Source: a candidate division WWE3 bacterium GW2011_GWB1_41_6
Lineage (GTDB): Bacteria; Patescibacteriota; WWE3; UBA101185; UBA10185
Length of the DNA stretch: 64,000 bases
Direction: 5' to 3'
NCBI GenBank assembly: GCA_000997355.1
Contig: LCBS01000001.1
Location: forward strand, 5,191 to 69,190
The notes beneath the pieces were generated by a model. That model searched no databases, had not been told where the DNA came from, and was given only the letters and a program-made list of their open reading frames with translations. Of the stretch, positions 1 through 64,000 are shown one piece after another. The position numbers and the translations under genes are program-made. Each line of letters starts with the position of its first letter. Positions within the stretch are counted from its first letter, which is position 1.

Positions 1-23
1 ATAGTACGCCATCAGAAATGACT

Positions 24-512
24 TTATAAAGTATTTTCCGCGTATCCTGTTTTTTTGTTTTGCAGTGAAGGTTTTAAAACTACTCCCACCGCGGTGTAGA
101 TAGGTTTACTTAATAGGAACTCTCTGATTTGCGGGAGCATGGTCGGTTCTATATCACTTCCTATAAGTTTATTGAATTCATTTAAACTCTCACCTGCTAA
201 AAGTTCGTTTAATATCTTATGTCTTTCCTTCTTTGTATCATCAATCGTTGTTCTACTAAACTCCAAAAGCCCAATAGGCTCTCCGCCTTCCATTAATATA
301 TGAACATTTTTCCAAACGGTACCATCAACCTCACCCTGATACTTTTTTGGGTCATCAAGGAACATTTTGGTCGTAAGATCCCCTGAACCCCAGCCCTCAT
401 TTCTCTCAATAATAGGAAGTACATACTTGACGAGTTTTTCTATGTTAATGGGATCGTCTAGAATAGTCTTATTATTTCCGTCCTTGTTAAAATCCAGTTT
501 TATAATTTCCAT
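24..512 (-). CDS. hypothetical protein
   Basis: 162-aa ORF with no recognisable motif. Confidence 0.4.
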   Translation of the reverse strand: MEIIKLDFNKDGNNKTILDDPINIEKLVKYVLPIIERNEGWGSGDLTTKMFLDDPKKYQGEVDGTVWKNVHILMEGGEPIGLLEFSRTTIDDTKKERHKILNELLAGESLNEFNKLIGSDIEPTMLPQIREFLLSKPIYTAVGVVLKPSLQNKKTGYAENTL

Positions 513-525
513 ATATATTGTGCGG

Positions 526-1056
526 TTAAATCTGCGGAATATTTAGAAAAAAATTAATATACCTTAACCGCACAACCCGCATCAATCTTTTAACAGGAAT
601 CCATTTCAAGTTTTTAGTAAACACTGAGTTATCAACTCTTTCGTCACTGAACATATCAAGTGTATCCGCATCCTGAAGAATTTTCGTGTATAGGTCTGTA
701 TTTCTGTTTAGAACTTTAAACGGATAACTGTGAGGATGTCTTTTGCATGCGTTAATAATGATACCTTTTTCTCTGCTATCGATATTAAATTGATCTAAGT
801 ATTTATCAAGTATAGATGCGATATATTTACCCTCAAAAACATAAGTTGCTATTCCGGGGTAGTATTCCGTGTAAGTAAGGTCATGAACATAACAGATGGC
901 TTCTAATAAATTTTTATCGATATCGTAACTATGAGACATTTGCATAGCGCTTTTCACCACATTGTAAACATGGTTCAAGTTATGCTGGCTGCCGTGGGCG
1001 GATGCCATTCTTTTGACAGCTTCGGTCCGGATTTGTTCGAGGGTTTGCTGGTTCAT
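526..1056 (-). CDS. HD-domain metal-dependent phosphohydrolase
   Basis: H...HD...D spacing (NLNHVYNV ... CYVHDLTY ... DADTLD). Confidence 0.55.
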   Translation of the reverse strand: MNQQTLEQIRTEAVKRMASAHGSQHNLNHVYNVVKSAMQMSHSYDIDKNLLEAICYVHDLTYTEYYPGIATYVFEGKYIASILDKYLDQFNIDSREKGIIINACKRHPHSYPFKVLNRNTDLYTKILQDADTLDMFSDERVDNSVFTKNLKWIPVKRLMRVVRLRYINFFLNIPQI

Positions 1057-1070
1057 AAAAGTTTACTTAC

Positions 1071-1841
1071 TTAAAGTTTGGAAACTATTTGAACATTCTT
1101 TACATCGGGATCAACGATCACATACTTGGTGCTGATATAAAAATAACTTTCACCAGAGCTTTCCTGATTCTTAGTAAGAATCTTTTTTGTTGAGGTAAAC
1201 ACACTCTCATCATAAAATGGAGACGGTTCGTCAAGATTTTTTGTTATGTAAACTTCTTTTTCATCCGTGATCATAATCCGGTCTTTTCCACATTGTACGA
1301 GGTTAAGTACCAGGTTCGGTTTAGTCATTGTATAGATTCCGATCTCAAACGTTTCGTATTCAGGACACTGTCTTTTTACATCGTCTTTCAAACCCTCCGG
1401 AATATACATACCTATATAATCGTATCTCACTTCCTCTTTCAGCGATGCACCGGCTTTATCCACACCTAACAGTCTCGCAGTTGAACCAAGTCCCTCACTA
1501 AACATAGTATAAATAAATAACTTGCTTGACCTTTCCTCCACCGAAGAATAATCGGCAATCTCTCCTAAATTACTAATTTTTGTTCCCTGTTTATAAAATG
1601 CGTAACAAGTTGCGCCGACAAAAGGCGAGCATTCTTTATTTTCACGTGTGGAGGCAACTATGAATATTCCTTTATTGTAAGGAAGTTGTTCAACCGGATA
1701 GTAGGTCACGTTCTCAAACTTTATAGAGATATCACCAACGTGCGGTTTGTTTAATATAAAGTATGAACCTGAAATTAAAATTGCTATTAAGACCGCGATG
1801 AAACCGACATTTATATACCCATTCTGTTTACCATGTTTCAT
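1071..1841 (-). CDS. membrane-anchored hypothetical protein
   Basis: N-terminal TM helix (GFIAVLIAILISGSYFIL); no catalytic motif. Confidence 0.45.
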   Translation of the reverse strand: MKHGKQNGYINVGFIAVLIAILISGSYFILNKPHVGDISIKFENVTYYPVEQLPYNKGIFIVASTRENKECSPFVGATCYAFYKQGTKISNLGEIADYSSVEERSSKLFIYTMFSEGLGSTARLLGVDKAGASLKEEVRYDYIGMYIPEGLKDDVKRQCPEYETFEIGIYTMTKPNLVLNLVQCGKDRIMITDEKEVYITKNLDEPSPFYDESVFTSTKKILTKNQESSGESYFYISTKYVIVDPDVKNVQIVSKL

Positions 1842-1971
1842 ATAAATAATTATAACTCAAATGAGTTTCATAGTGAGGTTGGATAATAAATATTCTTGTT
1901 CGGGTTTTCTTCTTGCTTTTTCATTTCTTAAGTATTAATCTTAATTTATTAATTATTTCTAAGGAGTTTAT

Positions 1972-2334
1972 ATGGAAATTAAAGGACATACAATTATTTT
2001 CGCTACAAAAGATAACGATGAGGAAATGGGAAAGTTCTATAAAGAAATTTTAGGATGTACGCAGGATGAGAACGGATTGTGGGATCTTGGGGGTTTAAAA
2101 TTGGGTTTTGACAGACACAGCCAAGCAGCAGAAAAAGCTTTGGAACCGTTCAGATGTATGGTCACACTAACTGTAGATGACATTAACAAGACTGTAAAAG
2201 AATTACAGACTAAAGGAGTTAAGTTTATCAGGATGCCCGGGCAGGAATTTTGGGGAGGATGGTTCGCAACGTTCCAAGATCCGGATGGTAACTATCTTCA
2301 GCTATTCCAGAACGGGGAACCTCCGAAGGAATAG
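1972..2334 (+). CDS. glyoxalase/bleomycin-resistance (VOC) family protein
   Basis: 120 aa; VOC-like beta-alpha-beta pattern (HTIIFATKD ... VKFIRMPGQEFWGGWFATFQDPDGN). Confidence 0.5.
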   Translation: MEIKGHTIIFATKDNDEEMGKFYKEILGCTQDENGLWDLGGLKLGFDRHSQAAEKALEPFRCMVTLTVDDINKTVKELQTKGVKFIRMPGQEFWGGWFATFQDPDGNYLQLFQNGEPPKE

Positions 2335-2391
2335 AGCATAGTACTATAGTATAATATCCAAAATCAAACAAAAGGAGAGGGAGATAAGCAA

Positions 2392-2646
2392 ATGAGTAAG
2401 GTACAAAAAAAGCACTTTCTTTTCTCGGATTTTGGTACGGCAAAACGCGCAATGGAGACATTATGGAATTACCAGGATGCCATTAACGCTCTGCGTACGC
2501 TTTTCACCATCAGTACTAGTGGTAGCGTAACGGACTTAACCCTAAGCAACCGTAGCAGCGATGACGAACCCAACGTAATTCAATTCTTCAACAAACATTT
2601 CCCGGGCTTGTTCACCGTACATGATTTTGAAGACTATATTCATTAA
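2392..2646 (+). CDS. small hypothetical protein
   Basis: Strong RBS (aaggagagggag) 9 nt upstream of ATG; 84 aa. Confidence 0.4.
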   Translation: MSKVQKKHFLFSDFGTAKRAMETLWNYQDAINALRTLFTISTSGSVTDLTLSNRSSDDEPNVIQFFNKHFPGLFTVHDFEDYIH

Positions 2647-2670
2647 TAAATGTCAGTATTGTTTACGTAA

Positions 2671-2718
2671 CCCTCTCGTCCGTTTGGGTATAAACCGCAA
2701 CGGATCGGAGGGTTTTTT
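2671..2718 (+). terminator. rho-independent terminator
   Basis: Hairpin ccctctcgtccgtt / aacggatcggaggg followed by TTTTTT. Confidence 0.5.
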
Positions 2719-2758
2719 AATCTCCTTTTTGTTGTTATAAATCTCTCCTGACCATATA

Positions 2759-4459
2759 ATGAAACATATGGACAACATCTTTTATCAACTTGCCCTGGTT
2801 TTGGTGTTAGCTTCAGGAATCGGTCTTTTTGTTCTTAAAGTAAAACTCCCTCTGGTCGTTGCTTACCTCATCACAGGCTTGGTCTTATCCGTAGTCCGGC
2901 TTTTTGACCTGGGACATTCCCCCGTTTTTGAAGTGTTGCCTGAAATAGGTATTGCTTTTGTCTTGTTTCTGATTGGGATGGAGCTGAAACTTAATGAACT
3001 TAAAGTACTCGGAAAACCTATCTTTATAGCAGCCATAGGGCAGATTATTATATCCACACTTCTGGGTTACGCTATCTCCCGTTTGTTAGGATTTGGCAGT
3101 TCGGAAGGTTTATACCTTGGACTGGGTCTTGCATTCTCATCCACGGTTGTTGTTATAAAAATGCTCTTAGAGAGCAGGGACCTCAGTTCTTTATTCGGAA
3201 AGTTATCTATCGGAATGCTGTTGGTAGAAGACTTAGTCGCTATTGCAGTTTTGATGATGATCTCGGTTAGCAGTTCAGCTATCGGCACGGGTCTTCCGGC
3301 AAGTTATCCATTATTAATGCTTTTGCTAAAAGCTGCAGGGTTGTTCGTTCTAACATTCGTTCTGTCTAAATACATACTCAATAAGGTGTTTGAATATACG
3401 GCACACTCTAAAGAACTTTTGTATATAACTTCTATTACGTGGTGTTTCGCATTTACAAGTCTGGCGGTATTCGCCGGCTTTTCTATCGAGATCGGAGCTT
3501 TTTTGGCAGGAGTTGCGCTCGCCTCTTCCCCATATCACATGCAGATCCAGGCAAAAATAAAGCCGATGCGTGATTTCTTCCTTGCTCTGTTTTTTATTTA
3601 TCTGGGATCAACAGCGGAGTTTAGGGACCTGCGGGCGTCAATACCGATAATTGTTATCTTCACTTTATACGCTCTAATTATTAAACCGGTCGTTTATATG
3701 GCACTTTTGAGCAGATTCGGCTTTAGAAAACACACTATTTTCCAAACGGCGTTAAATCTCTCACAAGTCTCGGAATTTTCATTAATAGTGTTGCTGGTAG
3801 GCGTAAATGCAGGCTTAATTGAACCAATAACCATATCTATTATGGCTGCCGTTGCAGTACTTTCTATCACAGTATCTTCCATACTCATTTCCTTCTCGAA
3901 AAAAGTGTATAAACCTGTAGCACCTTTAGTCGGGCTTCTGGAAACAAAAGGAAAATCCCATTATTACGAACGCAAAGTTAACGACACTTTAGTTGAACAT
4001 ATTATTGTTATAGGAGCACACAGGGTCGGAAGTCCTATTGTCAGGTATCTTCACGACAACCAAATACCTTTTATTGTCATGGACTTTAACCCGACAATAG
4101 TTCATAACCTTGTAGAAAAAGGGGTTAACGCTGTATATGGAGATATCGGAGATCCCGAGATAATTGAATTCTTACACTTAGAAAAAGCAAAGTTAGTAAT
4201 ATGTACCGCTTCGGATTTTTCGGACAACGAACTCTTGCTAAACCTTACAAAAGAAGTAAATAAAGAAGCGACTGTTGTTTTACGGGCTTTAGATTCAGAG
4301 TATGCTCGTATTTTAAAAACGTTAGGCGCCGACTATGTTCTACTGCCGGAAAAAGTGTCCGGAGATTATATTGTTCATCAGATAAAACATTATTGGCCGA
4401 ATGTGAATTTTAAGGATGGCATAACTTTTAACAACAAAGCTATAAGTTCACTGGTCTAA
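2759..4459 (+). CDS. CPA2-family cation:proton antiporter with C-terminal RCK/TrkA-N domain (Kef-type)
   Basis: Many TM helices, then a Rossmann GxGxxG-like segment (IIVIGAHRVGSPIVRYL). Confidence 0.7.
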   Translation: MKHMDNIFYQLALVLVLASGIGLFVLKVKLPLVVAYLITGLVLSVVRLFDLGHSPVFEVLPEIGIAFVLFLIGMELKLNELKVLGKPIFIAAIGQIIISTLLGYAISRLLGFGSSEGLYLGLGLAFSSTVVVIKMLLESRDLSSLFGKLSIGMLLVEDLVAIAVLMMISVSSSAIGTGLPASYPLLMLLLKAAGLFVLTFVLSKYILNKVFEYTAHSKELLYITSITWCFAFTSLAVFAGFSIEIGAFLAGVALASSPYHMQIQAKIKPMRDFFLALFFIYLGSTAEFRDLRASIPIIVIFTLYALIIKPVVYMALLSRFGFRKHTIFQTALNLSQVSEFSLIVLLVGVNAGLIEPITISIMAAVAVLSITVSSILISFSKKVYKPVAPLVGLLETKGKSHYYERKVNDTLVEHIIVIGAHRVGSPIVRYLHDNQIPFIVMDFNPTIVHNLVEKGVNAVYGDIGDPEIIEFLHLEKAKLVICTASDFSDNELLLNLTKEVNKEATVVLRALDSEYARILKTLGADYVLLPEKVSGDYIVHQIKHYWPNVNFKDGITFNNKAISSLV

Positions 4460-5387
4460 GCCACAACTCAAGAATAATAAAAAGTACGTATAAGGATAGA
4501 AGTATCGCACCTTCCTTTCTGTCAAGCTTTTTATTCCTCGTGAAAAGTAAAAATAGCGCAGCCCCTATTGGAAGCAGCAAAAGGTTATATTTAATTCCAC
4601 CGCTTATTTGGATCGGCTGCCGGTAGAACAAAGTGAGGAACCCAAGTATTAATGTGTTCAGGGCAGCAGATCCGATATAATCCCCCAAAGCGATCGTTTT
4701 CTTTTTAAGAATTGTGGACCTGATAAGAACAGTCAGTTCAGGCAGATTTGTGCCTATGGACAAAAGTATGAGTCCAATTAAAAACGGTGCCACTGAGAAT
4801 TTGTTCGCATATAAAACTGCTGTATCAACAATAAACTTACATGAAATAATTATCAGCACTATACCAAACAATATCTTTAGAGATTCTATGAAAATATTCA
4901 CATTATGATGGTTTATTACTTCCTCAATCTTATCCAGTAAAGTATTCCTCCTGGAAATCGTCATTACCAAAAGTCCAAACGAGAAGATCATAACAAAAGC
5001 GTCTACGATACTTATGACATTATCTAAAACTAAAATTACAGGTAAAGAAATTACTAAAAAAGCGAAAGGGAAATTGATCGGTTCTGCTTTTTCATTAAGA
5101 TGTATCCCTTTATTTAAGACGACAAGGAGAGGAATTATCAACAAAGAAAGCACTACAGAACCACCGATCAAGTTTCCAACGGATATGCCGGGTGTTTTAT
5201 CTATAATGGAAAAGTAAGCTACAGAAATTTCGCTAACCGATGTAAGAACTCCTAAAGCAAAGAAAGAAATTAAAAAAGAGGGGATCTTTACATACCTGGA
5301 AACTTTCTCAACGCCGCTGATCGAAATACCGGAGCCTACCCATAAAACCAGAAATGCGATAAGCAAAAACGATAGATCTTGTATCAT
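4440..5387 (-). CDS. Ca2+/cation antiporter (CaCA, YrbG-like)
   Basis: Two alpha-repeat signatures (GNLIGGSVV ... GTNLPELTVLI); polytopic. Confidence 0.6.
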   Translation of the reverse strand: MIQDLSFLLIAFLVLWVGSGISISGVEKVSRYVKIPSFLISFFALGVLTSVSEISVAYFSIIDKTPGISVGNLIGGSVVLSLLIIPLLVVLNKGIHLNEKAEPINFPFAFLVISLPVILVLDNVISIVDAFVMIFSFGLLVMTISRRNTLLDKIEEVINHHNVNIFIESLKILFGIVLIIISCKFIVDTAVLYANKFSVAPFLIGLILLSIGTNLPELTVLIRSTILKKKTIALGDYIGSAALNTLILGFLTLFYRQPIQISGGIKYNLLLLPIGAALFLLFTRNKKLDRKEGAILLSLYVLFIILELWLRPVNL

Positions 5388-5452
5388 TTAGTAATTAAAT
5401 CACATATAAACCTGTTTTTGTTAAAGTAATTTAAAAGTTGTTATCCTAGGTA

Positions 5453-6103
5453 TTAGATAAATTTTAGTATAGTTAGAAGATCGTTACTGTGAACGTAGAA
5501 TTTTGCGTTACTCTCAACTTCTTTTCTGCAGACATTTCCTCCAAACCCTACGAAGGTCTCAACGAATGCTTCCACCGAAAGGTCCGTACATCCGTCACCA
5601 ACGAATAAGGTTCTTTCCTTATTAAAAAGCTTATTAATAATCCGCGCTTTTCCGTTATCTTCAAGTAAAGTCTGCCCGGGTTGGATGCCAATATAATTAC
5701 CGTTTTCGTTAAAAAGCAAATTTAGCGCCAGTACATTTTCCTTTGGTAGCCCAAGATATTCTCCCAGTATGTCGCACGGTTGTTTTATTCCACCCGATAT
5801 TATAAAAACCTCTATCCCCCTTTCCATGCACTCGGCAACCATCTCCTTTGCCCCTAGAGTAATATTATTAATATATTGTTCACCCAACCATTCAAGGTCC
5901 CTTATAGTGGGCTTTATTAGGTCCCATCTTTCCTTAAAGGCCGTATTAAAGTCAAGCTGCCCATTCATCGCGCGCTGTGTAAGTTCAGTTACTTTTTTGT
6001 ACACTCCGTTCTTTTTTGCAAGTTCGTCCGCACCTTCTATTGTTACTAAGGTACTGTCACAGTCGAACACTATTGTGTCGTATAAGTTCGTTTTTGTATC
6101 CAT
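5453..6103 (-). CDS. HAD-superfamily phosphatase (phosphoserine phosphatase-like)
   Basis: DxDST motif (FDCDSTL) and C-terminal GDGxxD (VGDGCTD). ATG at 6103 is preferred over the upstream GTG at 6151. Confidence 0.55.
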   Translation of the reverse strand: MDTKTNLYDTIVFDCDSTLVTIEGADELAKKNGVYKKVTELTQRAMNGQLDFNTAFKERWDLIKPTIRDLEWLGEQYINNITLGAKEMVAECMERGIEVFIISGGIKQPCDILGEYLGLPKENVLALNLLFNENGNYIGIQPGQTLLEDNGKARIINKLFNKERTLFVGDGCTDLSVEAFVETFVGFGGNVCRKEVESNAKFYVHSNDLLTILKFI

Positions 6104-6246
6104 AAAAAAAGCCCCTAAATGTGATAGGGTCCTTGTTGTGGATGGAGCCACAGAAAACTTTTATATTTTACTTTTGTATTGTTACTTTAGCAATAGTGTA
6201 AGCAAATATTTTAAGCGTGGCTATGTTCGTGTACTATAGTTAATAT

Positions 6247-6846
6247 ATGACTAAAAGCACATATAACCCTTTGATATCTGAGTCCGCTGAGAATAATATG
6301 GAAAATTTTAGACGGGATTGTCCCAAAGTATTTAAGGCTCTTGAAGAAAGAGCACCAAGAAAACTGGTTATCCAAGTTCCTAAAGAACATTTAGATACTG
6401 CAGAAACCATGCTAAGGGAAAGTCATTGGCGGATCCATTCGGATAAAGCTCCTTTTATTGCAGTCGACGTAGCAGAATTATTAGAAAGAGAGGGAGTAAC
6501 CCCGGATAATTTTAACCGCGAAATGATATATAGTGATGCGTTAACGCAATTGCCGGAAGATAGAACGGAAGCGGCCGGCCGGGATGCACTGGATAAATTT
6601 CAAAGAATGTGCGCACCTTATGGGGATGCAAAAACTCCGGTCTTACTGTTTATAAGAAACTTTGACGCAGTAACATCACAACTGCCTGATAACTACCCCT
6701 GGCCTGAGATCGGAAATTTATTACTAACAACGGTTAGGGTAGGTGGAAATTTTAAAATATGTTTACATGTCACAGATACTGATAAGATACGGGATCCGGG
6801 AAGCAGGTTGAACGACGCACAGATAGTACTCGATTCAGAGTTGTGA
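6247..6846 (+). CDS. hypothetical protein
   Basis: 199-aa ORF, slightly GC-richer, no motif recognised. Confidence 0.4.
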   Translation: MTKSTYNPLISESAENNMENFRRDCPKVFKALEERAPRKLVIQVPKEHLDTAETMLRESHWRIHSDKAPFIAVDVAELLEREGVTPDNFNREMIYSDALTQLPEDRTEAAGRDALDKFQRMCAPYGDAKTPVLLFIRNFDAVTSQLPDNYPWPEIGNLLLTTVRVGGNFKICLHVTDTDKIRDPGSRLNDAQIVLDSEL

Positions 6847-6926
6847 TCTAACCTAGTGACGTAAAAAACTCACGACAAGTATACCCTGATTTTTCATATG
6901 TATCGTCGGGTGATAAAATAACCTTC

Positions 6927-7181
6927 ATGATAGGAGAACTAAAAAATAACTGGGAGGAGAAAGACAACAAGCTTTTTATCCGTACAAAGCAGGAAAACTT
7001 TACAGACTGTGTAGAGCTGATAAATAAGATCGCGCGAATTGCTGAGGAACAAAATCACCATCCCAACTTGTTCATAAAAGAATATAGAATTCTAGAGATC
7101 GAGATTTATACTCACGATGAAAATACAGTGACGGAGAAAGATTGGAAGCTGGCCGTTGAAATTGATGATCTCTTAAGGTAA
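6927..7181 (+). CDS. pterin-4a-carbinolamine dehydratase-like (PCD/DCoH)
   Basis: EEQNHHPNL ... IYTHD pattern typical of PCD. Confidence 0.5.
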   Translation: MIGELKNNWEEKDNKLFIRTKQENFTDCVELINKIARIAEEQNHHPNLFIKEYRILEIEIYTHDENTVTEKDWKLAVEIDDLLR

Positions 7182-7226
7182 TTGTGGATTAAGTGTCTCG
7201 TAGTGTACCAATTACTAACAATAAAA

Positions 7227-7946
7227 CTAGATTAGGTTTAGCAATTGTTCTCTCCAAGCAGGTATAAACTCATTACCCGGGCAAATAATAGAGTTATGTA
7301 CCTCTCTGTGACCTAAAATTCTTCCTTTTTCGATTTGTGAATAATGTTTTTTAATTAACTTGGCAAGTGAACCAAGCATCGCTGAATTTGGAGACTTTAA
7401 TTCCAGGTCATCGTCCAGACATATCCCTACGCTTCTTGCATTTATATCCCAATTACCTGCGTGCCAACCTATATACTTATCATCCAGTAACCGTTCAATA
7501 CTACCATCCTGTTTAACTAGCCAATGGTAGCCGTAAAACACTTGTTCTTGGTCAACAAAATGTCCAGACCAAACTGCCCGACCTTTAATTTCCCTGTTTT
7601 CCTGGCTTGGGTTAGTAAAAAATGGTACATACAACCTTAACAGATGCATGACGTTTAATCTACTATTTGTAAGCCCATTCGCCCGACTGGAGTGATGGAC
7701 GATTAGAGTATCGATGGTTTTTCTCTCATCATCCCAATTAGGACCTGTTTCACTAACTTGTAAGATACCTTCTGATAGACTTTTTCCAACATAGTCATAA
7801 ATCTCATCTACTATTTCCTCTCGTTCCTGTCGCGGCAGCTCCTTAACAGTATTCTCAATACGCTTGAAATCTTCACCCAAATAAAGGTACCAATCAATTT
7901 TACTTATATTTTTACTCCACAGGTCTCTGTCAAAAATATTTGGCAT
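7227..7946 (-). CDS. N-acetylmuramoyl-L-alanine amidase (amidase_2/PGRP fold)
   Basis: VHHSS ... GYHWLV ... GWHAGNWDINARSVGICL resembles the amidase_2 zinc site. Confidence 0.6.
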   Translation of the reverse strand: MPNIFDRDLWSKNISKIDWYLYLGEDFKRIENTVKELPRQEREEIVDEIYDYVGKSLSEGILQVSETGPNWDDERKTIDTLIVHHSSRANGLTNSRLNVMHLLRLYVPFFTNPSQENREIKGRAVWSGHFVDQEQVFYGYHWLVKQDGSIERLLDDKYIGWHAGNWDINARSVGICLDDDLELKSPNSAMLGSLAKLIKKHYSQIEKGRILGHREVHNSIICPGNEFIPAWREQLLNLI

Positions 7947-7948
7947 AT

Positions 7949-9205
7949 CTAATCTGTAAAATATCGTAAATAAGAAATTGTTTTTAACACAAAATCCATT
8001 AACTTATCCGTAACAGATTGTGGGTAAAAGTAATTTCTCTTTACTACACTTTTATATGCAATATCAAGTCTGTTATTCAACTTTGCTTTACGTTTTAGTA
8101 ATACCTCATCTGTAACTGCATTTTCATTTTTTAGTTTCTCAGAAACGGATTCAAGCACAATACCCTGAGAAGATTCCAAACTTGTTAAGGAAGTTAAAAG
8201 TTCTACACAAGTTACAACATCTGCTTTCTTAATTTCTTCAGACCTGATTATTCCATCATCTGCGCCATTATGTTTATATATGTTTGGTATGGTTAGGGTG
8301 CAAATATTTGGGGTTAGTTCGAACTGTGTAAAAGGTCTGGAATCGCACGAATCTTTTATCACCCCAACCTGAAGTTTAAGACTAGATGTATGTGCAATTT
8401 GTCTAAGTGTCAGCTCTAATTTGTTTGGTCCGGGATTCTTGTAGCCAAAAAGACACCCGGTGTTACTAAGCTGCAAAACAGGACCTCCGTTATAATCGAC
8501 TGCACCATATTTTTCGGAGTCGATACTTTCCGTTTTTAAACATTCCAAGTTCAATACATAATCATCAGTGGTTAAGTTAATATAGTTTGTTCTAGTTAAC
8601 CACCAAGAACTTACTTGATGTACTTCTTCATGTTTCATAAATGCCAAGAACACATCATATGTATTACCAATCAACTTGCTGGTTAACAGATAAAGCAATA
8701 TGGAAACCATTAATCCATCATCAGCGTTATAAAGATTAAGTGTAGTATCGGTTTCATCAAATGGAAAAATATCAAGCATACCGATCGAATTCCTAGGTAC
8801 TTCAAAATCAGCCTTTACCCATAACTCTTGCTTGGGACCCGGAATTATTTTATCTATTTTGGCATTACCAATGAATTCCCCTGCCGGATTGTAAACTCGC
8901 ACTTTAATATCATTTTCATCTAAATACTCAATTATGTTTTTTGTACCAACAAGACCTAAAAGTTGGCCACGTTTATCATTCTCAAGAACAATTCCCGGGT
9001 GATCGGTGTGTGCCATTATTAACAACTTTTTCCTCCCTATCAGAACCTGTGGTTCAACTAAAATCACGTATTCGTTTTCTTCGTATCGGATGTGCGCACT
9101 ATCTAGTGTATTTTTTATATATTGTGACGTATGTTTTTGTGCAAATGGGGCATTAGGGATTTTTTGGTAGTCTTCAATTATTTTCTTTAGCTTTGTATCG
9201 ATCAT
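7949..9205 (-). CDS. M42-family metallopeptidase-like protein
   Basis: MAHTDHPG, ADDGLMV and HEEV segments in M42-like order; may be degenerate. Confidence 0.4.
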   Translation of the reverse strand: MIDTKLKKIIEDYQKIPNAPFAQKHTSQYIKNTLDSAHIRYEENEYVILVEPQVLIGRKKLLIMAHTDHPGIVLENDKRGQLLGLVGTKNIIEYLDENDIKVRVYNPAGEFIGNAKIDKIIPGPKQELWVKADFEVPRNSIGMLDIFPFDETDTTLNLYNADDGLMVSILLYLLTSKLIGNTYDVFLAFMKHEEVHQVSSWWLTRTNYINLTTDDYVLNLECLKTESIDSEKYGAVDYNGGPVLQLSNTGCLFGYKNPGPNKLELTLRQIAHTSSLKLQVGVIKDSCDSRPFTQFELTPNICTLTIPNIYKHNGADDGIIRSEEIKKADVVTCVELLTSLTSLESSQGIVLESVSEKLKNENAVTDEVLLKRKAKLNNRLDIAYKSVVKRNYFYPQSVTDKLMDFVLKTISYLRYFTD

Positions 9206-10167
9206 AAAACTCTAAACAAATAAATGGCAATAAAACTTAGCACTAACTGGATTATGCCTGCACGCTGTACAATCTTTGTATCTGCCCAACCCTTATTTAA
9301 TAGGTGAAGGTGCAAGGGGGCTATTACAAATACCTTTCTTTTCAGATATCTTATTGAAAACATTTGAATTAGGCTGCTTAACCCGTCAACAATTATGAGA
9401 CTAAATAAAACGAATATTGGTATCAGATTGTACCGTAATCCTAAAAATGCAATAAAAAAGCCTAAAGGCATGCTTCCTGCATCTCCCAAGAAAACCCTCG
9501 CAGGTTTTATATTGAAATATAGAAAAACGAAGAGAAAAGAAAATAATATTATTACTAGATTTACCAAATTAACATTGTTATGACTGGAAATTTCAAAATA
9601 ACCTAAAACCGGAAAAATATACATACACAAAGTTCCCACCAACCCATCGAGACCATCCACAATGTTAACAGAGTTTGTTATAAAAACTATGAATAACAAA
9701 GTGAATGGCAAAATAAATAAGGACGGTACTGAAATTAAATATAATAAGAGCACCACGATTATGAATTGAGATACCAATTTTTGTCCTGTGGTTAGACCCC
9801 ATCTTTTAACCTTTTCGTACCCAAAGTATTTCACAACATCATCCAAAAATCCCAATAATGTAAATACAGCTAGAACAAGCATTAAAACAAGTGTTTGTGT
9901 GGATCCAAAGAACATCTGAAAGAAAACAAGGTCCAGGAGAAGTAAAATTCCAAAACTGGAGGGAGTGTCCATATTTGATAATAAGTGATTATAATAATTG
10001 GGGTTTCGTTTTGACGTATCAACTTTATCAGACGTTTTCGTCTTGTAAAACTTGTTTCTATATAATAAATTTATCAATGGGATTGCTACTAATCCATTCA
10101 GCACCAATCCGATAAAAAACAGCGTTAGATGGTCAGTGTTTAGCAACATATAGTGATTATAACTCAT
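9202..10167 (-). CDS. GT4 polyprenyl-phosphate sugar-1-phosphate transferase (MraY/WecA-like)
   Basis: NSVNIVDGLDGL motif and ~10 TM helices. MraY-specific GTPTMGG was not seen, so the generic family call is kept. Confidence 0.6.
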   Translation of the reverse strand: MSYNHYMLLNTDHLTLFFIGLVLNGLVAIPLINLLYRNKFYKTKTSDKVDTSKRNPNYYNHLLSNMDTPSSFGILLLLDLVFFQMFFGSTQTLVLMLVLAVFTLLGFLDDVVKYFGYEKVKRWGLTTGQKLVSQFIIVVLLLYLISVPSLFILPFTLLFIVFITNSVNIVDGLDGLVGTLCMYIFPVLGYFEISSHNNVNLVNLVIILFSFLFVFLYFNIKPARVFLGDAGSMPLGFFIAFLGLRYNLIPIFVLFSLIIVDGLSSLIQMFSIRYLKRKVFVIAPLHLHLLNKGWADTKIVQRAGIIQLVLSFIAIYLFRVL

Positions 10168-10235
10168 GGAGTTTATTTACCAGAAGAGCAAGCTGTCATC
10201 AATTCACGGTCGACTATAACAGACGATGTTTGTAA

Positions 10236-10922
10236 CTATTTTAAACTAATTTCGACTAATTTTTGTTTAATTTCCTCGTCCAATACCTCTCTGCCCTCTA
10301 AATAGTCTACTCTCTCAGAATAATCAATATCTTCAAAATACGACAATTGCTCTCTAAACAAGCGTTCATTAAACTCAGTACCAAAAACCGCTTTTGTCAT
10401 CTTGGTGATATCCTCAAACGTATTGCTTTCAAGTATAAAAAAGATATCTACATAATCCTTCCATTTTGCTCTTCTACCAAGTGCAAATGTCTTCATCGCA
10501 GCAAGGGTTAGTAGATCTGGAATTTTAATTATTTCCTCAAATTTTCCTGAGTAATTTATTTTATATGGGTATTTATAGAATGTGAGTTTAACATTATCTA
10601 CAACTAGTGTAAGTTCCTCCGGTTCATCTACCAAAGTTGACTGAATAGTATGATTTTTATTAACACCTGAACGTATCTTTTCATTCGAAAAATCCTCATC
10701 TGTAAAAAGATCGAAATCTATTGATCTACGATGACCTAAGTGCAGGGCAATAGCAGTTCCGTCAACTAATCCAAAATCAGTAGAAAAGGTTTTGATTAAT
10801 GTAAGTAGCTTAGTTTGGTTATCATAAAGTATCTCTTTGTGCATGTTTTTCAAAATATTTTGTAAAATAATTAGCTGTTTGAGTTCGTAGATTACTTCTA
10901 CGTTTATTCTTAATTTCCTCAA
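10236..10922 (-). CDS. minimal nucleotidyltransferase (AbiEii/DUF1814-like)
   Basis: VDGTAIALHLGHRRSIDFDLF matches the GGTAL..G.R.S.D.D NTase signature; likely true start is the internal ATG at 10844. Confidence 0.45.
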   Translation of the reverse strand: MRKLRINVEVIYELKQLIILQNILKNMHKEILYDNQTKLLTLIKTFSTDFGLVDGTAIALHLGHRRSIDFDLFTDEDFSNEKIRSGVNKNHTIQSTLVDEPEELTLVVDNVKLTFYKYPYKINYSGKFEEIIKIPDLLTLAAMKTFALGRRAKWKDYVDIFFILESNTFEDITKMTKAVFGTEFNERLFREQLSYFEDIDYSERVDYLEGREVLDEEIKQKLVEISLK

Positions 10923-11109
10923 ATAATCTTACGCTCTGATCCATACCAAATAGTTTTGTAATAGACATAAAATCTGACCAGTCACCATAACTTATAATAC
11001 TTTCTAGAATACCTTGCGGGGATAATTCACTATAGTTTTTAGTGGACCATGCAAGATATGGTTTATTTCTAATTAGGTCTCTCGCTTTGTCAATAGTAGA
11101 ATTGGTCAT
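10822..11109 (-). CDS. small hypothetical protein upstream of the NTase
   Basis: 95-aa ORF co-oriented with and abutting the NTase gene. Confidence 0.3.
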   Translation of the reverse strand: MTNSTIDKARDLIRNKPYLAWSTKNYSELSPQGILESIISYGDWSDFMSITKLFGMDQSVRLFEEIKNKRRSNLRTQTANYFTKYFEKHAQRDTL

Positions 11110-11579
11110 ATAAGAATTATATCAATTACCTGAAGGATCTTGGATATACATTCCCCAACTCACATATCTCATAATAACGACTTCCTTTTGTTTTCGAACC
11201 GAAATCAGGTTAATTATGTCCCTCGGTATAATTTGTTCATGAATGATGCATTTGGTAATAGATTAAAAGCTGGAGATTATATTACGGCGTTTTTTTACAT
11301 AGATCCACCGATTGATATTCAACCTGTAAAGTCATGTATTTTGTTGACTTAGCACTTACAGTAATGGGTACATGCACAGGATGTTTGTAACTTTATCTGT
11401 TCGCAAATTTTGCACAAAAAAACTCCGTAAAGGAGTTAATCTGTAGGGCGAGATGTCTCTGAATAGTTACCTATTCTTGTAGGCGTCCCATTAACGCCTC
11501 GTTATTCGGTAGCTAAGCTACCTACACATCTTGTACCTATTTTTTAACATATTAGATATGAAAAATCAAGTGAGATTTT

Positions 11580-11657
11580 GGTCGGGGTGACAGGACTCGA
11601 ACCTGCGACCTCCAAGGCCCCACCTTGGCGCGCTAGCCAACTGCGCCACACCCCGAC
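11580..11657 (-). tRNA. tRNA-Pro (anticodon GGG)
   Basis: Reverse complement folds as a cloverleaf: acceptor GTCGGGG/CCCCGAC, anticodon stem CCAAG/CTTGG, loop GTGGGGC (U33, GGG, G37), TTCGAGT T-loop; no CCA encoded. Confidence 0.85.
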
Positions 11658-11739
11658 AACCGTTAGTATTCTACCATTACCCGTTATATATACAAAAACC
11701 CCTGATTATGCAAAAATTGATAAAAGGGGGTGATCATTA

Positions 11740-12300
11740 ATGGATGATCAAAATTTTAATAATGAAACGTTTAACCAGACACCGCCCGAAGTTCCTCAGG
11801 AACCTGCGCATGCTCCGGAAGCGACACCTGTAGTTACCGAACAACCTGTTGCAGTTGCGGAACAGCCCCCTGCTACTCCGGCTCAACCACCGGTAGATAC
11901 ATCAGGTGTTACCTATGCGACATTCTTTCAAAGATTTGTTGCAGGTTTAATTGATTTTGTCCTGGTTGGAATAGTGACCACTATACTTGGCGCAGTACTT
12001 GGTTTCGCTAATGCGGATCGCGGGTTTGTTAACCCATTCTCAGTACTGGCATGGGCTTACTACATTTACATGGTAGTCAAATATGGTGCTACTGTCGGAA
12101 AAATGGCAATGGGATTGAGGGTACAAAACGAAACTACAGGAGCTAATCTTTCTTGGCTTGAAGCTTTCTTAAGAGAGGTAGTCGGTAAACTACTTTCCGG
12201 TCTCGCATTGGGATTAGGCTTTTTATGGATGCTGTGGGATCCGAAAAAACAGACTTGGCACGATAAAATAGCAAAAAGTATCGTTGTGAAAGTGAAATAA
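11740..12300 (+). CDS. RDD-family membrane protein with Pro-rich N-terminus
   Basis: RDD-like TM core (FFQRFVAGLIDFVLVG ... WHDKIAKSIVV); strong RBS aagggggtga. Confidence 0.55.
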   Translation: MDDQNFNNETFNQTPPEVPQEPAHAPEATPVVTEQPVAVAEQPPATPAQPPVDTSGVTYATFFQRFVAGLIDFVLVGIVTTILGAVLGFANADRGFVNPFSVLAWAYYIYMVVKYGATVGKMAMGLRVQNETTGANLSWLEAFLREVVGKLLSGLALGLGFLWMLWDPKKQTWHDKIAKSIVVKVK

Positions 12301-12350
12301 GCTTTAACAAGTAAAGTAATCCGCAAACGGTGTTTAACGGAATTTTTAGG

Positions 12351-12377
12351 AAGCGCCTACCCTGTAGGCGTTTTTCC
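12351..12377 (+). terminator. rho-independent terminator
   Basis: gcgcctac cctg taggcg hairpin followed by TTTTT. Confidence 0.5.
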
Positions 12378-13771
12378 TACTTCATAAATATATCCAACAG
12401 AACATAGAGGCTAAATCCTCCGTAGAATAGAAAAGCTGAAAGCATGGCTACAGTTCTAAATCGACTCGGCCGGACGGCTGTGTCGAGCATGGTTTTGTTC
12501 ATCCAGAGCGTAAGTCCGACATGTACGAACATTGCAAATGCGTTAAGCACTGCAGCAGTTGTAAGAAGCTGTAAGGGCTGGGTGAATCCTGATAAAAATA
12601 TCCCTACTCCAAATAATATCTGCACCCATAAAACAATGTAGTAGATCTTAGGTAACTTCTGTTCGGTTAATCTGGAGGGAAATGCCAATATCAGATTTTC
12701 GCTTAAGATCCGGCTTGTCGCGTCAAAAACCGTGAGCTGTGTTCCAAACAGAGTCAGCCCCGCAACCAGTAAAAAGAAGGTTCCGGCGAATGGAAAAAGC
12801 CGCGAGGATATTTGGTCGGCCTCGGCAAGCATAAAGTTTATATCACCGGTGGTTTGACCCGTTCCGAACGTCGTCACATACGCAAGCAAAGCTAATAGTA
12901 ATATCGTAATAGATCCGGTGAGCCAGAAAACTAAAAAATGCTCAATATTTACGTTCTTCCACCACTGTCTAAAAACTGCAACATTGGCAGGGGTTGGCTC
13001 GAACTTTGAACCGCTCAGAGACATGGACTCTACTTTGCCGGTTAACAGGCTTGTGATTCGACCGGCATATTTTCCCATACCATACCCTTTTTCCTTAACA
13101 TAATATGATTGTGCAAGGTTCAGATTACCACCGGCCCCTGCGTACGCCAAAGCAGCCAGAAAAGAAGCGATTGGTAATCCTACGGGGAGTAGAAAATACC
13201 CATCCCCTTTACCGAAGATACCGGACGTAAGAGCAGCCCAATGTTCTTGTCTGGCAAGAATAATACTGAGAATAAATACGGACGGAACTCCAACCGATAT
13301 AAGTATTTTTTGCAGGTTTTCGACTGTTTTATATAGAACGGGCCCAATAGTAAGGATAAGTCCCATGACAATTAAAAAGATTATGGATAAATTCGATGTA
13401 TTCTCTACTCCTCCAAGAGTGCCAAGCAGTTTAGCCGACGATGCGACGATCCCCGGCCAGATCCACGGAAGAAATGTTGATAATAAGAACCATAAAGGAA
13501 GCCATTTTAATTTACGCGCAAAGCCGACAAAAACGCTTTCCCCGTGAACAAGCGCGTACCTTTCTATTTCCATGTTCATAAAAAATTGGAAGGTAATACC
13601 TAAAACAGCGCCCCAAATAATTCCTAATCCGTAGTGAGATGAGAGATAAGGCCAAAGGATGAGCTCGCCGCTTCCCAATCCCAAACCCAAAATAATAAAA
13701 CTGGGACCGACTAATTTTCTTAAAGGTAAAGCCGGAGGGAGATCTTTTATTCCTAGAGGTTTAACAGACAT
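12377..13771 (-). CDS. Nramp-related polytopic transporter
   Basis: About 11 TM helices; N-terminal GLGSGELILWP resembles the Nramp first motif. Confidence 0.4.
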   Translation of the reverse strand: MSVKPLGIKDLPPALPLRKLVGPSFIILGLGLGSGELILWPYLSSHYGLGIIWGAVLGITFQFFMNMEIERYALVHGESVFVGFARKLKWLPLWFLLSTFLPWIWPGIVASSAKLLGTLGGVENTSNLSIIFLIVMGLILTIGPVLYKTVENLQKILISVGVPSVFILSIILARQEHWAALTSGIFGKGDGYFLLPVGLPIASFLAALAYAGAGGNLNLAQSYYVKEKGYGMGKYAGRITSLLTGKVESMSLSGSKFEPTPANVAVFRQWWKNVNIEHFLVFWLTGSITILLLALLAYVTTFGTGQTTGDINFMLAEADQISSRLFPFAGTFFLLVAGLTLFGTQLTVFDATSRILSENLILAFPSRLTEQKLPKIYYIVLWVQILFGVGIFLSGFTQPLQLLTTAAVLNAFAMFVHVGLTLWMNKTMLDTAVRPSRFRTVAMLSAFLFYGGFSLYVLLDIFMK

Positions 13772-13884
13772 TGAACAAATGGTAGCATCTTTAAAAAGAC
13801 CAGGGCAACCCGCTAAAAACTATTATCGAAAAATGCGGATTGCCCTTTGTCTATCCCCCTATACGTCTCACCAATGAGCCTATT

Positions 13885-14523
13885 CTACTCTCTTTTAAAG
13901 AGAATTCTATAAATAACCCTGTCCTGACCAAAAGACAACCTTTTTCCCCACGTGCTTCTTATATCTTTAAGCTGGAGCTTTTCTAACCGTTCAAGTTTTT
14001 CCATTTTAAAACCGGCATTTTCGAACTTTGGAACTACTGAGCCGGATATTAATTCTTCTGATATTTCAGGGAGTTCCAGACGGACGGTTTCGGAGGGCTC
14101 TGCTTCGGATGTGTAACCAAAAATTATTTCCAAAGTTCCTTGAGGTTTAAGAATATTACTTAGTATATAAAAAGTCTTCTCATCCGGATCTACAGTACTT
14201 TTAAGCAAAGTTCCCCAGGGAAAAACAATATATAAAAGGTCGGCTATTTTAAAAAGTTCTTGTGGTAATACCTCGATTGAACCCACCACATATATTAAGT
14301 TTTCCATTTTCTTCCGGACCGCTTTTTTAGAATAGACTTCCAATTGTTTTTGGCTGGGATCGACACCTATAAAGAACGTAGGGTGTTCACGCAACGCGTG
14401 TTCGTAAACAAAACGGCCGTCGCCTGTACCAAGATCAAGCACTACCCGTTCATAATTATTTAATAATTCCTCAAGTTTCCCGCGGGAGAGTTCTTCAGTT
14501 TTGTTTCCTTTTACTATGATCAT
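13885..14523 (-). CDS. tRNA (guanine-N7)-methyltransferase-like SAM MTase (TrmB-like)
   Basis: VVLDLGTGDGRF ... FFIGVD parallels TrmB IEVGTGKGQF ... NYIGIE. Start set at ATG 14523 to remove the overlap with the divergent truB. Confidence 0.5.
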   Translation of the reverse strand: MIIVKGNKTEELSRGKLEELLNNYERVVLDLGTGDGRFVYEHALREHPTFFIGVDPSQKQLEVYSKKAVRKKMENLIYVVGSIEVLPQELFKIADLLYIVFPWGTLLKSTVDPDEKTFYILSNILKPQGTLEIIFGYTSEAEPSETVRLELPEISEELISGSVVPKFENAGFKMEKLERLEKLQLKDIRSTWGKRLSFGQDRVIYRILFKRE

Positions 14524-14534
14524 CAACCAATGAT

Positions 14535-15386
14535 ATGATAAAACCCGTGGATAACGCAAAACATTCGGATTCAGATATATGCCCGGTCTGGCAACCGGTC
14601 GGTTATTCGACGCATCAAATTTCCAAGCAGATCGGGAATTTGTACAGGCAAAAGGCATCACACACCGGCACTCTTGACCCTTTAGCAGAGGGTGTGATCA
14701 TTATCTTACTGGGTGAGGAACGGTTTAAAAAGTACGAACTGGCGGGTTGGAAAAAAACTTACGAGTTTGAAATTGCTTTTGGATTTGGTACTGATTCTTA
14801 CGACGCTATGGGGATGATTAGACAGAATGGGTCTGAAAATATGGGCTTGGAGAAGAATGAGCTTGGTAGAACTGTTGCCGGATTTATAGGCGAATACGTT
14901 CAAAAAGTACCGTTATTCTCCGCCACACGCTACCAGGGAAAACGGCTATTTGTACATGCAAGGTCCGGCATGGAAATACCGGATCTACCGGAGAAAAAAG
15001 GGACTATTTACAAGATTGAGCTTTTGGATTTGATGGATGCTAACTTGAAAGACGTTGTTCTGGAAATAATAGAAAATCTTAACAAAATAGTGGGCGACTT
15101 CAGACAGGATCCTATTATCGAGGAGTGGAAAAACTTCCTCAAAAAACCGGGGATCACGGACACAAAGATCCAAATCGCGAAAGTTAAAGTCGTTATATCA
15201 AGAGGAATGTATGTCCGTTCCCTATCACAAGATATAGCCAAAGCCGCGGGCGTTCCCGGGTTCGTGACATCACTTACCCGAACGGGAAACGGTATGTACA
15301 CAAAAAAAGACTGTAAAACACTTGAAGAGCTTTTCGGAAAAAATTACGGTAGGGATCTTTTCGTTTCCACTTTTACAAGAATATGA
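14535..15386 (+). CDS. truB: tRNA pseudouridine55 synthase
   Basis: HTGTLDPLAEGV catalytic-Asp motif; length typical. Confidence 0.75.
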   Translation: MIKPVDNAKHSDSDICPVWQPVGYSTHQISKQIGNLYRQKASHTGTLDPLAEGVIIILLGEERFKKYELAGWKKTYEFEIAFGFGTDSYDAMGMIRQNGSENMGLEKNELGRTVAGFIGEYVQKVPLFSATRYQGKRLFVHARSGMEIPDLPEKKGTIYKIELLDLMDANLKDVVLEIIENLNKIVGDFRQDPIIEEWKNFLKKPGITDTKIQIAKVKVVISRGMYVRSLSQDIAKAAGVPGFVTSLTRTGNGMYTKKDCKTLEELFGKNYGRDLFVSTFTRI

Positions 15387-15452
15387 TAATTATTGTAATA
15401 ACATCGTTGTGCTACACTATTAAAATTGCGTATATAAATTTTTGGAGGTTTT

Positions 15453-15812
15453 ATGAACACCGATATGATCAATAAAAGAATGAAAATAATTGAGGATATA
15501 CAAGCTGAATTAAACAAGCTGAAAACTCATTATGAGGAAGCGCTCGAGAATGACGCAGGATTTCAGAAAGTTCAGGAGGAAGTGGAAAAGGTAAAGGAGG
15601 AGTACAAGGAAAAGCAGGAAAAGATCCTGACTAATAATGCATACAAAGCTATAAATGACCAACTTAAGGAAAAACGGCTGGAATTGAAAGAGCAAAAAGA
15701 GGCTTTGTCACAAGAATTGGTGGATTATTACAGAGAACACGGAACACCTGAGATAGAAGATAACGATGGAAATGTAAAAAGGATGAAGTTTTCCGTACGA
15801 CTGGTAAGTTAA
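15453..15812 (+). CDS. coiled-coil hypothetical protein
   Basis: K/E-rich, heptad-like, 119 aa. Confidence 0.4.
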   Translation: MNTDMINKRMKIIEDIQAELNKLKTHYEEALENDAGFQKVQEEVEKVKEEYKEKQEKILTNNAYKAINDQLKEKRLELKEQKEALSQELVDYYREHGTPEIEDNDGNVKRMKFSVRLVS

Positions 15813-15820
15813 AAATATAA

Positions 15821-17287
15821 TTAGATAGTTTCGTCTTCCCTATCTTCTTTTATATAAATGCTATAGTCACCAAAGACCAAGTTTTCCAACGGTCTTTTAA
15901 ATTCCTCGGTCATGCGGGTCTCATCGGGGGAAACAAACACAGCCGTAGTCATATCTTCAGGACGGGCGTTGGACATAAACGGCCAGTCGTATCCAAACTG
16001 TGGATTGCGCGGATCGTATAACTTTACCTTATCCGTATCCAAATAATACTTCCCAACTATGTAATCGATAGGTGAAGTGAAAATAACCTCACTTTCGGAA
16101 TTCTTAAAATATTGTGCAAGTGGTTTCATGCCGTCGTAGTAACCCGGCGTGACGGCACGTGTAACGGTAAAAACATAGAAGAAAACAACAATGCCAAGCA
16201 GTTCCCATGTGAGAAGCGAGGTAAGGATATAAGACAAGGCGATGATAAAAAACACTGAAGCCGGAAGCAAATACCGTTCCACGTAGATGGATTTGTCCTT
16301 ATATGTGGAGTAACCGATTAGAAGCAACATCGGCAGGAAAAGCATCATTAGCGTAAAACCGAATTTACTTAAAGCATCCAAATTCTTCCTATCTTTAAGT
16401 AACACGGCCAATATGCCTGCGATAAAGATAATAAATACTCCGTATCCCAAAATATATTCGTCAAGAAGGAAATTGACATTGACCAGCTCATCTGCTCCCG
16501 ATAACCTGCTTTTCACACCGTAGGAATAAGCGGTAATACTTTGCTGAATATTATAGAGATCCGGTTCCTTCACCCAATCAATATTTAGATTGTTGTTTGC
16601 GGGATCTGTAAGAACGGGGAAGTACAAGAAAACGGCGATCGCAGCTAAAGGAACCAGTCTAAGCAAACCTTTTAATATTCCGCGCTTTTCCCTTATAATT
16701 ATAAAGGCATAATAAACTAACAGAACCGGGAGAAATGCGGCAAACATGTAATGGACAAAAAGCGATATAACGAGAACGATAACGAACAGATTAAATTTCC
16801 TTTTAACCAGAAAATACGCCGCAAGCGTGGTCATAAAACCGTAGAACATGTAAGAACGCGCTTCCACTGAATAAGCGATCAGGAACGGATTGACAGCGGC
16901 AAGGAAAGCTGCGATATCAGCGGTTTCTTTGTTGAATAATTCTTTGACGAGATAATAAATAACGACAATTAGAAGTATACCGAACAGAACCGGTAGCGAA
17001 CGCAATGCAAAGTCATTAACTCCAAAAACCGTTGTCCATCCTTTAAGCATTAAGTAATACAGCGGAGGATGGGGATCATCAGTAACAATCTTCCAGAATT
17101 CCTCTTTTCCTACTCTCATCAAAAGTCCGGTAAAAGCTTCGTCATACCAAAGGTCATCTTTCACAATGACGCGTAATCTAAGGAAAGCTCCGATCAGCGT
17201 CAAACCCATCAGATCGATATTTAGTTTGACCCAGTTTATTATTTTGCGCATTGACACATAGTTTATCACATGAAACAATCGCCGCAT
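15821..17287 (-). CDS. GT39/ArnT-like membrane glycosyltransferase
   Basis: DDLWYDEAFT motif in the first loop; more than 10 TM helices. Confidence 0.55.
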   Translation of the reverse strand: MRRLFHVINYVSMRKIINWVKLNIDLMGLTLIGAFLRLRVIVKDDLWYDEAFTGLLMRVGKEEFWKIVTDDPHPPLYYLMLKGWTTVFGVNDFALRSLPVLFGILLIVVIYYLVKELFNKETADIAAFLAAVNPFLIAYSVEARSYMFYGFMTTLAAYFLVKRKFNLFVIVLVISLFVHYMFAAFLPVLLVYYAFIIIREKRGILKGLLRLVPLAAIAVFLYFPVLTDPANNNLNIDWVKEPDLYNIQQSITAYSYGVKSRLSGADELVNVNFLLDEYILGYGVFIIFIAGILAVLLKDRKNLDALSKFGFTLMMLFLPMLLLIGYSTYKDKSIYVERYLLPASVFFIIALSYILTSLLTWELLGIVVFFYVFTVTRAVTPGYYDGMKPLAQYFKNSESEVIFTSPIDYIVGKYYLDTDKVKLYDPRNPQFGYDWPFMSNARPEDMTTAVFVSPDETRMTEEFKRPLENLVFGDYSIYIKEDREDETI

Positions 17288-17366
17288 GAATAAAAAGAAG
17301 CGCGATGCTCAAAAGAACAAAGAAAAAAGAAAACTGTCCAAAAAAAGCCGAAGAGTTTGTTAAACA

Positions 17367-17777
17367 TTAATTAAGATCGTTTAGCTTCGTGTCCGTATAC
17401 TCATTCTCATATGTCGTAAAATCCATCTTATCAATAGCATTGATTTCTTCGTTGATCAGAGTGTCGTTATTCATCTGGCTATAGGTTGATTCATCGGCAT
17501 CGTCCACATCCAGCAGCGAATCATCGTACATACTCTCGTCTACTTGGTCCATCAAGTTCTGAAGCTCCTGAAGTTCGTCGGTTTCACCGGAGTCGGTCTG
17601 CAAGTAGTAGTTCTGGTAGTAATAAAATACCCCAAAAATAGCCAGCGTTAAAAACACGAATGTCGTCCCAAAGACAAGAAATAGCTTTCTGTTCTCTTTC
17701 TCAGGAATTGACTTTACCGATTCCGGTGTTTCTACTGAAGGTGTTTCCATTATTGGCTGATTAGTATCTTCGTTCAC
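17367..17777 (-). CDS. membrane-anchored acidic hypothetical protein
   Basis: Single TM helix; D/E-rich tail. Confidence 0.4.
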   Translation of the reverse strand: MNEDTNQPIMETPSVETPESVKSIPEKENRKLFLVFGTTFVFLTLAIFGVFYYYQNYYLQTDSGETDELQELQNLMDQVDESMYDDSLLDVDDADESTYSQMNNDTLINEEINAIDKMDFTTYENEYTDTKLNDLN

Positions 17778-17779
17778 TT

Positions 17780-18343
17780 TTATTCCTCCGTTCCTGAATT
17801 AATCGGACGCTGCGACTTTAAAGCCGTGATATCCGGGCGGATGGTGTTCCTGAAATAAGTTTTAATATCCATCACATCTTCACGGACGATCTTTAGCTGA
17901 TCCCTGGCTGCTTTTACCGCTTCCGCGTATGTTCCATCAGCCGAACCACATGTGTGGGTCTTGGATTCTTGTAACTTTGCAATAAACAGTGTCATATCCT
18001 GGGAAAGAGTTTCGATCTTCACACCCAGCACTTCAACATCCTCTTCCAGTTTTGTAGTATCGTAACCTCTTTCCTGAGCTCTTACTATAAACTTCTCAAG
18101 ACGTGTTTTCATGTTATTGAAGGATGCCAGATGTCCTCGTCTGACATTTTCATAGCGGCCGATATGGGCTTGGAACTTCTGCTCTCCTAACTCACAACGC
18201 TCGAGCCGGAGTTGTTCGCGGGTTTGCTTACGCTTCTGCAGGCTGTTGTTTGGTTCGGTTGTTTCAACCGCGTGTGCGTATCCGATAAGAACAAAGGTAA
18301 AAGCGGAAATATATAATAAAGTTAAAATACGTTTTGTTTTCAT
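17780..18343 (-). CDS. secreted helical hypothetical protein
   Basis: Signal peptide (LLYISAFTFVLIGYAHA). Confidence 0.45.
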   Translation of the reverse strand: MKTKRILTLLYISAFTFVLIGYAHAVETTEPNNSLQKRKQTREQLRLERCELGEQKFQAHIGRYENVRRGHLASFNNMKTRLEKFIVRAQERGYDTTKLEEDVEVLGVKIETLSQDMTLFIAKLQESKTHTCGSADGTYAEAVKAARDQLKIVREDVMDIKTYFRNTIRPDITALKSQRPINSGTEE

Positions 18344-18372
18344 TAATCCATATTAGTAGATAGGAAGTGTAA

Positions 18373-19272
18373 TTGCAATCAGGTTTGACATCTTATGTTA
18401 TATGTACGTATCATTATCGTATGAAAAAATCCTGCCTAAAACTCCATAAATCGAAAAAGCCTGAGTTTATTTTTTTATACTCGCTTAGCATACCCATGAT
18501 TATACTTTTACTCATGTTGGTAACAGTAGGCGCATATACTTCATCGAAGAGTTTTATTAATTCTAGTACCACAGAAAATGGTCAGTTTGTTTTAGGTGAT
18601 GACGACGGGGAAAACGAAAAAGAGAAGACAGATGAGGATGACGACGGTGATAAAGAAGACGAAGATAAGTCCGATTCGGTTCTTGACATTGAAGACGAAG
18701 AGGAGGGAGATGATGAGGATGATGAAGGTGAATATCAAGAAGATAGAGAATTAAAAAACTACAAAATAAAAACAAAGACGAAAAGCGAGGAAAATGATGA
18801 AAAATTCGAATACGAGTATGAAATGGAATTGGAAGATGAGCAAAATAGCTTCAGTGCAAAGAATGAGAAATTCAAGCTACAAATTAAAATGGAAAATGGT
18901 GACAAGTTCAAATTAACATCATCGGGTGTCGGAGTTCTATCAAACCTTCCCATTGAAATAGATGAAGAATCAGGTAATGTATATGCTGTCACCTCAAACG
19001 GACGGATACAAATCGGAATCTTACCAGATCAGCTTATGCAAATAGTATCGTCTGACACAGACCTTCAAAATGTATCCGAGATGCAGCTAGAGTACAAAGA
19101 TTCATCTGGTAACAAGATCGAATATAAACTTAAAGGTGAAAAAGATTCCAGAGTTCTTGGGTTTATAAAAGTAAAACTGCCGGTAACGGCAACTTACGAC
19201 CCTACAACCGGTGAATTGACAGGCACCCAACAAACCTGGTTGACGAAAATTCTCGATCTACTGAGCTTTTAG
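18373..19272 (+). CDS. secreted protein with a poly-acidic D/E tract
   Basis: TM/signal helix followed by ~80 aa that are almost entirely D/E/G/K. Confidence 0.45.
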   Translation: MQSGLTSYVICTYHYRMKKSCLKLHKSKKPEFIFLYSLSIPMIILLLMLVTVGAYTSSKSFINSSTTENGQFVLGDDDGENEKEKTDEDDDGDKEDEDKSDSVLDIEDEEEGDDEDDEGEYQEDRELKNYKIKTKTKSEENDEKFEYEYEMELEDEQNSFSAKNEKFKLQIKMENGDKFKLTSSGVGVLSNLPIEIDEESGNVYAVTSNGRIQIGILPDQLMQIVSSDTDLQNVSEMQLEYKDSSGNKIEYKLKGEKDSRVLGFIKVKLPVTATYDPTTGELTGTQQTWLTKILDLLSF

Positions 19273-19346
19273 ATAGACTTCGTAAATCTTTCAATAAAGT
19301 AAATATTCAAGTAATATTTAGGTAGCCAGAAATTCCGGAACTGCCT

Positions 19347-21146
19347 ATGAAAATAATTAAACGCAAGGATGCATCGCAACCAGTATCAGATATTCCCGCT
19401 GCAGATACCTCTATTTCTGAAGAAACCCCTATCTCAACGATTGCCGGTATTGCTGAGGACATAACATCAAAACCTCCTGATCTAAAAGAAGTTCTTATAA
19501 AAGGAAGTTACCTCACGGAAGAAGATATCAAAAAAGCCGAGCAAAACGCGGCAGGACGCGACCGTCCTTTGGAAGAGCATCTGCTATCGGAAGGTCTGAT
19601 CACAAGAGAACTATTGAGCCAGGCTATGGCTGAAGCGTATGGAGTTCCTTACGCAGATATCGCAGCCAAGACTCCATCCGCCGAAATGGTAACGCGCATT
19701 CCCGAGGAAACTGCCAGACAGTTCCATGTGGTGTTATATAAGGAAGAGGACGCACATATCACAGTGGCGACGGATAATCCCAAACAACAAGAACTGATAA
19801 ATAAAATGAACGTACTATTTCCCGGAAAGAGTGTTGATTTTGCTTATGCATCTGAAACGGATATCGAAAGCTTGTACATACATTACCGCAAGCCTCTGGA
19901 AACAAGGTTTGCCGAAATTATAAAATCCGGGAACAAGATCGCCCCTGAGATCATAAAGGAAATTTTTAAGGACGCGCTGTCTTTCCACGCTTCGGATATC
20001 CATTTTGAACCGCACACGGCTGAAGTTGCCATCAGATTTAGAGTTGACGGAGTGCTTCACGAAGCAGGAACGTTACCAAAGGATCTGTATGAAAATATTT
20101 TGAATAGAGTAAAGGTGGAATCTCATCTCAGGATTGACGAACACTTGTCTCCTCAAGACGGGGCGATGAGATTTGATGCGAGTGAAAGTATCGTGGACAT
20201 GAGAGTCTCTATCATTCCTACTTTAAGCGGAGAAAAGATCGCTATACGGTTACTCGCTGAATATATTAAGGGCTTTACTTTATCAGATATTGGACTGTCC
20301 CCTGCCAATCAGAATATCCTTGCGAATGCGGCAAAAAAACCGTTCGGAATGATACTTGTAACGGGACCTACAGGTTCCGGAAAAACCACAACTTTATATG
20401 CATTGTTAAAAATGGTTCACAGACCTGAAGTCAACATCACAACAATCGAGGACCCGGTCGAATACAGGATCGAAGGAGTTAACCAAATCCAGGTAAACGA
20501 AGGAACGAACCTAAACTTTGCCAGGGGCTTGCGTTCTATCGTGCGTCAGGACCCTAACATTATTCTTGTCGGCGAAATAAGAGACACCGACACTGCAGAG
20601 ATAGCAGTCAACGCCGCGTTGACAGGACATTTGCTTTTATCAACTTTTCATGCAAATGACGCGGCAACCTCGATTCCCCGTTTGCTGGAAATGGGAGTTG
20701 AGCCGTTCTTGCTTGCATCAACACTTGAGGTAGTGATCGCCCAAAGACTTGTGAGAAAATTGTGCGAGAATTGTAGATATAGCACATCTATAAGCAAAAC
20801 AGAGTTTTCCGGAACTTACCCCAAAGCCACGTCTTATCTAAAAGAAAATGAGATTACCTTATATAAAGCTAAAGGCTGCACTTCCTGCAGTTTCACGGGA
20901 TTTAAAGGACGCACCGGTGTATTCGAATTTATTGACGTCACGCCTGAGATAGAACAGCTCATACTAAGCAATCCTTCTGCTCAGCAGATACGGGAAATGG
21001 CTGAAAAAGAAGGTAATGTGTCACTGTTCGAAGATGGTATGGAAAAAGTGAAAAGCGGCATAACAACAATTGATGAACTCTTACGTGTGGCAGCTCCTCC
21101 TGAAAAATATGAAAAACCGAAAACCAGAAGAAAAAACTCCCAATAA
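19347..21146 (+). CDS. pilB: type IV pilus assembly ATPase PilB/GspE
   Basis: GspE_N region, Walker A GPTGSGKTTT, Asp box, tetracysteine CENC ... CTSC. Confidence 0.85.
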   Translation: MKIIKRKDASQPVSDIPAADTSISEETPISTIAGIAEDITSKPPDLKEVLIKGSYLTEEDIKKAEQNAAGRDRPLEEHLLSEGLITRELLSQAMAEAYGVPYADIAAKTPSAEMVTRIPEETARQFHVVLYKEEDAHITVATDNPKQQELINKMNVLFPGKSVDFAYASETDIESLYIHYRKPLETRFAEIIKSGNKIAPEIIKEIFKDALSFHASDIHFEPHTAEVAIRFRVDGVLHEAGTLPKDLYENILNRVKVESHLRIDEHLSPQDGAMRFDASESIVDMRVSIIPTLSGEKIAIRLLAEYIKGFTLSDIGLSPANQNILANAAKKPFGMILVTGPTGSGKTTTLYALLKMVHRPEVNITTIEDPVEYRIEGVNQIQVNEGTNLNFARGLRSIVRQDPNIILVGEIRDTDTAEIAVNAALTGHLLLSTFHANDAATSIPRLLEMGVEPFLLASTLEVVIAQRLVRKLCENCRYSTSISKTEFSGTYPKATSYLKENEITLYKAKGCTSCSFTGFKGRTGVFEFIDVTPEIEQLILSNPSAQQIREMAEKEGNVSLFEDGMEKVKSGITTIDELLRVAAPPEKYEKPKTRRKNSQ

Positions 21147-21150
21147 CACG

Positions 21151-22557
21151 ATGAAGGTCGGATTCTTCCTTGCTTTAAGTACTAAAAAGGAAAAAGGATC
21201 ATTCATCGAAAACCTTGCTATGCTCCTTACTTCAGGCATAGACCTTGTATCCGCTTTTGACACTATTGCTACGGAAACAAGATCAGCCGGTATGAAAAAG
21301 GTCGTTAATTTTATGAAGGAGGAGATCGAAGGTGGGTCTTCACTATCCAACGCCATGGACGCATCCCGCATCTTTTCCCCGCATATAATCTCACTTGTCC
21401 AGCTTGGCGAGCAATCCGGAAAATTGATCGAGAACCTTAACGCAATCGTCACTCAACAGCAAAAAGAGCAAGCTTTAAAAGCAAAGATCAGCTCGGCAAT
21501 GATGTACCCGGTATTTGTGCTGGGGCTTATGGTCGTAGTTTCGATAGGCATAGCGTGGTTCATACTTCCACGCTTATCTTCCGTTTTTAAGTCAGTCAAT
21601 AAGAAACTTCCTATCGTAACCAGAATTCTAATAGAAACAGGAAATTTCTTAGGAGAATACGGATATATAGTTATACCTGCTCTTCTTATTGCAATGACAC
21701 TACTTGTATATTTTGTTTTTATTTACCGCCGGACTAAATTCGTCGGGCAGTTCATTTTTCTGAATACTCCTATTATTAAAAGGCTTGTTCAGGAAGTGGA
21801 GATATCAAAATTCGGATATATTTTGGGAAATTTAATGTCCGCCGGATTGCCTGTTGTTACCTCACTTAGATCTCTGGCAGACATAACTTCAATAAATAGA
21901 TATAAAAGATTTTATTCATTCCTTGCCGATAAAGTTTCGGAGGGAAATTCGTTCCACAAGAGCTTTACTACATACAAAAATACTTCACAGATATTTCCCC
22001 TTCAAGTGCAGCAAATTCTATTTGCCTCGGAAAAATCGGGAAGACTTTCTGAAAGTCTTGTGAATATAGGAGAAAAATACGAGGAAAAGACTGAAAGTAC
22101 TTCAAAGAACCTCACCACACTGCTAGAACCTCTGTTGCTTGTAATAGTATGGTTCGGAGTTGGAACGGTTGCGCTTGCCGTTATCCTACCAATTTACAGT
22201 CTGGTAGGAAATCTTGGCGATACCCCTGATACCCAACCACCGGCTGCAAAAACCCGTGTGGTAAAAACCGCCGACCCATCCGTGGAAGTTCCGGAATCAA
22301 CTGAGTCTTCCGCAACGGAAGATGGCGTGGAAGTTCTCTTAACGGGAGACGATATAGTGGAGATATTGCCTACAGGCGTGGACTATCTAAACGTGAGAAA
22401 AGAACCATCAACAGGGGCGGAGATCCTTACCAGAGTAAAACCCGGAGAACGGTACAAGTATTTGGAAGAAATTACCGGCTGGACAAGGATCGAGCTTCCT
22501 GAGAACGGATCCGGCTGGGTATCAGCAAACTATGTGCGTAAATCAGATCAAGATTAA
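21151..22557 (+). CDS. pilC: type IV pilus platform protein PilC/GspF with C-terminal SH3b domain
   Basis: Two GspF repeats with 3 TM helices. After a P/T-rich linker: LNVRKEPSTGAEIL ... GWTRIEL ... GWVSANYV (bacterial SH3). Confidence 0.8.
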   Translation: MKVGFFLALSTKKEKGSFIENLAMLLTSGIDLVSAFDTIATETRSAGMKKVVNFMKEEIEGGSSLSNAMDASRIFSPHIISLVQLGEQSGKLIENLNAIVTQQQKEQALKAKISSAMMYPVFVLGLMVVVSIGIAWFILPRLSSVFKSVNKKLPIVTRILIETGNFLGEYGYIVIPALLIAMTLLVYFVFIYRRTKFVGQFIFLNTPIIKRLVQEVEISKFGYILGNLMSAGLPVVTSLRSLADITSINRYKRFYSFLADKVSEGNSFHKSFTTYKNTSQIFPLQVQQILFASEKSGRLSESLVNIGEKYEEKTESTSKNLTTLLEPLLLVIVWFGVGTVALAVILPIYSLVGNLGDTPDTQPPAAKTRVVKTADPSVEVPESTESSATEDGVEVLLTGDDIVEILPTGVDYLNVRKEPSTGAEILTRVKPGERYKYLEEITGWTRIELPENGSGWVSANYVRKSDQD

Positions 22558-22558
22558 A

Positions 22559-22996
22559 ATGCCGATAAAACCTAAAGGCTTCACCTTAATAGAAGTATTG
22601 TTATCTGTTGCTTTGATTGCGGTCTTGTTTGGTATATCTATACCTGTATTTAGCCCTGCATTATTAAAGAACGACCTTGAATCCTCGGCTGATCTTACAG
22701 TTCAGAGCCTAAGACGCGCACAGGTGTTATCACAGGCAGTGCAAAATGACTCACAATGGGGTATTAAGGTCCAAAACTACGGCGTTGTACTTTTCCGGGG
22801 TAATTCTTTTTCAGATCGTGATACTGCTTTTGACGAATTCACGGATTTTCCTACGAACATAGATATTAACGATACGGATGAGTTCGTTTTTGAAAAACTA
22901 ACGGGTAGAACGACCGGTCCGGGAAACATAACTCTGACGCTTAAGGAATATTCAAAAATTATAAGTGTAAATAGTATGGGGGCAGTAGAATATTGA
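22559..22996 (+). CDS. prepilin-type N-terminal domain protein (minor pilin)
   Basis: KGFTLIEVLLSVALIAV class III signal. Confidence 0.6.
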   Translation: MPIKPKGFTLIEVLLSVALIAVLFGISIPVFSPALLKNDLESSADLTVQSLRRAQVLSQAVQNDSQWGIKVQNYGVVLFRGNSFSDRDTAFDEFTDFPTNIDINDTDEFVFEKLTGRTTGPGNITLTLKEYSKIISVNSMGAVEY

Positions 22997-23622
22997 TGAA
23001 CAAAAGCGGCATAAATAGAAAAACGCATACTCAGGGGTTTTCGCTTGTTGAAATAATATTGGCAGTATCGATCCTGGCAATGAGTATTACTTTTACGGTC
23101 GGGGCAGTAATATTTGGGCAACAAAGTATGGCAATAGCGGCATCAAGAAACCGAGCTGTATTTATTGCTGAAGAAGGACTTGAAGCAGTCAGGAACATCC
23201 GCAATCGTAACTTTTCCAACCTTTCTTCCGGTACCTATGACGTTCAAATTAATAACAACCGGTGGCAACTTACAACCCCCGGAACACAAACCGATGGTTT
23301 CGCGCGCACTATAACCATAGATGACATAGACTCAGACAGGAAAAAGGTCACATCCGAAGTAGAGTGGCCACAAACACTGCAACGGACGGGCAAAGTCACC
23401 TTAGTCACCTATCTGACCAATAACCAGGATTCCACCGGCGATATAACTCCGGAACCGGCAAGTACTTGTGCGCAGTATTGCCAATCTATAGGCACTTATT
23501 CAACGGGAACATGCAGAGCTAATACTAACCAGTGCAGACAAAATACCGAAAAATACGAACCCGGAGGCGACACATTTTGTACCGGAGGACCATCAGCCGA
23601 CACGTGCTGCTGCAAACCATGA
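22996..23622 (+). CDS. prepilin-type pilin with Cys-rich C-terminus
   Basis: QGFSLVEIILAVSILA; 9 Cys in the last 60 aa. Confidence 0.6.
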   Translation: MNKSGINRKTHTQGFSLVEIILAVSILAMSITFTVGAVIFGQQSMAIAASRNRAVFIAEEGLEAVRNIRNRNFSNLSSGTYDVQINNNRWQLTTPGTQTDGFARTITIDDIDSDRKKVTSEVEWPQTLQRTGKVTLVTYLTNNQDSTGDITPEPASTCAQYCQSIGTYSTGTCRANTNQCRQNTEKYEPGGDTFCTGGPSADTCCCKP

Positions 23623-24146
23623 TAAGTTTAAATAGAAAAGTGAATAAGAGAACCGCAGGATTCACCATGGTGGAACTCATATTATATGTTGCAACTTTGG
23701 CTCTGCTGTTATCATCAATTTTCTCGGTTTACCAATTATACTTGCGCTCACAGATCAAAAACAACGTGATCCAGGAAGTTGAGCAGCAAGGCGCGCAGGT
23801 AATGCAGGTTTTAACTCAAACCATCAGGAACTCGGAAAATGTTAACAGCCCTAATGCGGAAAACAGTTCCGATACTTTAAGTTTAAATGTGGTGGATACT
23901 GCCAAGGACCCTACTGTAATTTCGGTGTCGGATGGAACGATATATATAAAAGAGGGCACGGAAGCACCTGTTGCGCTAACATCTCCAAAAATAAACGCGG
24001 GGAGTGTAATGTTCAGCAACTTATCCACAGGTTCCGAATACTCCGTTATAACTATCACTTATACATTAAACTTTAATTCCAATTCCGACAGAAATGAGTA
24101 TAACTTTGAAAGAAATTTTTACGGGAGTGCCGGTCTCAGGCACTGA
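23619..24146 (+). CDS. prepilin-type pilin
   Basis: AGFTMVELILYVATLALL after the internal ATG; ATGA overlap with the upstream stop. Confidence 0.55.
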   Translation: MISLNRKVNKRTAGFTMVELILYVATLALLLSSIFSVYQLYLRSQIKNNVIQEVEQQGAQVMQVLTQTIRNSENVNSPNAENSSDTLSLNVVDTAKDPTVISVSDGTIYIKEGTEAPVALTSPKINAGSVMFSNLSTGSEYSVITITYTLNFNSNSDRNEYNFERNFYGSAGLRH

Positions 24147-24152
24147 GAAATT

Positions 24153-24578
24153 ATGAAAGTTACAGGTGTTAAATATATATTTAAACAAAAAGGGCACATC
24201 ACGCTAATCGCCGTAATAACAGTTACAGCTCTGGGATCAGCTATTGCTCTATCTTTACTAATGTTAGGTCTGGGATATTCTAAGAATAGTTATGTCCTGG
24301 AACGGTCTTACCAGGCAAAAGCATTAGCTGACGCCTGTGCGGAAGAAGCTTTGCAAAAAATAAATGATTCCACAAGCTACGAGGGAAGCGGAAATCTAGC
24401 TGAGGGTAACGGTTCATGTACTTATACCGTTATCAAAGGAACAGGGCAAAACCGGGAAATAACTACCCGGGCAACCGTGAGCGATGCTATTGGTGAGGTC
24501 ACAAGAAAAGTGAACGTACGTGTGGACCAAACCAACCCACGCATAAATATTGCCGGCTGGGAAGAAACAGCAGATTGA
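24153..24578 (+). CDS. pilin-like protein (PilX-like, degenerate signal)
   Basis: KGHITLIAVITVTALG hydrophobic N-terminus without the Glu5. Confidence 0.4.
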   Translation: MKVTGVKYIFKQKGHITLIAVITVTALGSAIALSLLMLGLGYSKNSYVLERSYQAKALADACAEEALQKINDSTSYEGSGNLAEGNGSCTYTVIKGTGQNREITTRATVSDAIGEVTRKVNVRVDQTNPRINIAGWEETAD

Positions 24579-24628
24579 AACTTAAGAAGCTCTTGTAATA
24601 AATACTGCTATGATAATATAATCTATCT

Positions 24629-25084
24629 ATGATAAAACCCTGCCTAAATCATAAACATTCCCAAGGATTCACATTACTGGAAATACTACTGGTTGTGGCA
24701 GCTATCGGGATATTGGCCGGTATTGTCATTGTTGCCGTAAACCCCGCAAAACAACTTGGACAGACAAAAAATGCTCAAAGGAAAAGTGACGTGAATACTA
24801 TATTAAACGCTGTTTACCAATATACGCTCGATAATAACGGCAACCTTCCACCAACCATCACTTCTACATCTACGGAAATCTGCAACACGGGAGGTACTTG
24901 CACAGGACTGATAGATCTTAGTGTACTTACTACGGACGAAGAGTATTTGGTCGCAATACCAAGAGACCCCAGCGCAGCAACTGTTGACGGTTCAGGATAC
25001 TATGTCCACCAATCAGCAAACGGGAGGATCACGGTATCCGCACCTAATGCTGAACTTGAAGAAATCATTTCCGTAACCCGTTAA
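24629..25084 (+). CDS. type IV pilin (probable major pilin)
   Basis: QGFTLLEILLVVAAIGILAGIV; last gene of the pilin run. Confidence 0.6.
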   Translation: MIKPCLNHKHSQGFTLLEILLVVAAIGILAGIVIVAVNPAKQLGQTKNAQRKSDVNTILNAVYQYTLDNNGNLPPTITSTSTEICNTGGTCTGLIDLSVLTTDEEYLVAIPRDPSAATVDGSGYYVHQSANGRITVSAPNAELEEIISVTR

Positions 25085-25136
25085 TACCGTCAAAGCCGGT
25101 TATTCTTTTTGTTTACCCATAACATTGATATAATTC

Positions 25137-25520
25137 TTGCATATGCCGGATACGACAAAAAAAATATTGATAGTTGAAGACGAAAAACCATTAGCAAAAG
25201 CCTTAGTACTTAAACTTACCAACTCAGGTTATCAGGCAAAAGCCGTTTATGACGGGGGTGAGGCTCTGGAAATTTTAAAACAGGAACATTTCGATCTAAT
25301 AATTCTTGATCTTATGATGCCCAAAAAAGACGGTTTTGCGGTTTTAAAGGAACTTCAGCCGCTAAGACTTAATACTAAGATCGTAGTAACTTCCAATCTC
25401 AGCCAGGAGGAGGATTTCAAAAAAGCCAAAGAGCTTGGAGCTACCGAGTTCTTTATTAAATCCGAGATCACCCTGGCGGAAATAGTACAGAATGTGAATA
25501 AGTTCCTAAACACTGCCTAA
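25137..25520 (+). CDS. response-regulator receiver domain (stand-alone)
   Basis: DE pair, phospho-accepting D (LIILDLMMP), T and K in place. Confidence 0.75.
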   Translation: MHMPDTTKKILIVEDEKPLAKALVLKLTNSGYQAKAVYDGGEALEILKQEHFDLIILDLMMPKKDGFAVLKELQPLRLNTKIVVTSNLSQEEDFKKAKELGATEFFIKSEITLAEIVQNVNKFLNTA

Positions 25521-27850
25521 TGAAGATATCCACAAAAATCACACTGACCATTTTCTGGGGTGCGCTGATCACCATTGTCAGCATCATATTCTTTGTTTAT
25601 ACCTCAACCCGCAGTTCATTGGAGGAAATAATCGGATTCCAGCAGTTGGAATTAAGTAAACAAAAGATTAACGAGGTCACGTTATTCTTAAGTCAGAGGA
25701 ACGGTGATATCCAGGTATTTACCACGTTCGACAGGGTACGCAATGCCGCGATAACCCGGACTTATACAGGATTGGCGGAGGAACCGGCTCTATTGGAAGC
25801 ACGAAAAAGTCTTGTCGATGCAGCCAACATTTACGGGGAATGGAAACTCCTTCATCTTTTTGACCGCACCGGCAACATCATAACTACGACCGGAACCGGT
25901 GCATCCATACAGAACATTTCTACAATGGATCAAACTTATATAGACCAGTTTAACGAAACAGTAAAAGGAAACGTCACACACTCCGAAGCGTTCTATTCCA
26001 AAGAACTTGATCAGACAACAATGGTTTTCATGGCACCTGTAAGAACTTCCATTCCTGATGGTGAAGTGGTGGGAGTGGTTGCAGGTTACATTGACTGGGA
26101 AGCGATAATGGGACTCCTTTCTGATGTTACAGAATTCTTCACTCACATATACGACAGCACGGGAACAATGATCGCTACGAACACCTCCCAGCATACCAAA
26201 ACCCTTCTCCAGGCAAACTACTCGGACTATCCCGCGATAAAATCAGCCATGTCCGGAGAGGCAAGCTCTCAAGTAATGAAAAGTATCAGCGGTGATTATT
26301 TCTCAGTGGTGTCTTATATGCCTCAAACGGAGTACAACAATTATAAAGGCAATGGCTGGATACTAATTATGGATGTTCCGGTGACGGTTGCATATACCGC
26401 GGCCTATAAAACTGCGGCCAAAATTGCTGCTGTTGCTGTTCCTACGATACTTGCAACTTCTTTTGCGATTTTGTTCCTAATCTCAACACTACTTTATAAA
26501 CCTATGAGAACACTACTGGAAGCAGTTACAGCAATTTCTCAGGGTGACCTCACACGCCAGATAAAAGTCCGCTCAAAAGATGAGATCGGAGTTTTAGCCG
26601 GAGCGTTTAACAACATGACCACACAGCTACGTGAGATATGGCACACTCTTGAGCAGAAAGTTACGGAACGTACAGCCGCACTTGCCAACACACTTCATGA
26701 CGTTGAGGAACGGAATAACTGGCTGGAAGAAGCAAAGAAAAAAGATGAGGCTTTGTTGGAAAGTATCGGTGATGGTGTTATTGCAACGGATGAATCAGGA
26801 AAAGTTCTTGTTATAAACAAAGCTGCGCAGGAACAACTTGGATGGAAGGCAGATGAGATCGTCGGTAAGTCAGTCGTAAATTCTATACCGCTTGAAGATG
26901 AAAACGGAAAACTTGTTTCTCCTCAAGACAGGCCGATCCATAAAGCTCTCAAGTATGGGAAAAAGATCACAAATACCGGATTAGGGGCTGATGCTCTCTA
27001 TTATATAAGAAGAGACAGAACCAAGTTCCCTATTATGCTATCTGCAAGCCCGGTTATCTTAAATAAGAAGATATTCGGTACGATTATTGTTTTCCGCGAT
27101 GTGACAAAAGAAAAAGAAATTGACCGCATGAAGTCGGAATTCATTTCTCTGGCTTCCCATCAGTTACGCACTCCTCTATCAACCGTCAATTGGTATACGG
27201 AAATATTACTCGAGGGTGATGCCGGACATTTGACGGACGATCAGAAAAAATATCTGGATGAGATATATAAAGCAAACAGAAGAATGGTAGACCTTGTTAA
27301 TGCTCTATTGAACGTATCACGTATAGAAATGGGGACTTTCTTGATCGAACCGAAACCTACCTTCCTACCCGAGATTAGCAAGAACGTTATCGCTGAGGTT
27401 CAACCTCAGATAAACATGAAAAAACTGAAAGTCGAAGAGAAGTACGATCCGAACATTCCAGTTATCCAGGCAGACCCCAGGATAACTACGATCATATTCC
27501 AAAATCTGATAACCAACGCCGTAAAATACACGTCTGACGGTGGAAATATCACAATAGAAGTTTCAATGCAACCTGAAGAAAATTCCGTTCTTATCAAAGT
27601 ATCGGATACCGGTTACGGCATACCTCAGCACCAACAGGATAGGATATTCACAAAGTTGTTTAGAGCAGATAATGTCACTCAAAAAGAAACTGAAGGTACC
27701 GGACTTGGCCTGTACATAATAAAAAATATCCTCGAGTATACAGGCGGGAGTATCTGGTTCGAATCTGAAGAAAACAAAGGTACAACGTTCTTCGTTACCA
27801 TGCCTGTACAAGGCATGCAGAAAAAGGAAGGTTCGAAAGCACTAAGCTAG
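25520..27850 (+). CDS. sensor histidine kinase (Cache-like periplasmic domain, HAMP, PAS, HisKA, HATPase)
   Basis: Two TM helices flank a ~280-aa sensor; H-box EFISLASHQLRTPL; G-boxes GTGLGLYI. Confidence 0.8.
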   Translation: MKISTKITLTIFWGALITIVSIIFFVYTSTRSSLEEIIGFQQLELSKQKINEVTLFLSQRNGDIQVFTTFDRVRNAAITRTYTGLAEEPALLEARKSLVDAANIYGEWKLLHLFDRTGNIITTTGTGASIQNISTMDQTYIDQFNETVKGNVTHSEAFYSKELDQTTMVFMAPVRTSIPDGEVVGVVAGYIDWEAIMGLLSDVTEFFTHIYDSTGTMIATNTSQHTKTLLQANYSDYPAIKSAMSGEASSQVMKSISGDYFSVVSYMPQTEYNNYKGNGWILIMDVPVTVAYTAAYKTAAKIAAVAVPTILATSFAILFLISTLLYKPMRTLLEAVTAISQGDLTRQIKVRSKDEIGVLAGAFNNMTTQLREIWHTLEQKVTERTAALANTLHDVEERNNWLEEAKKKDEALLESIGDGVIATDESGKVLVINKAAQEQLGWKADEIVGKSVVNSIPLEDENGKLVSPQDRPIHKALKYGKKITNTGLGADALYYIRRDRTKFPIMLSASPVILNKKIFGTIIVFRDVTKEKEIDRMKSEFISLASHQLRTPLSTVNWYTEILLEGDAGHLTDDQKKYLDEIYKANRRMVDLVNALLNVSRIEMGTFLIEPKPTFLPEISKNVIAEVQPQINMKKLKVEEKYDPNIPVIQADPRITTIIFQNLITNAVKYTSDGGNITIEVSMQPEENSVLIKVSDTGYGIPQHQQDRIFTKLFRADNVTQKETEGTGLGLYIIKNILEYTGGSIWFESEENKGTTFFVTMPVQGMQKKEGSKALS

Positions 27851-27891
27851 GTTTGTTGTTAAAATAACTTTATAGAGATAAATTAATAGCT

Positions 27892-28299
27892 ATGAACCAC
27901 ATCACAAAACAAAGAACAATACTCGCAATAGAAGATGAGAAACCACTACTGGATGCTATAAGAATCAGGCTTGAGAATATGGGTTTTAGAGCATTAACTG
28001 CACGTTCTATCGAGGAAGCAATTGGAAAATTACAAAGCGGTGAACGGGTAGATGCCATATGGCTGGACCACTACCTGATAGGGCAAGAGAACGGCCTGGA
28101 TCTGGTAGTAAAAATAAAAAGTACAGAAGACTGGAAAAATATTCCGGTATTCGTTGTCTCAAATACGGCAACAAATGAAAAGGTTCAGGCATATCTACAA
28201 TTAGGTATCCAAAAATATTACGTAAAATCCAACTTTAGGATGGAGGAAATTATAAAGGATATTGCTGGTTATTTGGAAAACCCGGAGGTTAGTGCCTGA
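27892..28299 (+). CDS. receiver-domain protein (stand-alone)
   Basis: ILAIEDEKPLL ... AIWLDHYL ... K. Confidence 0.65.
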   Translation: MNHITKQRTILAIEDEKPLLDAIRIRLENMGFRALTARSIEEAIGKLQSGERVDAIWLDHYLIGQENGLDLVVKIKSTEDWKNIPVFVVSNTATNEKVQAYLQLGIQKYYVKSNFRMEEIIKDIAGYLENPEVSA

Positions 28300-28308
28300 G
28301 CTCAGTTC

Positions 28309-28713
28309 CTAAACTGCCAATTCATCTTCGGTCCGGATATTGAGAGCATTTTTGATCTTATCCACTAGCTCACTTACTTTCCAGTCGGTTTTCGTTAAAA
28401 AGTCTCTTACCCCGCTCTCCTCCGCAGCCACCACGGTTTCACCTGAACTTAGGTTTGTGAGAACGATTACGGGAACAGACTGCCCCCACTCATCTTTACG
28501 CAATTGCTTCAACATGGTAATCCCATCCATCTGAGGGATAATTATATCTAAAAGTATAAGGTCGGGATGTTTTTCGAGCGCAATCTGTAGCGCATCCTTT
28601 CCGTTATCGGCAAGGGTGGTATCAAATCCTTCGAACTGAAGTTTTGATGATAGCAGCTCTAACAGGGGTTTCTCATCTTCGATTATAAGTATGGTTTTTC
28701 CAAGTTTTTTCAT
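28309..28713 (-). CDS. response-regulator receiver domain (stand-alone)
   Basis: ILIIEDEKPLLELL ... LILLDIIIPQMDG. Confidence 0.75.
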   Translation of the reverse strand: MKKLGKTILIIEDEKPLLELLSSKLQFEGFDTTLADNGKDALQIALEKHPDLILLDIIIPQMDGITMLKQLRKDEWGQSVPVIVLTNLSSGETVVAAEESGVRDFLTKTDWKVSELVDKIKNALNIRTEDELAV

Positions 28714-28832
28714 ATATCACAATAATATACGAACTCCATAATTTAGTAAATAAAATAAACGATAAAAAAAGTATTTACAAAATAGGGTGAACTAGCGCAT
28801 ACTTTTTTAAGTACCGATTTTTTATAAACACT

Positions 28833-29924
28833 ATGAACAAAAAAATATATATACTGCCGCCTTTACTTACTTTATTTTCCCTCGCTTTATTTATTCCAAA
28901 AGCCTCAGCAGACTTTATAATCACATCTCAAGGTGACGTTATTTATACATCCCAAGGTGAGGTACTCGGAAAAGACGATGCCAAGAACGTTAAACCGCAG
29001 GTAAGTCAAGGCAACAGCGCAGCTTCAACCGGAAAAGCTCCTAAGATTACTAAGATCGAAAGGAACGGAACGAAAGTTAAAATGACAATCCAGGATGAGG
29101 ATGGAATTGAACTTGAAGTAATGGAAAGTGAAGATAGTGCAAATATTACGATAGAGGAATCAAATAGAAAAAACGATGTTAAGGTTAAATCACTTGGTAA
29201 TTCTTACGCGATAATTCAAAATAAAACTGCTGTTCAAACCAGATTCCCTCTTTCAGTAGATCTTGAGACGAACGAACTCCTCGTGAACACACCTGCCGGT
29301 CAAAAGACCGTTTCAGTTATGCCCGATAAAGCTGTACAGAATATGCTCGCTGCCAATGTTCTGGACCAGGTCGGGGGCAAAGGCGGTTTATCCTGGGTTA
29401 ACCGTTTGATGGTTCAAACCCAAGAAACTTCTTCATCAAGCGAATCTCCGGAAATGACCAGATTGAGGTTAAGAACAAGGATAGAGGAAACCAGCGGTTC
29501 TATAATTCCATTTGGCGCAACACCTTTGAATATGGACCACTGCAAAAACTACGGATGGGTGACGTTTACGGCACCTGAGTTCAAGAACCAGGGACAGTGC
29601 GTAAGCTACGTAGTTACAGGTGGCAAGAACTGGGAGAATGCTGAACCCGAAGTAGAACTCGCCGATGCCGCTGAATCCAGCGAATCAAGTGAAACAAGTG
29701 TATCCGAAAATCTTGAACCATTAGCAAGTGAGGAATTCATCTCCTTAACAACAACTAAAAACGGCAAACTCGGTTATAAGATACCGGGAGTCAAATATGA
29801 AAAGTTCTTATGGGTCTATGAAGTACCGTTAGAAAGAAACGTTACGGTGTCAGCAGAGACCGGAGAACTCTTGGAAATGGAACAATCATTCACAACGAAC
29901 ATCGTAGATGCCCTGTCTTTTTAG
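28833..29924 (+). CDS. secreted hypothetical protein
   Basis: Signal peptide; no motif. Confidence 0.45.
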   Translation: MNKKIYILPPLLTLFSLALFIPKASADFIITSQGDVIYTSQGEVLGKDDAKNVKPQVSQGNSAASTGKAPKITKIERNGTKVKMTIQDEDGIELEVMESEDSANITIEESNRKNDVKVKSLGNSYAIIQNKTAVQTRFPLSVDLETNELLVNTPAGQKTVSVMPDKAVQNMLAANVLDQVGGKGGLSWVNRLMVQTQETSSSSESPEMTRLRLRTRIEETSGSIIPFGATPLNMDHCKNYGWVTFTAPEFKNQGQCVSYVVTGGKNWENAEPEVELADAAESSESSETSVSENLEPLASEEFISLTTTKNGKLGYKIPGVKYEKFLWVYEVPLERNVTVSAETGELLEMEQSFTTNIVDALSF

Positions 29925-29968
29925 AAGTAATTGACGTGACAGAGTAATCATAAAGGAGGTGAGTACTT

Positions 29969-30694
29969 GTGAAAATGAAGTACTTAGATCAAAAAGGCTT
30001 TTCACCTATCCTAATGGTATTATTAGTGGGCCTTGTGTTCGCGTCTTCTATGGCTTTAACCAAAGTCATGAAAGATAACAGCAACCCCAGCGCTACAGCA
30101 GGATCAGGTGGTAAAGGAAACGGAGCGCCAAGCGGTCCTCACTTTAATCTTAATATTATCGGCGTCCCCAAAGCTAAAACAACCGACATGACCGGAGGCG
30201 GAAGAATATTTGTTCCTCTTCAGGGAAAGTGTCAAATCAACCTAACTGAAAGTGCTGATACCAGTATGTATGTTACTGACGCTAACTGTACCGACGGAAA
30301 AGGCGGATTCCAACTCCCCAACCCCGACCCCGAAAATGACGGGATTACCGAATATTCGGTTTGGGTAAGAGCCAGAGGTAAGCCGGGAGGCTCATCATCA
30401 ACTACCGCATGCGGAGAGTTATATGATGAAGTTACAATGACCACCTCAACATACTGCTCAGTTTATAAAACAGTGGCGGTAAGAGATAAGGGTAAGGGTA
30501 ATTTTGCCGATGTCAGCAGAGAACTGCTTTATGTTTATGTTGACCTGACCGGTCCGGAGGGAGTACCCGACGGAGTACCCGAAAGATATAATTTGTTCAG
30601 CGACGCTTTGCAGAACTATTTCTGGGATTATGATAACAACGGCTTAAAGCTGTTACAAATGAGATTCTATCAGGTTCCAAGCGTTGTAGAATAG
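29969..30694 (+). CDS. signal-anchored secreted hypothetical protein
   Basis: N-terminal TM helix; Gly/Cys-containing beta-rich body. Confidence 0.45.
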   Translation: MKMKYLDQKGFSPILMVLLVGLVFASSMALTKVMKDNSNPSATAGSGGKGNGAPSGPHFNLNIIGVPKAKTTDMTGGGRIFVPLQGKCQINLTESADTSMYVTDANCTDGKGGFQLPNPDPENDGITEYSVWVRARGKPGGSSSTTACGELYDEVTMTTSTYCSVYKTVAVRDKGKGNFADVSRELLYVYVDLTGPEGVPDGVPERYNLFSDALQNYFWDYDNNGLKLLQMRFYQVPSVVE

Positions 30695-30710
30695 GTCAAA
30701 GATATCGAGT

Positions 30711-30750
30711 TAAAAAAGACCGGGCGTAATGTCCGGTCTTTTTGGTTTTT
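30711..30750 (+). terminator. rho-independent terminator
   Basis: agaccgggc gtaat gtccggtct hairpin followed by TTTTT. Confidence 0.5.
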
Positions 30751-30845
30751 AAATACCAAGCGTTTCAAAACAGTTGTTTACACATCTATTACGCATTCTT
30801 AATCATATACTAATAAAATGTGATAAGAATTGAATTACGTTAAAT

Positions 30846-31487
30846 ATGAACGGCGAAGATGAAAGAAGAATATTCGAAAACCGGTCAGCGGCCGGAAAGG
30901 AGCTGGCAGGAGAACTATACAAAAAACAATACAATGACCCGTATATTCTCGCACTCCCTCGCGGTGGAGTGCCTGTAGCGAGTGAAATTGCGTCTGTTCT
31001 AAAATCCCCAATCAACGTGATAATTTCCCGGAAAATTGGGGCTCCCGGTAATCCCGAATTTGCAGTTGGAGCGATTGCGGAGGGAGACGTTCTAATACTT
31101 AATAAGGAGGCAATACAACTTCACGGTTTTCCGGAAGACAAAATAAACGAGATCGCTGCCAAAGAGATTCAGGAAATGGAACGGCGTATATCTATGTACC
31201 GGAATAACGAATCCCTGCCAAGTCTTCGGAATCGAACTGTTGTTTTGGTTGATGACGGCGTGGCTACAGGCATTACCGCTCTAGCTGCTATAAAATCCAT
31301 CAGGAACTTTGGGGCGGATAAGATAATATTTGCAGCACCCGTATGTTCGTACGAATCATCCGAGCTGCTGAAAGAGCATGTGGATGACTTGATTTATCTT
31401 ATTAAACCTATGTATATGTTAGCGATCGGGCAGTATTATCAAAGCTTTGAACAAGTAACGGATGAGGTGGTGGTGGAACTTTTATGA
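30846..31487 (+). CDS. type I phosphoribosyltransferase-domain protein
   Basis: PRPP-binding loop VVLVDDGVATGIT. Confidence 0.6.
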   Translation: MNGEDERRIFENRSAAGKELAGELYKKQYNDPYILALPRGGVPVASEIASVLKSPINVIISRKIGAPGNPEFAVGAIAEGDVLILNKEAIQLHGFPEDKINEIAAKEIQEMERRISMYRNNESLPSLRNRTVVLVDDGVATGITALAAIKSIRNFGADKIIFAAPVCSYESSELLKEHVDDLIYLIKPMYMLAIGQYYQSFEQVTDEVVVELL

Positions 31488-31532
31488 GAGACTAGGTGAG
31501 ATCAGCCGCACACCTGCAACCGAACCTTAGTA

Positions 31533-32873
31533 TTATTTACTTTTGTGTATGGGAAGGTTGAAATAAAAAGTGGATCCTTTGCCTTTGGCGCTTTCGACCC
31601 ACATTGTGCCCCCGTGGTTCTTAATAATTTCATGAGATACGTATAAACCTACGCCTAACCCTGAAAAACTATTCTCGACTTCTTTTACTCTGTAATACTT
31701 TTCAAATATCTTGTTGTGCATATTCTTGTCGATTCCGATCCCAAAATCTTTCACTGAAATGGTTACATAATCACTATCCTTTACAACATCGACAATAATA
31801 TCTTTTGATTTCGGGGAGTATTTGATGGCATTGGTTAGCATGTTGTTAAGAACCTGCTCTATCCTTTGTTTGTCCACCTTTACTTTTACATGGGGTGATG
31901 ACTTTTGTACAATCTTATGTTTTTCCGATGTGGGCTGAACCGAGTAAATACTGCTCTTGATAATACTATCAATATCAACAACTCCCATCTCATACTCTAC
32001 TATGCCTGACTGGATTTTAGAGATATCCAGTAAGTCTCCAATTAATCTGCTAAGTCTATTAGTGTATGTTAAAGCTTTATTTAAGTAAGCATCTCTTTTC
32101 TGTGCGGGTGCTTTTTTAAGCTCACGTTCTAATAGCTGCAAGTTTAATTTAAGACTTGTCAAAGGTGTTTTTAATTCATGGCTGGCTACACTAATAAACT
32201 CGTCTTTTCTTTCTTCTATCATCTTTCTTTCGGTTATATCGTTCCTTATAGCTATGAACTGGAAAGGCCTCCCCTTTTCATCCAGAAACGGCGTTATAGT
32301 AGTAGCAACCCAATAAAAGTTTCCTTCTTTATCTTTGTTCTTTAGTTCCCCATGCCAAACTTTCCCCGATAAGATCGTGTCCCAAAGGTCTTTCATAAAT
32401 ACTTTGGAATGGTATTTGGAATTTATCACCCGGTGCGTCTTACCTATCAACTCCTCACGGGAATACTTGGATATTTCAGTAAACTTTTGATTGACGTGAA
32501 GAATGATACCATCCTTATCCGTAACAGCGACTATTGAGGACTGATCAACGGCATACTTTATATCTGATAATTCTTTAACTATTTGTTCGTAGGTTTTCTT
32601 TGTGCTTGCCCAGTTGTATGGTACATCTTTGTGGTTATGGATAAATTCTTCGGGATCCAAGGGATTTTTGATAACCGTATTCAGATCATTTTCAGTAAAC
32701 TTCCAGACACCCCGGTGTCCTATTTTTATTCCGGGTAAGTATCCTCCCTGCGCCCATCTGCGGACAGTACTGGTACTAACCCCCAGATATTCAGAGGCAG
32801 CTTTTACTCCCATTTTTCTGCTTGTCAGGTTCTCCATTTTATTAGGCATAATAGTCAAATCTACGACCGTCAA
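31533..32873 (-). CDS. histidine kinase with N-terminal MerR/excisionase-type HTH, PAS, HisKA and HATPase domains
   Basis: AASEYLGVSTSTVRRWAQGGYLPGIKIG HTH; H-box SVASHELKTPL; GLGVGLYV; no TM helix. Confidence 0.7.
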   Translation of the reverse strand: MTVVDLTIMPNKMENLTSRKMGVKAASEYLGVSTSTVRRWAQGGYLPGIKIGHRGVWKFTENDLNTVIKNPLDPEEFIHNHKDVPYNWASTKKTYEQIVKELSDIKYAVDQSSIVAVTDKDGIILHVNQKFTEISKYSREELIGKTHRVINSKYHSKVFMKDLWDTILSGKVWHGELKNKDKEGNFYWVATTITPFLDEKGRPFQFIAIRNDITERKMIEERKDEFISVASHELKTPLTSLKLNLQLLERELKKAPAQKRDAYLNKALTYTNRLSRLIGDLLDISKIQSGIVEYEMGVVDIDSIIKSSIYSVQPTSEKHKIVQKSSPHVKVKVDKQRIEQVLNNMLTNAIKYSPKSKDIIVDVVKDSDYVTISVKDFGIGIDKNMHNKIFEKYYRVKEVENSFSGLGVGLYVSHEIIKNHGGTMWVESAKGKGSTFYFNLPIHKSK

Positions 32874-32979
32874 TATTTATATCATACGAAAGTCTCTTAT
32901 CAAAATAAAACAATACGCATTACTTCTAATGGTCGTCTATTGGGGGAAAGTGATTTTCTATTTTAAGGCTCCGGATACG

Positions 32980-34368
32980 TTAGAGGACTGTGATGATAGC
33001 GGGATCTACCATACCCATCGAACATGTGATCTTATATGTTCCGGCTTTAGGCGTAAATTTAAAAGTATTCATTCCGGGTTTTAATGTAACAATACCGGGA
33101 TATAAACCGCGAGCGGAAACTGATTGGCCGCATCCGTAGACTCCACTGTTATAAAACTCCCACACAACCGGTACCCCTGCTTTTAATGTTGCTTTCTTTG
33201 GATAATATTCAAATCCGGCAGCTTCCATTTGCAGGTATTGTATATCATTAGCGGCAATCTGCTTCGATCCGAGAACTTTTTTGTCTACCGATCTTGCCAA
33301 GCTCAAGGGCCTAATCTTAATGTCACTAAGACTTTTAAAACCAAGTAAGTTCAGTTGGGAATTAAGTGTATACAACGCAAAGAATGCTACCAACACACCC
33401 GAAAACAGACTAAACCGTGCCGATGCCTTGGAATTGTTCAATAACTTAACACTCGAAAAACTTATAAGTGCAAGCACCGGCAATGTTCCAAGTACGAACG
33501 CAAGTAACATGATACTGCTGGTAACAAAACTGCCGGAGGCCAAAGCCGAAGTCTGGGCCATTAAAGTAAATCCGCAGGGAAGAAAGAAAGTCAAAGCACC
33601 AACTGTAAAGGGCATATACTTACCTTTGAACTTTGTTTCGTCGGCTACATAATTCGTGAGACTTTTCGGCATACGAAGACGTATCTTCTGAGCCCACCCA
33701 ACACCGATCATTTGCAACCCAAGGGTAAACATTATCAATGAGATGAATATTGCCAGAGCTGCCGTTGATACTTGTGAAAATCTAAAAAAGCTTCCCACAA
33801 CACCGAGTAAACCGCCAAAAACCAAAAACGATAAAATTCTGCCCAGGTTAAACAGTATGAATGGTGTAAAGCTTTTTTTACTGTTACCTCCGTAGATTTC
33901 ATTCCACTGTTTTGATAAAGACAAAAGTAGTCCGCCTACTAAAGCCGCACAGCTCGAAAAACCGGCAGCCAGTCCGAATACAAAAAATGTTGCGTACGAA
34001 GAGGTTTCATTTACCGACATTCTCAGAAATAGCCCTGATCTTTGTATATATAAGAAACTGATAATAAACAGGATAGTAAAAACCGTTATTTTGGCGAAAT
34101 CCTTTGTGTTTAAAGTCTTTTGCGTTATGGGATTTGCCGAGAATGTATAACCGGCATCTTTAAAAGTCTTATTCAAGTGATCTAAACCGGGCACACTCTT
34201 ACTATCTTCCGCCAATATTTCAACTTTACCCGAACCAACCTTGGCACGCACGTCACAAACACCTTTATGTGACGCAACTTCTTTTTCAACAAGAGTCTCG
34301 CAGGAACTGCAGTGCATTCCTTTTATGTAATATGTTCTCTTAAATTTTCCTTGCGAAACGTTTTTCAT
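32980..34368 (-). CDS. HMA-domain / polytopic membrane / C-terminal cupredoxin-like fusion protein
   Basis: N-terminal MHCSSCE heavy-metal-associated motif; ~8 TM helices; C-terminal beta domain ending GTYKITCSMGMV. Confidence 0.5.
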   Translation of the reverse strand: MKNVSQGKFKRTYYIKGMHCSSCETLVEKEVASHKGVCDVRAKVGSGKVEILAEDSKSVPGLDHLNKTFKDAGYTFSANPITQKTLNTKDFAKITVFTILFIISFLYIQRSGLFLRMSVNETSSYATFFVFGLAAGFSSCAALVGGLLLSLSKQWNEIYGGNSKKSFTPFILFNLGRILSFLVFGGLLGVVGSFFRFSQVSTAALAIFISLIMFTLGLQMIGVGWAQKIRLRMPKSLTNYVADETKFKGKYMPFTVGALTFFLPCGFTLMAQTSALASGSFVTSSIMLLAFVLGTLPVLALISFSSVKLLNNSKASARFSLFSGVLVAFFALYTLNSQLNLLGFKSLSDIKIRPLSLARSVDKKVLGSKQIAANDIQYLQMEAAGFEYYPKKATLKAGVPVVWEFYNSGVYGCGQSVSARGLYPGIVTLKPGMNTFKFTPKAGTYKITCSMGMVDPAIITVL

Positions 34369-34430
34369 ATTTAGTTTCGGTTAATTAAAAGCATACCATA
34401 TCGAAAACCATTGTATCAGTTTACTACCGC

Positions 34431-34459
34431 TTGACATTACCTATACCCCGTATTAGTAT
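34431..34459 (+). promoter_or_regulatory. candidate sigma70-type promoter, with a CsoR operator candidate in the spacer
   Basis: TTGACA, then a 17-nt spacer (ttacctataccccgtat), then TAGTAT; the ATG lies 7 nt downstream, so the transcript would be leaderless. Confidence 0.35.
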
Positions 34460-34466
34460 TGCATTT

Positions 34467-34733
34467 ATGGATATCGATAGAACATCAATTTCACATAGAC
34501 TTAAAATAGTTGCCGGACAAATAAACGGTTTGGCTAAGATGATTGAGGAGGATAAGTATTGTATTGATATACTTAATCAATCTCTTGCTGTACAAAAAGC
34601 GTTAAAAGAAGTTGATAAAAAAATCCTGGAAAATCACCTGGACACGTGTGTGGTCGACCAAATGAAAAACGGCGAGGAGGCAAAAGCCCGGGGAGAGTTG
34701 CTAAAGATATTTTCCTTAACCAATAAAAATTAA
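34467..34733 (+). CDS. csoR: copper-sensing repressor, CsoR/RcnR family
   Basis: DUF156 fold with the C ... H ... C triad (YCIDILNQS ... ENHLDTCV); the ATG start is chosen over the TTG at 34431. Confidence 0.65.
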   Translation: MDIDRTSISHRLKIVAGQINGLAKMIEEDKYCIDILNQSLAVQKALKEVDKKILENHLDTCVVDQMKNGEEAKARGELLKIFSLTNKN

Positions 34734-35327
34734 ATGAACGAAAAGAAAGCCCTATACATAATAATTGCCTTACTTTTGATTACAAACGTCATTGTGTTGT
34801 TCTCTTCTTTAGGAAGGAACTTTTCGTACTTCCCGGTGATGGGAACGGGCATGTTGGGTAGATACTTTTACAGCAGTAATAACAACCAATCAGACAGTGA
34901 CTGGAAAAGCCATATGAATGATTTTGACACTTGGGATCAATTGGTACGTCATATGCAGGAGGAGCACTCGGATATATACCACAGAAGTATAAACACTAGT
35001 GTCCCGGCTGTAGAAACCCATAAAAGTACTCATGACTTTGGAAAGGTAAGTAAAAGCAATGGAACTGTCAGCACCGTCTTTGTTTTGGAAAATCATGGTA
35101 AGACTCCGTTGGAATTTTCCAATCTATCTACATCGTGCGGATGTACCACGGCTGAACTTAGCAATTCAATCGTTAATTCTGATGAAACTACTAACCTGAC
35201 TGTGACTTTTGACCCTAATTTCCACGACGAACCGGTCGGACGTTTCAAACGGTCGGTGTTTGTAAAAACCAACGATCCGGCAGTCTCTGAAATGCACTTT
35301 GATATTTTTATAGAAATCATTGATTAA
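34734..35327 (+). CDS. DUF1573-domain protein (membrane-anchored)
   Basis: HDFGKV ... SCGCT ... VTFDP signature. Confidence 0.5.
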   Translation: MNEKKALYIIIALLLITNVIVLFSSLGRNFSYFPVMGTGMLGRYFYSSNNNQSDSDWKSHMNDFDTWDQLVRHMQEEHSDIYHRSINTSVPAVETHKSTHDFGKVSKSNGTVSTVFVLENHGKTPLEFSNLSTSCGCTTAELSNSIVNSDETTNLTVTFDPNFHDEPVGRFKRSVFVKTNDPAVSEMHFDIFIEIID

Positions 35328-35343
35328 ATGAAAGGTTTTAAAA

Positions 35344-35838
35344 ATGAATAATAAGTTCGTTATTTTTATTTCTATAGTTTCCGTTCTAATACTTGGGATA
35401 GGAATTGTCGCTGCAACCAGCAAAACTCCTCCTCAGTTGGAGCAAACCGATGGGGCAAAACTGGAATTCGTTGGAGATAAGACATTTGACTGGGGAATCA
35501 TAGACATAAACGGAGGTATTGTAGAAAAAATATTCACAATTAGAAACGCGGGTGAAACCGATCTACTAATGACGAACGTAAAAACCTCATGTATGTGCAC
35601 GGAAGCACAGGTAATAATTAACGGTGAAGCAAGTCCCGCGTTCCAAATGCACGCGCAGTCGTCATGGAAAGGCACTGTCAAACCGGGCGAAGAAGCACAG
35701 ATCAGAGTAGTATTTGATCCTCTTTTCCATGGACCTACCGGTACGGGACCGATAACGAGGTTAATAGGATTTGATACGAACGATAGAAATAATGCTACGG
35801 GAGAATTAACAGTAACAGCTGTCGTAGCTAAAAAATAA
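35344..35838 (+). CDS. DUF1573-domain protein (membrane-anchored)
   Basis: FDWGII ... TSCMCT ... VVFDPLFHGP. Confidence 0.55.
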   Translation: MNNKFVIFISIVSVLILGIGIVAATSKTPPQLEQTDGAKLEFVGDKTFDWGIIDINGGIVEKIFTIRNAGETDLLMTNVKTSCMCTEAQVIINGEASPAFQMHAQSSWKGTVKPGEEAQIRVVFDPLFHGPTGTGPITRLIGFDTNDRNNATGELTVTAVVAKK

Positions 35839-35842
35839 TTAT

Positions 35843-36829
35843 TTGAAAGAAATTAAAAAAATGGCCGCTCCAAAAATACTAGAAAAACTTTTAGGTGGGA
35901 TTGTTAGGATACACAAAATATCGGTTCCCCTGACGTTGACACTGATATTTACTTTTAACACTACATTGGGCGCGGTATTGATCCAGAACTACTATTATAA
36001 GTTCAAAATTAGAGAGTTAATTGCCTACAAAGAGGCGTTGGATGGGCAGGGTGAGAACTCTCCTGAAAAGATCGCGGAAAGGCTAGCGGGAGACGTGATC
36101 CCTTATGAAGGTGTTGATACCGGAATAAAGTGGGGAGATCTTGGAAAGCGGCTCGTGCAGATAGGCGCAATAGATGAAGAAAAGTTCGCTAAGGCCTTCA
36201 ATTCACCTCTTGATAGTAAAGAGTATCAGAGTGTTTTGAACGGTACGAACGAAGGAACGATCATCATAAATGAAAGTAATTCCCGGTTCGTGCTGGACGT
36301 TCTTTGGGCTTTTGGATTAGCACAAAAGAGCGTAGTTTATAACGAGGGCTACATGGCCGAAAAGGCAGACGAGGTAAAAAATCTCGCCAGTACAGGAGGC
36401 TGGACGTTGGGGACAAAAAAACCAATGGAGATCTACAATAAACACGACCTTATTAGCCTAACCGACGAACAGCACAGCGTGGTCAGAAGAATAGCATCCA
36501 ATATTTACAGACCGTGCTGCAATAACCATACCGCCTTCCCGGACTGCAACCACGGCATGGCTCTTCTTGGCTTAATAGAATTAATGGTCGCCAACGGATA
36601 CTCAGAAGAGAAAATCTACGACTTGTCGCTAAAAGTGAACGCATATTGGTTCCCAAACCAATACCTGACTATTGCCCATTATCTTGAAACAAAGCAGAAT
36701 ATAAAGTGGAAGGATGCTGATCCCAAGATGGTTCTTAACAAATCATATTCAAGCGGATCCGGCTTCAAAAACATTCAGGCACAGGTTGAAGGTTTGCCCG
36801 CACAAGGCGGAGGAAGCTGTGGAGCATAA
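35843..36829 (+). CDS. membrane-anchored Cys/His-rich protein (possible PCYCGC-like metal-binding domain)
   Basis: RPCCNNHTAFPDCNHGMALLG cluster. Confidence 0.35.
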   Translation: MKEIKKMAAPKILEKLLGGIVRIHKISVPLTLTLIFTFNTTLGAVLIQNYYYKFKIRELIAYKEALDGQGENSPEKIAERLAGDVIPYEGVDTGIKWGDLGKRLVQIGAIDEEKFAKAFNSPLDSKEYQSVLNGTNEGTIIINESNSRFVLDVLWAFGLAQKSVVYNEGYMAEKADEVKNLASTGGWTLGTKKPMEIYNKHDLISLTDEQHSVVRRIASNIYRPCCNNHTAFPDCNHGMALLGLIELMVANGYSEEKIYDLSLKVNAYWFPNQYLTIAHYLETKQNIKWKDADPKMVLNKSYSSGSGFKNIQAQVEGLPAQGGGSCGA

Positions 36830-36844
36830 GCCGCGTATAACAAT

Positions 36845-37696
36845 ATGAACGAAGCAATACTTTTTCAAACATCAATAATTGCCGCTTTCCTTGCCGGGAT
36901 GGTCGCACTATTCGCACCATGCTGTGTGTCGTATCTCTTGCCCGCTTATCTTGGATCGGTCTTTAAGGAACGGAAAAGAGTCCTGTTCATGACACTTGTG
37001 TACTCGCTTGGAATCTTTATTGTAATGATCCCGGCAGTGCTGGGAGCAAAGATCATATCTACTATGGTTTTCAGGTATCACTCCCCTATCTATGTTATAG
37101 GCGGTATCGTGATGATAATCGTGGGAATAGTATCTTTGCTTGGGCTCAAGTTACCGATGATAAACCTGAATAAAGAGGGTAAGCAGGGTACGGATGTGGC
37201 CTCGGTTTTCACTCTGGGTGTATTTTCAGGGATCACCAGTTCATGCTGTGCTCCGGTTTTGGCAGGGGTATTGACATTGAGTTTTTTGTCTCCTTCAATA
37301 TGGCAGGCTTTGCTTATCGGGTTCGTCTATGTGCTTGGCATGGTCACCCCTCTGTACATAGGTTCATACTTCCTCGACTCAAAGAAAGTCCTGGGTATGA
37401 CCTTCTTCAAAAAGAAGGTAACTGATCTGAAGATATTGTCTAAAAGTTTTCATATAGTCATGGGTAACCTAATATCATTCTTCATATTCACTATTACGGG
37501 AATCCTAATTATTTACCTGACATTGGCTACGGATTTTTCCATGGCCGAAATGGCAGGAGGTTTTTCCGGTGGTATAAACAATTTCGCCTTGATATTAAAT
37601 AGAATACCCTACGCCGAATACATTTTCGGGGGTTTGATACTTCTATTTGCAGGGCTGATACTTAAGCATGCACTTTCAACAAAAGATGAAAGTTGA
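36845..37696 (+). CDS. CcdA/DsbD-family thiol-disulfide membrane protein
   Basis: FAPCCVSYLLP in TM1 and SSCCAPVLAG in TM4. Confidence 0.5.
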   Translation: MNEAILFQTSIIAAFLAGMVALFAPCCVSYLLPAYLGSVFKERKRVLFMTLVYSLGIFIVMIPAVLGAKIISTMVFRYHSPIYVIGGIVMIIVGIVSLLGLKLPMINLNKEGKQGTDVASVFTLGVFSGITSSCCAPVLAGVLTLSFLSPSIWQALLIGFVYVLGMVTPLYIGSYFLDSKKVLGMTFFKKKVTDLKILSKSFHIVMGNLISFFIFTITGILIIYLTLATDFSMAEMAGGFSGGINNFALILNRIPYAEYIFGGLILLFAGLILKHALSTKDES

Positions 37697-38126
37697 ATAC
37701 TTAACGACGATCCCATATTTCATCATCGGGAGTTCCTCACTGCTACTGCTGTACATAGGAGTAATGAGGTTAAGTACGGGAAGTATGTCCGTGACGGTGA
37801 GTCAATTCAACTACTACTTGCCCTGGATCGTTGCGTTATCGGGAGGGTTTGGGCTGCAAGCCGCACTTTATAAATTAACAAAGATAATGCAAAAGGGCAT
37901 AGCGGACGCCGGTAAAATTGCAAAAACAACAGGCGTCACAAGTTCGGTAACAATGATAGCTTGCTGTGTACATCACGCGGCAGATGTTATACCTATTTTG
38001 GGTCTATCTGCAGCGGCGGCGTTTCTGGGTGTGTATACTAAGGAACTTTTTGCTGTTGGAATATTATTCAATATATTTGGTATTGTTTATATGCTAAAAA
38101 ATTTACGGGGGTTAAAAAATGCGTAA
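37668..38126 (+). CDS. small polytopic membrane protein with an intramembrane CCxHH motif
   Basis: TMIACCVHHAADVIPILG. Confidence 0.4.
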   Translation: MHFQQKMKVEYLTTIPYFIIGSSSLLLLYIGVMRLSTGSMSVTVSQFNYYLPWIVALSGGFGLQAALYKLTKIMQKGIADAGKIAKTTGVTSSVTMIACCVHHAADVIPILGLSAAAAFLGVYTKELFAVGILFNIFGIVYMLKNLRGLKNA

Positions 38127-38538
38127 AATAGAACTTTTAACAGGAATTATATCTTTGCTGTTACTGGCTATTCTGGTGATAGTGCTGATAGATCCCTTCT
38201 CCGGTTCGACGGATACGGAAGGGGCAAAAGGTGTCTTCGAAACGCAAACCGTAAGTATGGGTGACATACAGATAGAGATCACCCCCAAAAGTCTTTCGGA
38301 CTACCGTGTGACTTTCAATACACATGTTGTTGAACTTGATTATGACTTTATGGAATTGTTCACACTGACTGATGATAAAGGAAACGAAATGAAACCAATC
38401 AAATGGACCGGAGGGCGTGGTGGCCATCACTTATCGGGAATACTTCTATTCAATGTATTGCGCGATGATACAAAAAACGTAATTTTAAAATTAGGTAAAA
38501 TAGAAGATAATGAACGAAGTTTTAAATGGGAGAAGTAA
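38119..38538 (+). CDS. membrane-anchored extracytoplasmic hypothetical protein
   Basis: TM helix plus a ~110-aa soluble domain with GGRGGHH. Confidence 0.4.
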   Translation: MRKIELLTGIISLLLLAILVIVLIDPFSGSTDTEGAKGVFETQTVSMGDIQIEITPKSLSDYRVTFNTHVVELDYDFMELFTLTDDKGNEMKPIKWTGGRGGHHLSGILLFNVLRDDTKNVILKLGKIEDNERSFKWEK

Positions 38539-38541
38539 TAT

Positions 38542-38892
38542 ATGATCGTTAATGTAATTGTAATTATTTTAATAATCGGGACTTATGTGTTCTTTTTTAT
38601 GAAAAAGGAGAGTAAGGCCGTTGCTGTGGGAAATCAGGTTGAAATAATGGTTTCTGGAGGTTATAAACCTGATGTGATCAGGGTAAAAAAAGGAAGTCCG
38701 GTCACATTGAAGTTCAACCGCAAAGATCCTTCCTCTTGCCTTGAAGAACTTGTCATACCGGATTTCGGCAAGAACATAAAATTGGCACTTGGAGAAATAA
38801 CAAGTGTTGAGATTACACCTAGTGAGCCGGGCGAATTTCAGTTCCACTGTGGTATGAATATGTACCACGGCCGGATTTTAGTGGAGAATTAA
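38542..38892 (+). CDS. cupredoxin-like copper-binding protein (membrane-anchored)
   Basis: [18 protein letters not shown] matches the type-1 copper-site pattern. Confidence 0.55.
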
Positions 38893-38896
38893 TAAT

Positions 38897-41116
38897 ATGA
38901 AAAAAGATTTTCACATATCAGGAATGCATTGCGCCAGCTGTGCAATGAATATAAAGAGCGTACTTAATAAAGTACCGGAATTAAAGAACGTGGAGGTAAA
39001 TTTTGCCAGTGAACAGGCATCGGTTGAACATGACGGGGATTTCCCTAAAGACAAGGTCGGCAGTGCCGTAGAATCACTTGGGTACAAAGCTCATTTTGAT
39101 GAAGATAACAAAGACCAAACTCCTGAAGACGCGGCAGAATTGGAGTCAAAGAGAGAATTAAATGAACTAAAGACTAAATTAACATGGAGCACTTTCTTTA
39201 CTGTATTACTTTTGATAGGGGCAATGTTCATACAAGCCCCCGAAGTTCTTAGAAACCCCTGGGTCATGCTCATATTTGCTACACCCGTACAGTTCTGGGT
39301 GGGCGCTCAATATTATAAGAGCATGTGGGCATCGCTGAAAAATAGACTTGCCAACATGGATACTCTTATCGCGATAGGAACTTCGGTAGCGTATTTCTTT
39401 TCTTTAGCCGTGCTGCTTTTTGAAGAACAGCTGATACAGTTAGGTATCGAGCCACACGTTTACTTTGAGGTTTCCGCAACTATCATCACGCTTATACTTC
39501 TGGGCAAATATCTGGAAAAAAGAGCCAGGGGTCAGGCATCCTCAGCAATCAGAAAATTGCTGGACCTGCAGGCAAAGAACGCAACAGTGGTCCGGGACGG
39601 AAAAGAAATAATGATTCCCGTTGATCAAATCGTAGTAGGCGATACGATCATTGTAAAACCCGGAGAAAAACTTCCAATAGACGGTGAGATCATAAAGGGC
39701 GAGACATCTATAGATGAAAGTATGGTTACAGGTGAAAGCCTGCCCGTGGAAAAAGGCGTGGGCGCCAAAGTCATAGGAGCGACCGTGAACAAGAGCGGCT
39801 CAATAAGGATAGTAGCTACTAAAGTTGGTGAAAATACTTTGCTCGCACATATTATAGAAACCGTCAAACGCGCCCAGGCATCACGGGCACCCATCCAAAA
39901 ACTTGTAGATAAAATATCATCGGTGTTCGTCCCTATCGTTATTATTCTTGCATTGATCACGTTCCTTATGTGGTTCAACTTTGGTCCGGAACCTGCGTTC
40001 GTCCGGGGATTGGTTAGTTTGATCTCGGTTTTGATAATTGCGTGCCCTTGCGCTTTAGGTTTAGCCACTCCAATGTCTATTATGGTAGGAACGGGTAAGG
40101 GTGCCGAGAACGGCATCCTTATAAAAGATGCGGAAGCTTTGGAGGTTGCTAACAAAATAAATTATATTGTTTTCGACAAAACCGGGACTTTGACATACGG
40201 CAAGCCCGAAGTCGACGGTTTCGAAATAGTCGCGCGCGATACCGATCCTCAGTTCATAAAAAACGCTATTCTTGCCGTGGAAAAATTGTCACATCATCCG
40301 CTGGCCGAAGCTGTTGTGAGATATTTATCAAACGACACTGAGGTACCTGAAGCCGAGGGGTTTGTAGATAGGTCAGGCTTTGGTGTAAAAGCAACCGTTA
40401 ACGGCAAACCGGTTCTGATCGGAACAAAAAAACTAATGGAAAGTGAAAATATTGAGGTTACAAAAGAGGCTGATAAACTCGCGGAGGGCTGGAGAGATAA
40501 AGCCCGCACTGTTTCTTACGCAGCTATTGATAATAAAATAGCAGCATTGATAGGTATATCCGACTTAGTCAAACCAAACGCAAAAGAAGTTGTAGCCACG
40601 TTGAAAAAAATGGGCATCACACCCGTAATGATAACCGGTGATAACGCAAAAACGGCAAAAGCTATCGGGGAACAATTGGGAATTCAAGAAATCCTCTCTG
40701 AAGTCCTTCCTCAGGATAAAGCAAATAAAGTGAAGGAACTGCAGGAGGGCGCTAAAGTGGTGGCAATGGTAGGTGACGGAATTAACGACGCTCCGGCACT
40801 GGCAACCGCAAATATAGGTATCGCCATGGGCGAAGGAACTGACGTTGCGATCGAATCATCCGGGGTGACATTGCTGCGGGGTGATATATCACTGGTTCCA
40901 AAAGCAGTGAACCTATCAAAGTCGACTGTAAAGAATATTAAGCAAAATCTGGCTTGGGCGTTCGGATACAACGTTATTCTGATACCCGTAGCTATGGGTG
41001 TACTATATCCACTATTCGGAATATTACTTAACCCAATCCTGGCAAGCGGTGCCATGGCATTATCAAGCGTTTCGGTAGTTGTTAACGCCCTTAGACTCAG
41101 GACAAAAAAACTCTAG
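38897..41116 (+). CDS. copA: copper-translocating P1B-type ATPase
   Basis: [18 protein letters not shown] ([12 protein letters not shown]), [15 protein letters not shown]. Confidence 0.9.
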
Positions 41117-41130
41117 AATTCTTGACTTTA

Positions 41131-41170
41131 ATAAAAAAGGGAGCAGTCGTAGATCAATACTGCTCCTTTG
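41131..41170. terminator. bidirectional intrinsic terminator
   Basis: A-tract, then GGAGCAGT / ACTGCTCC stem with an 11-nt loop, then T-tract. Confidence 0.5.
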
Positions 41171-41177
41171 ATGAACG

Positions 41178-41468
41178 TCACTCCCGCTGATCGACATTTA
41201 CTGCTTCCCAAACCCACCTGGCCTTCATCTGGTACATGGCAGGTGATTCCAACGACCTGAGCAAGATACTTGTTTTGGCCGGAATATTCTTACACGCTCT
41301 ATAATCCGCCAATAAATTGTTGAATTGTGAGGCCGACTCTACATCAAAAACACAGAGCACGCCATCTACCATAACCCTATCACCTTTTCTTACGGGTTTA
41401 GGTTTTTGCTGACACACTTTTCCGAATTCCTTTAATACCTCGGGAATATTAATACATAGTGGAGGCAT
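41178..41468 (-). CDS. small hypothetical protein downstream of the RT
   Basis: Internal ATG with RBS aaaggagag is preferred over the track's GTG start at 41513; about 96 aa; GC-richer. Confidence 0.35.
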   Translation of the reverse strand: MPPLCINIPEVLKEFGKVCQQKPKPVRKGDRVMVDGVLCVFDVESASQFNNLLADYRACKNIPAKTSILLRSLESPAMYQMKARWVWEAVNVDQRE

Positions 41469-41554
41469 TCCAGTCTCTCCTTTCGTATCCCCTACCTTAT
41501 TGCCGGTATACACTTTTGCTATGTAATTCTACCATTGGACGTTCTGCACATTTA

Positions 41555-41592
41555 AAAAAAGGAGCAATGCTTTTTCAAGCTGCTCCTTTCTA
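41555..41592 (-). terminator. intrinsic terminator after the RT gene
   Basis: GGAGCA-at-GCTT tttc AAGC-TGCTCC hairpin with T-run on the minus strand. Its flanks are nearly identical to the hairpin at 41131. Confidence 0.45.
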
Positions 41593-41594
41593 TG

Positions 41595-42599
41595 TTAGAA
41601 CATTCTGGAGTTATGGAACGACGTAACCAGCCTTTCCAGCAACTCAGGGGTTCCTCTCACCTTTCCAAAATACTGCTGGAACAACCCGATGAAGTATGCA
41701 AGCTTGGCCCTGTCTTCCGGAGATAGTTTTTCCGGGTTGGTAGTCTTATATACCTGAGAAACCCAAGTCAGGATACCAAGAATCTGCTTTCTGTACACTT
41801 CAGGCGTTGGACTTGACAGTGCCTCGTTCAATAACAAAACGTACGCATCCAGCTTGTCAGGGTCCAGCTCTAGTCTATCCTCATATACATGTGTTCCGAG
41901 ATACGATATCGGCATGTGTTCAAAACCCGCCGACCAACTTACCTGAAAATCATGCATTGAGATTATCTTTGCTACTGCCCTGTCTACCGCCCACAGATTT
42001 ACGGGTTTATCGAAAGAGAAACACATGTTATCGGCATACCTTGTATACGCTCTTAGCGGGAAGTTACCTAGGATAGCCAGTAAATCTTTGTCCATCGGAT
42101 CCACAACGGCGTTAAAAACATATGGTGTAGATACACATCCCTGTGGAGTAGTTCCTTCATACGTGAGCAGGGTGGCTATCAGTAAACGGACCTCCTTTGA
42201 CATCTTCCGGAACCTTCTTTCCAATAGCTTGTAAATCTTCTCCTTTGTCACATGATCGAAAGCATCCTTTAAATCAACCACTAATGCGGTTTTTGCTCCC
42301 TGGTGCGGTTTGATCGCGGGAATTATACCTTTGCCGGTATAGCAATAATCGGCACTTCCGCCGAATGTTTTTACAAACCACGACGCAAGTATCGACTGAA
42401 CATAAACCAGATCTTTTGTAGCCGGAACGATCCTTCTCTTTCCTCCACTTTTCTTTTTTACATAGAAGGGTTTCAAATATCGTTCCCTTTCGGCTAGTGA
42501 CACCAGTCTTGAGATTGTATTCCGGTACCTGACAAGTTCCTTGTCAAAAGACGGTGTCGTATTCTCTGCCATAGACCAGATAATACTCTCTACGAACAT
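41595..42599 (-). CDS. reverse transcriptase (compact, retron/group-II-like finger-palm)
   Basis: RT motifs 1-2 KKKSGGKRRIVPATKDLVYVQ, A VVDLKDAFDHV, B TPQGCVSTPYVFN, C YTRYADN (N where the second catalytic Asp is expected). Confidence 0.75.
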   Translation of the reverse strand: MFVESIIWSMAENTTPSFDKELVRYRNTISRLVSLAERERYLKPFYVKKKSGGKRRIVPATKDLVYVQSILASWFVKTFGGSADYCYTGKGIIPAIKPHQGAKTALVVDLKDAFDHVTKEKIYKLLERRFRKMSKEVRLLIATLLTYEGTTPQGCVSTPYVFNAVVDPMDKDLLAILGNFPLRAYTRYADNMCFSFDKPVNLWAVDRAVAKIISMHDFQVSWSAGFEHMPISYLGTHVYEDRLELDPDKLDAYVLLLNEALSSPTPEVYRKQILGILTWVSQVYKTTNPEKLSPEDRAKLAYFIGLFQQYFGKVRGTPELLERLVTSFHNSRMF

Positions 42600-42645
42600 C
42601 TCTGCTCTCCTTTTTCTATATCTTCTTTTGTTTTATGAACGCCAA

Positions 42646-43323
42646 CTAACCGGACATTTCAATTGACGCTCTCCTTACTCCACCCGCGCCTCTTAACAAT
42701 AGCAATAGCACGACCCCCGTCACAAAACCCCCGACATGAGCTCCATATGCAATGCCTCCCGTTTCAGCAATCCCGATCGTTCCCAGTCCTGCTAAAAATT
42801 GAAATAAAAACCAATACAACAACATCGTGTATGCCGGAACGGTAATTATCCTTACCACAAAGCCAAAGAATACAAGAACATCGATCCCGTGGCGCGGGAA
42901 CAGTACCAGATAGCCTCCCATTATTCCCGCAATTGCTCCGGAAGCTCCCAGGTTCGGGATACCGGATGCGGGGTTTAAAAATATCTGTAGCGCTGTTGCC
43001 CCTAAACCGACCAGTATATAGAAAAACAAATATTTTATCGAACCCAAACGATCCTCGAGATTGTCCCCGAAAATATATAAAAATAACATATTCCCAAAAA
43101 GATGTCCCAAACTACCATGAAGGAACATGGATGTTACAAGTGTATAAAGATTTTGGCCGTTAACAACCAGGTTTGGTATCAAAGCATACTGATTTACGAA
43201 CATTTCCAGTCCGGGCTCTGACATTCCAAACATAAAAAAGAAGACGGCAATGTTAATGCCAAGCAATAGAAAATTCAGTATAGGTATTTTTCCCGATGGT
43301 GTATGGTCTTTTATTGGCAGCAT
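42646..43323 (-). CDS. rhomboid-family intramembrane serine protease
   Basis: FLHGSLGHLFGNM, GASGAIAG (GxSG) and AHVGGF catalytic histidine; 6 TM helices. Confidence 0.7.
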   Translation of the reverse strand: MLPIKDHTPSGKIPILNFLLLGINIAVFFFMFGMSEPGLEMFVNQYALIPNLVVNGQNLYTLVTSMFLHGSLGHLFGNMLFLYIFGDNLEDRLGSIKYLFFYILVGLGATALQIFLNPASGIPNLGASGAIAGIMGGYLVLFPRHGIDVLVFFGFVVRIITVPAYTMLLYWFLFQFLAGLGTIGIAETGGIAYGAHVGGFVTGVVLLLLLRGAGGVRRASIEMSG

Positions 43324-43431
43324 ATGTTTTTAGTCACTTTCTAGTATTTATACTATCTGTGTATTGATAAGGTTTCTTTAAAAAAGTGTTGCTGTTGTGA
43401 TAAAACCAAAAAAAGACCTCCGGACTATTTT

Positions 43432-44006
43432 TTAATCCGGAGGTATACGCGTACCATTAAAGTAAGCATCGATCTCCCGTACATTGTTTACCCGGAATTC
43501 CCAACCTTTTGGACTAATCGTTTTGATGGTGAGAACACCGGCATTCTTATCCCATCGTACGTTGTTGATGTCAAAGACAAGAGGATTGGAATTAAGTATA
43601 TGGTGATGTCCCCAGTTTCTACACCATTTTACCGCCTCCTGAAGATCAGGGAGAGTTAACACGGCTACCTCTCACGACAAAACATTCGCAGGAAACTCAA
43701 AACTTGATTCTTCAATGTTGGGTTCTTTTTTATCTCCCCCGCCCCGCGGCCAACAAAATACTGAACAGGTTGTGCTCTTCCAAGCTCTTCCTGTACTCTA
43801 GAGGCTAAGCCGTAGTGAGTCTCCGCCGCAAGGTAGCTGAAATCCACAAAGTTAATTTTCGGCAGACTCATATATGCACCTAACGGTTTGACAAAAATAT
43901 CGTCGCCGGATTCCAGATCCTGAGACGTATTGTACCCTATTACTACAACCCGCGCCTTACCTTCACCAACAGGTTCAAAAATCTCATATTGCCCAATGAA
44001 CGTCAT
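43432..44006 (-). CDS. two abutting small ORFs (113 aa and 76 aa, 2-nt gap, different frames); possibly a split gene
   Basis: ORFs 43665..44006 and 43432..43662; no motif. Confidence 0.3.
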
Positions 44007-44097
44007 TGTATTTACTCTCCTTTTATCTTATTCACCAGATTCGTTAAGCGTAATATACTATTAATAATAACTTATAACAAATTCCTGCCCCCAAGCA

Positions 44098-44511
44098 TTG
44101 AAAGTTATGAGTATCTATCCGTGTAAAGGAGAAGCAATGAGCAGATTAGTATGGTTACGGGCGAATATCAAATGCCATAGAGGATGCCGCACTTTCAGAT
44201 ACGTGGCTGAACTGGTGGCTACCGCCGCACTTGCGGGAGGTGCCAAAGAGTGTGGAAAAGCTCTGTTCCTGGAAGTTACAGAGGATGCTGTATCAAGGTG
44301 GGAAAAAAACACCTGGATGAAACCGGGCGATATTCGCCGGTTGAAGCTCCTCCGTGATGCAATTGCTAGTGATCTTGAAAACCGTCCAAATACTGCGGCT
44401 AAAGACTATAGAACCGTCGCGAGAGAAACAAATGGTCGTGTACCGTACGCATTGACACGGAAACGCGCTTTGATGAAAGTCGGCTCCCAGTTCGTAAAAG
44501 GTGAGATTTAA
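44098..44511 (+). CDS. basic hypothetical protein (GC-rich)
   Basis: 137 aa, Arg/Cys-rich N-terminus, clearly higher GC than the window average. Confidence 0.35.
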   Translation: MKVMSIYPCKGEAMSRLVWLRANIKCHRGCRTFRYVAELVATAALAGGAKECGKALFLEVTEDAVSRWEKNTWMKPGDIRRLKLLRDAIASDLENRPNTAAKDYRTVARETNGRVPYALTRKRALMKVGSQFVKGEI

Positions 44512-44521
44512 CTGTATTTAC

Positions 44522-44557
44522 AAAGCCCTCTGTATCCACCAGACGGGCTTTTTTTAT
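44522..44557 (+). terminator. rho-independent terminator
   Basis: gccctctg ... cagacgggc hairpin followed by TTTTTTT. Confidence 0.45.
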
Positions 44558-44608
44558 TCCACTTTCATTTTGGTTGAATAAAACCCGAACACCTGATAAC
44601 ATCATCGC

Positions 44609-46063
44609 ATGCTGCCAAGAACACTAACATTCGTCGATGTAGAGACAACAGGAGCGAGCCTTAGAAACAGCAGAATAATAGAGATAGGGATCATAAGAGT
44701 TGAGAACGATCAAGTCGTTGATACTTTTCATTCCCTTTTGGATCCGGAAACTCACATTCCTCCGGAGATACTTGAATTCACAGGTATAACCCAGGACGAA
44801 ATAAAAAATGCCCCCACATTCAGCCAAATAAAAGATACGGTCATGGAACTTTTTAACGACTCCGTTTTTGTAGCCCATAACGTGAAGTTCGACTACTCCT
44901 TTATAAAAAAAGAATTTGTAATGCTGGAGGAACAGTTCAACGCCAAAACCATGTGTACAGTAAACCTTTCACGAAGCCTTTTCCCTTTTTACCGCAAACA
45001 CAATCTTGACGCTTTGATCGAACGGCATGGAATTTCGTGTGTCCGCAGGCATAGGGCAATTGACGACGCCAAAGTGTTGGTCGAATTCTATCAAAAAATG
45101 CTGGATGAGATCCCTTCCGAAGTTTTGATACGGGCTTTTGATAAAGTTATGAAAAACGCCAATATTCCTACGAAAATAAAATCCCGTGTGATCGAAGGCC
45201 TTCCCGATACACCCGGGATATACGTTTTTTACGGAAAGAACGGAGTTCCGCTTTACGTGGGAAAAAGCGTGAATATAAAGTCACGGGTGAAATCCCACTT
45301 CGCAGGTTCGAATATTACGTCCAAGGACTTTAAACTATCCCAGCAGATTGAGGATATTTCTTTTATGAAAACGGCGGGAGAACTAGGTGCTTTATTAAAA
45401 GAAGCTGAACTGGTCAAGGAACTTCAGCCGGTATATAACTCACGTTTGCGGAATTATCAAAGCCTCGTGCTCTTAAAAAATGTTAAGAACGAAGAAGGCT
45501 ATGAAACTGTTGAGATTTTTGAGACAGACAACCCCACATATAACGAAGTGATAAACTCTTTGGGAATTTTTAAGTCGCGTTCCCAGGCAAAGAAAAGTCT
45601 GGAGGAAGTGAGGGATAAACACGATCTTTGCACAAAACTACTTGGGTTGGAAAGCACCAAAGGTTCGTGTTTCTTGCATAAACTGGAAAAATGCAACGGA
45701 GCCTGTGTGGGAAAAGAAAACCCGATGAAATACAATATGCGCTTTTATATGGCTTTTTCCGGAACGAAACTGACACAATGGCCGTTTGAAGGCCCTGTTG
45801 TAATATCAGAAGTTGATGAGCTGAACGGAAAGGTCGAACGTTTCCTCGTGAACAATTGGAGGGTTCTAAAGACGGTTGATGAAGCTGTTGAGGAGTTGGA
45901 TGACCGGGAGGAAAACGGGATGAAAGCAGGGATTATTGCTGATATGCAGGAAGATTTTATGTTCGATCTGGACAACTATAAGATCATCAAGAATTTTTTT
46001 AGGAAAAAGGAGAATTTGGAGAACATTAAGAGGATCGGAAGTTTTTCACAGTTGGAGTGGTAG
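44609..46063 (+). CDS. DnaQ-like 3'-5' exonuclease fused to a GIY-YIG nuclease domain
   Basis: Exo I FVDVETTG, Exo II/III HNVKFD ... HRAIDDA; GIY-YIG: GIYVFYGKNGVPLYVGKS ... R ... E. Confidence 0.75.
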   Translation: MLPRTLTFVDVETTGASLRNSRIIEIGIIRVENDQVVDTFHSLLDPETHIPPEILEFTGITQDEIKNAPTFSQIKDTVMELFNDSVFVAHNVKFDYSFIKKEFVMLEEQFNAKTMCTVNLSRSLFPFYRKHNLDALIERHGISCVRRHRAIDDAKVLVEFYQKMLDEIPSEVLIRAFDKVMKNANIPTKIKSRVIEGLPDTPGIYVFYGKNGVPLYVGKSVNIKSRVKSHFAGSNITSKDFKLSQQIEDISFMKTAGELGALLKEAELVKELQPVYNSRLRNYQSLVLLKNVKNEEGYETVEIFETDNPTYNEVINSLGIFKSRSQAKKSLEEVRDKHDLCTKLLGLESTKGSCFLHKLEKCNGACVGKENPMKYNMRFYMAFSGTKLTQWPFEGPVVISEVDELNGKVERFLVNNWRVLKTVDEAVEELDDREENGMKAGIIADMQEDFMFDLDNYKIIKNFFRKKENLENIKRIGSFSQLEW

Positions 46064-46154
46064 TTATTATGACTTATAGTCATTTACATTGTTGGTATAT
46101 TGCCTTATAATAACGACTATCAAATCCAGTTAATCAATCGTTCATAAGTCGACA

Positions 46155-46788
46155 ATGGAGGTAGAGATGACAGACGTGTATGCGATCTTAGATAATCCTG
46201 AAGTAGCTCAGTGTGTTCATAGTGATACTTCAACTGTTAACGGTAGAGAGCTGCCCGCCAGTACTATCCGCAAGGCTGCTGAGTTCAGAGCAGATATACT
46301 CCCAAGAAATCAGTTTAAGATTTGGGATAATAAGTCTATGAAGGTGCTTGCCACCGTTAATGCTGAAACCAGCACACATTACCAAGTTCTAGTAGCGTTT
46401 TGCAGAGCATGGGTTCGGAATGGCCCCGGTAAACCGCTGGATTATAATGGACCAAGGTTGATCTTAGTAACTTAAGCTTTAAATAAAGAAGGAGAGAATA
46501 GTGACAATACAGATGTATGTATATTATCCCGAAGCAGGAATCGGGTACTCGGTCTATCCGCTGTTCGACAATGTCCACGAACATCCCGGAAAGGACATCA
46601 TCGAGGAATCCGACTGCTTCATCATATACACCGACAAAACAAAAAAGAATTTCGATGTGTACGACGCCCGGACTTGTAAGCTTGTAGGCAGTGGAAAAAT
46701 CCCGTCGGTTCATCAGTGGGCCGATATTGCGCGGGTATGTACCGATATAATGGGACACGAACTAAATGCAATTTATATCCAGCATTAG
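46155..46788 (+). CDS. two small hypothetical proteins (106 aa and 95 aa)
   Basis: ORFs 46155..46475 and 46501..46788; RBS gaaggagag before the second. Confidence 0.35.
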
Positions 46789-46805
46789 TGAACCATCTAC
46801 TCCCG

Positions 46806-46866
46806 TACTATGAATTAGCACGGGAGTTTTTTACTGACAGAACCCCGACTAGTACGGGGTTCTTTA
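46806..46866 (+). terminator. tandem rho-independent terminators
   Basis: ctcccgt ... acgggag followed by TTTTTT, then gaaccccg ... cggggttc followed by TTT. Confidence 0.5.
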
Positions 46867-46898
46867 TACTTAGGTACCTAATAAGTATTTATCTCATG

Positions 46899-47279
46899 CT
46901 AATTCTTATAGTGGCATGAAAGGGACGATTGTCCGCTTGGAGTTACCACATTCTGCCAATCATTTGTAAACCCTGCAGTTGTGAAACACGGCAAACCGGT
47001 ATTTTCATAATTGAAAATCACCGCACCTTGCGTACTGGGATCCACATCTGAGGCTTTACAACTTGTGAGAGCATTATCTTTATTACTCTTTGTTTCAACT
47101 CTCACATTAGAATCTGCTTGTACAAGATCCCCATCACCGTCGAATAAAAGACATCCATCATCTTTAATTACAACAGCGCCTTCATTAGCAGTCGCTCTAC
47201 CGGCACCAACATACAGCGCAACACCTGCAAGAGCAAAAATTAATGTGAGTACTAGAAGTTTCTTTATCATTATTATCAC
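46899..47279 (-). CDS. secreted hypothetical protein
   Basis: Signal peptide LLVLTLIFALAGVALYVGA. Confidence 0.45.
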   Translation of the reverse strand: MIIMIKKLLVLTLIFALAGVALYVGAGRATANEGAVVIKDDGCLLFDGDGDLVQADSNVRVETKSNKDNALTSCKASDVDPSTQGAVIFNYENTGLPCFTTAGFTNDWQNVVTPSGQSSLSCHYKN

Positions 47280-47284
47280 CCCCT

Positions 47285-47320
47285 TTCAACAAAAAAACCC
47301 GCAGTAGATTAAACTGCGGG
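47285..47320. terminator. terminator-like hairpin in a divergent intergenic region
   Basis: aaaaaaacccgcagt ... actgcgggttttt; sits directly 5' of the RBS of the minus-strand gene. Confidence 0.4.
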
Positions 47321-47510
47321 TTTTTATAAATTTATTAAATACATGGTGAAAACATAAAGTTTTTCATTGTTTACTATAAACAACAAGTAATATTGATATA
47401 TATTTACATCAATATGTAATATGGGTGTTAAATGAATGTAAAAAATATGTAATAAAAAAATAAACCGTTTGTGAAAAGCCTCAAAGGGTTAATAGTGCTA
47501 CACTTTATAT

Positions 47511-47765
47511 ATGAATCCTCTATCAAACGGTCAAAAATTTAGAATTTATGTATTAAGTTTCGTGCTAACGCCTATGGGGCTGTATTGGTTCTTTAAGAAC
47601 TTTAGAAGCCCGATTCCTGGAAATAGAAAAGCCGGATACATTGCGCTTATACTCACAACCGCCGCACTGGCAGGTTCGTTATATGTATCTTATAGATATA
47701 TAGAGGTGTTAACGGATTACACCGATTTGTACGAACAGCAGCTGAACTTGTATGAGGGGCTGTAA
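47511..47765 (+). CDS. small membrane protein
   Basis: Two TM helices, 84 aa. Confidence 0.35.
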   Translation: MNPLSNGQKFRIYVLSFVLTPMGLYWFFKNFRSPIPGNRKAGYIALILTTAALAGSLYVSYRYIEVLTDYTDLYEQQLNLYEGL

Positions 47766-47854
47766 TAGTTATTACCGGTACCATTTTTACCGCTAAATAT
47801 TCCAAAAAATAAAAAGGCTCCTTGTTTGCTACAAAGAGCCGTAAGGCGTATTTA

Positions 47855-48286
47855 TTAATTCTTTATGTACCCATGCATGATTGGCCAAATAAGTAGGCCG
47901 ATCATATAAGGAACTAGGAAAAACACCGCGTTAATATGGAGCGGGTACTGAGGAAAAAATACCAGCCAAAAAGCCGCTAGGAATACAACGCCTACTAGTA
48001 AGTAATATATTCCGACTGTTGTAATGGAAAACTCACCTCTCGTAAATTTTTCCACCATACTTACCAATCCTGCTCCTAGCAGACCAACCAGCACCGCACC
48101 TATCATTGCAGCCACTATTTTCTGGGTCCCACCTAAGTCCGTATAAAGCACCAACACCATCTCAGAAAGTAATAATACAACCGTAACTATTACAAATTTA
48201 AGGCGTTCGTTCATCTGCATCTCCTTTTTTATGTATCCGGATTGTTTATTATGGGTTATTTTAATATATGTATGTCTATTATGCAA
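47855..48286 (-). CDS. polytopic membrane protein
   Basis: 4 TM helices. Confidence 0.4.
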   Translation of the reverse strand: MHNRHTYIKITHNKQSGYIKKEMQMNERLKFVIVTVVLLLSEMVLVLYTDLGGTQKIVAAMIGAVLVGLLGAGLVSMVEKFTRGEFSITTVGIYYLLVGVVFLAAFWLVFFPQYPLHINAVFFLVPYMIGLLIWPIMHGYIKN

Positions 48287-48385
48287 ATTTACATAACGGT
48301 CGTAGAGGTAAACTATTACAAAAACGTATATATAACACTTGATATATGGTTCAGAAATCCATGCCCATAGGTTATACTTATATAT

Positions 48386-51300
48386 ATGAGGATCCTGCCA
48401 ACTCCAACCGATATTCGGAGGAAAAAACGTCTTAAACGGACGAAACTAACTTCGAAATTTGCTATATTTGTCGGAATGTCTCTGGTTTTGCTTATTGCAA
48501 TAGGGTCTCCCCTTGTTTCCAAAGAAATCCAAATAAAGAGAATCAAGACGGATAAAGAAGGTTTTCAGATGAACGAAAGTGTCGAGATCGATATGGGTTC
48601 GTATGAACCGGCTGAGCTGCACGTTTATCTTTTGCGCGGTGAGGAAAAGATCGAGATTAGTGCTGAGTCTATAACGATAGAAAACGGAACTTTATCTATT
48701 AAACCTAGCAAAGATATAAAACCCGGTGCTTACAACCTTATTATTCAGGACGGAACACGCGTAATATACGACAATAATTTTGCTTGGGGCGTTCTAGCCA
48801 TGAACTTCAACAAGTCAGTTTATTTGCCGGATGAAAAGGCTAATATCTCTATCGCGGTTCTGGATGATCAGGGAAATATGGTTTGCGACGCTAATCTAAC
48901 TTTAGTGGCAGAGAATGTGGAACTCGGCCTTACTACAACATTATCAACCGGGGATGATACCATCACAGTAAATCCCGATTGTTACAGGCACGGGTACACG
49001 CTCGATCCCGACTTTGAAACTGAGTACGGATTCGAAGGGATTGGCTCGTATGATTTTACACTTACTGCGGTAACGCAAAACGGTGAGTACGCAATAACCG
49101 ACCAAATAGAAGTCCGTGAAAGTGTTCCATTTGATGTCGAGCGACTTATTGCCACAAGAATATATCCTGCTGATAAATATCCTGTGAATATAGTTATCAC
49201 AGCAAACCAGGACTTTAGCGGTGTGATCCAGGAAACTATTCCTGCGGAATTTGAAATAACTCCGCCATTACACTCCACATCATATGAACTTATTGATGAG
49301 GCGGATAGTAAAAAGTATATTACATGGCAGGTTAACTTAACAGCCGGGGAAACAATTAATATCGGGTATTACTTTAAAGCTCCTGAAATAAGCCCACAGT
49401 TTTATTTGCTTGGAACTCTAAAGTTCTATGAGATCAAAGATGTGGTTGATAATGCACTGGATATTGAAGACATAGAAAATAATGAGGATTTATATGTTGA
49501 GTATGAAACGGAATCGAGTGAGTCCACTGAGTCAAGCGAATACGATAACCAGCAATCATTTCTAATAAGAAACGTCTATGCGGAGGAGTCCACTGAGTCG
49601 GGATTGAGCGTCGACGAATTGGAAGAATTAATGAACTTTGTTCCTCAATCACAAATCGTAGAAGAGGAAGAAAATGTATTGTCCGGCACAGTAATACAAG
49701 AAGAGTTCTTGGTTTTTGAGGAAACGCGCAAGTGGCAGCTTGCGATTGACGTTGTAGCCAAGATGATACTGCTTTGGGACAATGCTTCTTCCATCCCGAC
49801 TGATTGGACATGTTTATCGTGCGGATCGGGGGATTTTTATAACAGGTTTATCAGGGGGTCGGATGCTTACGGAACATCTCAAGGCGGAAACACCTCCCAC
49901 ACTCACTCCGATCCGGGAACCTTAACACTTGTTGATAGTTCAGGTGACTTAGGTACAGCCGGATCCAGCAATACCAACAAACCTCCCAAACAGGATCATA
50001 CCCATCAGATTGCCTCGCCCAGCGTTGCTTCGGGACTTTCAGCTGATAATTTACCAGCATATCGCACCTTAAGAGTAATACGTTATGATTTTGGCATACC
50101 GGCAACATTACCGGCGGGGGTAATTGCATATTTTGTTGACTCTGTACCGGGGGGCTGGACAAAAGTTTATAACGACGGAACCACACCCAGATACGCAAGG
50201 GGAGCAGATACCGTTACCACCGGAGGAAGCAATACCCATACCCATACATTACCCCTAAACAACTCGGCCGGACCCCTTGGAGTACAAAATGTTAAAGGTG
50301 CGGCAAGCGGTACCACTGTTGCCAGTTCCGGCCATACTCATAATAGTACCAGCGGTAGCTCAAACTCCGGGTCAAGTGAGCCGCCATACGTTAACGTCAC
50401 TCTTGCCCAAAAAGATTCAACGGGCGCTGTAACCACTAACATGATTGCCATGTTTGACAACACACCTCCGGCGGGAAATTGGACATTAAAGTCCGATTCA
50501 GGCAGCACTTTTTATCAAAGATTTCCCAGACCTACCGATACCAGCTTAGATACTACCAGTGATACCAGCGCGCACACCCATAGCAACTTTACTATCAATT
50601 CCAGCACCTTAACCGGAGGTACAGGTGACGGTATTGTGGGATCGGGTGGAACCGCTTTTAGCAGCACTTCCCATCAGCATGGAATTACCTTTAGCTTAGA
50701 CTCGCAGGATCATACTCCTGTATATTGGGATGCCATTTTTGCAAAAGCTACAAGTGCTCCCTCCCCTAACCTGGAACAAATCCATTACCACTGGAGGAAC
50801 GACAGCGATAATGAAGCTAACGCCACATCAGCTACAAGCGGAACGGAGGATACGTCACTCAATATAACTAGCGGTTCCAACAAAAGATTGAGAATCGGCG
50901 TTGCTAATGAAGGAGGTGCAGCTGCTGAGGATGTGACGTTCCGTCTGGAATACGGAGCCAAATCTACTACATGCGGTGCTATAGGCACTTGGGTAGATGT
51001 CGGAGCTGATGGAGACGACTGGGATATGTATAACACAACTAACCTTACGGACGGAAACGATACAACAGACATAAGCAATACAATAGGGGGCGTTACTAAT
51101 ACAAATCCTACATTCAAAACGCCAAACACAGGAGTAAAAGATGCCTCCTCGCAGGTTGGGGTTTTGGATCTAACCATAGAAGACTTTACAGAAATGGAGT
51201 TTTCGGTTACGGCTGCGGGTAGCGTGGGGGATTACTGTTTTAGACTAACAAATGCCGGATCAACCACGAACATAACTACTACCACATATGCACTTGCCAG

Positions 51301-52531
51301 TATTACCAACGCAAACACAGCCCCCAACACTCCAACAAGCCTTGTTCAAGCTAAAACGGATGATACGGTTCTAAGTACGGGTGATTGGACGGATGAAACG
51401 TCAGTCAAGTTCACCGCTACCGCGGATGATACAGACGCCAGCGACACCCTCTACCTTTGCGTAGAGAAAGACGACACAGACACTGCTTTCTCGGGAACCG
51501 AGGATCTTTGCGGGAACGGGGTAGCATACTCAGGAACACCAGTCTCTGTTTCGGTAACAATTACAAGTATAACTGATGCAACCCAATATCACTGGCAAGC
51601 CAGAGTCAAAGACGCCGCTAATGAGTATTCTTCGATGCAGGTATACGGAGCCAACTCCGACACAACCCCCGGAGCCGACCGTGATTTTGGCGTTGATACC
51701 ACAGCTCCGACGGGCGGCACGGTTTATGATGGAACGGAAGCCGGAGTAGACAAAGACTTCAGTACTGCATCGCTATCTCAACTATCTGCTAATTGGGGGA
51801 GTTTTAATGCTGCAGCTTCAGGGTTGCAGTATTATGAATACTCTATAGGAACAACCCAGGGTGGAGTTGATACCAAAGGTTGGACGAATGCAACAACCGA
51901 CACCTCCGTAACTGCTACCGGTTTAACATTAATGACATCCAAAATTTACTATTTTAATGTCCGGGCAACGGATAACGCAGATAATGTTCAATCGGCAGTC
52001 TCGTCAGACGGACAAGTTGTCGCACCAAGTTTGGCATTTAGTGTCACGCCGCCGTCCATCACGTTCACCAACCTTGGGCCAGGTAATAGTTATACAGCAA
52101 CGAACAACGCAACATTAACAACATCAACCAATGCGTATAACGGATACGTTATCAGAGCATATACAACCGATCTATTAAAATCCATAGACCTCACCGATAA
52201 TATAATTAATTTTAACGGAGGATCTTATGCCGCACCCGACGAATGGTTGAGCGGTGACAGAGGTTTTGGCTACTACACTTCCGACACTTCTGTTCAAGGT
52301 TCTAATATATTCAATCCCCCAACCTGTCTTGGTGGAGGCAGTTCACCCTGCTACGCACCGTTCTCTCAAACAGCACCGGGTGACATTATTGCGGATAATA
52401 CCGGTACAATTACAGGAACACCTATAACCGCGGAGGAATTTACAGTTAATTTTAAGGTTCAGGTTAACCCTACTCAGGCGACTTCCGATTATAGTACGAC
52501 CGTTGTTTATACGGTGACAGCGCAGTACTAA
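48386..52531 (+). CDS. giant cell-surface protein with tandem phage-tail-collar-like domains and FN3 domains
   Basis: Signal anchor; at least 3 repeats of (I/V)A(M/Y)F ... P.GW ... then T(S/N)HTH (collar-domain LPxHxH pattern); FN3 with DNADNVQS; 1381 aa. Confidence 0.7.
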   Translation: MRILPTPTDIRRKKRLKRTKLTSKFAIFVGMSLVLLIAIGSPLVSKEIQIKRIKTDKEGFQMNESVEIDMGSYEPAELHVYLLRGEEKIEISAESITIENGTLSIKPSKDIKPGAYNLIIQDGTRVIYDNNFAWGVLAMNFNKSVYLPDEKANISIAVLDDQGNMVCDANLTLVAENVELGLTTTLSTGDDTITVNPDCYRHGYTLDPDFETEYGFEGIGSYDFTLTAVTQNGEYAITDQIEVRESVPFDVERLIATRIYPADKYPVNIVITANQDFSGVIQETIPAEFEITPPLHSTSYELIDEADSKKYITWQVNLTAGETINIGYYFKAPEISPQFYLLGTLKFYEIKDVVDNALDIEDIENNEDLYVEYETESSESTESSEYDNQQSFLIRNVYAEESTESGLSVDELEELMNFVPQSQIVEEEENVLSGTVIQEEFLVFEETRKWQLAIDVVAKMILLWDNASSIPTDWTCLSCGSGDFYNRFIRGSDAYGTSQGGNTSHTHSDPGTLTLVDSSGDLGTAGSSNTNKPPKQDHTHQIASPSVASGLSADNLPAYRTLRVIRYDFGIPATLPAGVIAYFVDSVPGGWTKVYNDGTTPRYARGADTVTTGGSNTHTHTLPLNNSAGPLGVQNVKGAASGTTVASSGHTHNSTSGSSNSGSSEPPYVNVTLAQKDSTGAVTTNMIAMFDNTPPAGNWTLKSDSGSTFYQRFPRPTDTSLDTTSDTSAHTHSNFTINSSTLTGGTGDGIVGSGGTAFSSTSHQHGITFSLDSQDHTPVYWDAIFAKATSAPSPNLEQIHYHWRNDSDNEANATSATSGTEDTSLNITSGSNKRLRIGVANEGGAAAEDVTFRLEYGAKSTTCGAIGTWVDVGADGDDWDMYNTTNLTDGNDTTDISNTIGGVTNTNPTFKTPNTGVKDASSQVGVLDLTIEDFTEMEFSVTAAGSVGDYCFRLTNAGSTTNITTTTYALASITNANTAPNTPTSLVQAKTDDTVLSTGDWTDETSVKFTATADDTDASDTLYLCVEKDDTDTAFSGTEDLCGNGVAYSGTPVSVSVTITSITDATQYHWQARVKDAANEYSSMQVYGANSDTTPGADRDFGVDTTAPTGGTVYDGTEAGVDKDFSTASLSQLSANWGSFNAAASGLQYYEYSIGTTQGGVDTKGWTNATTDTSVTATGLTLMTSKIYYFNVRATDNADNVQSAVSSDGQVVAPSLAFSVTPPSITFTNLGPGNSYTATNNATLTTSTNAYNGYVIRAYTTDLLKSIDLTDNIINFNGGSYAAPDEWLSGDRGFGYYTSDTSVQGSNIFNPPTCLGGGSSPCYAPFSQTAPGDIIADNTGTITGTPITAEEFTVNFKVQVNPTQATSDYSTTVVYTVTAQY

Positions 52532-52533
52532 AA

Positions 52534-52562
52534 TCGGGTTAAACCCGATTTTGCACCGTTGT
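52534..52562 (+). terminator. rho-independent terminator
   Basis: atcgggtt aa acccgat followed by TTT. Confidence 0.4.
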
Positions 52563-52672
52563 ATAAGGGTTTTTCAACTCCACTTTTTACATATTGTCAC
52601 TGTCATTTCCGTAATGTATTCATACATTTTCATCTTGCACGAGTTTCCGGTTAGGGGTATTCTGAGAATCCT

Positions 52673-52894
52673 ATGAGCAAACAAAACATCAAAACTCACG
52701 AACCTGAATCTAATGAACCAAAATCTACTTTAACAGGACCACCCGATAATAAAAGAGTAAGTAGCTATGAAAAATATCTTACAAAAGACGGTGAGTATAG
52801 TGATATAAACAAGGTGAGGGAATTATTGAAAAAGGCAAGGAAAGCATTTAATAAAAGTTCAAAACAAAAGAAGAAATGGGAAGAAAAATGTTAA
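52673..52894 (+). CDS. small lysine-rich hypothetical protein
   Basis: 73 aa, basic C-terminus. Confidence 0.3.
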   Translation: MSKQNIKTHEPESNEPKSTLTGPPDNKRVSSYEKYLTKDGEYSDINKVRELLKKARKAFNKSSKQKKKWEEKC

Positions 52895-52977
52895 CTACTG
52901 GAAAGGTACTAAACAAAAGTATTGTTTCATATGTTAGCATATTGCAATGTTCATTATAATATACTAGATTAGTTTAT

Positions 52978-53535
52978 ATGGAAAACCCAACTATTTCTGA
53001 CATATATAAAATATTACTTAGGATAGAGGCTGATATTGTATCCATTAAAAAGACTTTATCTGAACACTCTATAATATTAAATGAGCATTCGAGAATCTTA
53101 GACGAGCATTCGAATATATTACAAAAGCATTCGAAAATTTTAGCAAGTCACACAAAAACACTTAATAGCCACTCCAAAATTTTGATAAATCACTCCAAAA
53201 TTTTGAAGGAACATTCCAAAAAATTTTTAGAACATGATAGTAAGTTTGACACACTCCAAAAACTTATTTTGGACAATCGCGGGAAAATAATGGTTCTGAA
53301 TGAAAGCGTAATAGAAATTAAGGGGGAGTTAGCTGCTTTTCGGCATGAAACAAATACCAGATTTGAGGAAATAGAAAACAAAATAAAGTTTCTGCCACAA
53401 CTTCAAAATAATATCGATAACTTCTTGACAGAGATAATAGAATACAGATCCGAACACGTTGCAATTGACAACAGACTTCATGATCACCGTAAGCGTATTT
53501 CCGATCTTGAGAAAAAGGCCGTAGATTTTAAATAA
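52978..53535 (+). CDS. alpha-helical protein built on eight HSxIL heptads
   Basis: NEHSRIL / DEHSNIL / QKHSKIL / ASHTKTL / NSHSKIL / INHSKIL / KEHSKKF, then a coiled-coil tail. Confidence 0.5.
   Translation: MENPTISDIYKILLRIEADIVSIKKTLSEHSIILNEHSRILDEHSNILQKHSKILASHTKTLNSHSKILINHSKILKEHSKKFLEHDSKFDTLQKLILDNRGKIMVLNESVIEIKGELAAFRHETNTRFEEIENKIKFLPQLQNNIDNFLTEIIEYRSEHVAIDNRLHDHRKRISDLEKKAVDFK
53059..53250 (+). repeat. 8-9 copies of a degenerate 21-bp tandem repeat inside the CDS
   Basis: gaacactctataatattaaat / gagcattcgagaatcttagac / gagcattcgaatatattacaa / aagcattcgaaaattttagca ... Confidence 0.7.
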
Positions 53536-53562
53536 AAGGGCAAAATAGGTTAAAATTAATAC

Positions 53563-54702
53563 ATGCGCTCTATATACTCACCCGCCCGTTTGGTTTGGCC
53601 TTTAAATAAAATAATACGAATATTACTTTTGTCACAAGCCCTTATACTCTTCTCAGCTTTTGCGATTTCTAAAACAGCTGTTGCTCAAGTCATCGACAAT
53701 AATACTCAAGAATCAACGTCGGTAATAATCGAAGAAGAGCCGTTAGATGAACCTACATTAGATTCCCAGTTGGAACCACCAGCTCCCGCGTACATCCCTG
53801 ATATGCAAAACCCCCAATCGGCACTAGGTGTTTCACCTGCCATAATTGAGATCATTTTAGATCCTGGACAATCCACAACAGAAATAGTGACGGTTTTTAA
53901 TATCACGAACTTCCCTATTCCCGTAAAAGGGTTGGCACACAATTTTACGGTAAACGAAAAGTTGTCTTTGACCGAAGATCAGGCAAATATATTTAATGCA
54001 TCGCAATGGATAGGTTTGGAACCGGCAGATTTTATCCTACAGCCAAATCAGGAGCAAGAGATTATCGTTACCATTAACACTCCGGAAAACGCAGAACCGG
54101 GAGGACACTATGCAACAGTATATTTTCAGCCGTTGATACCGGCGGAGTTCATTTCCCAACAAAACACATTTTTGACAGCGCGGGTAGGAATACTTACTTT
54201 TTTTATCGTTAAAGGTGACATTCGCGAAGAAGCAAATATTAAAAATTTATTAACTAAGAACCTTCACCAATCAGGCCCAATTATCTTTGATGTTCCTATT
54301 ATAAACACAGGTAACGTTCATATAATACCAACCGGATTTGTAACCATAAAAAACATGGCCGGAAAAGAAACGGCAAAACTGGAGATTTCAAAAGGCGCCG
54401 TTTTACCTGGTACAGAGCGTATACTTACCGCCCAGTGGCCGAAAAAACTATTATTTGGAAAATATTCAGCTCAAGTGGCAATCACATACAGCGCTGATAA
54501 TCGGATTAGCCAAAGCCCGGAAATAACCTTTTGGGTAATTCCATGGGTTATGATTATCATTATAATTCTCTCATTGACAGTGGTTTATCTACTACTTACA
54601 ATTATGAGAACACGTATTGTTCTTGCTCTGAAGATCCTCTTAGGTAAAGCCGATCCGAAAGACGTGAGAATTACGCGTAGTTCTAGATCGTCAAAAAATT
54701 AA
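53563..54702 (+). CDS. secreted protein with C-terminal TM anchor (paralog A; DUF916/COG1470-like architecture)
   Basis: Signal peptide; AEPGGHYATVYF; C-terminal TM helix followed by basic tail LALKILLGKAD. Confidence 0.5.
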   Translation: MRSIYSPARLVWPLNKIIRILLLSQALILFSAFAISKTAVAQVIDNNTQESTSVIIEEEPLDEPTLDSQLEPPAPAYIPDMQNPQSALGVSPAIIEIILDPGQSTTEIVTVFNITNFPIPVKGLAHNFTVNEKLSLTEDQANIFNASQWIGLEPADFILQPNQEQEIIVTINTPENAEPGGHYATVYFQPLIPAEFISQQNTFLTARVGILTFFIVKGDIREEANIKNLLTKNLHQSGPIIFDVPIINTGNVHIIPTGFVTIKNMAGKETAKLEISKGAVLPGTERILTAQWPKKLLFGKYSAQVAITYSADNRISQSPEITFWVIPWVMIIIIILSLTVVYLLLTIMRTRIVLALKILLGKADPKDVRITRSSRSSKN

Positions 54703-54726
54703 AAATCCCTAAGGAGGTGATTTAGT

Positions 54727-55809
54727 TTGCATAAATTAAGAAAGTTTTCCAGCGGAATCATCGTTTCTTTGGTTGTTTTCTTTGGACTACTGATGTTGCC
54801 CAGATTAGTAGCTCATGCTGCAACTTTGACTACGGGTTCTTTATCCATAAGTGATTCACGACCAAGTACAGCCTCTGTTACATATACAGCCACATTTAGC
54901 AACGTTTCAAACTCGGCAATAAAATGTATTCAGATGCAGTTTGACACTCAATCAGATGGGGCAGGTTCAGCACCAACAGGTATGGTAACTTCAGGTGCCA
55001 CTTATAACGCAGCAGGCTCTGATTATGTTCCGGATGTTCAATCTTGGACGGCAGCCAGCTCAACAGCAGGATTGGTTAAAATAACCAACGCAACCGGGGA
55101 AACTGCTGCAGGAGGAACAGGCATTGTTGTTCTAACAGGTATAACTAACGGGAGTACAGCGGAAACATCTTACTTCATGATTCTTACCACATTTACGGAT
55201 GACGCCTGTACGGGTGGAAATGAGGTCGATACGGGAACTGTAAAGTTCATTTATACCACAGGTCAACTGGTATCTCTTACGATTGATCCTTCTTTGACTT
55301 TTACGGTTGATGCGGTAGCTGATACCGAAACCGTAAACGGCGAGGACCTGACAATTACAACAACCGACGGAACAATACCGTTCACCGGAGTCACAGTATC
55401 TGCAAATGGCGTTGGTGCACATTTGTTAACAGTTAATACTAATGCAGGCGGAGGTTACACCGTATACACAAGATATACCGCAGCGTTGACAAACGTAGCT
55501 TCGGACACAATTACAGATCATACCGGAACCAATGCTCAACCAAGCTCATTTCCTTCTGTGGGAACGGAAGCCTTTGGGTATACTACAACTGACACCACAC
55601 TAACTGCAACCGGTGACGGAGCAGATAGGTTTACAACACCTGCAAATCAGTGGGCAGCGTTCACAACCGGCAATTTAGAAGTTGCCTACAGCGCAGGTCC
55701 CGTAAGCAACGAGGAAACAACGATCGGTTATCAGGTAGGAGTTGCAGGAGCAACAGAAGCCGGTGTTTACAACACAACGATAATTCTAACAGCTACCCCT
55801 ACATACTAA
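54727..55809 (+). CDS. secreted Thr/Gly/Ala-rich beta protein (TTG start)
   Basis: RBS aaggaggtga 7 nt upstream of TTG; signal peptide; low-complexity T/G/A-rich body. Confidence 0.5.
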   Translation: MHKLRKFSSGIIVSLVVFFGLLMLPRLVAHAATLTTGSLSISDSRPSTASVTYTATFSNVSNSAIKCIQMQFDTQSDGAGSAPTGMVTSGATYNAAGSDYVPDVQSWTAASSTAGLVKITNATGETAAGGTGIVVLTGITNGSTAETSYFMILTTFTDDACTGGNEVDTGTVKFIYTTGQLVSLTIDPSLTFTVDAVADTETVNGEDLTITTTDGTIPFTGVTVSANGVGAHLLTVNTNAGGGYTVYTRYTAALTNVASDTITDHTGTNAQPSSFPSVGTEAFGYTTTDTTLTATGDGADRFTTPANQWAAFTTGNLEVAYSAGPVSNEETTIGYQVGVAGATEAGVYNTTIILTATPTY

Positions 55810-55894
55810 TGAAAAAGTAGGGGATGTTGTTAAGACAGCGTGTTAGTATTACTTTGGTTAATTGTTTGCTTAAGTAACTTAGAACGAACTATGT

Positions 55895-56860
55895 ATGACT
55901 AAACCAAAAATTAAATGGCATCAATCAGTTATTACTGTACTCATTGGGTTGGGACTAACACTTATCACATCCATAGTATTAGCTCAGGAACAACCCGGTT
56001 CCCAAGGATCCTCGGGAACCGGTATGGCGATATCACCACCGACTTTTGAACTTACGGGAAATCCCGGAGATGTCATTGACAACACAATCAAGCTTACCAA
56101 CCTCTCAAACCGACCTATAACCATTGGTGTAGATCGCCGTAATTTTACTGCCGTCGGTGAAGAAGGTGCTGTGGGCTTAACGGACGAGGAAACAACTTTT
56201 TCCTTAGCTAGTTGGATCACGGTAAGTCCTTCAGAAGTAACGATAGAACCCGGACAAAGTCAGATCTTTTCTTTCAGAACATCGGTCCCATACAATGCGG
56301 AACCTGGAGGACATTTTGGGTCGGTAATTTTTAAAACGGGCGGGCAGACTCCCGGTTCATCAGGTGCTGCAGTAGCCCAGGAGGTAGCGTCGCTGATTCT
56401 TTTAAGAGTAGCGGGACAAACAACGGTCAGCGGAGAAATCCTTTCATTTACCACAAACAAATCATTTTATGACTACGGACCCATAGACTTCGAAGCAAGG
56501 GTAATAAACGAAGGTAGTGTTCATATCAAGCCAATTGGGTCTATCACGATAAATAATATGTTCGGTAAGCAGGTGGATAAGATTGCCATAGAACCGAAAA
56601 ATGTTCTGCCTGACGCAACCAGGCGAATCCCGGCAAGCTGGAATAAAAAATATCTTATTGGTAAATATACCGCAACTGTCGTATTTTCATATGGAACTAA
56701 CGGTGAAACTATGATAAAATCTACCACATTTAGCGGATTTCCCGTTAAAGAAGGGGGGATCATCTTAGCAGCATTACTCATACTGCTTGCCATACTGTTC
56801 AAAATGAGAAAAAGACTACGCCTGGCATTTAAAATTCTCTTTGGAAATTACAAAGCTTAG
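55895..56860 (+). CDS. secreted protein with C-terminal TM anchor (paralog B)
   Basis: AEPGGHFGSVIF aligns with paralog A, and the C-terminal halves are collinear; tail LAFKILFGNYKA. Confidence 0.5.
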   Translation: MTKPKIKWHQSVITVLIGLGLTLITSIVLAQEQPGSQGSSGTGMAISPPTFELTGNPGDVIDNTIKLTNLSNRPITIGVDRRNFTAVGEEGAVGLTDEETTFSLASWITVSPSEVTIEPGQSQIFSFRTSVPYNAEPGGHFGSVIFKTGGQTPGSSGAAVAQEVASLILLRVAGQTTVSGEILSFTTNKSFYDYGPIDFEARVINEGSVHIKPIGSITINNMFGKQVDKIAIEPKNVLPDATRRIPASWNKKYLIGKYTATVVFSYGTNGETMIKSTTFSGFPVKEGGIILAALLILLAILFKMRKRLRLAFKILFGNYKA

Positions 56861-56880
56861 ATTTAACATGCGCAATAACG

Positions 56881-57825
56881 ATGAGATTTATAAGAGCGAC
56901 AACTGCCATATGTATAATACTAACTGTCTTTACACTTGCTGTTAGACACTCCCAAGCAACTTCAATTAATGTAAGTCTTATTGTGGGTGATACCCGGCTT
57001 ACGTTTCAGGGAAAAACATCGCCTAGTTCGCAAGTAACTTTTACAGAAAATAACAGTGTTATCGGAACTACGGCGTCTGATAATACGGGATATTTCGAAA
57101 AAGAGTTCATTTACAGTTATCCTGCGGATGATATACACAATATTACAATTTATTCGGTTAACGGACTTGGTCAGATGTCCAATCCCATTCTTTACAGTGT
57201 CTTTTTATCCGAATTCACTAACACTACGATTGGCAATCTAATATTACCGCCAACGATTGCTTTATCGGCATTAACAACCGTACAAGGTACCAGCATAACA
57301 GCCAGCGGCTACACCGTTCCAGACTCCTTACTAACCCTTTTATTTTTTAATTCTGCTACCACTCTGAACTCAACTTCTACAGCGGATGGTTACTGGGAGG
57401 TTGCGATAGACACAACGGCGTTAAACTCGGGTACACATACTGTATACGGGAAAACCACTGCTGAAGGGGGGTATCTGAGCGATGAAAGCGAGCACAAAAA
57501 CTTTATAGTCACATCTCCGGCCGCCGCAGACTCCGGTAGTGATGACAATGGAGGGGACAATAATGATGACTCAAGCGATTCAGAGTCAGGCAGTTCATCA
57601 ACCGGAACAACAACACAGGATGTATCCAACCTAATTTGCGCCCTTCCAAACTTTCTCAAATTATTTGATTGGGATTTTAACTGTAAGATCAATTTTGATG
57701 AATACGCCTCTTCAGCACGAAGTTGGGTTGGTTTATGGAGAATAGACCAAGAGCCCTGCGACATAAACAGTGACGGCAGGTGCGATATTAGGGATTTTTC
57801 TATACTGCTTTACCATGTATACTAA
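56881..57825 (+). CDS. secreted protein with C-terminal dockerin-like module
   Basis: Two 12-residue Ca-binding loops: DWDFNCKINFDE and DINSDGRCDIRD, about 24 aa apart. Confidence 0.5.
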   Translation: MRFIRATTAICIILTVFTLAVRHSQATSINVSLIVGDTRLTFQGKTSPSSQVTFTENNSVIGTTASDNTGYFEKEFIYSYPADDIHNITIYSVNGLGQMSNPILYSVFLSEFTNTTIGNLILPPTIALSALTTVQGTSITASGYTVPDSLLTLLFFNSATTLNSTSTADGYWEVAIDTTALNSGTHTVYGKTTAEGGYLSDESEHKNFIVTSPAAADSGSDDNGGDNNDDSSDSESGSSSTGTTTQDVSNLICALPNFLKLFDWDFNCKINFDEYASSARSWVGLWRIDQEPCDINSDGRCDIRDFSILLYHVY

Positions 57826-57835
57826 ATAGTAATAT

Positions 57836-58855
57836 ATGTTCATGCCGGGAGTATCCATTTTATTTAAGTTTGTATCCATCACCTTATCTTCCTGGTTGCT
57901 TGTTCATGTTCTTGCTATTTTCGGAGGATTTATAGCCTTTGCCTACCCTATCTGGTGGTATCTTTCCCCGGAAAATACAGTCTGTCTTGTTTGCCATGCA
58001 GGAAAAGAACAGAAGTGGTGCTCATTTTGTAGACGTGCGATTAGCAAAACCCAGTTATCACCAAAAAGCATCCGTTCGGCTTTTCTGAACGGAATATTGA
58101 TCTTATTCTTTTCCGTAATTTCCGGATTGGTGGTATATGCCGAGTACGCCCTTATTACAACATATAACCCCTCACTCACCGGAAAAAGCGCGTCGTTCCT
58201 TGTCCCAAGTAGTAACAATAAGCACAAGATCGGTGAGATATTCCCCATGGAGGTTTTTGTTGAAGGTATAAAAACACCTATTAATACTGTTCAAATAGAT
58301 CTTTCCTTTGATCCCTCTACGCTCGAAGCTATAAAAATTTCGACAGATGACTCTTTTGCGACTGTTTTTATTGATAAAGTAATCAACAATGAGGTTGGCT
58401 ATACCAGACTGACCGGAGGTCTACCAAATCCCGGCTATGATCAAAGCAAAGGTTACTTCGGAACGGTGTATTTTAAAGGAAAAATTCCCGGTGTGGCGTT
58501 GGTGGAGTTCTTACCTACATCGGTTGTTCTGGCCAATAACGGGCGCGGAACTAATGTTCTTAAAACTCTTGGTACGGCATCGTTTCTGATTTTACCTGAA
58601 ACCGTTAGTCCGGAAGAAACCGCAAGTCAGGAAGTTAAATTAAATCCGCTTGTTCTCGGAGAATCCACGGATAATACAAAACTCTATTTATACGAGGAAA
58701 ATGATATTTTAGGAACGCAGTCGGAAAGCACGATGGAAGAAGTGGACGTAAGTGAACAAAGTATTTTCACACTGTTTCTGGACGTGCTCCATAAAGTCGA
58801 CGAGCTGATAATATCATTTTGGAAAAACATTTTTGATTTTGTGTTAGGAAAATAA
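57836..58855 (+). CDS. membrane protein with zinc-ribbon-like tetracysteine and a cohesin-like beta domain
   Basis: Two TM helices flank CLVCH ... CSFCRR; extracytoplasmic INTVQIDLSFDPSTLEAIKI ... GYFGTVYFKGKIPGVALVEF. Confidence 0.45.
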   Translation: MFMPGVSILFKFVSITLSSWLLVHVLAIFGGFIAFAYPIWWYLSPENTVCLVCHAGKEQKWCSFCRRAISKTQLSPKSIRSAFLNGILILFFSVISGLVVYAEYALITTYNPSLTGKSASFLVPSSNNKHKIGEIFPMEVFVEGIKTPINTVQIDLSFDPSTLEAIKISTDDSFATVFIDKVINNEVGYTRLTGGLPNPGYDQSKGYFGTVYFKGKIPGVALVEFLPTSVVLANNGRGTNVLKTLGTASFLILPETVSPEETASQEVKLNPLVLGESTDNTKLYLYEENDILGTQSESTMEEVDVSEQSIFTLFLDVLHKVDELIISFWKNIFDFVLGK

Positions 58856-58931
58856 ACCTGATAAATAAAAAAGGTGCGGCGGGGATCGGTTGGATCCTGG
58901 CTGCACCTTTTTGTGGTTAACCGGTTGCTTT

Positions 58932-59198
58932 TTACTTTTTAGCCTGCTGCGCGAGCACTGCATCCCACACGATCGACAATTTAAATTCGTAAGGGTATCC
59001 AGTTGCATCCGTTAATGAGATGAGCTCATCGTCCGGAATATCACTTCTATCCTTGTATCTCATTAACGCCTTATTGAAATCAAAGGCCGAAGAAAAACCA
59101 ATTGTATACCAGACTTTTCCTATCCTGACCTTGTCACCGAGTTTCACGGGATTAGGTCTTTTCGAAGTGTTCTCGTCCATATTTTCTCCATTCTCCAT
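58932..59198 (-). CDS. small hypothetical protein (paralog 1 of 2)
   Basis: 88 aa; shares KLGDKVRIGK ... F(D/N)F(N/A)(K/L)(A/R) ... WDAVL(A/T)(A/Q)Q(A/S)K with ORF 61998..62258. Confidence 0.45.
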   Translation of the reverse strand: MENGENMDENTSKRPNPVKLGDKVRIGKVWYTIGFSSAFDFNKALMRYKDRSDIPDDELISLTDATGYPYEFKLSIVWDAVLAQQAKK

Positions 59199-59216
59199 TT
59201 AATGAGGTTTTGATGT

Positions 59217-59264
59217 CGGTATTATAATACAATTCTGTAAGCCTATCAACCTATAGAGTTGACA
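59217..59264 (-). promoter_or_regulatory. conserved promoter block for small paralog 1
   Basis: Minus strand reads TTGATA, 17 nt, TATAAT; the 21-mer cggtattataatacaattctg and caacctatag recur at 62289. Confidence 0.4.
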
Positions 59265-59337
59265 TAAAATAATATTTCTTATACAATAGCCTATAATATT
59301 AATCGCTTTAAAGGAACTGACTCGGAGGAGGCATGAA

Positions 59338-59703
59338 ATGGGAAACAAAAGTCTAGTATTGGTTGTACCCCTGTTACTTATCATCGCTGTTGCTGTGGTA
59401 ATGTTTGCCGGTACGGAGCCGGACACACCTTTTGCCCAGACGACTGCAATGGACATTGTTCCCTGGGCAATCCTTTCCATCGTTTTGTCGTTTGTGCTAG
59501 GATTTATGGCCAAGATCGGATCAGATTGGTGTCTCATCGGAGGCTTCTTTGCCGTAGCACCGTTCTTTAACGCGCTTATCGGCGGAGGCTCTGTGGGCGC
59601 ACTGGCGCTAAAGCTGGGTGCCGGACCAATCGTTGCTGCGATCATCGCGATTGTGGGGATAATCGTACTGTTTGTGGTCAGCGCCTTTATCATTGACAGT
59701 TAA
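59338..59703 (+). CDS. small polytopic membrane protein
   Basis: RBS ggaggagg; 3-4 TM helices; preferred over the antisense 164-aa ORF. Confidence 0.5.
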   Translation: MGNKSLVLVVPLLLIIAVAVVMFAGTEPDTPFAQTTAMDIVPWAILSIVLSFVLGFMAKIGSDWCLIGGFFAVAPFFNALIGGGSVGALALKLGAGPIVAAIIAIVGIIVLFVVSAFIIDS

Positions 59704-59785
59704 GCAACTAGCAAATTTTTCAAACTCGAGCGTCTTAGTATTTACTTACTGGGACGCTTTTTTATCTCTATCAAACAATTCCAGA

Positions 59786-61957
59786 TTATATTACAATATC
59801 CCCATTCTCCGCGTATGAATATAAATTGGATGCCGTAAGCTCATCTTTATTAACATAAGAAGGAAAAGTCACCTTAAGTTTGTATTTAATTTGAGTGAAA
59901 TCGGGCCCAAAACCATGGACATTTTGCTCAGGGTAGGGAGTTTCATAAAATTTCTCCTCTACAAATGTTGTATAAGGAGAAAGCATAGTGGAGAATAATG
60001 CAGTTTGGACTTTTCTATCCTGACTCAAATTACTGGCAGAAAGCACATTTCCGGTAGATCTAAAAATTTGACGCTTCCCCCATTTACTAAGAACCCACGG
60101 TTCTGTCTCACCTGTTGCTTTCCCACTAGCATCAAGGGTAGAGATAGGAATCTCAAATTCAACCTTCCCCTCAACCGATGTCTGGTACGATTTTACTCTA
60201 GCAGTAAAATGAGCAAATTTTACCCATCTCATATACTGATCACTGACGATTTCCCATTCTTCAGAAGGGATATTTTTCCTCAATTTCAATATATACTTAA
60301 TCTCTTCTTCTAGTCCGAGGAGTTTCTTTTCAAACCCTTCTAATTCTTCAGCGTTAATTTCAGAGGGGTGTTGAATAGCTTTCTTGGCTACAGTAGGTGG
60401 AACTCCTTCGTTCACTGCAAATATGTACTCCCACCTTTTCATTGAGTCTTCAACCGGATCCCGATCCTCACCAAAACGGACCTTATAATATTTTACTGCC
60501 CACTCGTACATTTTAGGACTATCATTTTCAAGTTTATCCGGATCCATAAGCAATAACGAAAACAATTCCGAAAACCGTTCACTATACCTGTCTAACAATT
60601 CTTTTTCCTTATTATCCGAACCCAACATCTGCACATATTGCGTCAAAGCATCCGATTCATAAGGCAACACTGACAGATATTCGGCCATTAACTCCGGATA
60701 GGACAAAAATGATAGGATTTCCCCGTGGGCAACCTCGTGTATACACCCATATACTTCCTCCGGACTAAACTTCTCTCCAACATTTCCCGCCATAAACATG
60801 AATGTTCCGTTACTTGGTCTATACGAACCCCAAATAGAACCGACATCGAGCTGCCCGTCCGTAAATTTCTGGGATATTCTTCCTATACTTAAAACTCCCA
60901 TTTCTCGAGCACTTGATTTAACTATCTTTTCGAGCCGTTGACGCATCTCAACTGGAACAATAACTTCTATCAAGTTACCCAATCTTTCCTCCTCACTCTT
61001 ATCAAAATTCTCAAATCGAGGATCAGGATCATAGTCTTCCAACCCTAAAAATCTCTTTGACCTTGGAATAGTAACATCCAAATATTCTTTAAAATCTCCA
61101 AGACTTGTCTTTTCTTGATCTAAAAGCAAGTAGATCGATTGTTCCCCTATTTCCTTTATAAAAGGCTCCTCCTCAATCCCATAAAAATTTACACGGCTAC
61201 ATAAGTTATCAACAAAAACACTGAGATCTACGGGTGGTTCCATATCTTTACTTTTAAACCACTCAATAGCCCCATTCTCTGCATGTTTACTAAGTCTATG
61301 GACATGTTCTCTAAGACGTTGTTCTTCCTGACACGCATGGGCAATAAGCTCTAATTCCTCAACTGAATATAATTCAGTAACGTTTGTATTTTCTATTCTT
61401 TGATACTCACCGTGGAATTTATCACTAAGCTCCGCATTTGATGCAATTGTGTAAACTTTTATAGCATCATCTTTAGTTACAATCGGCATTTGATATTTTT
61501 CAGCCAGTTTTTGTAGTTCCTCATTAAAAATATCCAAACCGCGTGAATCCGTCACTTTGGTGATCAAAGTCTCATGATATTGAATATCCAATTCCGGGTT
61601 ATTCATATCATTTCGAAAAGCCCAGTAATTTTCGATTACTTTAATACCCTCAGCAGTCTCAGATTCCCAAGTTCTATTAACTTCCTGTATTGCTCTGTTC
61701 TTGATGATTTTTACTAATTCTGGTGCTTTTTCGCGGGATATACTAATCTCAGTTTGCGCTTTTATCTTTTTTATATCTTCTACGGGAATGCCGCTCCACA
61801 ATGCCTCCCTCTCCGAATGTTCGTTCTGAACAGCTTGTTCATTGAAATCTACGATACTATCGATCGATCCTTCGGGAGATGTGGAACCGGGCATAAAATA
61901 ATTGTAACACCGGGGATAAAGGAGAAAAAGTAGAAGAAAAAAAGTGTGTTTTTCCAT
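59786..61957 (-). CDS. large secreted hypothetical protein with HExxH motif
   Basis: Signal peptide; single HEVAH embedded in CIHEVAHGEIL; 723 aa. Confidence 0.45.
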   Translation of the reverse strand: MEKHTFFLLLFLLYPRCYNYFMPGSTSPEGSIDSIVDFNEQAVQNEHSEREALWSGIPVEDIKKIKAQTEISISREKAPELVKIIKNRAIQEVNRTWESETAEGIKVIENYWAFRNDMNNPELDIQYHETLITKVTDSRGLDIFNEELQKLAEKYQMPIVTKDDAIKVYTIASNAELSDKFHGEYQRIENTNVTELYSVEELELIAHACQEEQRLREHVHRLSKHAENGAIEWFKSKDMEPPVDLSVFVDNLCSRVNFYGIEEEPFIKEIGEQSIYLLLDQEKTSLGDFKEYLDVTIPRSKRFLGLEDYDPDPRFENFDKSEEERLGNLIEVIVPVEMRQRLEKIVKSSAREMGVLSIGRISQKFTDGQLDVGSIWGSYRPSNGTFMFMAGNVGEKFSPEEVYGCIHEVAHGEILSFLSYPELMAEYLSVLPYESDALTQYVQMLGSDNKEKELLDRYSERFSELFSLLLMDPDKLENDSPKMYEWAVKYYKVRFGEDRDPVEDSMKRWEYIFAVNEGVPPTVAKKAIQHPSEINAEELEGFEKKLLGLEEEIKYILKLRKNIPSEEWEIVSDQYMRWVKFAHFTARVKSYQTSVEGKVEFEIPISTLDASGKATGETEPWVLSKWGKRQIFRSTGNVLSASNLSQDRKVQTALFSTMLSPYTTFVEEKFYETPYPEQNVHGFGPDFTQIKYKLKVTFPSYVNKDELTASNLYSYAENGDIVI

Positions 61958-61997
61958 TTTTTTGTGGATAGCACACCTTTATTGTTATTTTATACTC

Positions 61998-62258
61998 TCA
62001 CTCTTTGCTTTGAGCTGTTAAAACAGCATCCCATATGTCTTGTACGGAATGTAAAACGATATCTCCCGTTTCAACCAGACGAATAGAAATGAAGTACCCA
62101 TCGGGAAGCTCATCACGGCTATCATAGTGCCGTAAAGCAAAGTTAAAGGCAGTTGTAGACGAGGGCTGAAATTTGTACTTCTTGCCATTGATTTCGATAA
62201 TATCACCCACATTAACAGAACGTGGCTTCGCTGCCGAGGTTTCGCTCATAATATACAT
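61998..62258 (-). CDS. small hypothetical protein (paralog 2 of 2)
   Basis: 86 aa; paralog of 58932..59198. Confidence 0.45.
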   Translation of the reverse strand: MYIMSETSAAKPRSVNVGDIIEINGKKYKFQPSSTTAFNFALRHYDSRDELPDGYFISIRLVETGDIVLHSVQDIWDAVLTAQSKE

Positions 62259-62288
62259 TCTCCTATCTCAAGATTTGTTAACGAATAC

Positions 62289-62328
62289 CGGTATTATAGT
62301 ACAATTCTGCTTCCCTAGCAACCTATAG
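62289..62328 (-). promoter_or_regulatory. conserved promoter block for small paralog 2
   Basis: Minus strand reads TTGCTA, 17 nt, TATAAT; same 21-mer with 1 mismatch. Confidence 0.4.
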
Positions 62329-62460
62329 CTATGTTAACTGAAGGAGGTTTTGTGTAGTTTTTTACATCTAAACCTATCACACAAAACTCTATAGTTTGAT
62401 AATACAGAAACATCATAGTAAAATAACGCAACTATCAGAAGCAGTATCAGGAGAGAAGAT

Positions 62461-62826
62461 ATGCCACTTAGAGTGTACTTACCTAATCAGAACGGTGGCC
62501 GGGGCTTTGTTTGTTTAACAAATGAAGGCAGAATCATAATCACCAGCAAAAAGGGTACAGACAACTTGCCCACGGTGAGCCACCGCCTGTGGAAGATCGA
62601 ACATTTAATGAGACTACCCTACGGCGTTGAAAGACGGTACCGCAAATCCCCCTGGAGAGTTAGTAAAGTGGAGGCTTCGTTAGAGTTTCACACGACAAAT
62701 GAAGCTATTTCTCCGGACCTACCCCGCAGAATCTCGATTTCTATAGAAAATCTGCTCCAGGCATGGAAGGAATTAAACCAAAAGAGCTCTGAGCTAAAGC
62801 ATAAGCTTTATTTTATGCGGAACTGA
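62461..62826 (+). CDS. hypothetical protein
   Basis: 121 aa; followed by a terminator. Confidence 0.35.
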   Translation: MPLRVYLPNQNGGRGFVCLTNEGRIIITSKKGTDNLPTVSHRLWKIEHLMRLPYGVERRYRKSPWRVSKVEASLEFHTTNEAISPDLPRRISISIENLLQAWKELNQKSSELKHKLYFMRN

Positions 62827-62834
62827 TATTCCAA

Positions 62835-62868
62835 ACCCCAAAAAACCACTTTTGGGGTTATTTTTTTA
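62835..62868 (+). terminator. rho-independent terminator
   Basis: ccccaaaa ... ttttgggg followed by a T-run. Confidence 0.45.
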
Positions 62869-63096
62869 TCAGCTTGAATGCACCCCTAACTCACCCCGCT
62901 TCTAGCATTTCACCCAATTACGGTTGTCTGTATAGGTTAAGAGACCAACGCATATCAATAACCGATTAATTTATTACAAACTGTTAACAATTTAGCAACA
63001 AAATATTAAATAATATACGTCATTCTTTCCCAGTATAATAATTTTCTTTTGCTTCAATATGATTAATAAATATCGTTGAATTTTATTTTTAAAGTT

Positions 63097-63130
63097 TCCC
63101 GCAGATATAGTATTCTGCGGATTTTTTGTT
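63097..63130 (+). terminator. rho-independent terminator-like hairpin
   Basis: cccgcaga tatagtatt ctgcggg followed by attttttg. Confidence 0.4.
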
Positions 63131-63148
63131 TGAAAGGGGGTGAATGAT

Positions 63149-64000
63149 ATGAAAATAAGACAAATTACTAAGTATGTGCTGGTTATGGCACTGATGACCG
63201 GGTCGACTTTACTAAGACCAGGTGTTTCTGCTCATCAGGACCCGGCGGGATGTACCGCCAATGGAGGTTTTCTTGGTATCCAGGTTTTCCGGTCTGATGG
63301 TTCTACACCTATAGGAGCCGGTACCGTAGAATCAGGTGAGACGATTAAATACCAAGCTCCTGATGGGGCAGTTAATGATGTAACTCCCGGTGGAGGTATA
63401 CCTTTGGTGTCACCAGGCAACCCTTTCAACTCTGCTTTAGTTAATTATGTTGTCAGCGAAGCAGATGTAAGTGGTGGAAAATTACAAGCCTCAACGCAAT
63501 ATATAGGTGGTCAGTCACATATAGGTGATGCTCATCAGAACTTGAATCTTGGTCCCGCTGATATTGCCGTTAACTATCAGGATGTAGTGTTGGAGGTGAC
63601 TAAAACAGCGTTACCCGCTTTTGACAGCGAGTGTACTTGGGATATAACCAAGGAGGTTGATGTAGCTCAACACGACCTACTCTCAGGTGATAGTGGAACG
63701 TCTAATTATGATGTCACTGTGACTTCGACAGGGTGTGTAGATTCAAAATATAGAGTGAGTGGGAAAATAACCATACACAACCCAGCACAGTTCGCTAATG
63801 CGGTAATCACAGGCGTAAGCGACAGTGTAAATGGTACTGTAGCAACGGTTGACTGTACTACAGACCCCTCGTTTACATCATTTCCGTTTAACCTGATACC
63901 GGGTGGAACACTTACTTGCGACTACACCGCGAACCTGCCAAATAGCTCAACGTTAACCAATACAGCAACCGCTACAACCAGCGGTGATGTAGGTGGAGGT
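63149..64000 (+). CDS. secreted repeat-domain protein, 5' partial (continues past the window end)
   Basis: RBS aagggggtga; signal peptide MKIRQITKYVLVMALMTGSTLL; open to position 64000; GC-richer; absent from the ORF track because it has no stop. Confidence 0.45.
   Translation, partial: MKIRQITKYVLVMALMTGSTLLRPGVSAHQDPAGCTANGGFLGIQVFRSDGSTPIGAGTVESGETIKYQAPDGAVNDVTPGGGIPLVSPGNPFNSALVNYVVSEADVSGGKLQASTQYIGGQSHIGDAHQNLNLGPADIAVNYQDVVLEVTKTALPAFDSECTWDITKEVDVAQHDLLSGDSGTSNYDVTVTSTGCVDSKYRVSGKITIHNPAQFANAVITGVSDSVNGTVATVDCTTDPSFTSFPFNLIPGGTLTCDYTANLPNSSTLTNTATATTSGDVGGG

What the first reader, a model, noticed from the sequence alone, without database searches (positions are those of the whole stretch)
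49751..50756. Tandem phage-tail-collar-like domains with LPxHTH motifs inside a 1381-aa cell-surface protein
At least three repeats have the pattern hydrophobic-A-(M/Y)-F ... P-(A/G)-G-(N/W)W-T ... then T(S/N)HTH, SGHTH, SAHTH or SHQHG. This is characteristic of the phage tail collar / MdpB domain, whose C-terminal HxH residues coordinate metal in phage fibre tips. A cellular giant adhesin built from fibre-tip receptor-binding modules plus FN3 spacers is unusual. It implies recruitment of phage receptor-binding folds for cell-cell recognition.
Basis: partly seen in the sequence, partly recalled or inferred. Interest (0 to 1): 0.55.

Follow-up and report, generated by a model that had tools for sequence, protein, structure and literature searches.

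The report
Single-chain triple phage-fibre-tip module on pilus adhesin
A giant secreted protein of an uncultured CPR bacterium carries three fused, histidine-rich copies of a phage tail-fibre "collar" domain, apparently replacing a phage trimer within one chain, and ends in a pilin domain, so it is probably the adhesive subunit of a recently described CPR pilus.

Summary
Residues 453-792 of the 1381-aa ORF (48386-52531, +) are exactly three tandem units of about 112 aa, each with two HxH motifs at fixed spacing.

Pfam's Collar model does not hit the window protein. Remote homology is nonetheless well supported:
- Window-type units match the tripled units of Actinoplanes phage phiAsp2 tail proteins Pas28/Pas29 (hhalign 99.2%).
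- Those match validated Collar domains (97.7%).
- Intermediate proteins pass Pfam's Collar threshold.
- The units lack the Collar helix segment.

New findings:
- The family is large and unannotated (4,907 clusters at 50% identity).
- Units almost always come as 3, 6 or 9, are contiguous, and are position-specific. This argues for a single-chain pseudo-trimer rather than a trimerising fibre.
- The window is cellular (candidate division WWE3).
- The protein has a signal-type N-terminus and a C-terminal domain like the "Pam" pilin CTD.
- It heads a conserved operon with a pilin and two membrane-anchored chaperone-like paralogues.

Metal binding, the pseudo-threefold geometry and incorporation into the pilus are inferred, not shown. 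I rate it a new variant of a known kind.

The parts
48386..52531 (+). ORF of 1381 aa (KKS17586.1 / A0A0G0Z640, annotated 'hypothetical protein', candidate division WWE3)
   Evidence: The same gene with the same neighbours is found on 8 metagenome contigs.
48461..48517 (+). N-terminal hydrophobic segment (aa 26-44) after a basic stretch; a Sec signal or signal-anchor
   Evidence: Kyte-Doolittle scan: this is the only hydrophobic segment in the protein.
48536..49435 (+). N-terminal beta-sandwich (Ig-like) region, aa 51-350
   Evidence: Only weak Pfam hits: MG2 E 0.042 and InlK_D3 E 0.66. The assignment is tentative.
49436..49741 (+). Acidic linker, aa 351-452 (29% Asp+Glu)
   Evidence: Composition analysis.
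49742..50101 (+). Collar-like unit 1 (aa 453-572); HxH at 49898-49906 and 49997-50005
   Evidence: (unit HMM 95.8 bits).
50102..50425 (+). Collar-like unit 2 (aa 573-680); HxH at 50237-50245 and 50333-50341
   Evidence: (87.4 bits).
50426..50761 (+). Collar-like unit 3 (aa 681-792); HxH at 50573-50581 and 50672-50680
   Evidence: (86.0 bits).
50762..52015 (+). Beta-sandwich spacer region, aa 793-1210 (NEW3-like and Ig_Rha78A_N-like, with a 'QYHWQARVKD' motif)
   Evidence: Weak Pfam hits. The C-terminal half is 50% identical to the syntenic adhesin in L019.
52058..52528 (+). C-terminal Pam-pilin-CTD-like domain (aa 1225-1381)
   Evidence: NCBIfam NF058581 CPR_Pam_pilin_C, model positions 6-148 of 148, E 1.4e-4, 22 bits, below the cutoff of 55. 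BLASTP to the CTD of ORF 54727 gives E 1e-4, aligned to both C-termini. Cross-genome links give 5e-6 and 1e-5. AF2 gives pLDDT 85.7. Foldseek matches are donor-strand pilins CfaB, CooA, CsuA/B, PapH and FimA.
53563..54702 (+). Chaperone-like protein (379 aa) with signal plus C-terminal TM helix; candidate PamC/PamD analogue
   Evidence: Paralogue of ORF 55895 (32% identity, E 2e-37). TM topology. Orthologues in L019. Function inferred from the preprint's description.
54727..55809 (+). Pam-type pilin-like protein (360 aa)
   Evidence: NF058581 E 2.1e-8, 34 bits, below the cutoff of 55. 44% identical to L019_12822.
55895..56860 (+). Second chaperone-like paralogue (321 aa) with signal plus C-terminal TM helix
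   Evidence: Weak Pfam fn3_5 and WxLIP_PGBD hits.
56881..57825 (+). Secreted Big_6-like protein (314 aa), conserved in the syntenic operon
   Evidence: E 1e-11 to L019_14904.

Best explanation
The 1381-aa ORF encodes a secreted, surface-displayed adhesin of a CPR (WWE3) bacterium.

The module. The central module (aa 453-792) is three fused, helix-less relatives of the phage tail Collar domain. I propose that the three units pack around a pseudo-threefold axis and take the place of the three chains of a trimeric phage fibre tip. Each unit would give its two HxH motifs to two axial layers of six histidines. These layers would bind metal (Fe2+ or Zn2+, as in T4 gp37 and gp12) and staple the knob together. 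The hypervariable Thr/Ser/Gly-rich loops between the layers would form the ligand-binding surface.

Display. Ig-like spacers hold the knob away from the cell. A C-terminal Pam-pilin-type domain would accept a donor strand from the pilin encoded two genes downstream. Two membrane-anchored chaperone-like paralogues would assist. The knob would then sit on, most likely at the distal end of, a Pam-type pilus and mediate attachment to a host cell or surface.

Shown here:
- The triplet and its conservation, including conservation of the histidines.
- Homology to phage triplets and to Collar.
- The 3/6/9 rule and the position specificity of the units.
- The cellular context.
- Similarity of the CTD to Pam and chaperone-usher pilins.
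- Synteny of the operon.

Inferred:
- The pseudo-threefold geometry.
- Metal binding.
- Ligand binding.
- Incorporation into the pilus and the position within it.
For: Repeat reality:
- Unit pairs align at E of about 1e-9.
- Six HxH are found against 0.45 expected, with 0 of 20,000 shuffles reaching six.

Conservation:
- The second HxH is invariant and the first is 92% conserved.
- Site B is intact in all three units in 90% of 190 triplets.

Obligate triplet:
- Of 171 family proteins, 143 have 3 units, 22 have 6 and 1 has 9; none has 4 or 5.
- Units abut, with a median gap of 2 aa.
- 536 of 570 units best-match the same position in another protein.
- All 7 fetched loci hold 3 or 6 units.

Compact fold: AF2 on the triplet gives pTM 0.73 with 141 residues at pLDDT >= 90. 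Low confidence is confined to the inter-HxH loops.

Phage link:
- Foldseek against BFVD hits phiAsp2 Pas29 (5.9e-16) and Pas28 (1.3e-15), then proteins named 'Phage tail collar domain containing' (8.9e-5 and weaker).
- Pas28 and Pas29 each hold three units and lie just after the tape-measure-like gene.

Collar homology:
- hhalign of window-type against Pas-type units gives 99.2%, E 1e-19.
- Pas-type against 9 validated Collar domains gives 97.7%, E 2e-12.
- Reversed controls are <= 0.5%.
- Direct window-type against Collar gives P 5e-5 to 2e-3, versus 0.06-0.17 for reversed controls.
- Intermediates P0227, P0253 and P0254 pass Pfam's Collar gathering score (28.5-33.5 bits against 24).
- The only PDB sequence hits of the profile are T4 gp12 and gp37, both sub-significant.
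- gp12's axial His445/His447 aligns with the family's HxH block.

HxH as a metal site: T4 gp37 binds seven iron ions through HxH motifs (PMC11705849).

Variable loops: entropy is 3.29 bits in the loops against about 2.1 in the scaffold.

Pilus link. The preprint 10.64898/2026.03.03.709456 notes 'a tail fibre-like protein' co-localised with pam operons.
Against: - Pfam Collar, PHROGs and NCBIfam give no hit on the window module.
- Foldseek of the triplet model against the PDB finds nothing significant. The top hit is 6ov6, a phage fibre tip, at E 0.5.
- Model coordinates could not be inspected, so neither the pseudo-threefold packing nor the His6 geometry was verified.
- HxH losses are independent between units, not concerted, and site A is complete in only 63% of triplets.
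- Both Pam_pilin_C matches are below NCBIfam's curated cutoff (22 and 34 bits against 55). Foldseek E-values for the CTD are only 3e-3 to 0.2.
- Only 2 of 7 examined loci, and 9 of about 147 representatives, combine the triplet with a Pam CTD.
- The top-150 list is ranked by total score, so proteins with one or two units would be under-sampled.
- The preprint does not say what its 'tail fibre-like protein' is.
Confidence: 0.55

Rival explanations
1. The three units are independent tandem domains, beads on a string. The module is an ordinary repeat-containing adhesin segment. The fixed number three is only inherited from an old triplication, and the histidines bind metal or ligand locally within each unit.
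For: No coordinates were inspected. HxH losses in the three units are statistically independent. Foldseek finds no trimeric PDB template.
Against: Tandem-repeat adhesins normally vary freely in copy number. Here 166 of 171 proteins have 3, 6 or 9 units and none has 4 or 5. The units abut without linkers. The positions are individually conserved. AF2 places the three units confidently relative to one another, with pTM 0.73. The single-unit relatives (Collar, T4 gp12) are homotrimers with the HxH on the axis (established knowledge; gp12 His445/447).
Confidence: 0.2
2. The protein is a free-standing or wall-associated surface adhesin, not a pilus subunit. Its C-terminal domain is just another Ig-like sandwich that happens to resemble the neighbouring pilin.
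For: The NF058581 score of 22 bits is far below the cutoff of 55. Foldseek E-values are modest. Most family members use other display devices: an exosortase-type neighbour, SipW/M73 neighbours, and a pilin-like N-terminus near PilB/PilC.
Against: The match covers the whole Pam CTD model and ends exactly at the C-terminus in 10 independent proteins. Reciprocal adhesin-to-pilin CTD hits are found across genomes. The five-gene synteny is conserved, with chaperone-like proteins that have the signal plus C-terminal TM topology described for PamC/PamD. The top structural neighbours are donor-strand pilins and tip-adhesin complexes.
Confidence: 0.25
3. The gene is a prophage or tailocin tail-fibre gene, or a remnant of one, and not a cellular adhesin.
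For: The module is homologous to phiAsp2 tail proteins. Collar domains are typical of phage fibres.
Against: No phage structural, terminase or integrase genes were found in the 64 kb; the sampled genes are housekeeping, pilus, sensor-kinase and transporter genes. PHROGs gives no hit. The protein has a signal-type N-terminus and a pilin-type C-terminus. The context is conserved in several WWE3 genomes and in L019.
Confidence: 0.03
4. The HxH-rich module is chiefly a metal-capturing or enzymatic domain (iron or zinc scavenging, or a metallo-hydrolase) rather than a structural or adhesive knob.
For: Twelve conserved histidines. The literature speculates that HxH fibres act as iron ligands.
Against: No conserved Asp, Glu or Cys or other catalytic-type residues; only His, Trp, Gly and Pro are near-invariant. 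The homologues are fibre-tip proteins in which HxH metals are buried and structural (established knowledge for T4 gp12/gp37; iron binding by gp37 HxH). The architecture is that of an adhesin.
Confidence: 0.05

Closest known systems
Pfam PF07484 'Phage Tail Collar Domain' (T4 gp12 short tail fibre; MdpB-like proteins)
   Same: The motif blocks are collinear: a beta-strand with PxGW, then (PDL)RG, GG..T-H / HxH, and (Q/P)PY with a terminal strand. Homology is supported through intermediates. gp12's axial HxH (His445/447) aligns with the family's HxH block.
   Different: The window units do not hit the Pfam model. The roughly 25-aa helix segment 'YxxLFxxIGxxYGxGxxTF' is deleted. Three units are fused in one chain instead of one unit per chain of a homotrimer. 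There are two HxH layers per unit.
Actinoplanes phage phiAsp2 Pas28 / Pas29 (tail proteins downstream of the tape-measure-like gene; Pas29 annotated 'possible receptor recognizing protein; contains HXHY motifs')
   Same: The same tripled unit architecture. Foldseek gives E of about 1e-15 with TMq 0.52. The unit HMM gives 1e-9 to 1e-16 per unit. hhalign gives 99.2%.
   Different: The phage units carry four HxH each, three of them in a 7-residue register, and retain more of the Collar 'CDG...PDLR' signature. They are embedded in virion tail proteins, not in a secreted pilin-ended protein.
T4 gp37 long-tail-fibre tip (PDB 2XGF) and related HxH iron-binding fibres and spikes (R-pyocin fibres, P2 gpV, Bizionia phage C24 6OV6)
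   Same: Recurrent HxH motifs separated by G/S/T-rich segments. These are the only PDB sequences or folds that surface, though sub-significantly.
   Different: Those are intertwined homotrimers whose His6 sites are built from three chains. Here the three contributors would come from one chain. No significant sequence or structure match was obtained.
Two-domain tip adhesins of chaperone-usher pili (FimH, PapG, CfaE, CsuE)
   Same: The logic is a receptor-binding module followed by a C-terminal donor-strand-accepting pilin domain, encoded with chaperones and pilins. The CTD model matches CfaB, CooA, PapH, FimA and the CsuE/CfaE complexes.
   Different: The passenger here is about 1,200 aa and its binding module is a phage-type Collar/HxH triplet rather than a lectin jelly-roll. 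There is no usher, and the chaperone-like proteins are membrane-anchored.
Pam pilus system of CPR bacteria (PamA/PamB/PamT; preprint 10.64898/2026.03.03.709456; NCBIfam NF058581)
   Same: The C-terminal domain matches CPR_Pam_pilin_C end to end. The operon holds a pilin and two signal-plus-C-terminal-TM chaperone-like paralogues. The preprint notes a co-localised 'tail fibre-like protein'.
   Different: Scores are below the curated cutoff. The organism is WWE3, not Saccharimonadia or Microgenomatia. The described pilins have a 9-strand NTD rather than a 1,200-aa passenger. The preprint does not characterise the tail-fibre-like protein.

Membership tests
Pfam PF07484 Collar | Match to the PF07484 HMM at or above the gathering score (24 bits) | tested here: not met
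   No hit for the whole protein or for aa 456-790 even at E<=10. None of the 25 close family members hits either.
Pfam PF07484 Collar | N-terminal beta-strand followed by P-x-G-W (profile positions 1-22) | tested here: met
   Present in all three units. It aligns to gp12 340-360, the start of the Pfam Collar match, and to 9 validated Collar domains.
Pfam PF07484 Collar | Central segment CDGq...YpxLFxxIGxxYGxGdGxtTFxLPDLRGR (profile positions about 23-57) | tested here: not met
   hhalign opens a gap of about 25-30 residues across this segment. Intermediates show 'GWALCNGSENTPDLREKF', that is CDG joined directly to PDLR. Pfam matches only positions 1-22 of 57 in them.
Pfam PF07484 Collar | Evolutionary relatedness to bona fide members (profile-profile comparison, intermediates) | tested here: met
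   Window-type to Pas-type gives 99.2%, E 9.6e-20. Pas-type to Collar gives 97.7%, E 2.1e-12. Reversed controls are <= 0.5%. P0227, P0253 and P0254 pass the Collar gathering score.
Pfam PF07484 Collar | One domain per chain, assembled as a homotrimer (as in T4 gp12) | tested here: not met
   There are three units per chain, in fixed triplets. The oligomeric state itself is not testable here.
HxH metal-binding trimeric fibre tips (T4 gp37/gp12 type) | Conserved His-x-His motifs | tested here: met
   Six HxH are found. Site B is 98% conserved and site A 92% over 570 units.
HxH metal-binding trimeric fibre tips (T4 gp37/gp12 type) | Three HxH related by a (pseudo-)threefold axis, forming an octahedral His6 site | not testable with these tools
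   Structure prediction returns no coordinates. The only support is indirect: pTM 0.73, the 3/6/9 rule, and the neutral concerted-loss test.
HxH metal-binding trimeric fibre tips (T4 gp37/gp12 type) | Bound Fe2+ or Zn2+ | not testable with these tools
   This needs ICP-MS or anomalous diffraction.
Pam pilus pilin (NCBIfam NF058581 CPR_Pam_pilin_C) | HMM score at or above the curated cutoff (55 bits) | tested here: not met
   22.0 bits (E 1.4e-4) for aa 1201-1381. The neighbouring pilin-like ORF also scores below the cutoff, at 34.4-38.1 bits.
Pam pilus pilin (NCBIfam NF058581 CPR_Pam_pilin_C) | Full-length CTD located at the extreme C-terminus | tested here: met
   Model positions 6-148 of 148 end at residue 1381. 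The same holds in 9 other family representatives.
Pam pilus pilin (NCBIfam NF058581 CPR_Pam_pilin_C) | Truncated Ig-like fold of donor-strand-exchange pilins | tested here: inconclusive
   AF2 gives pLDDT 85.7. Foldseek top hits are TLP-1a/b, CfaB (prob 0.98), CooA, CsuA/B, PapH and FimA, but E is only 3e-3 to 0.2.
Pam pilus pilin (NCBIfam NF058581 CPR_Pam_pilin_C) | Operon with a pilin and membrane-anchored (C-terminal TM) chaperones; signal peptides on all components | tested here: met
   Topology, paralogy, and five-gene synteny with L019. The chaperone function is inferred from the preprint's description.
Pam pilus pilin (NCBIfam NF058581 CPR_Pam_pilin_C) | Physical incorporation into the filament by donor-strand exchange | not testable with these tools
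   This needs multimer modelling or pilus proteomics.

The most novel reading that the evidence does not exclude
The triplet is a single-chain, metal-stapled mimic of a trimeric phage receptor-binding tip. In CPR bacteria it is mounted on the distal end of Pam pili as the host-recognition adhesin. Episymbiotic bacteria and phages would then use the same receptor-binding device. The unannotated 'triple-collar' family (thousands of clusters in CPR, Chloroflexi, Asgard archaea and phages) would be a general prokaryotic adhesion module that can be plugged into at least four display systems: the Pam pilin CTD, type IV pilin N-termini, exosortase-type anchors and SipW/TasA-type secretion.
Probability: 0.35. 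Interest if true: 0.8.

Novelty: new variant of a known kind. Interest (0 to 1): 0.64.

Why it matters
- **An unannotated domain family.** It defines a large family (at least 4,907 clusters at 50% identity, with no Pfam, NCBIfam or PHROGs model) and ties it to the phage Collar/HxH lineage. Thousands of 'hypothetical' giant surface proteins could then be annotated.
- **An example of gene fusion replacing oligomerisation.** The strict 3/6/9 rule suggests that a homotrimeric, metal-stapled fibre tip was converted into a single-chain pseudo-trimer. This is useful for protein evolution studies and for engineering monomeric receptor-binding knobs.
- **A candidate Pam pilus adhesin.** The 2026 Pam preprint states that how these filaments recognise the host is unknown. 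It mentions only in passing a co-localised 'tail fibre-like protein'. This work gives that question a concrete, testable candidate.
- **Shared hardware between phages and CPR.** It hints that phages and CPR episymbionts share receptor-recognition devices.

Tried and rejected
1. Direct family scans (Pfam, PHROGs, NCBIfam) of the module gave no hits.
2. PDB sequence searches gave only sub-significant hits to gp12, gp37 and an SU10 fibre.
4. DGR target hypothesis. An RT gene lies 6 kb upstream, but there are no TR/VR-like repeats and the RT is retron-like. Rejected.
5. Prophage or tailocin origin of the locus. Rejected on context.
6. Concerted loss of HxH across units, as a signature of shared axial sites. 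Losses are independent, so the test is uninformative.
7. tblastn of the module against 50,697 phage records found only phiAsp2 at E 0.7, so sequence alone does not find the phage relatives.
The single-sequence scan gave only 3 loci.
9. A literature search on 'MdpB' returned unrelated papers. Searches for 'tail collar' together with CPR or Patescibacteria found nothing.
10. The preprint's supplement does not identify its 'tail fibre-like protein'.
11. A Pfam WxL or fn3 assignment for the C-terminal and spacer regions is not supported.
Full report
**1. The observation**

The window holds an ORF at 48386..52531 (+) of 1381 aa. The finding's coordinates correspond to aa 456-790. Self-comparison shows exactly three tandem units: aa 453-572, 573-680 and 681-792. 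Pairwise they are 31-35% identical, with BLASTP E of about 1e-9.

Each unit has the same order of elements:
- a hydrophobic strand,
- P-x-(G)-W-T,
- (F/Y)-x-R-(G/P),
- a first HxH,
- a Thr/Ser/Gly-rich loop of about 28 aa,
- a second HxH,
- P-x-Y followed by a hydrophobic strand.

The six HxH sit at a fixed spacing (33/32/33 aa within units, period 112-113 aa). Residue shuffles of the region give 0.45 HxH on average and never reach six in 20,000 trials.

Three details need correction. There are exactly three units, each with two HxH. The literal 'LPxHTH' motif is not present. The 'FN3 spacers' are unverified, since only weak Ig-like Pfam hits were found.

**2. Is it a Collar domain?**

Pfam PF07484 does not match the protein or the region even at E<=10. 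PHROGs and NCBIfam also give nothing. None of 25 close homologues hits Collar.

A profile of the homologues finds, out of 177,635 PDB sequences, only T4 gp12 (E 0.28) and the T4 gp37 tip (E 1.6). These are the right proteins, but the hits are not significant.

An AlphaFold2 model of aa 441-800 gave pLDDT 75.5 and pTM 0.73, with low confidence only in the loops between HxH motifs. It has no significant PDB neighbour. The top hit is 6OV6 at E 0.5, which is a phage long-tail-fibre tip.

In the viral structure library the same model matches several proteins:
- Actinoplanes phage phiAsp2 Pas29 (E 5.9e-16) and Pas28 (E 1.3e-15), both at TMq 0.52.
- 'Phage tail collar domain containing' proteins (8.9e-5, 0.14, 0.63).

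Pas28 and Pas29 lie directly after the tape-measure-like gene. Pas29 is annotated as a possible receptor-recognising protein with HxHY motifs. Each contains three units that match my unit HMM at 1e-9 to 1e-16.

To test Collar homology properly I fished genuine Collar proteins from the phage collection, using an approximate probe as bait only. I retrieved eight of them plus T4 gp12. For gp12 I confirmed the Collar assignment with a Pfam scan, and the other eight align to it along the Collar signature.

Profile-profile comparison of my unit profile with this set gave P = 5e-5 to 2e-3, against 0.06-0.17 for reversed controls. The conserved blocks were collinear, with a gap of about 25-30 residues over the Collar helix segment.

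A search with the Pas29 triplet then supplied intermediates. It returned 87 proteins, including a close relative of the window module (P0002). It also returned three proteins that pass Pfam's Collar gathering score (28.5-33.5 bits against 24), though only over profile positions 1-22 of 57. Their sequence, for example 'IPTGWALCNGSENTPDLREKF', shows the Collar 'CDG' joined directly to 'PDLR'.

At the profile level the chain is strong:
- window-type against Pas-type units: 99.2%, E 1e-19;
- Pas-type against Collar: 97.7%, E 2e-12;
- reversed controls: <= 0.5%.

I conclude that the units are remote, helix-less relatives of the Collar domain. They are not members of PF07484 as that model is defined.

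**3. The triplet rule**

An exhaustive search with the single-unit profile found 4,907 cluster representatives at E<=1e-3, of which 534 are at E<=1e-30.

Among the 171 family proteins available to me, 143 have 3 units, 22 have 6 and 1 has 9. None has 4 or 5. Units abut, with a median gap of 2 aa. In 536 of 570 cases a unit's best match in another protein is the unit at the same position. The triplication is therefore ancient and the three positions are individually constrained. All seven fetched loci obey the rule, as do 69 of 88 Pas-type proteins; the rest are mostly fragments on 1-3 kb contigs.

One caveat applies. The top-150 list is ranked by total score, which disfavours proteins with one or two units. 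The informative fact is the absence of 4 and 5 alongside 22 cases of 6.

Single-unit relatives such as T4 gp12 are homotrimers whose HxH (His445/447) lies on the threefold axis (established knowledge). Together with the confident relative placement of the units in AF2 (pTM 0.73), the most economical reading is a single-chain pseudo-trimer. I could not inspect coordinates, so this geometry is inferred.

A test for concerted loss of HxH across units was neutral. Site B is intact in all three units in 90% of triplets and site A in 63%, but the losses are independent.

The inter-HxH loops are the most variable part, at 3.29 bits against about 2.1 for the scaffold, with lengths of 12-42 aa. This fits a binding surface.

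That HxH motifs bind iron in fibre tips is documented for T4 gp37 (PMC11705849).

**4. Context: cellular, and a pilus operon**

The window is from candidate division WWE3 (Katanobacteria, CPR). The protein is KKS17586.1 / A0A0G0Z640, 'hypothetical'.

The 64 kb encode a Na+/H+ exchanger, PilB/PilC, histidine kinases, a P-type ATPase, DsbD, a rhomboid protease and a Cho-like nuclease. No phage structural genes were found. The gene recurs with the same neighbours on eight contigs.

The protein has a single N-terminal signal-type hydrophobic segment.

Its last ~157 aa have several links to Pam pilins:
- They match NCBIfam CPR_Pam_pilin_C over the whole model (positions 6-148 of 148, E 1.4e-4, below the cutoff).
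- They align to the C-terminal domain of the ORF at 54727-55809, itself a Pam-pilin-like protein at E 2e-8, right up to both C-termini.
- An AF2 model of this domain (pLDDT 85.7) has donor-strand-exchange pilins as its best PDB neighbours: CfaB (prob 0.98), CooA, CsuA/B, PapH, FimA and the CsuE/CfaE complexes. E-values are modest.

ORFs 53563 and 55895 are paralogues with a signal plus a C-terminal TM helix. The 2026 preprint on the Pam pilus describes exactly this topology for the chaperones PamC and PamD.

The five-gene arrangement is conserved in another genome (L019), whose adhesin has two triplets plus the same CTD. Nine other family representatives also end in this CTD.

The preprint remarks that 'a tail fibre-like protein' is consistently co-localised with pam operons, but it does not characterise it. 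It also states that how the pili recognise the host is unknown.

Other family members sit in different surface-display contexts:
- next to an exosortase-like gene;
- next to SipW-like and M73 genes;
- with a pilin-like N-terminus beside PilB/PilC.

The triplet is therefore a portable surface module, and the Pam pilus is one of its carriers.

**5. Mechanism proposed**

The protein is secreted by Sec. The pseudo-trimeric, probably metal-stapled Collar/HxH knob is held on Ig-like spacers. The C-terminal pilin domain is complemented by the donor strand of the next pilin with the help of the two anchored chaperone-like proteins. This would place the knob on the pilus, most plausibly at its distal end, where its variable loops bind a partner cell or surface.

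Shown and inferred steps are listed in the Best explanation section.

**6. Comparison and novelty**

It works like a FimH- or PapG-type tip adhesin whose binding module is a phage receptor-binding tip. It is not a member of PF07484: two defining features were tested and not met. It is not a certified member of NF058581 either, because the score is below the cutoff.

I found no description of tripled single-chain Collar modules or of their link to pili.

I rate it a new variant of a known kind and of above-average interest. The phage kinship is right. The trimerisation and 'unusual' claims are superseded. The direction of transfer is undetermined.

Noticed in passing
window 41595-42599 (-): A 333-aa reverse transcriptase (Pfam RVT_1 1.5e-13), next to a rhomboid protease gene. 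Its best NCBIfam matches are retron St85 (1.4e-28) and a TIR-retron anti-phage RT, all below their cutoffs. No TR/VR-type repeats occur anywhere in the window, so it is probably a retron-like defence RT rather than a DGR.
   Followed up: partly
window 19347-25084 (+): A type IV pilus gene cluster. It holds PilB (T2SSE+MshEN), a PilC (T2SSF) with an unusual C-terminal SH3_3 domain, and then four small ORFs that may be pilins. The genome therefore encodes a second, independent pilus system 25 kb from the Pam-like operon.
   Followed up: no
window 52978-53535 (+): A 185-aa ORF lies between the adhesin and the first chaperone-like gene. It is made of 14-aa 'xHSKILxxHSxxL' coiled-coil-like repeats, seen as a 42-nt-offset (14-aa) DNA self-match between 53062-53192 and 53104-53234. 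It has no signal sequence and is absent from the syntenic operon in L019. Its role is unknown.
   Followed up: partly
P0253 (Promethearchaeota MAG), P0199/P0204 (Chloroflexi, Vicinamibacterales): The tripled Collar/HxH module is not confined to CPR. An Asgard archaeal protein with N- and C-terminal TM segments carries it, with a Collar hit at Pfam's gathering level. Non-CPR bacteria carry it too.
   Followed up: no
L018 (context of P0003) and the P0002-P0004 N-termini: Short triplet proteins begin with an 'AxFTDxETS' camelysin/TasA-type signal and are flanked by Peptidase_M73 and a SipW-like S26 signal peptidase. This suggests display on TasA-like fibres. The best PDB neighbours of the Pam-like CTD were 'TLP-1a/b' filament structures, whose nature I did not look into.
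   Followed up: no
L017 (context of P0020); C-termini of P0014, P0016 and P0020: These triplet proteins end in a 'PTLTE-hydrophobic-basic' tail, and P0020 is immediately followed by a gene with a faint Exosortase_EpsH hit. This may be a new C-terminal sorting signal and sortase pair in these uncultured lineages.
   Followed up: no
window 57836-58855 (+): The last gene of the operon encodes a 339-aa membrane protein with an N-terminal Cys-rich 'CLVCHAGKEQKWCSFC' motif and a weak cohesin-domain hit (E 0.001). No counterpart was detected in L019.
   Followed up: no
window 44609-46063 (+): A fusion of an RNase_T (DEDDh) exonuclease with GIY-YIG, UvrC_M and Cho_C domains. This Cho-like nuclease is conserved at over 90% identity in many WWE3 genomes (14 cluster members).
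   Followed up: no
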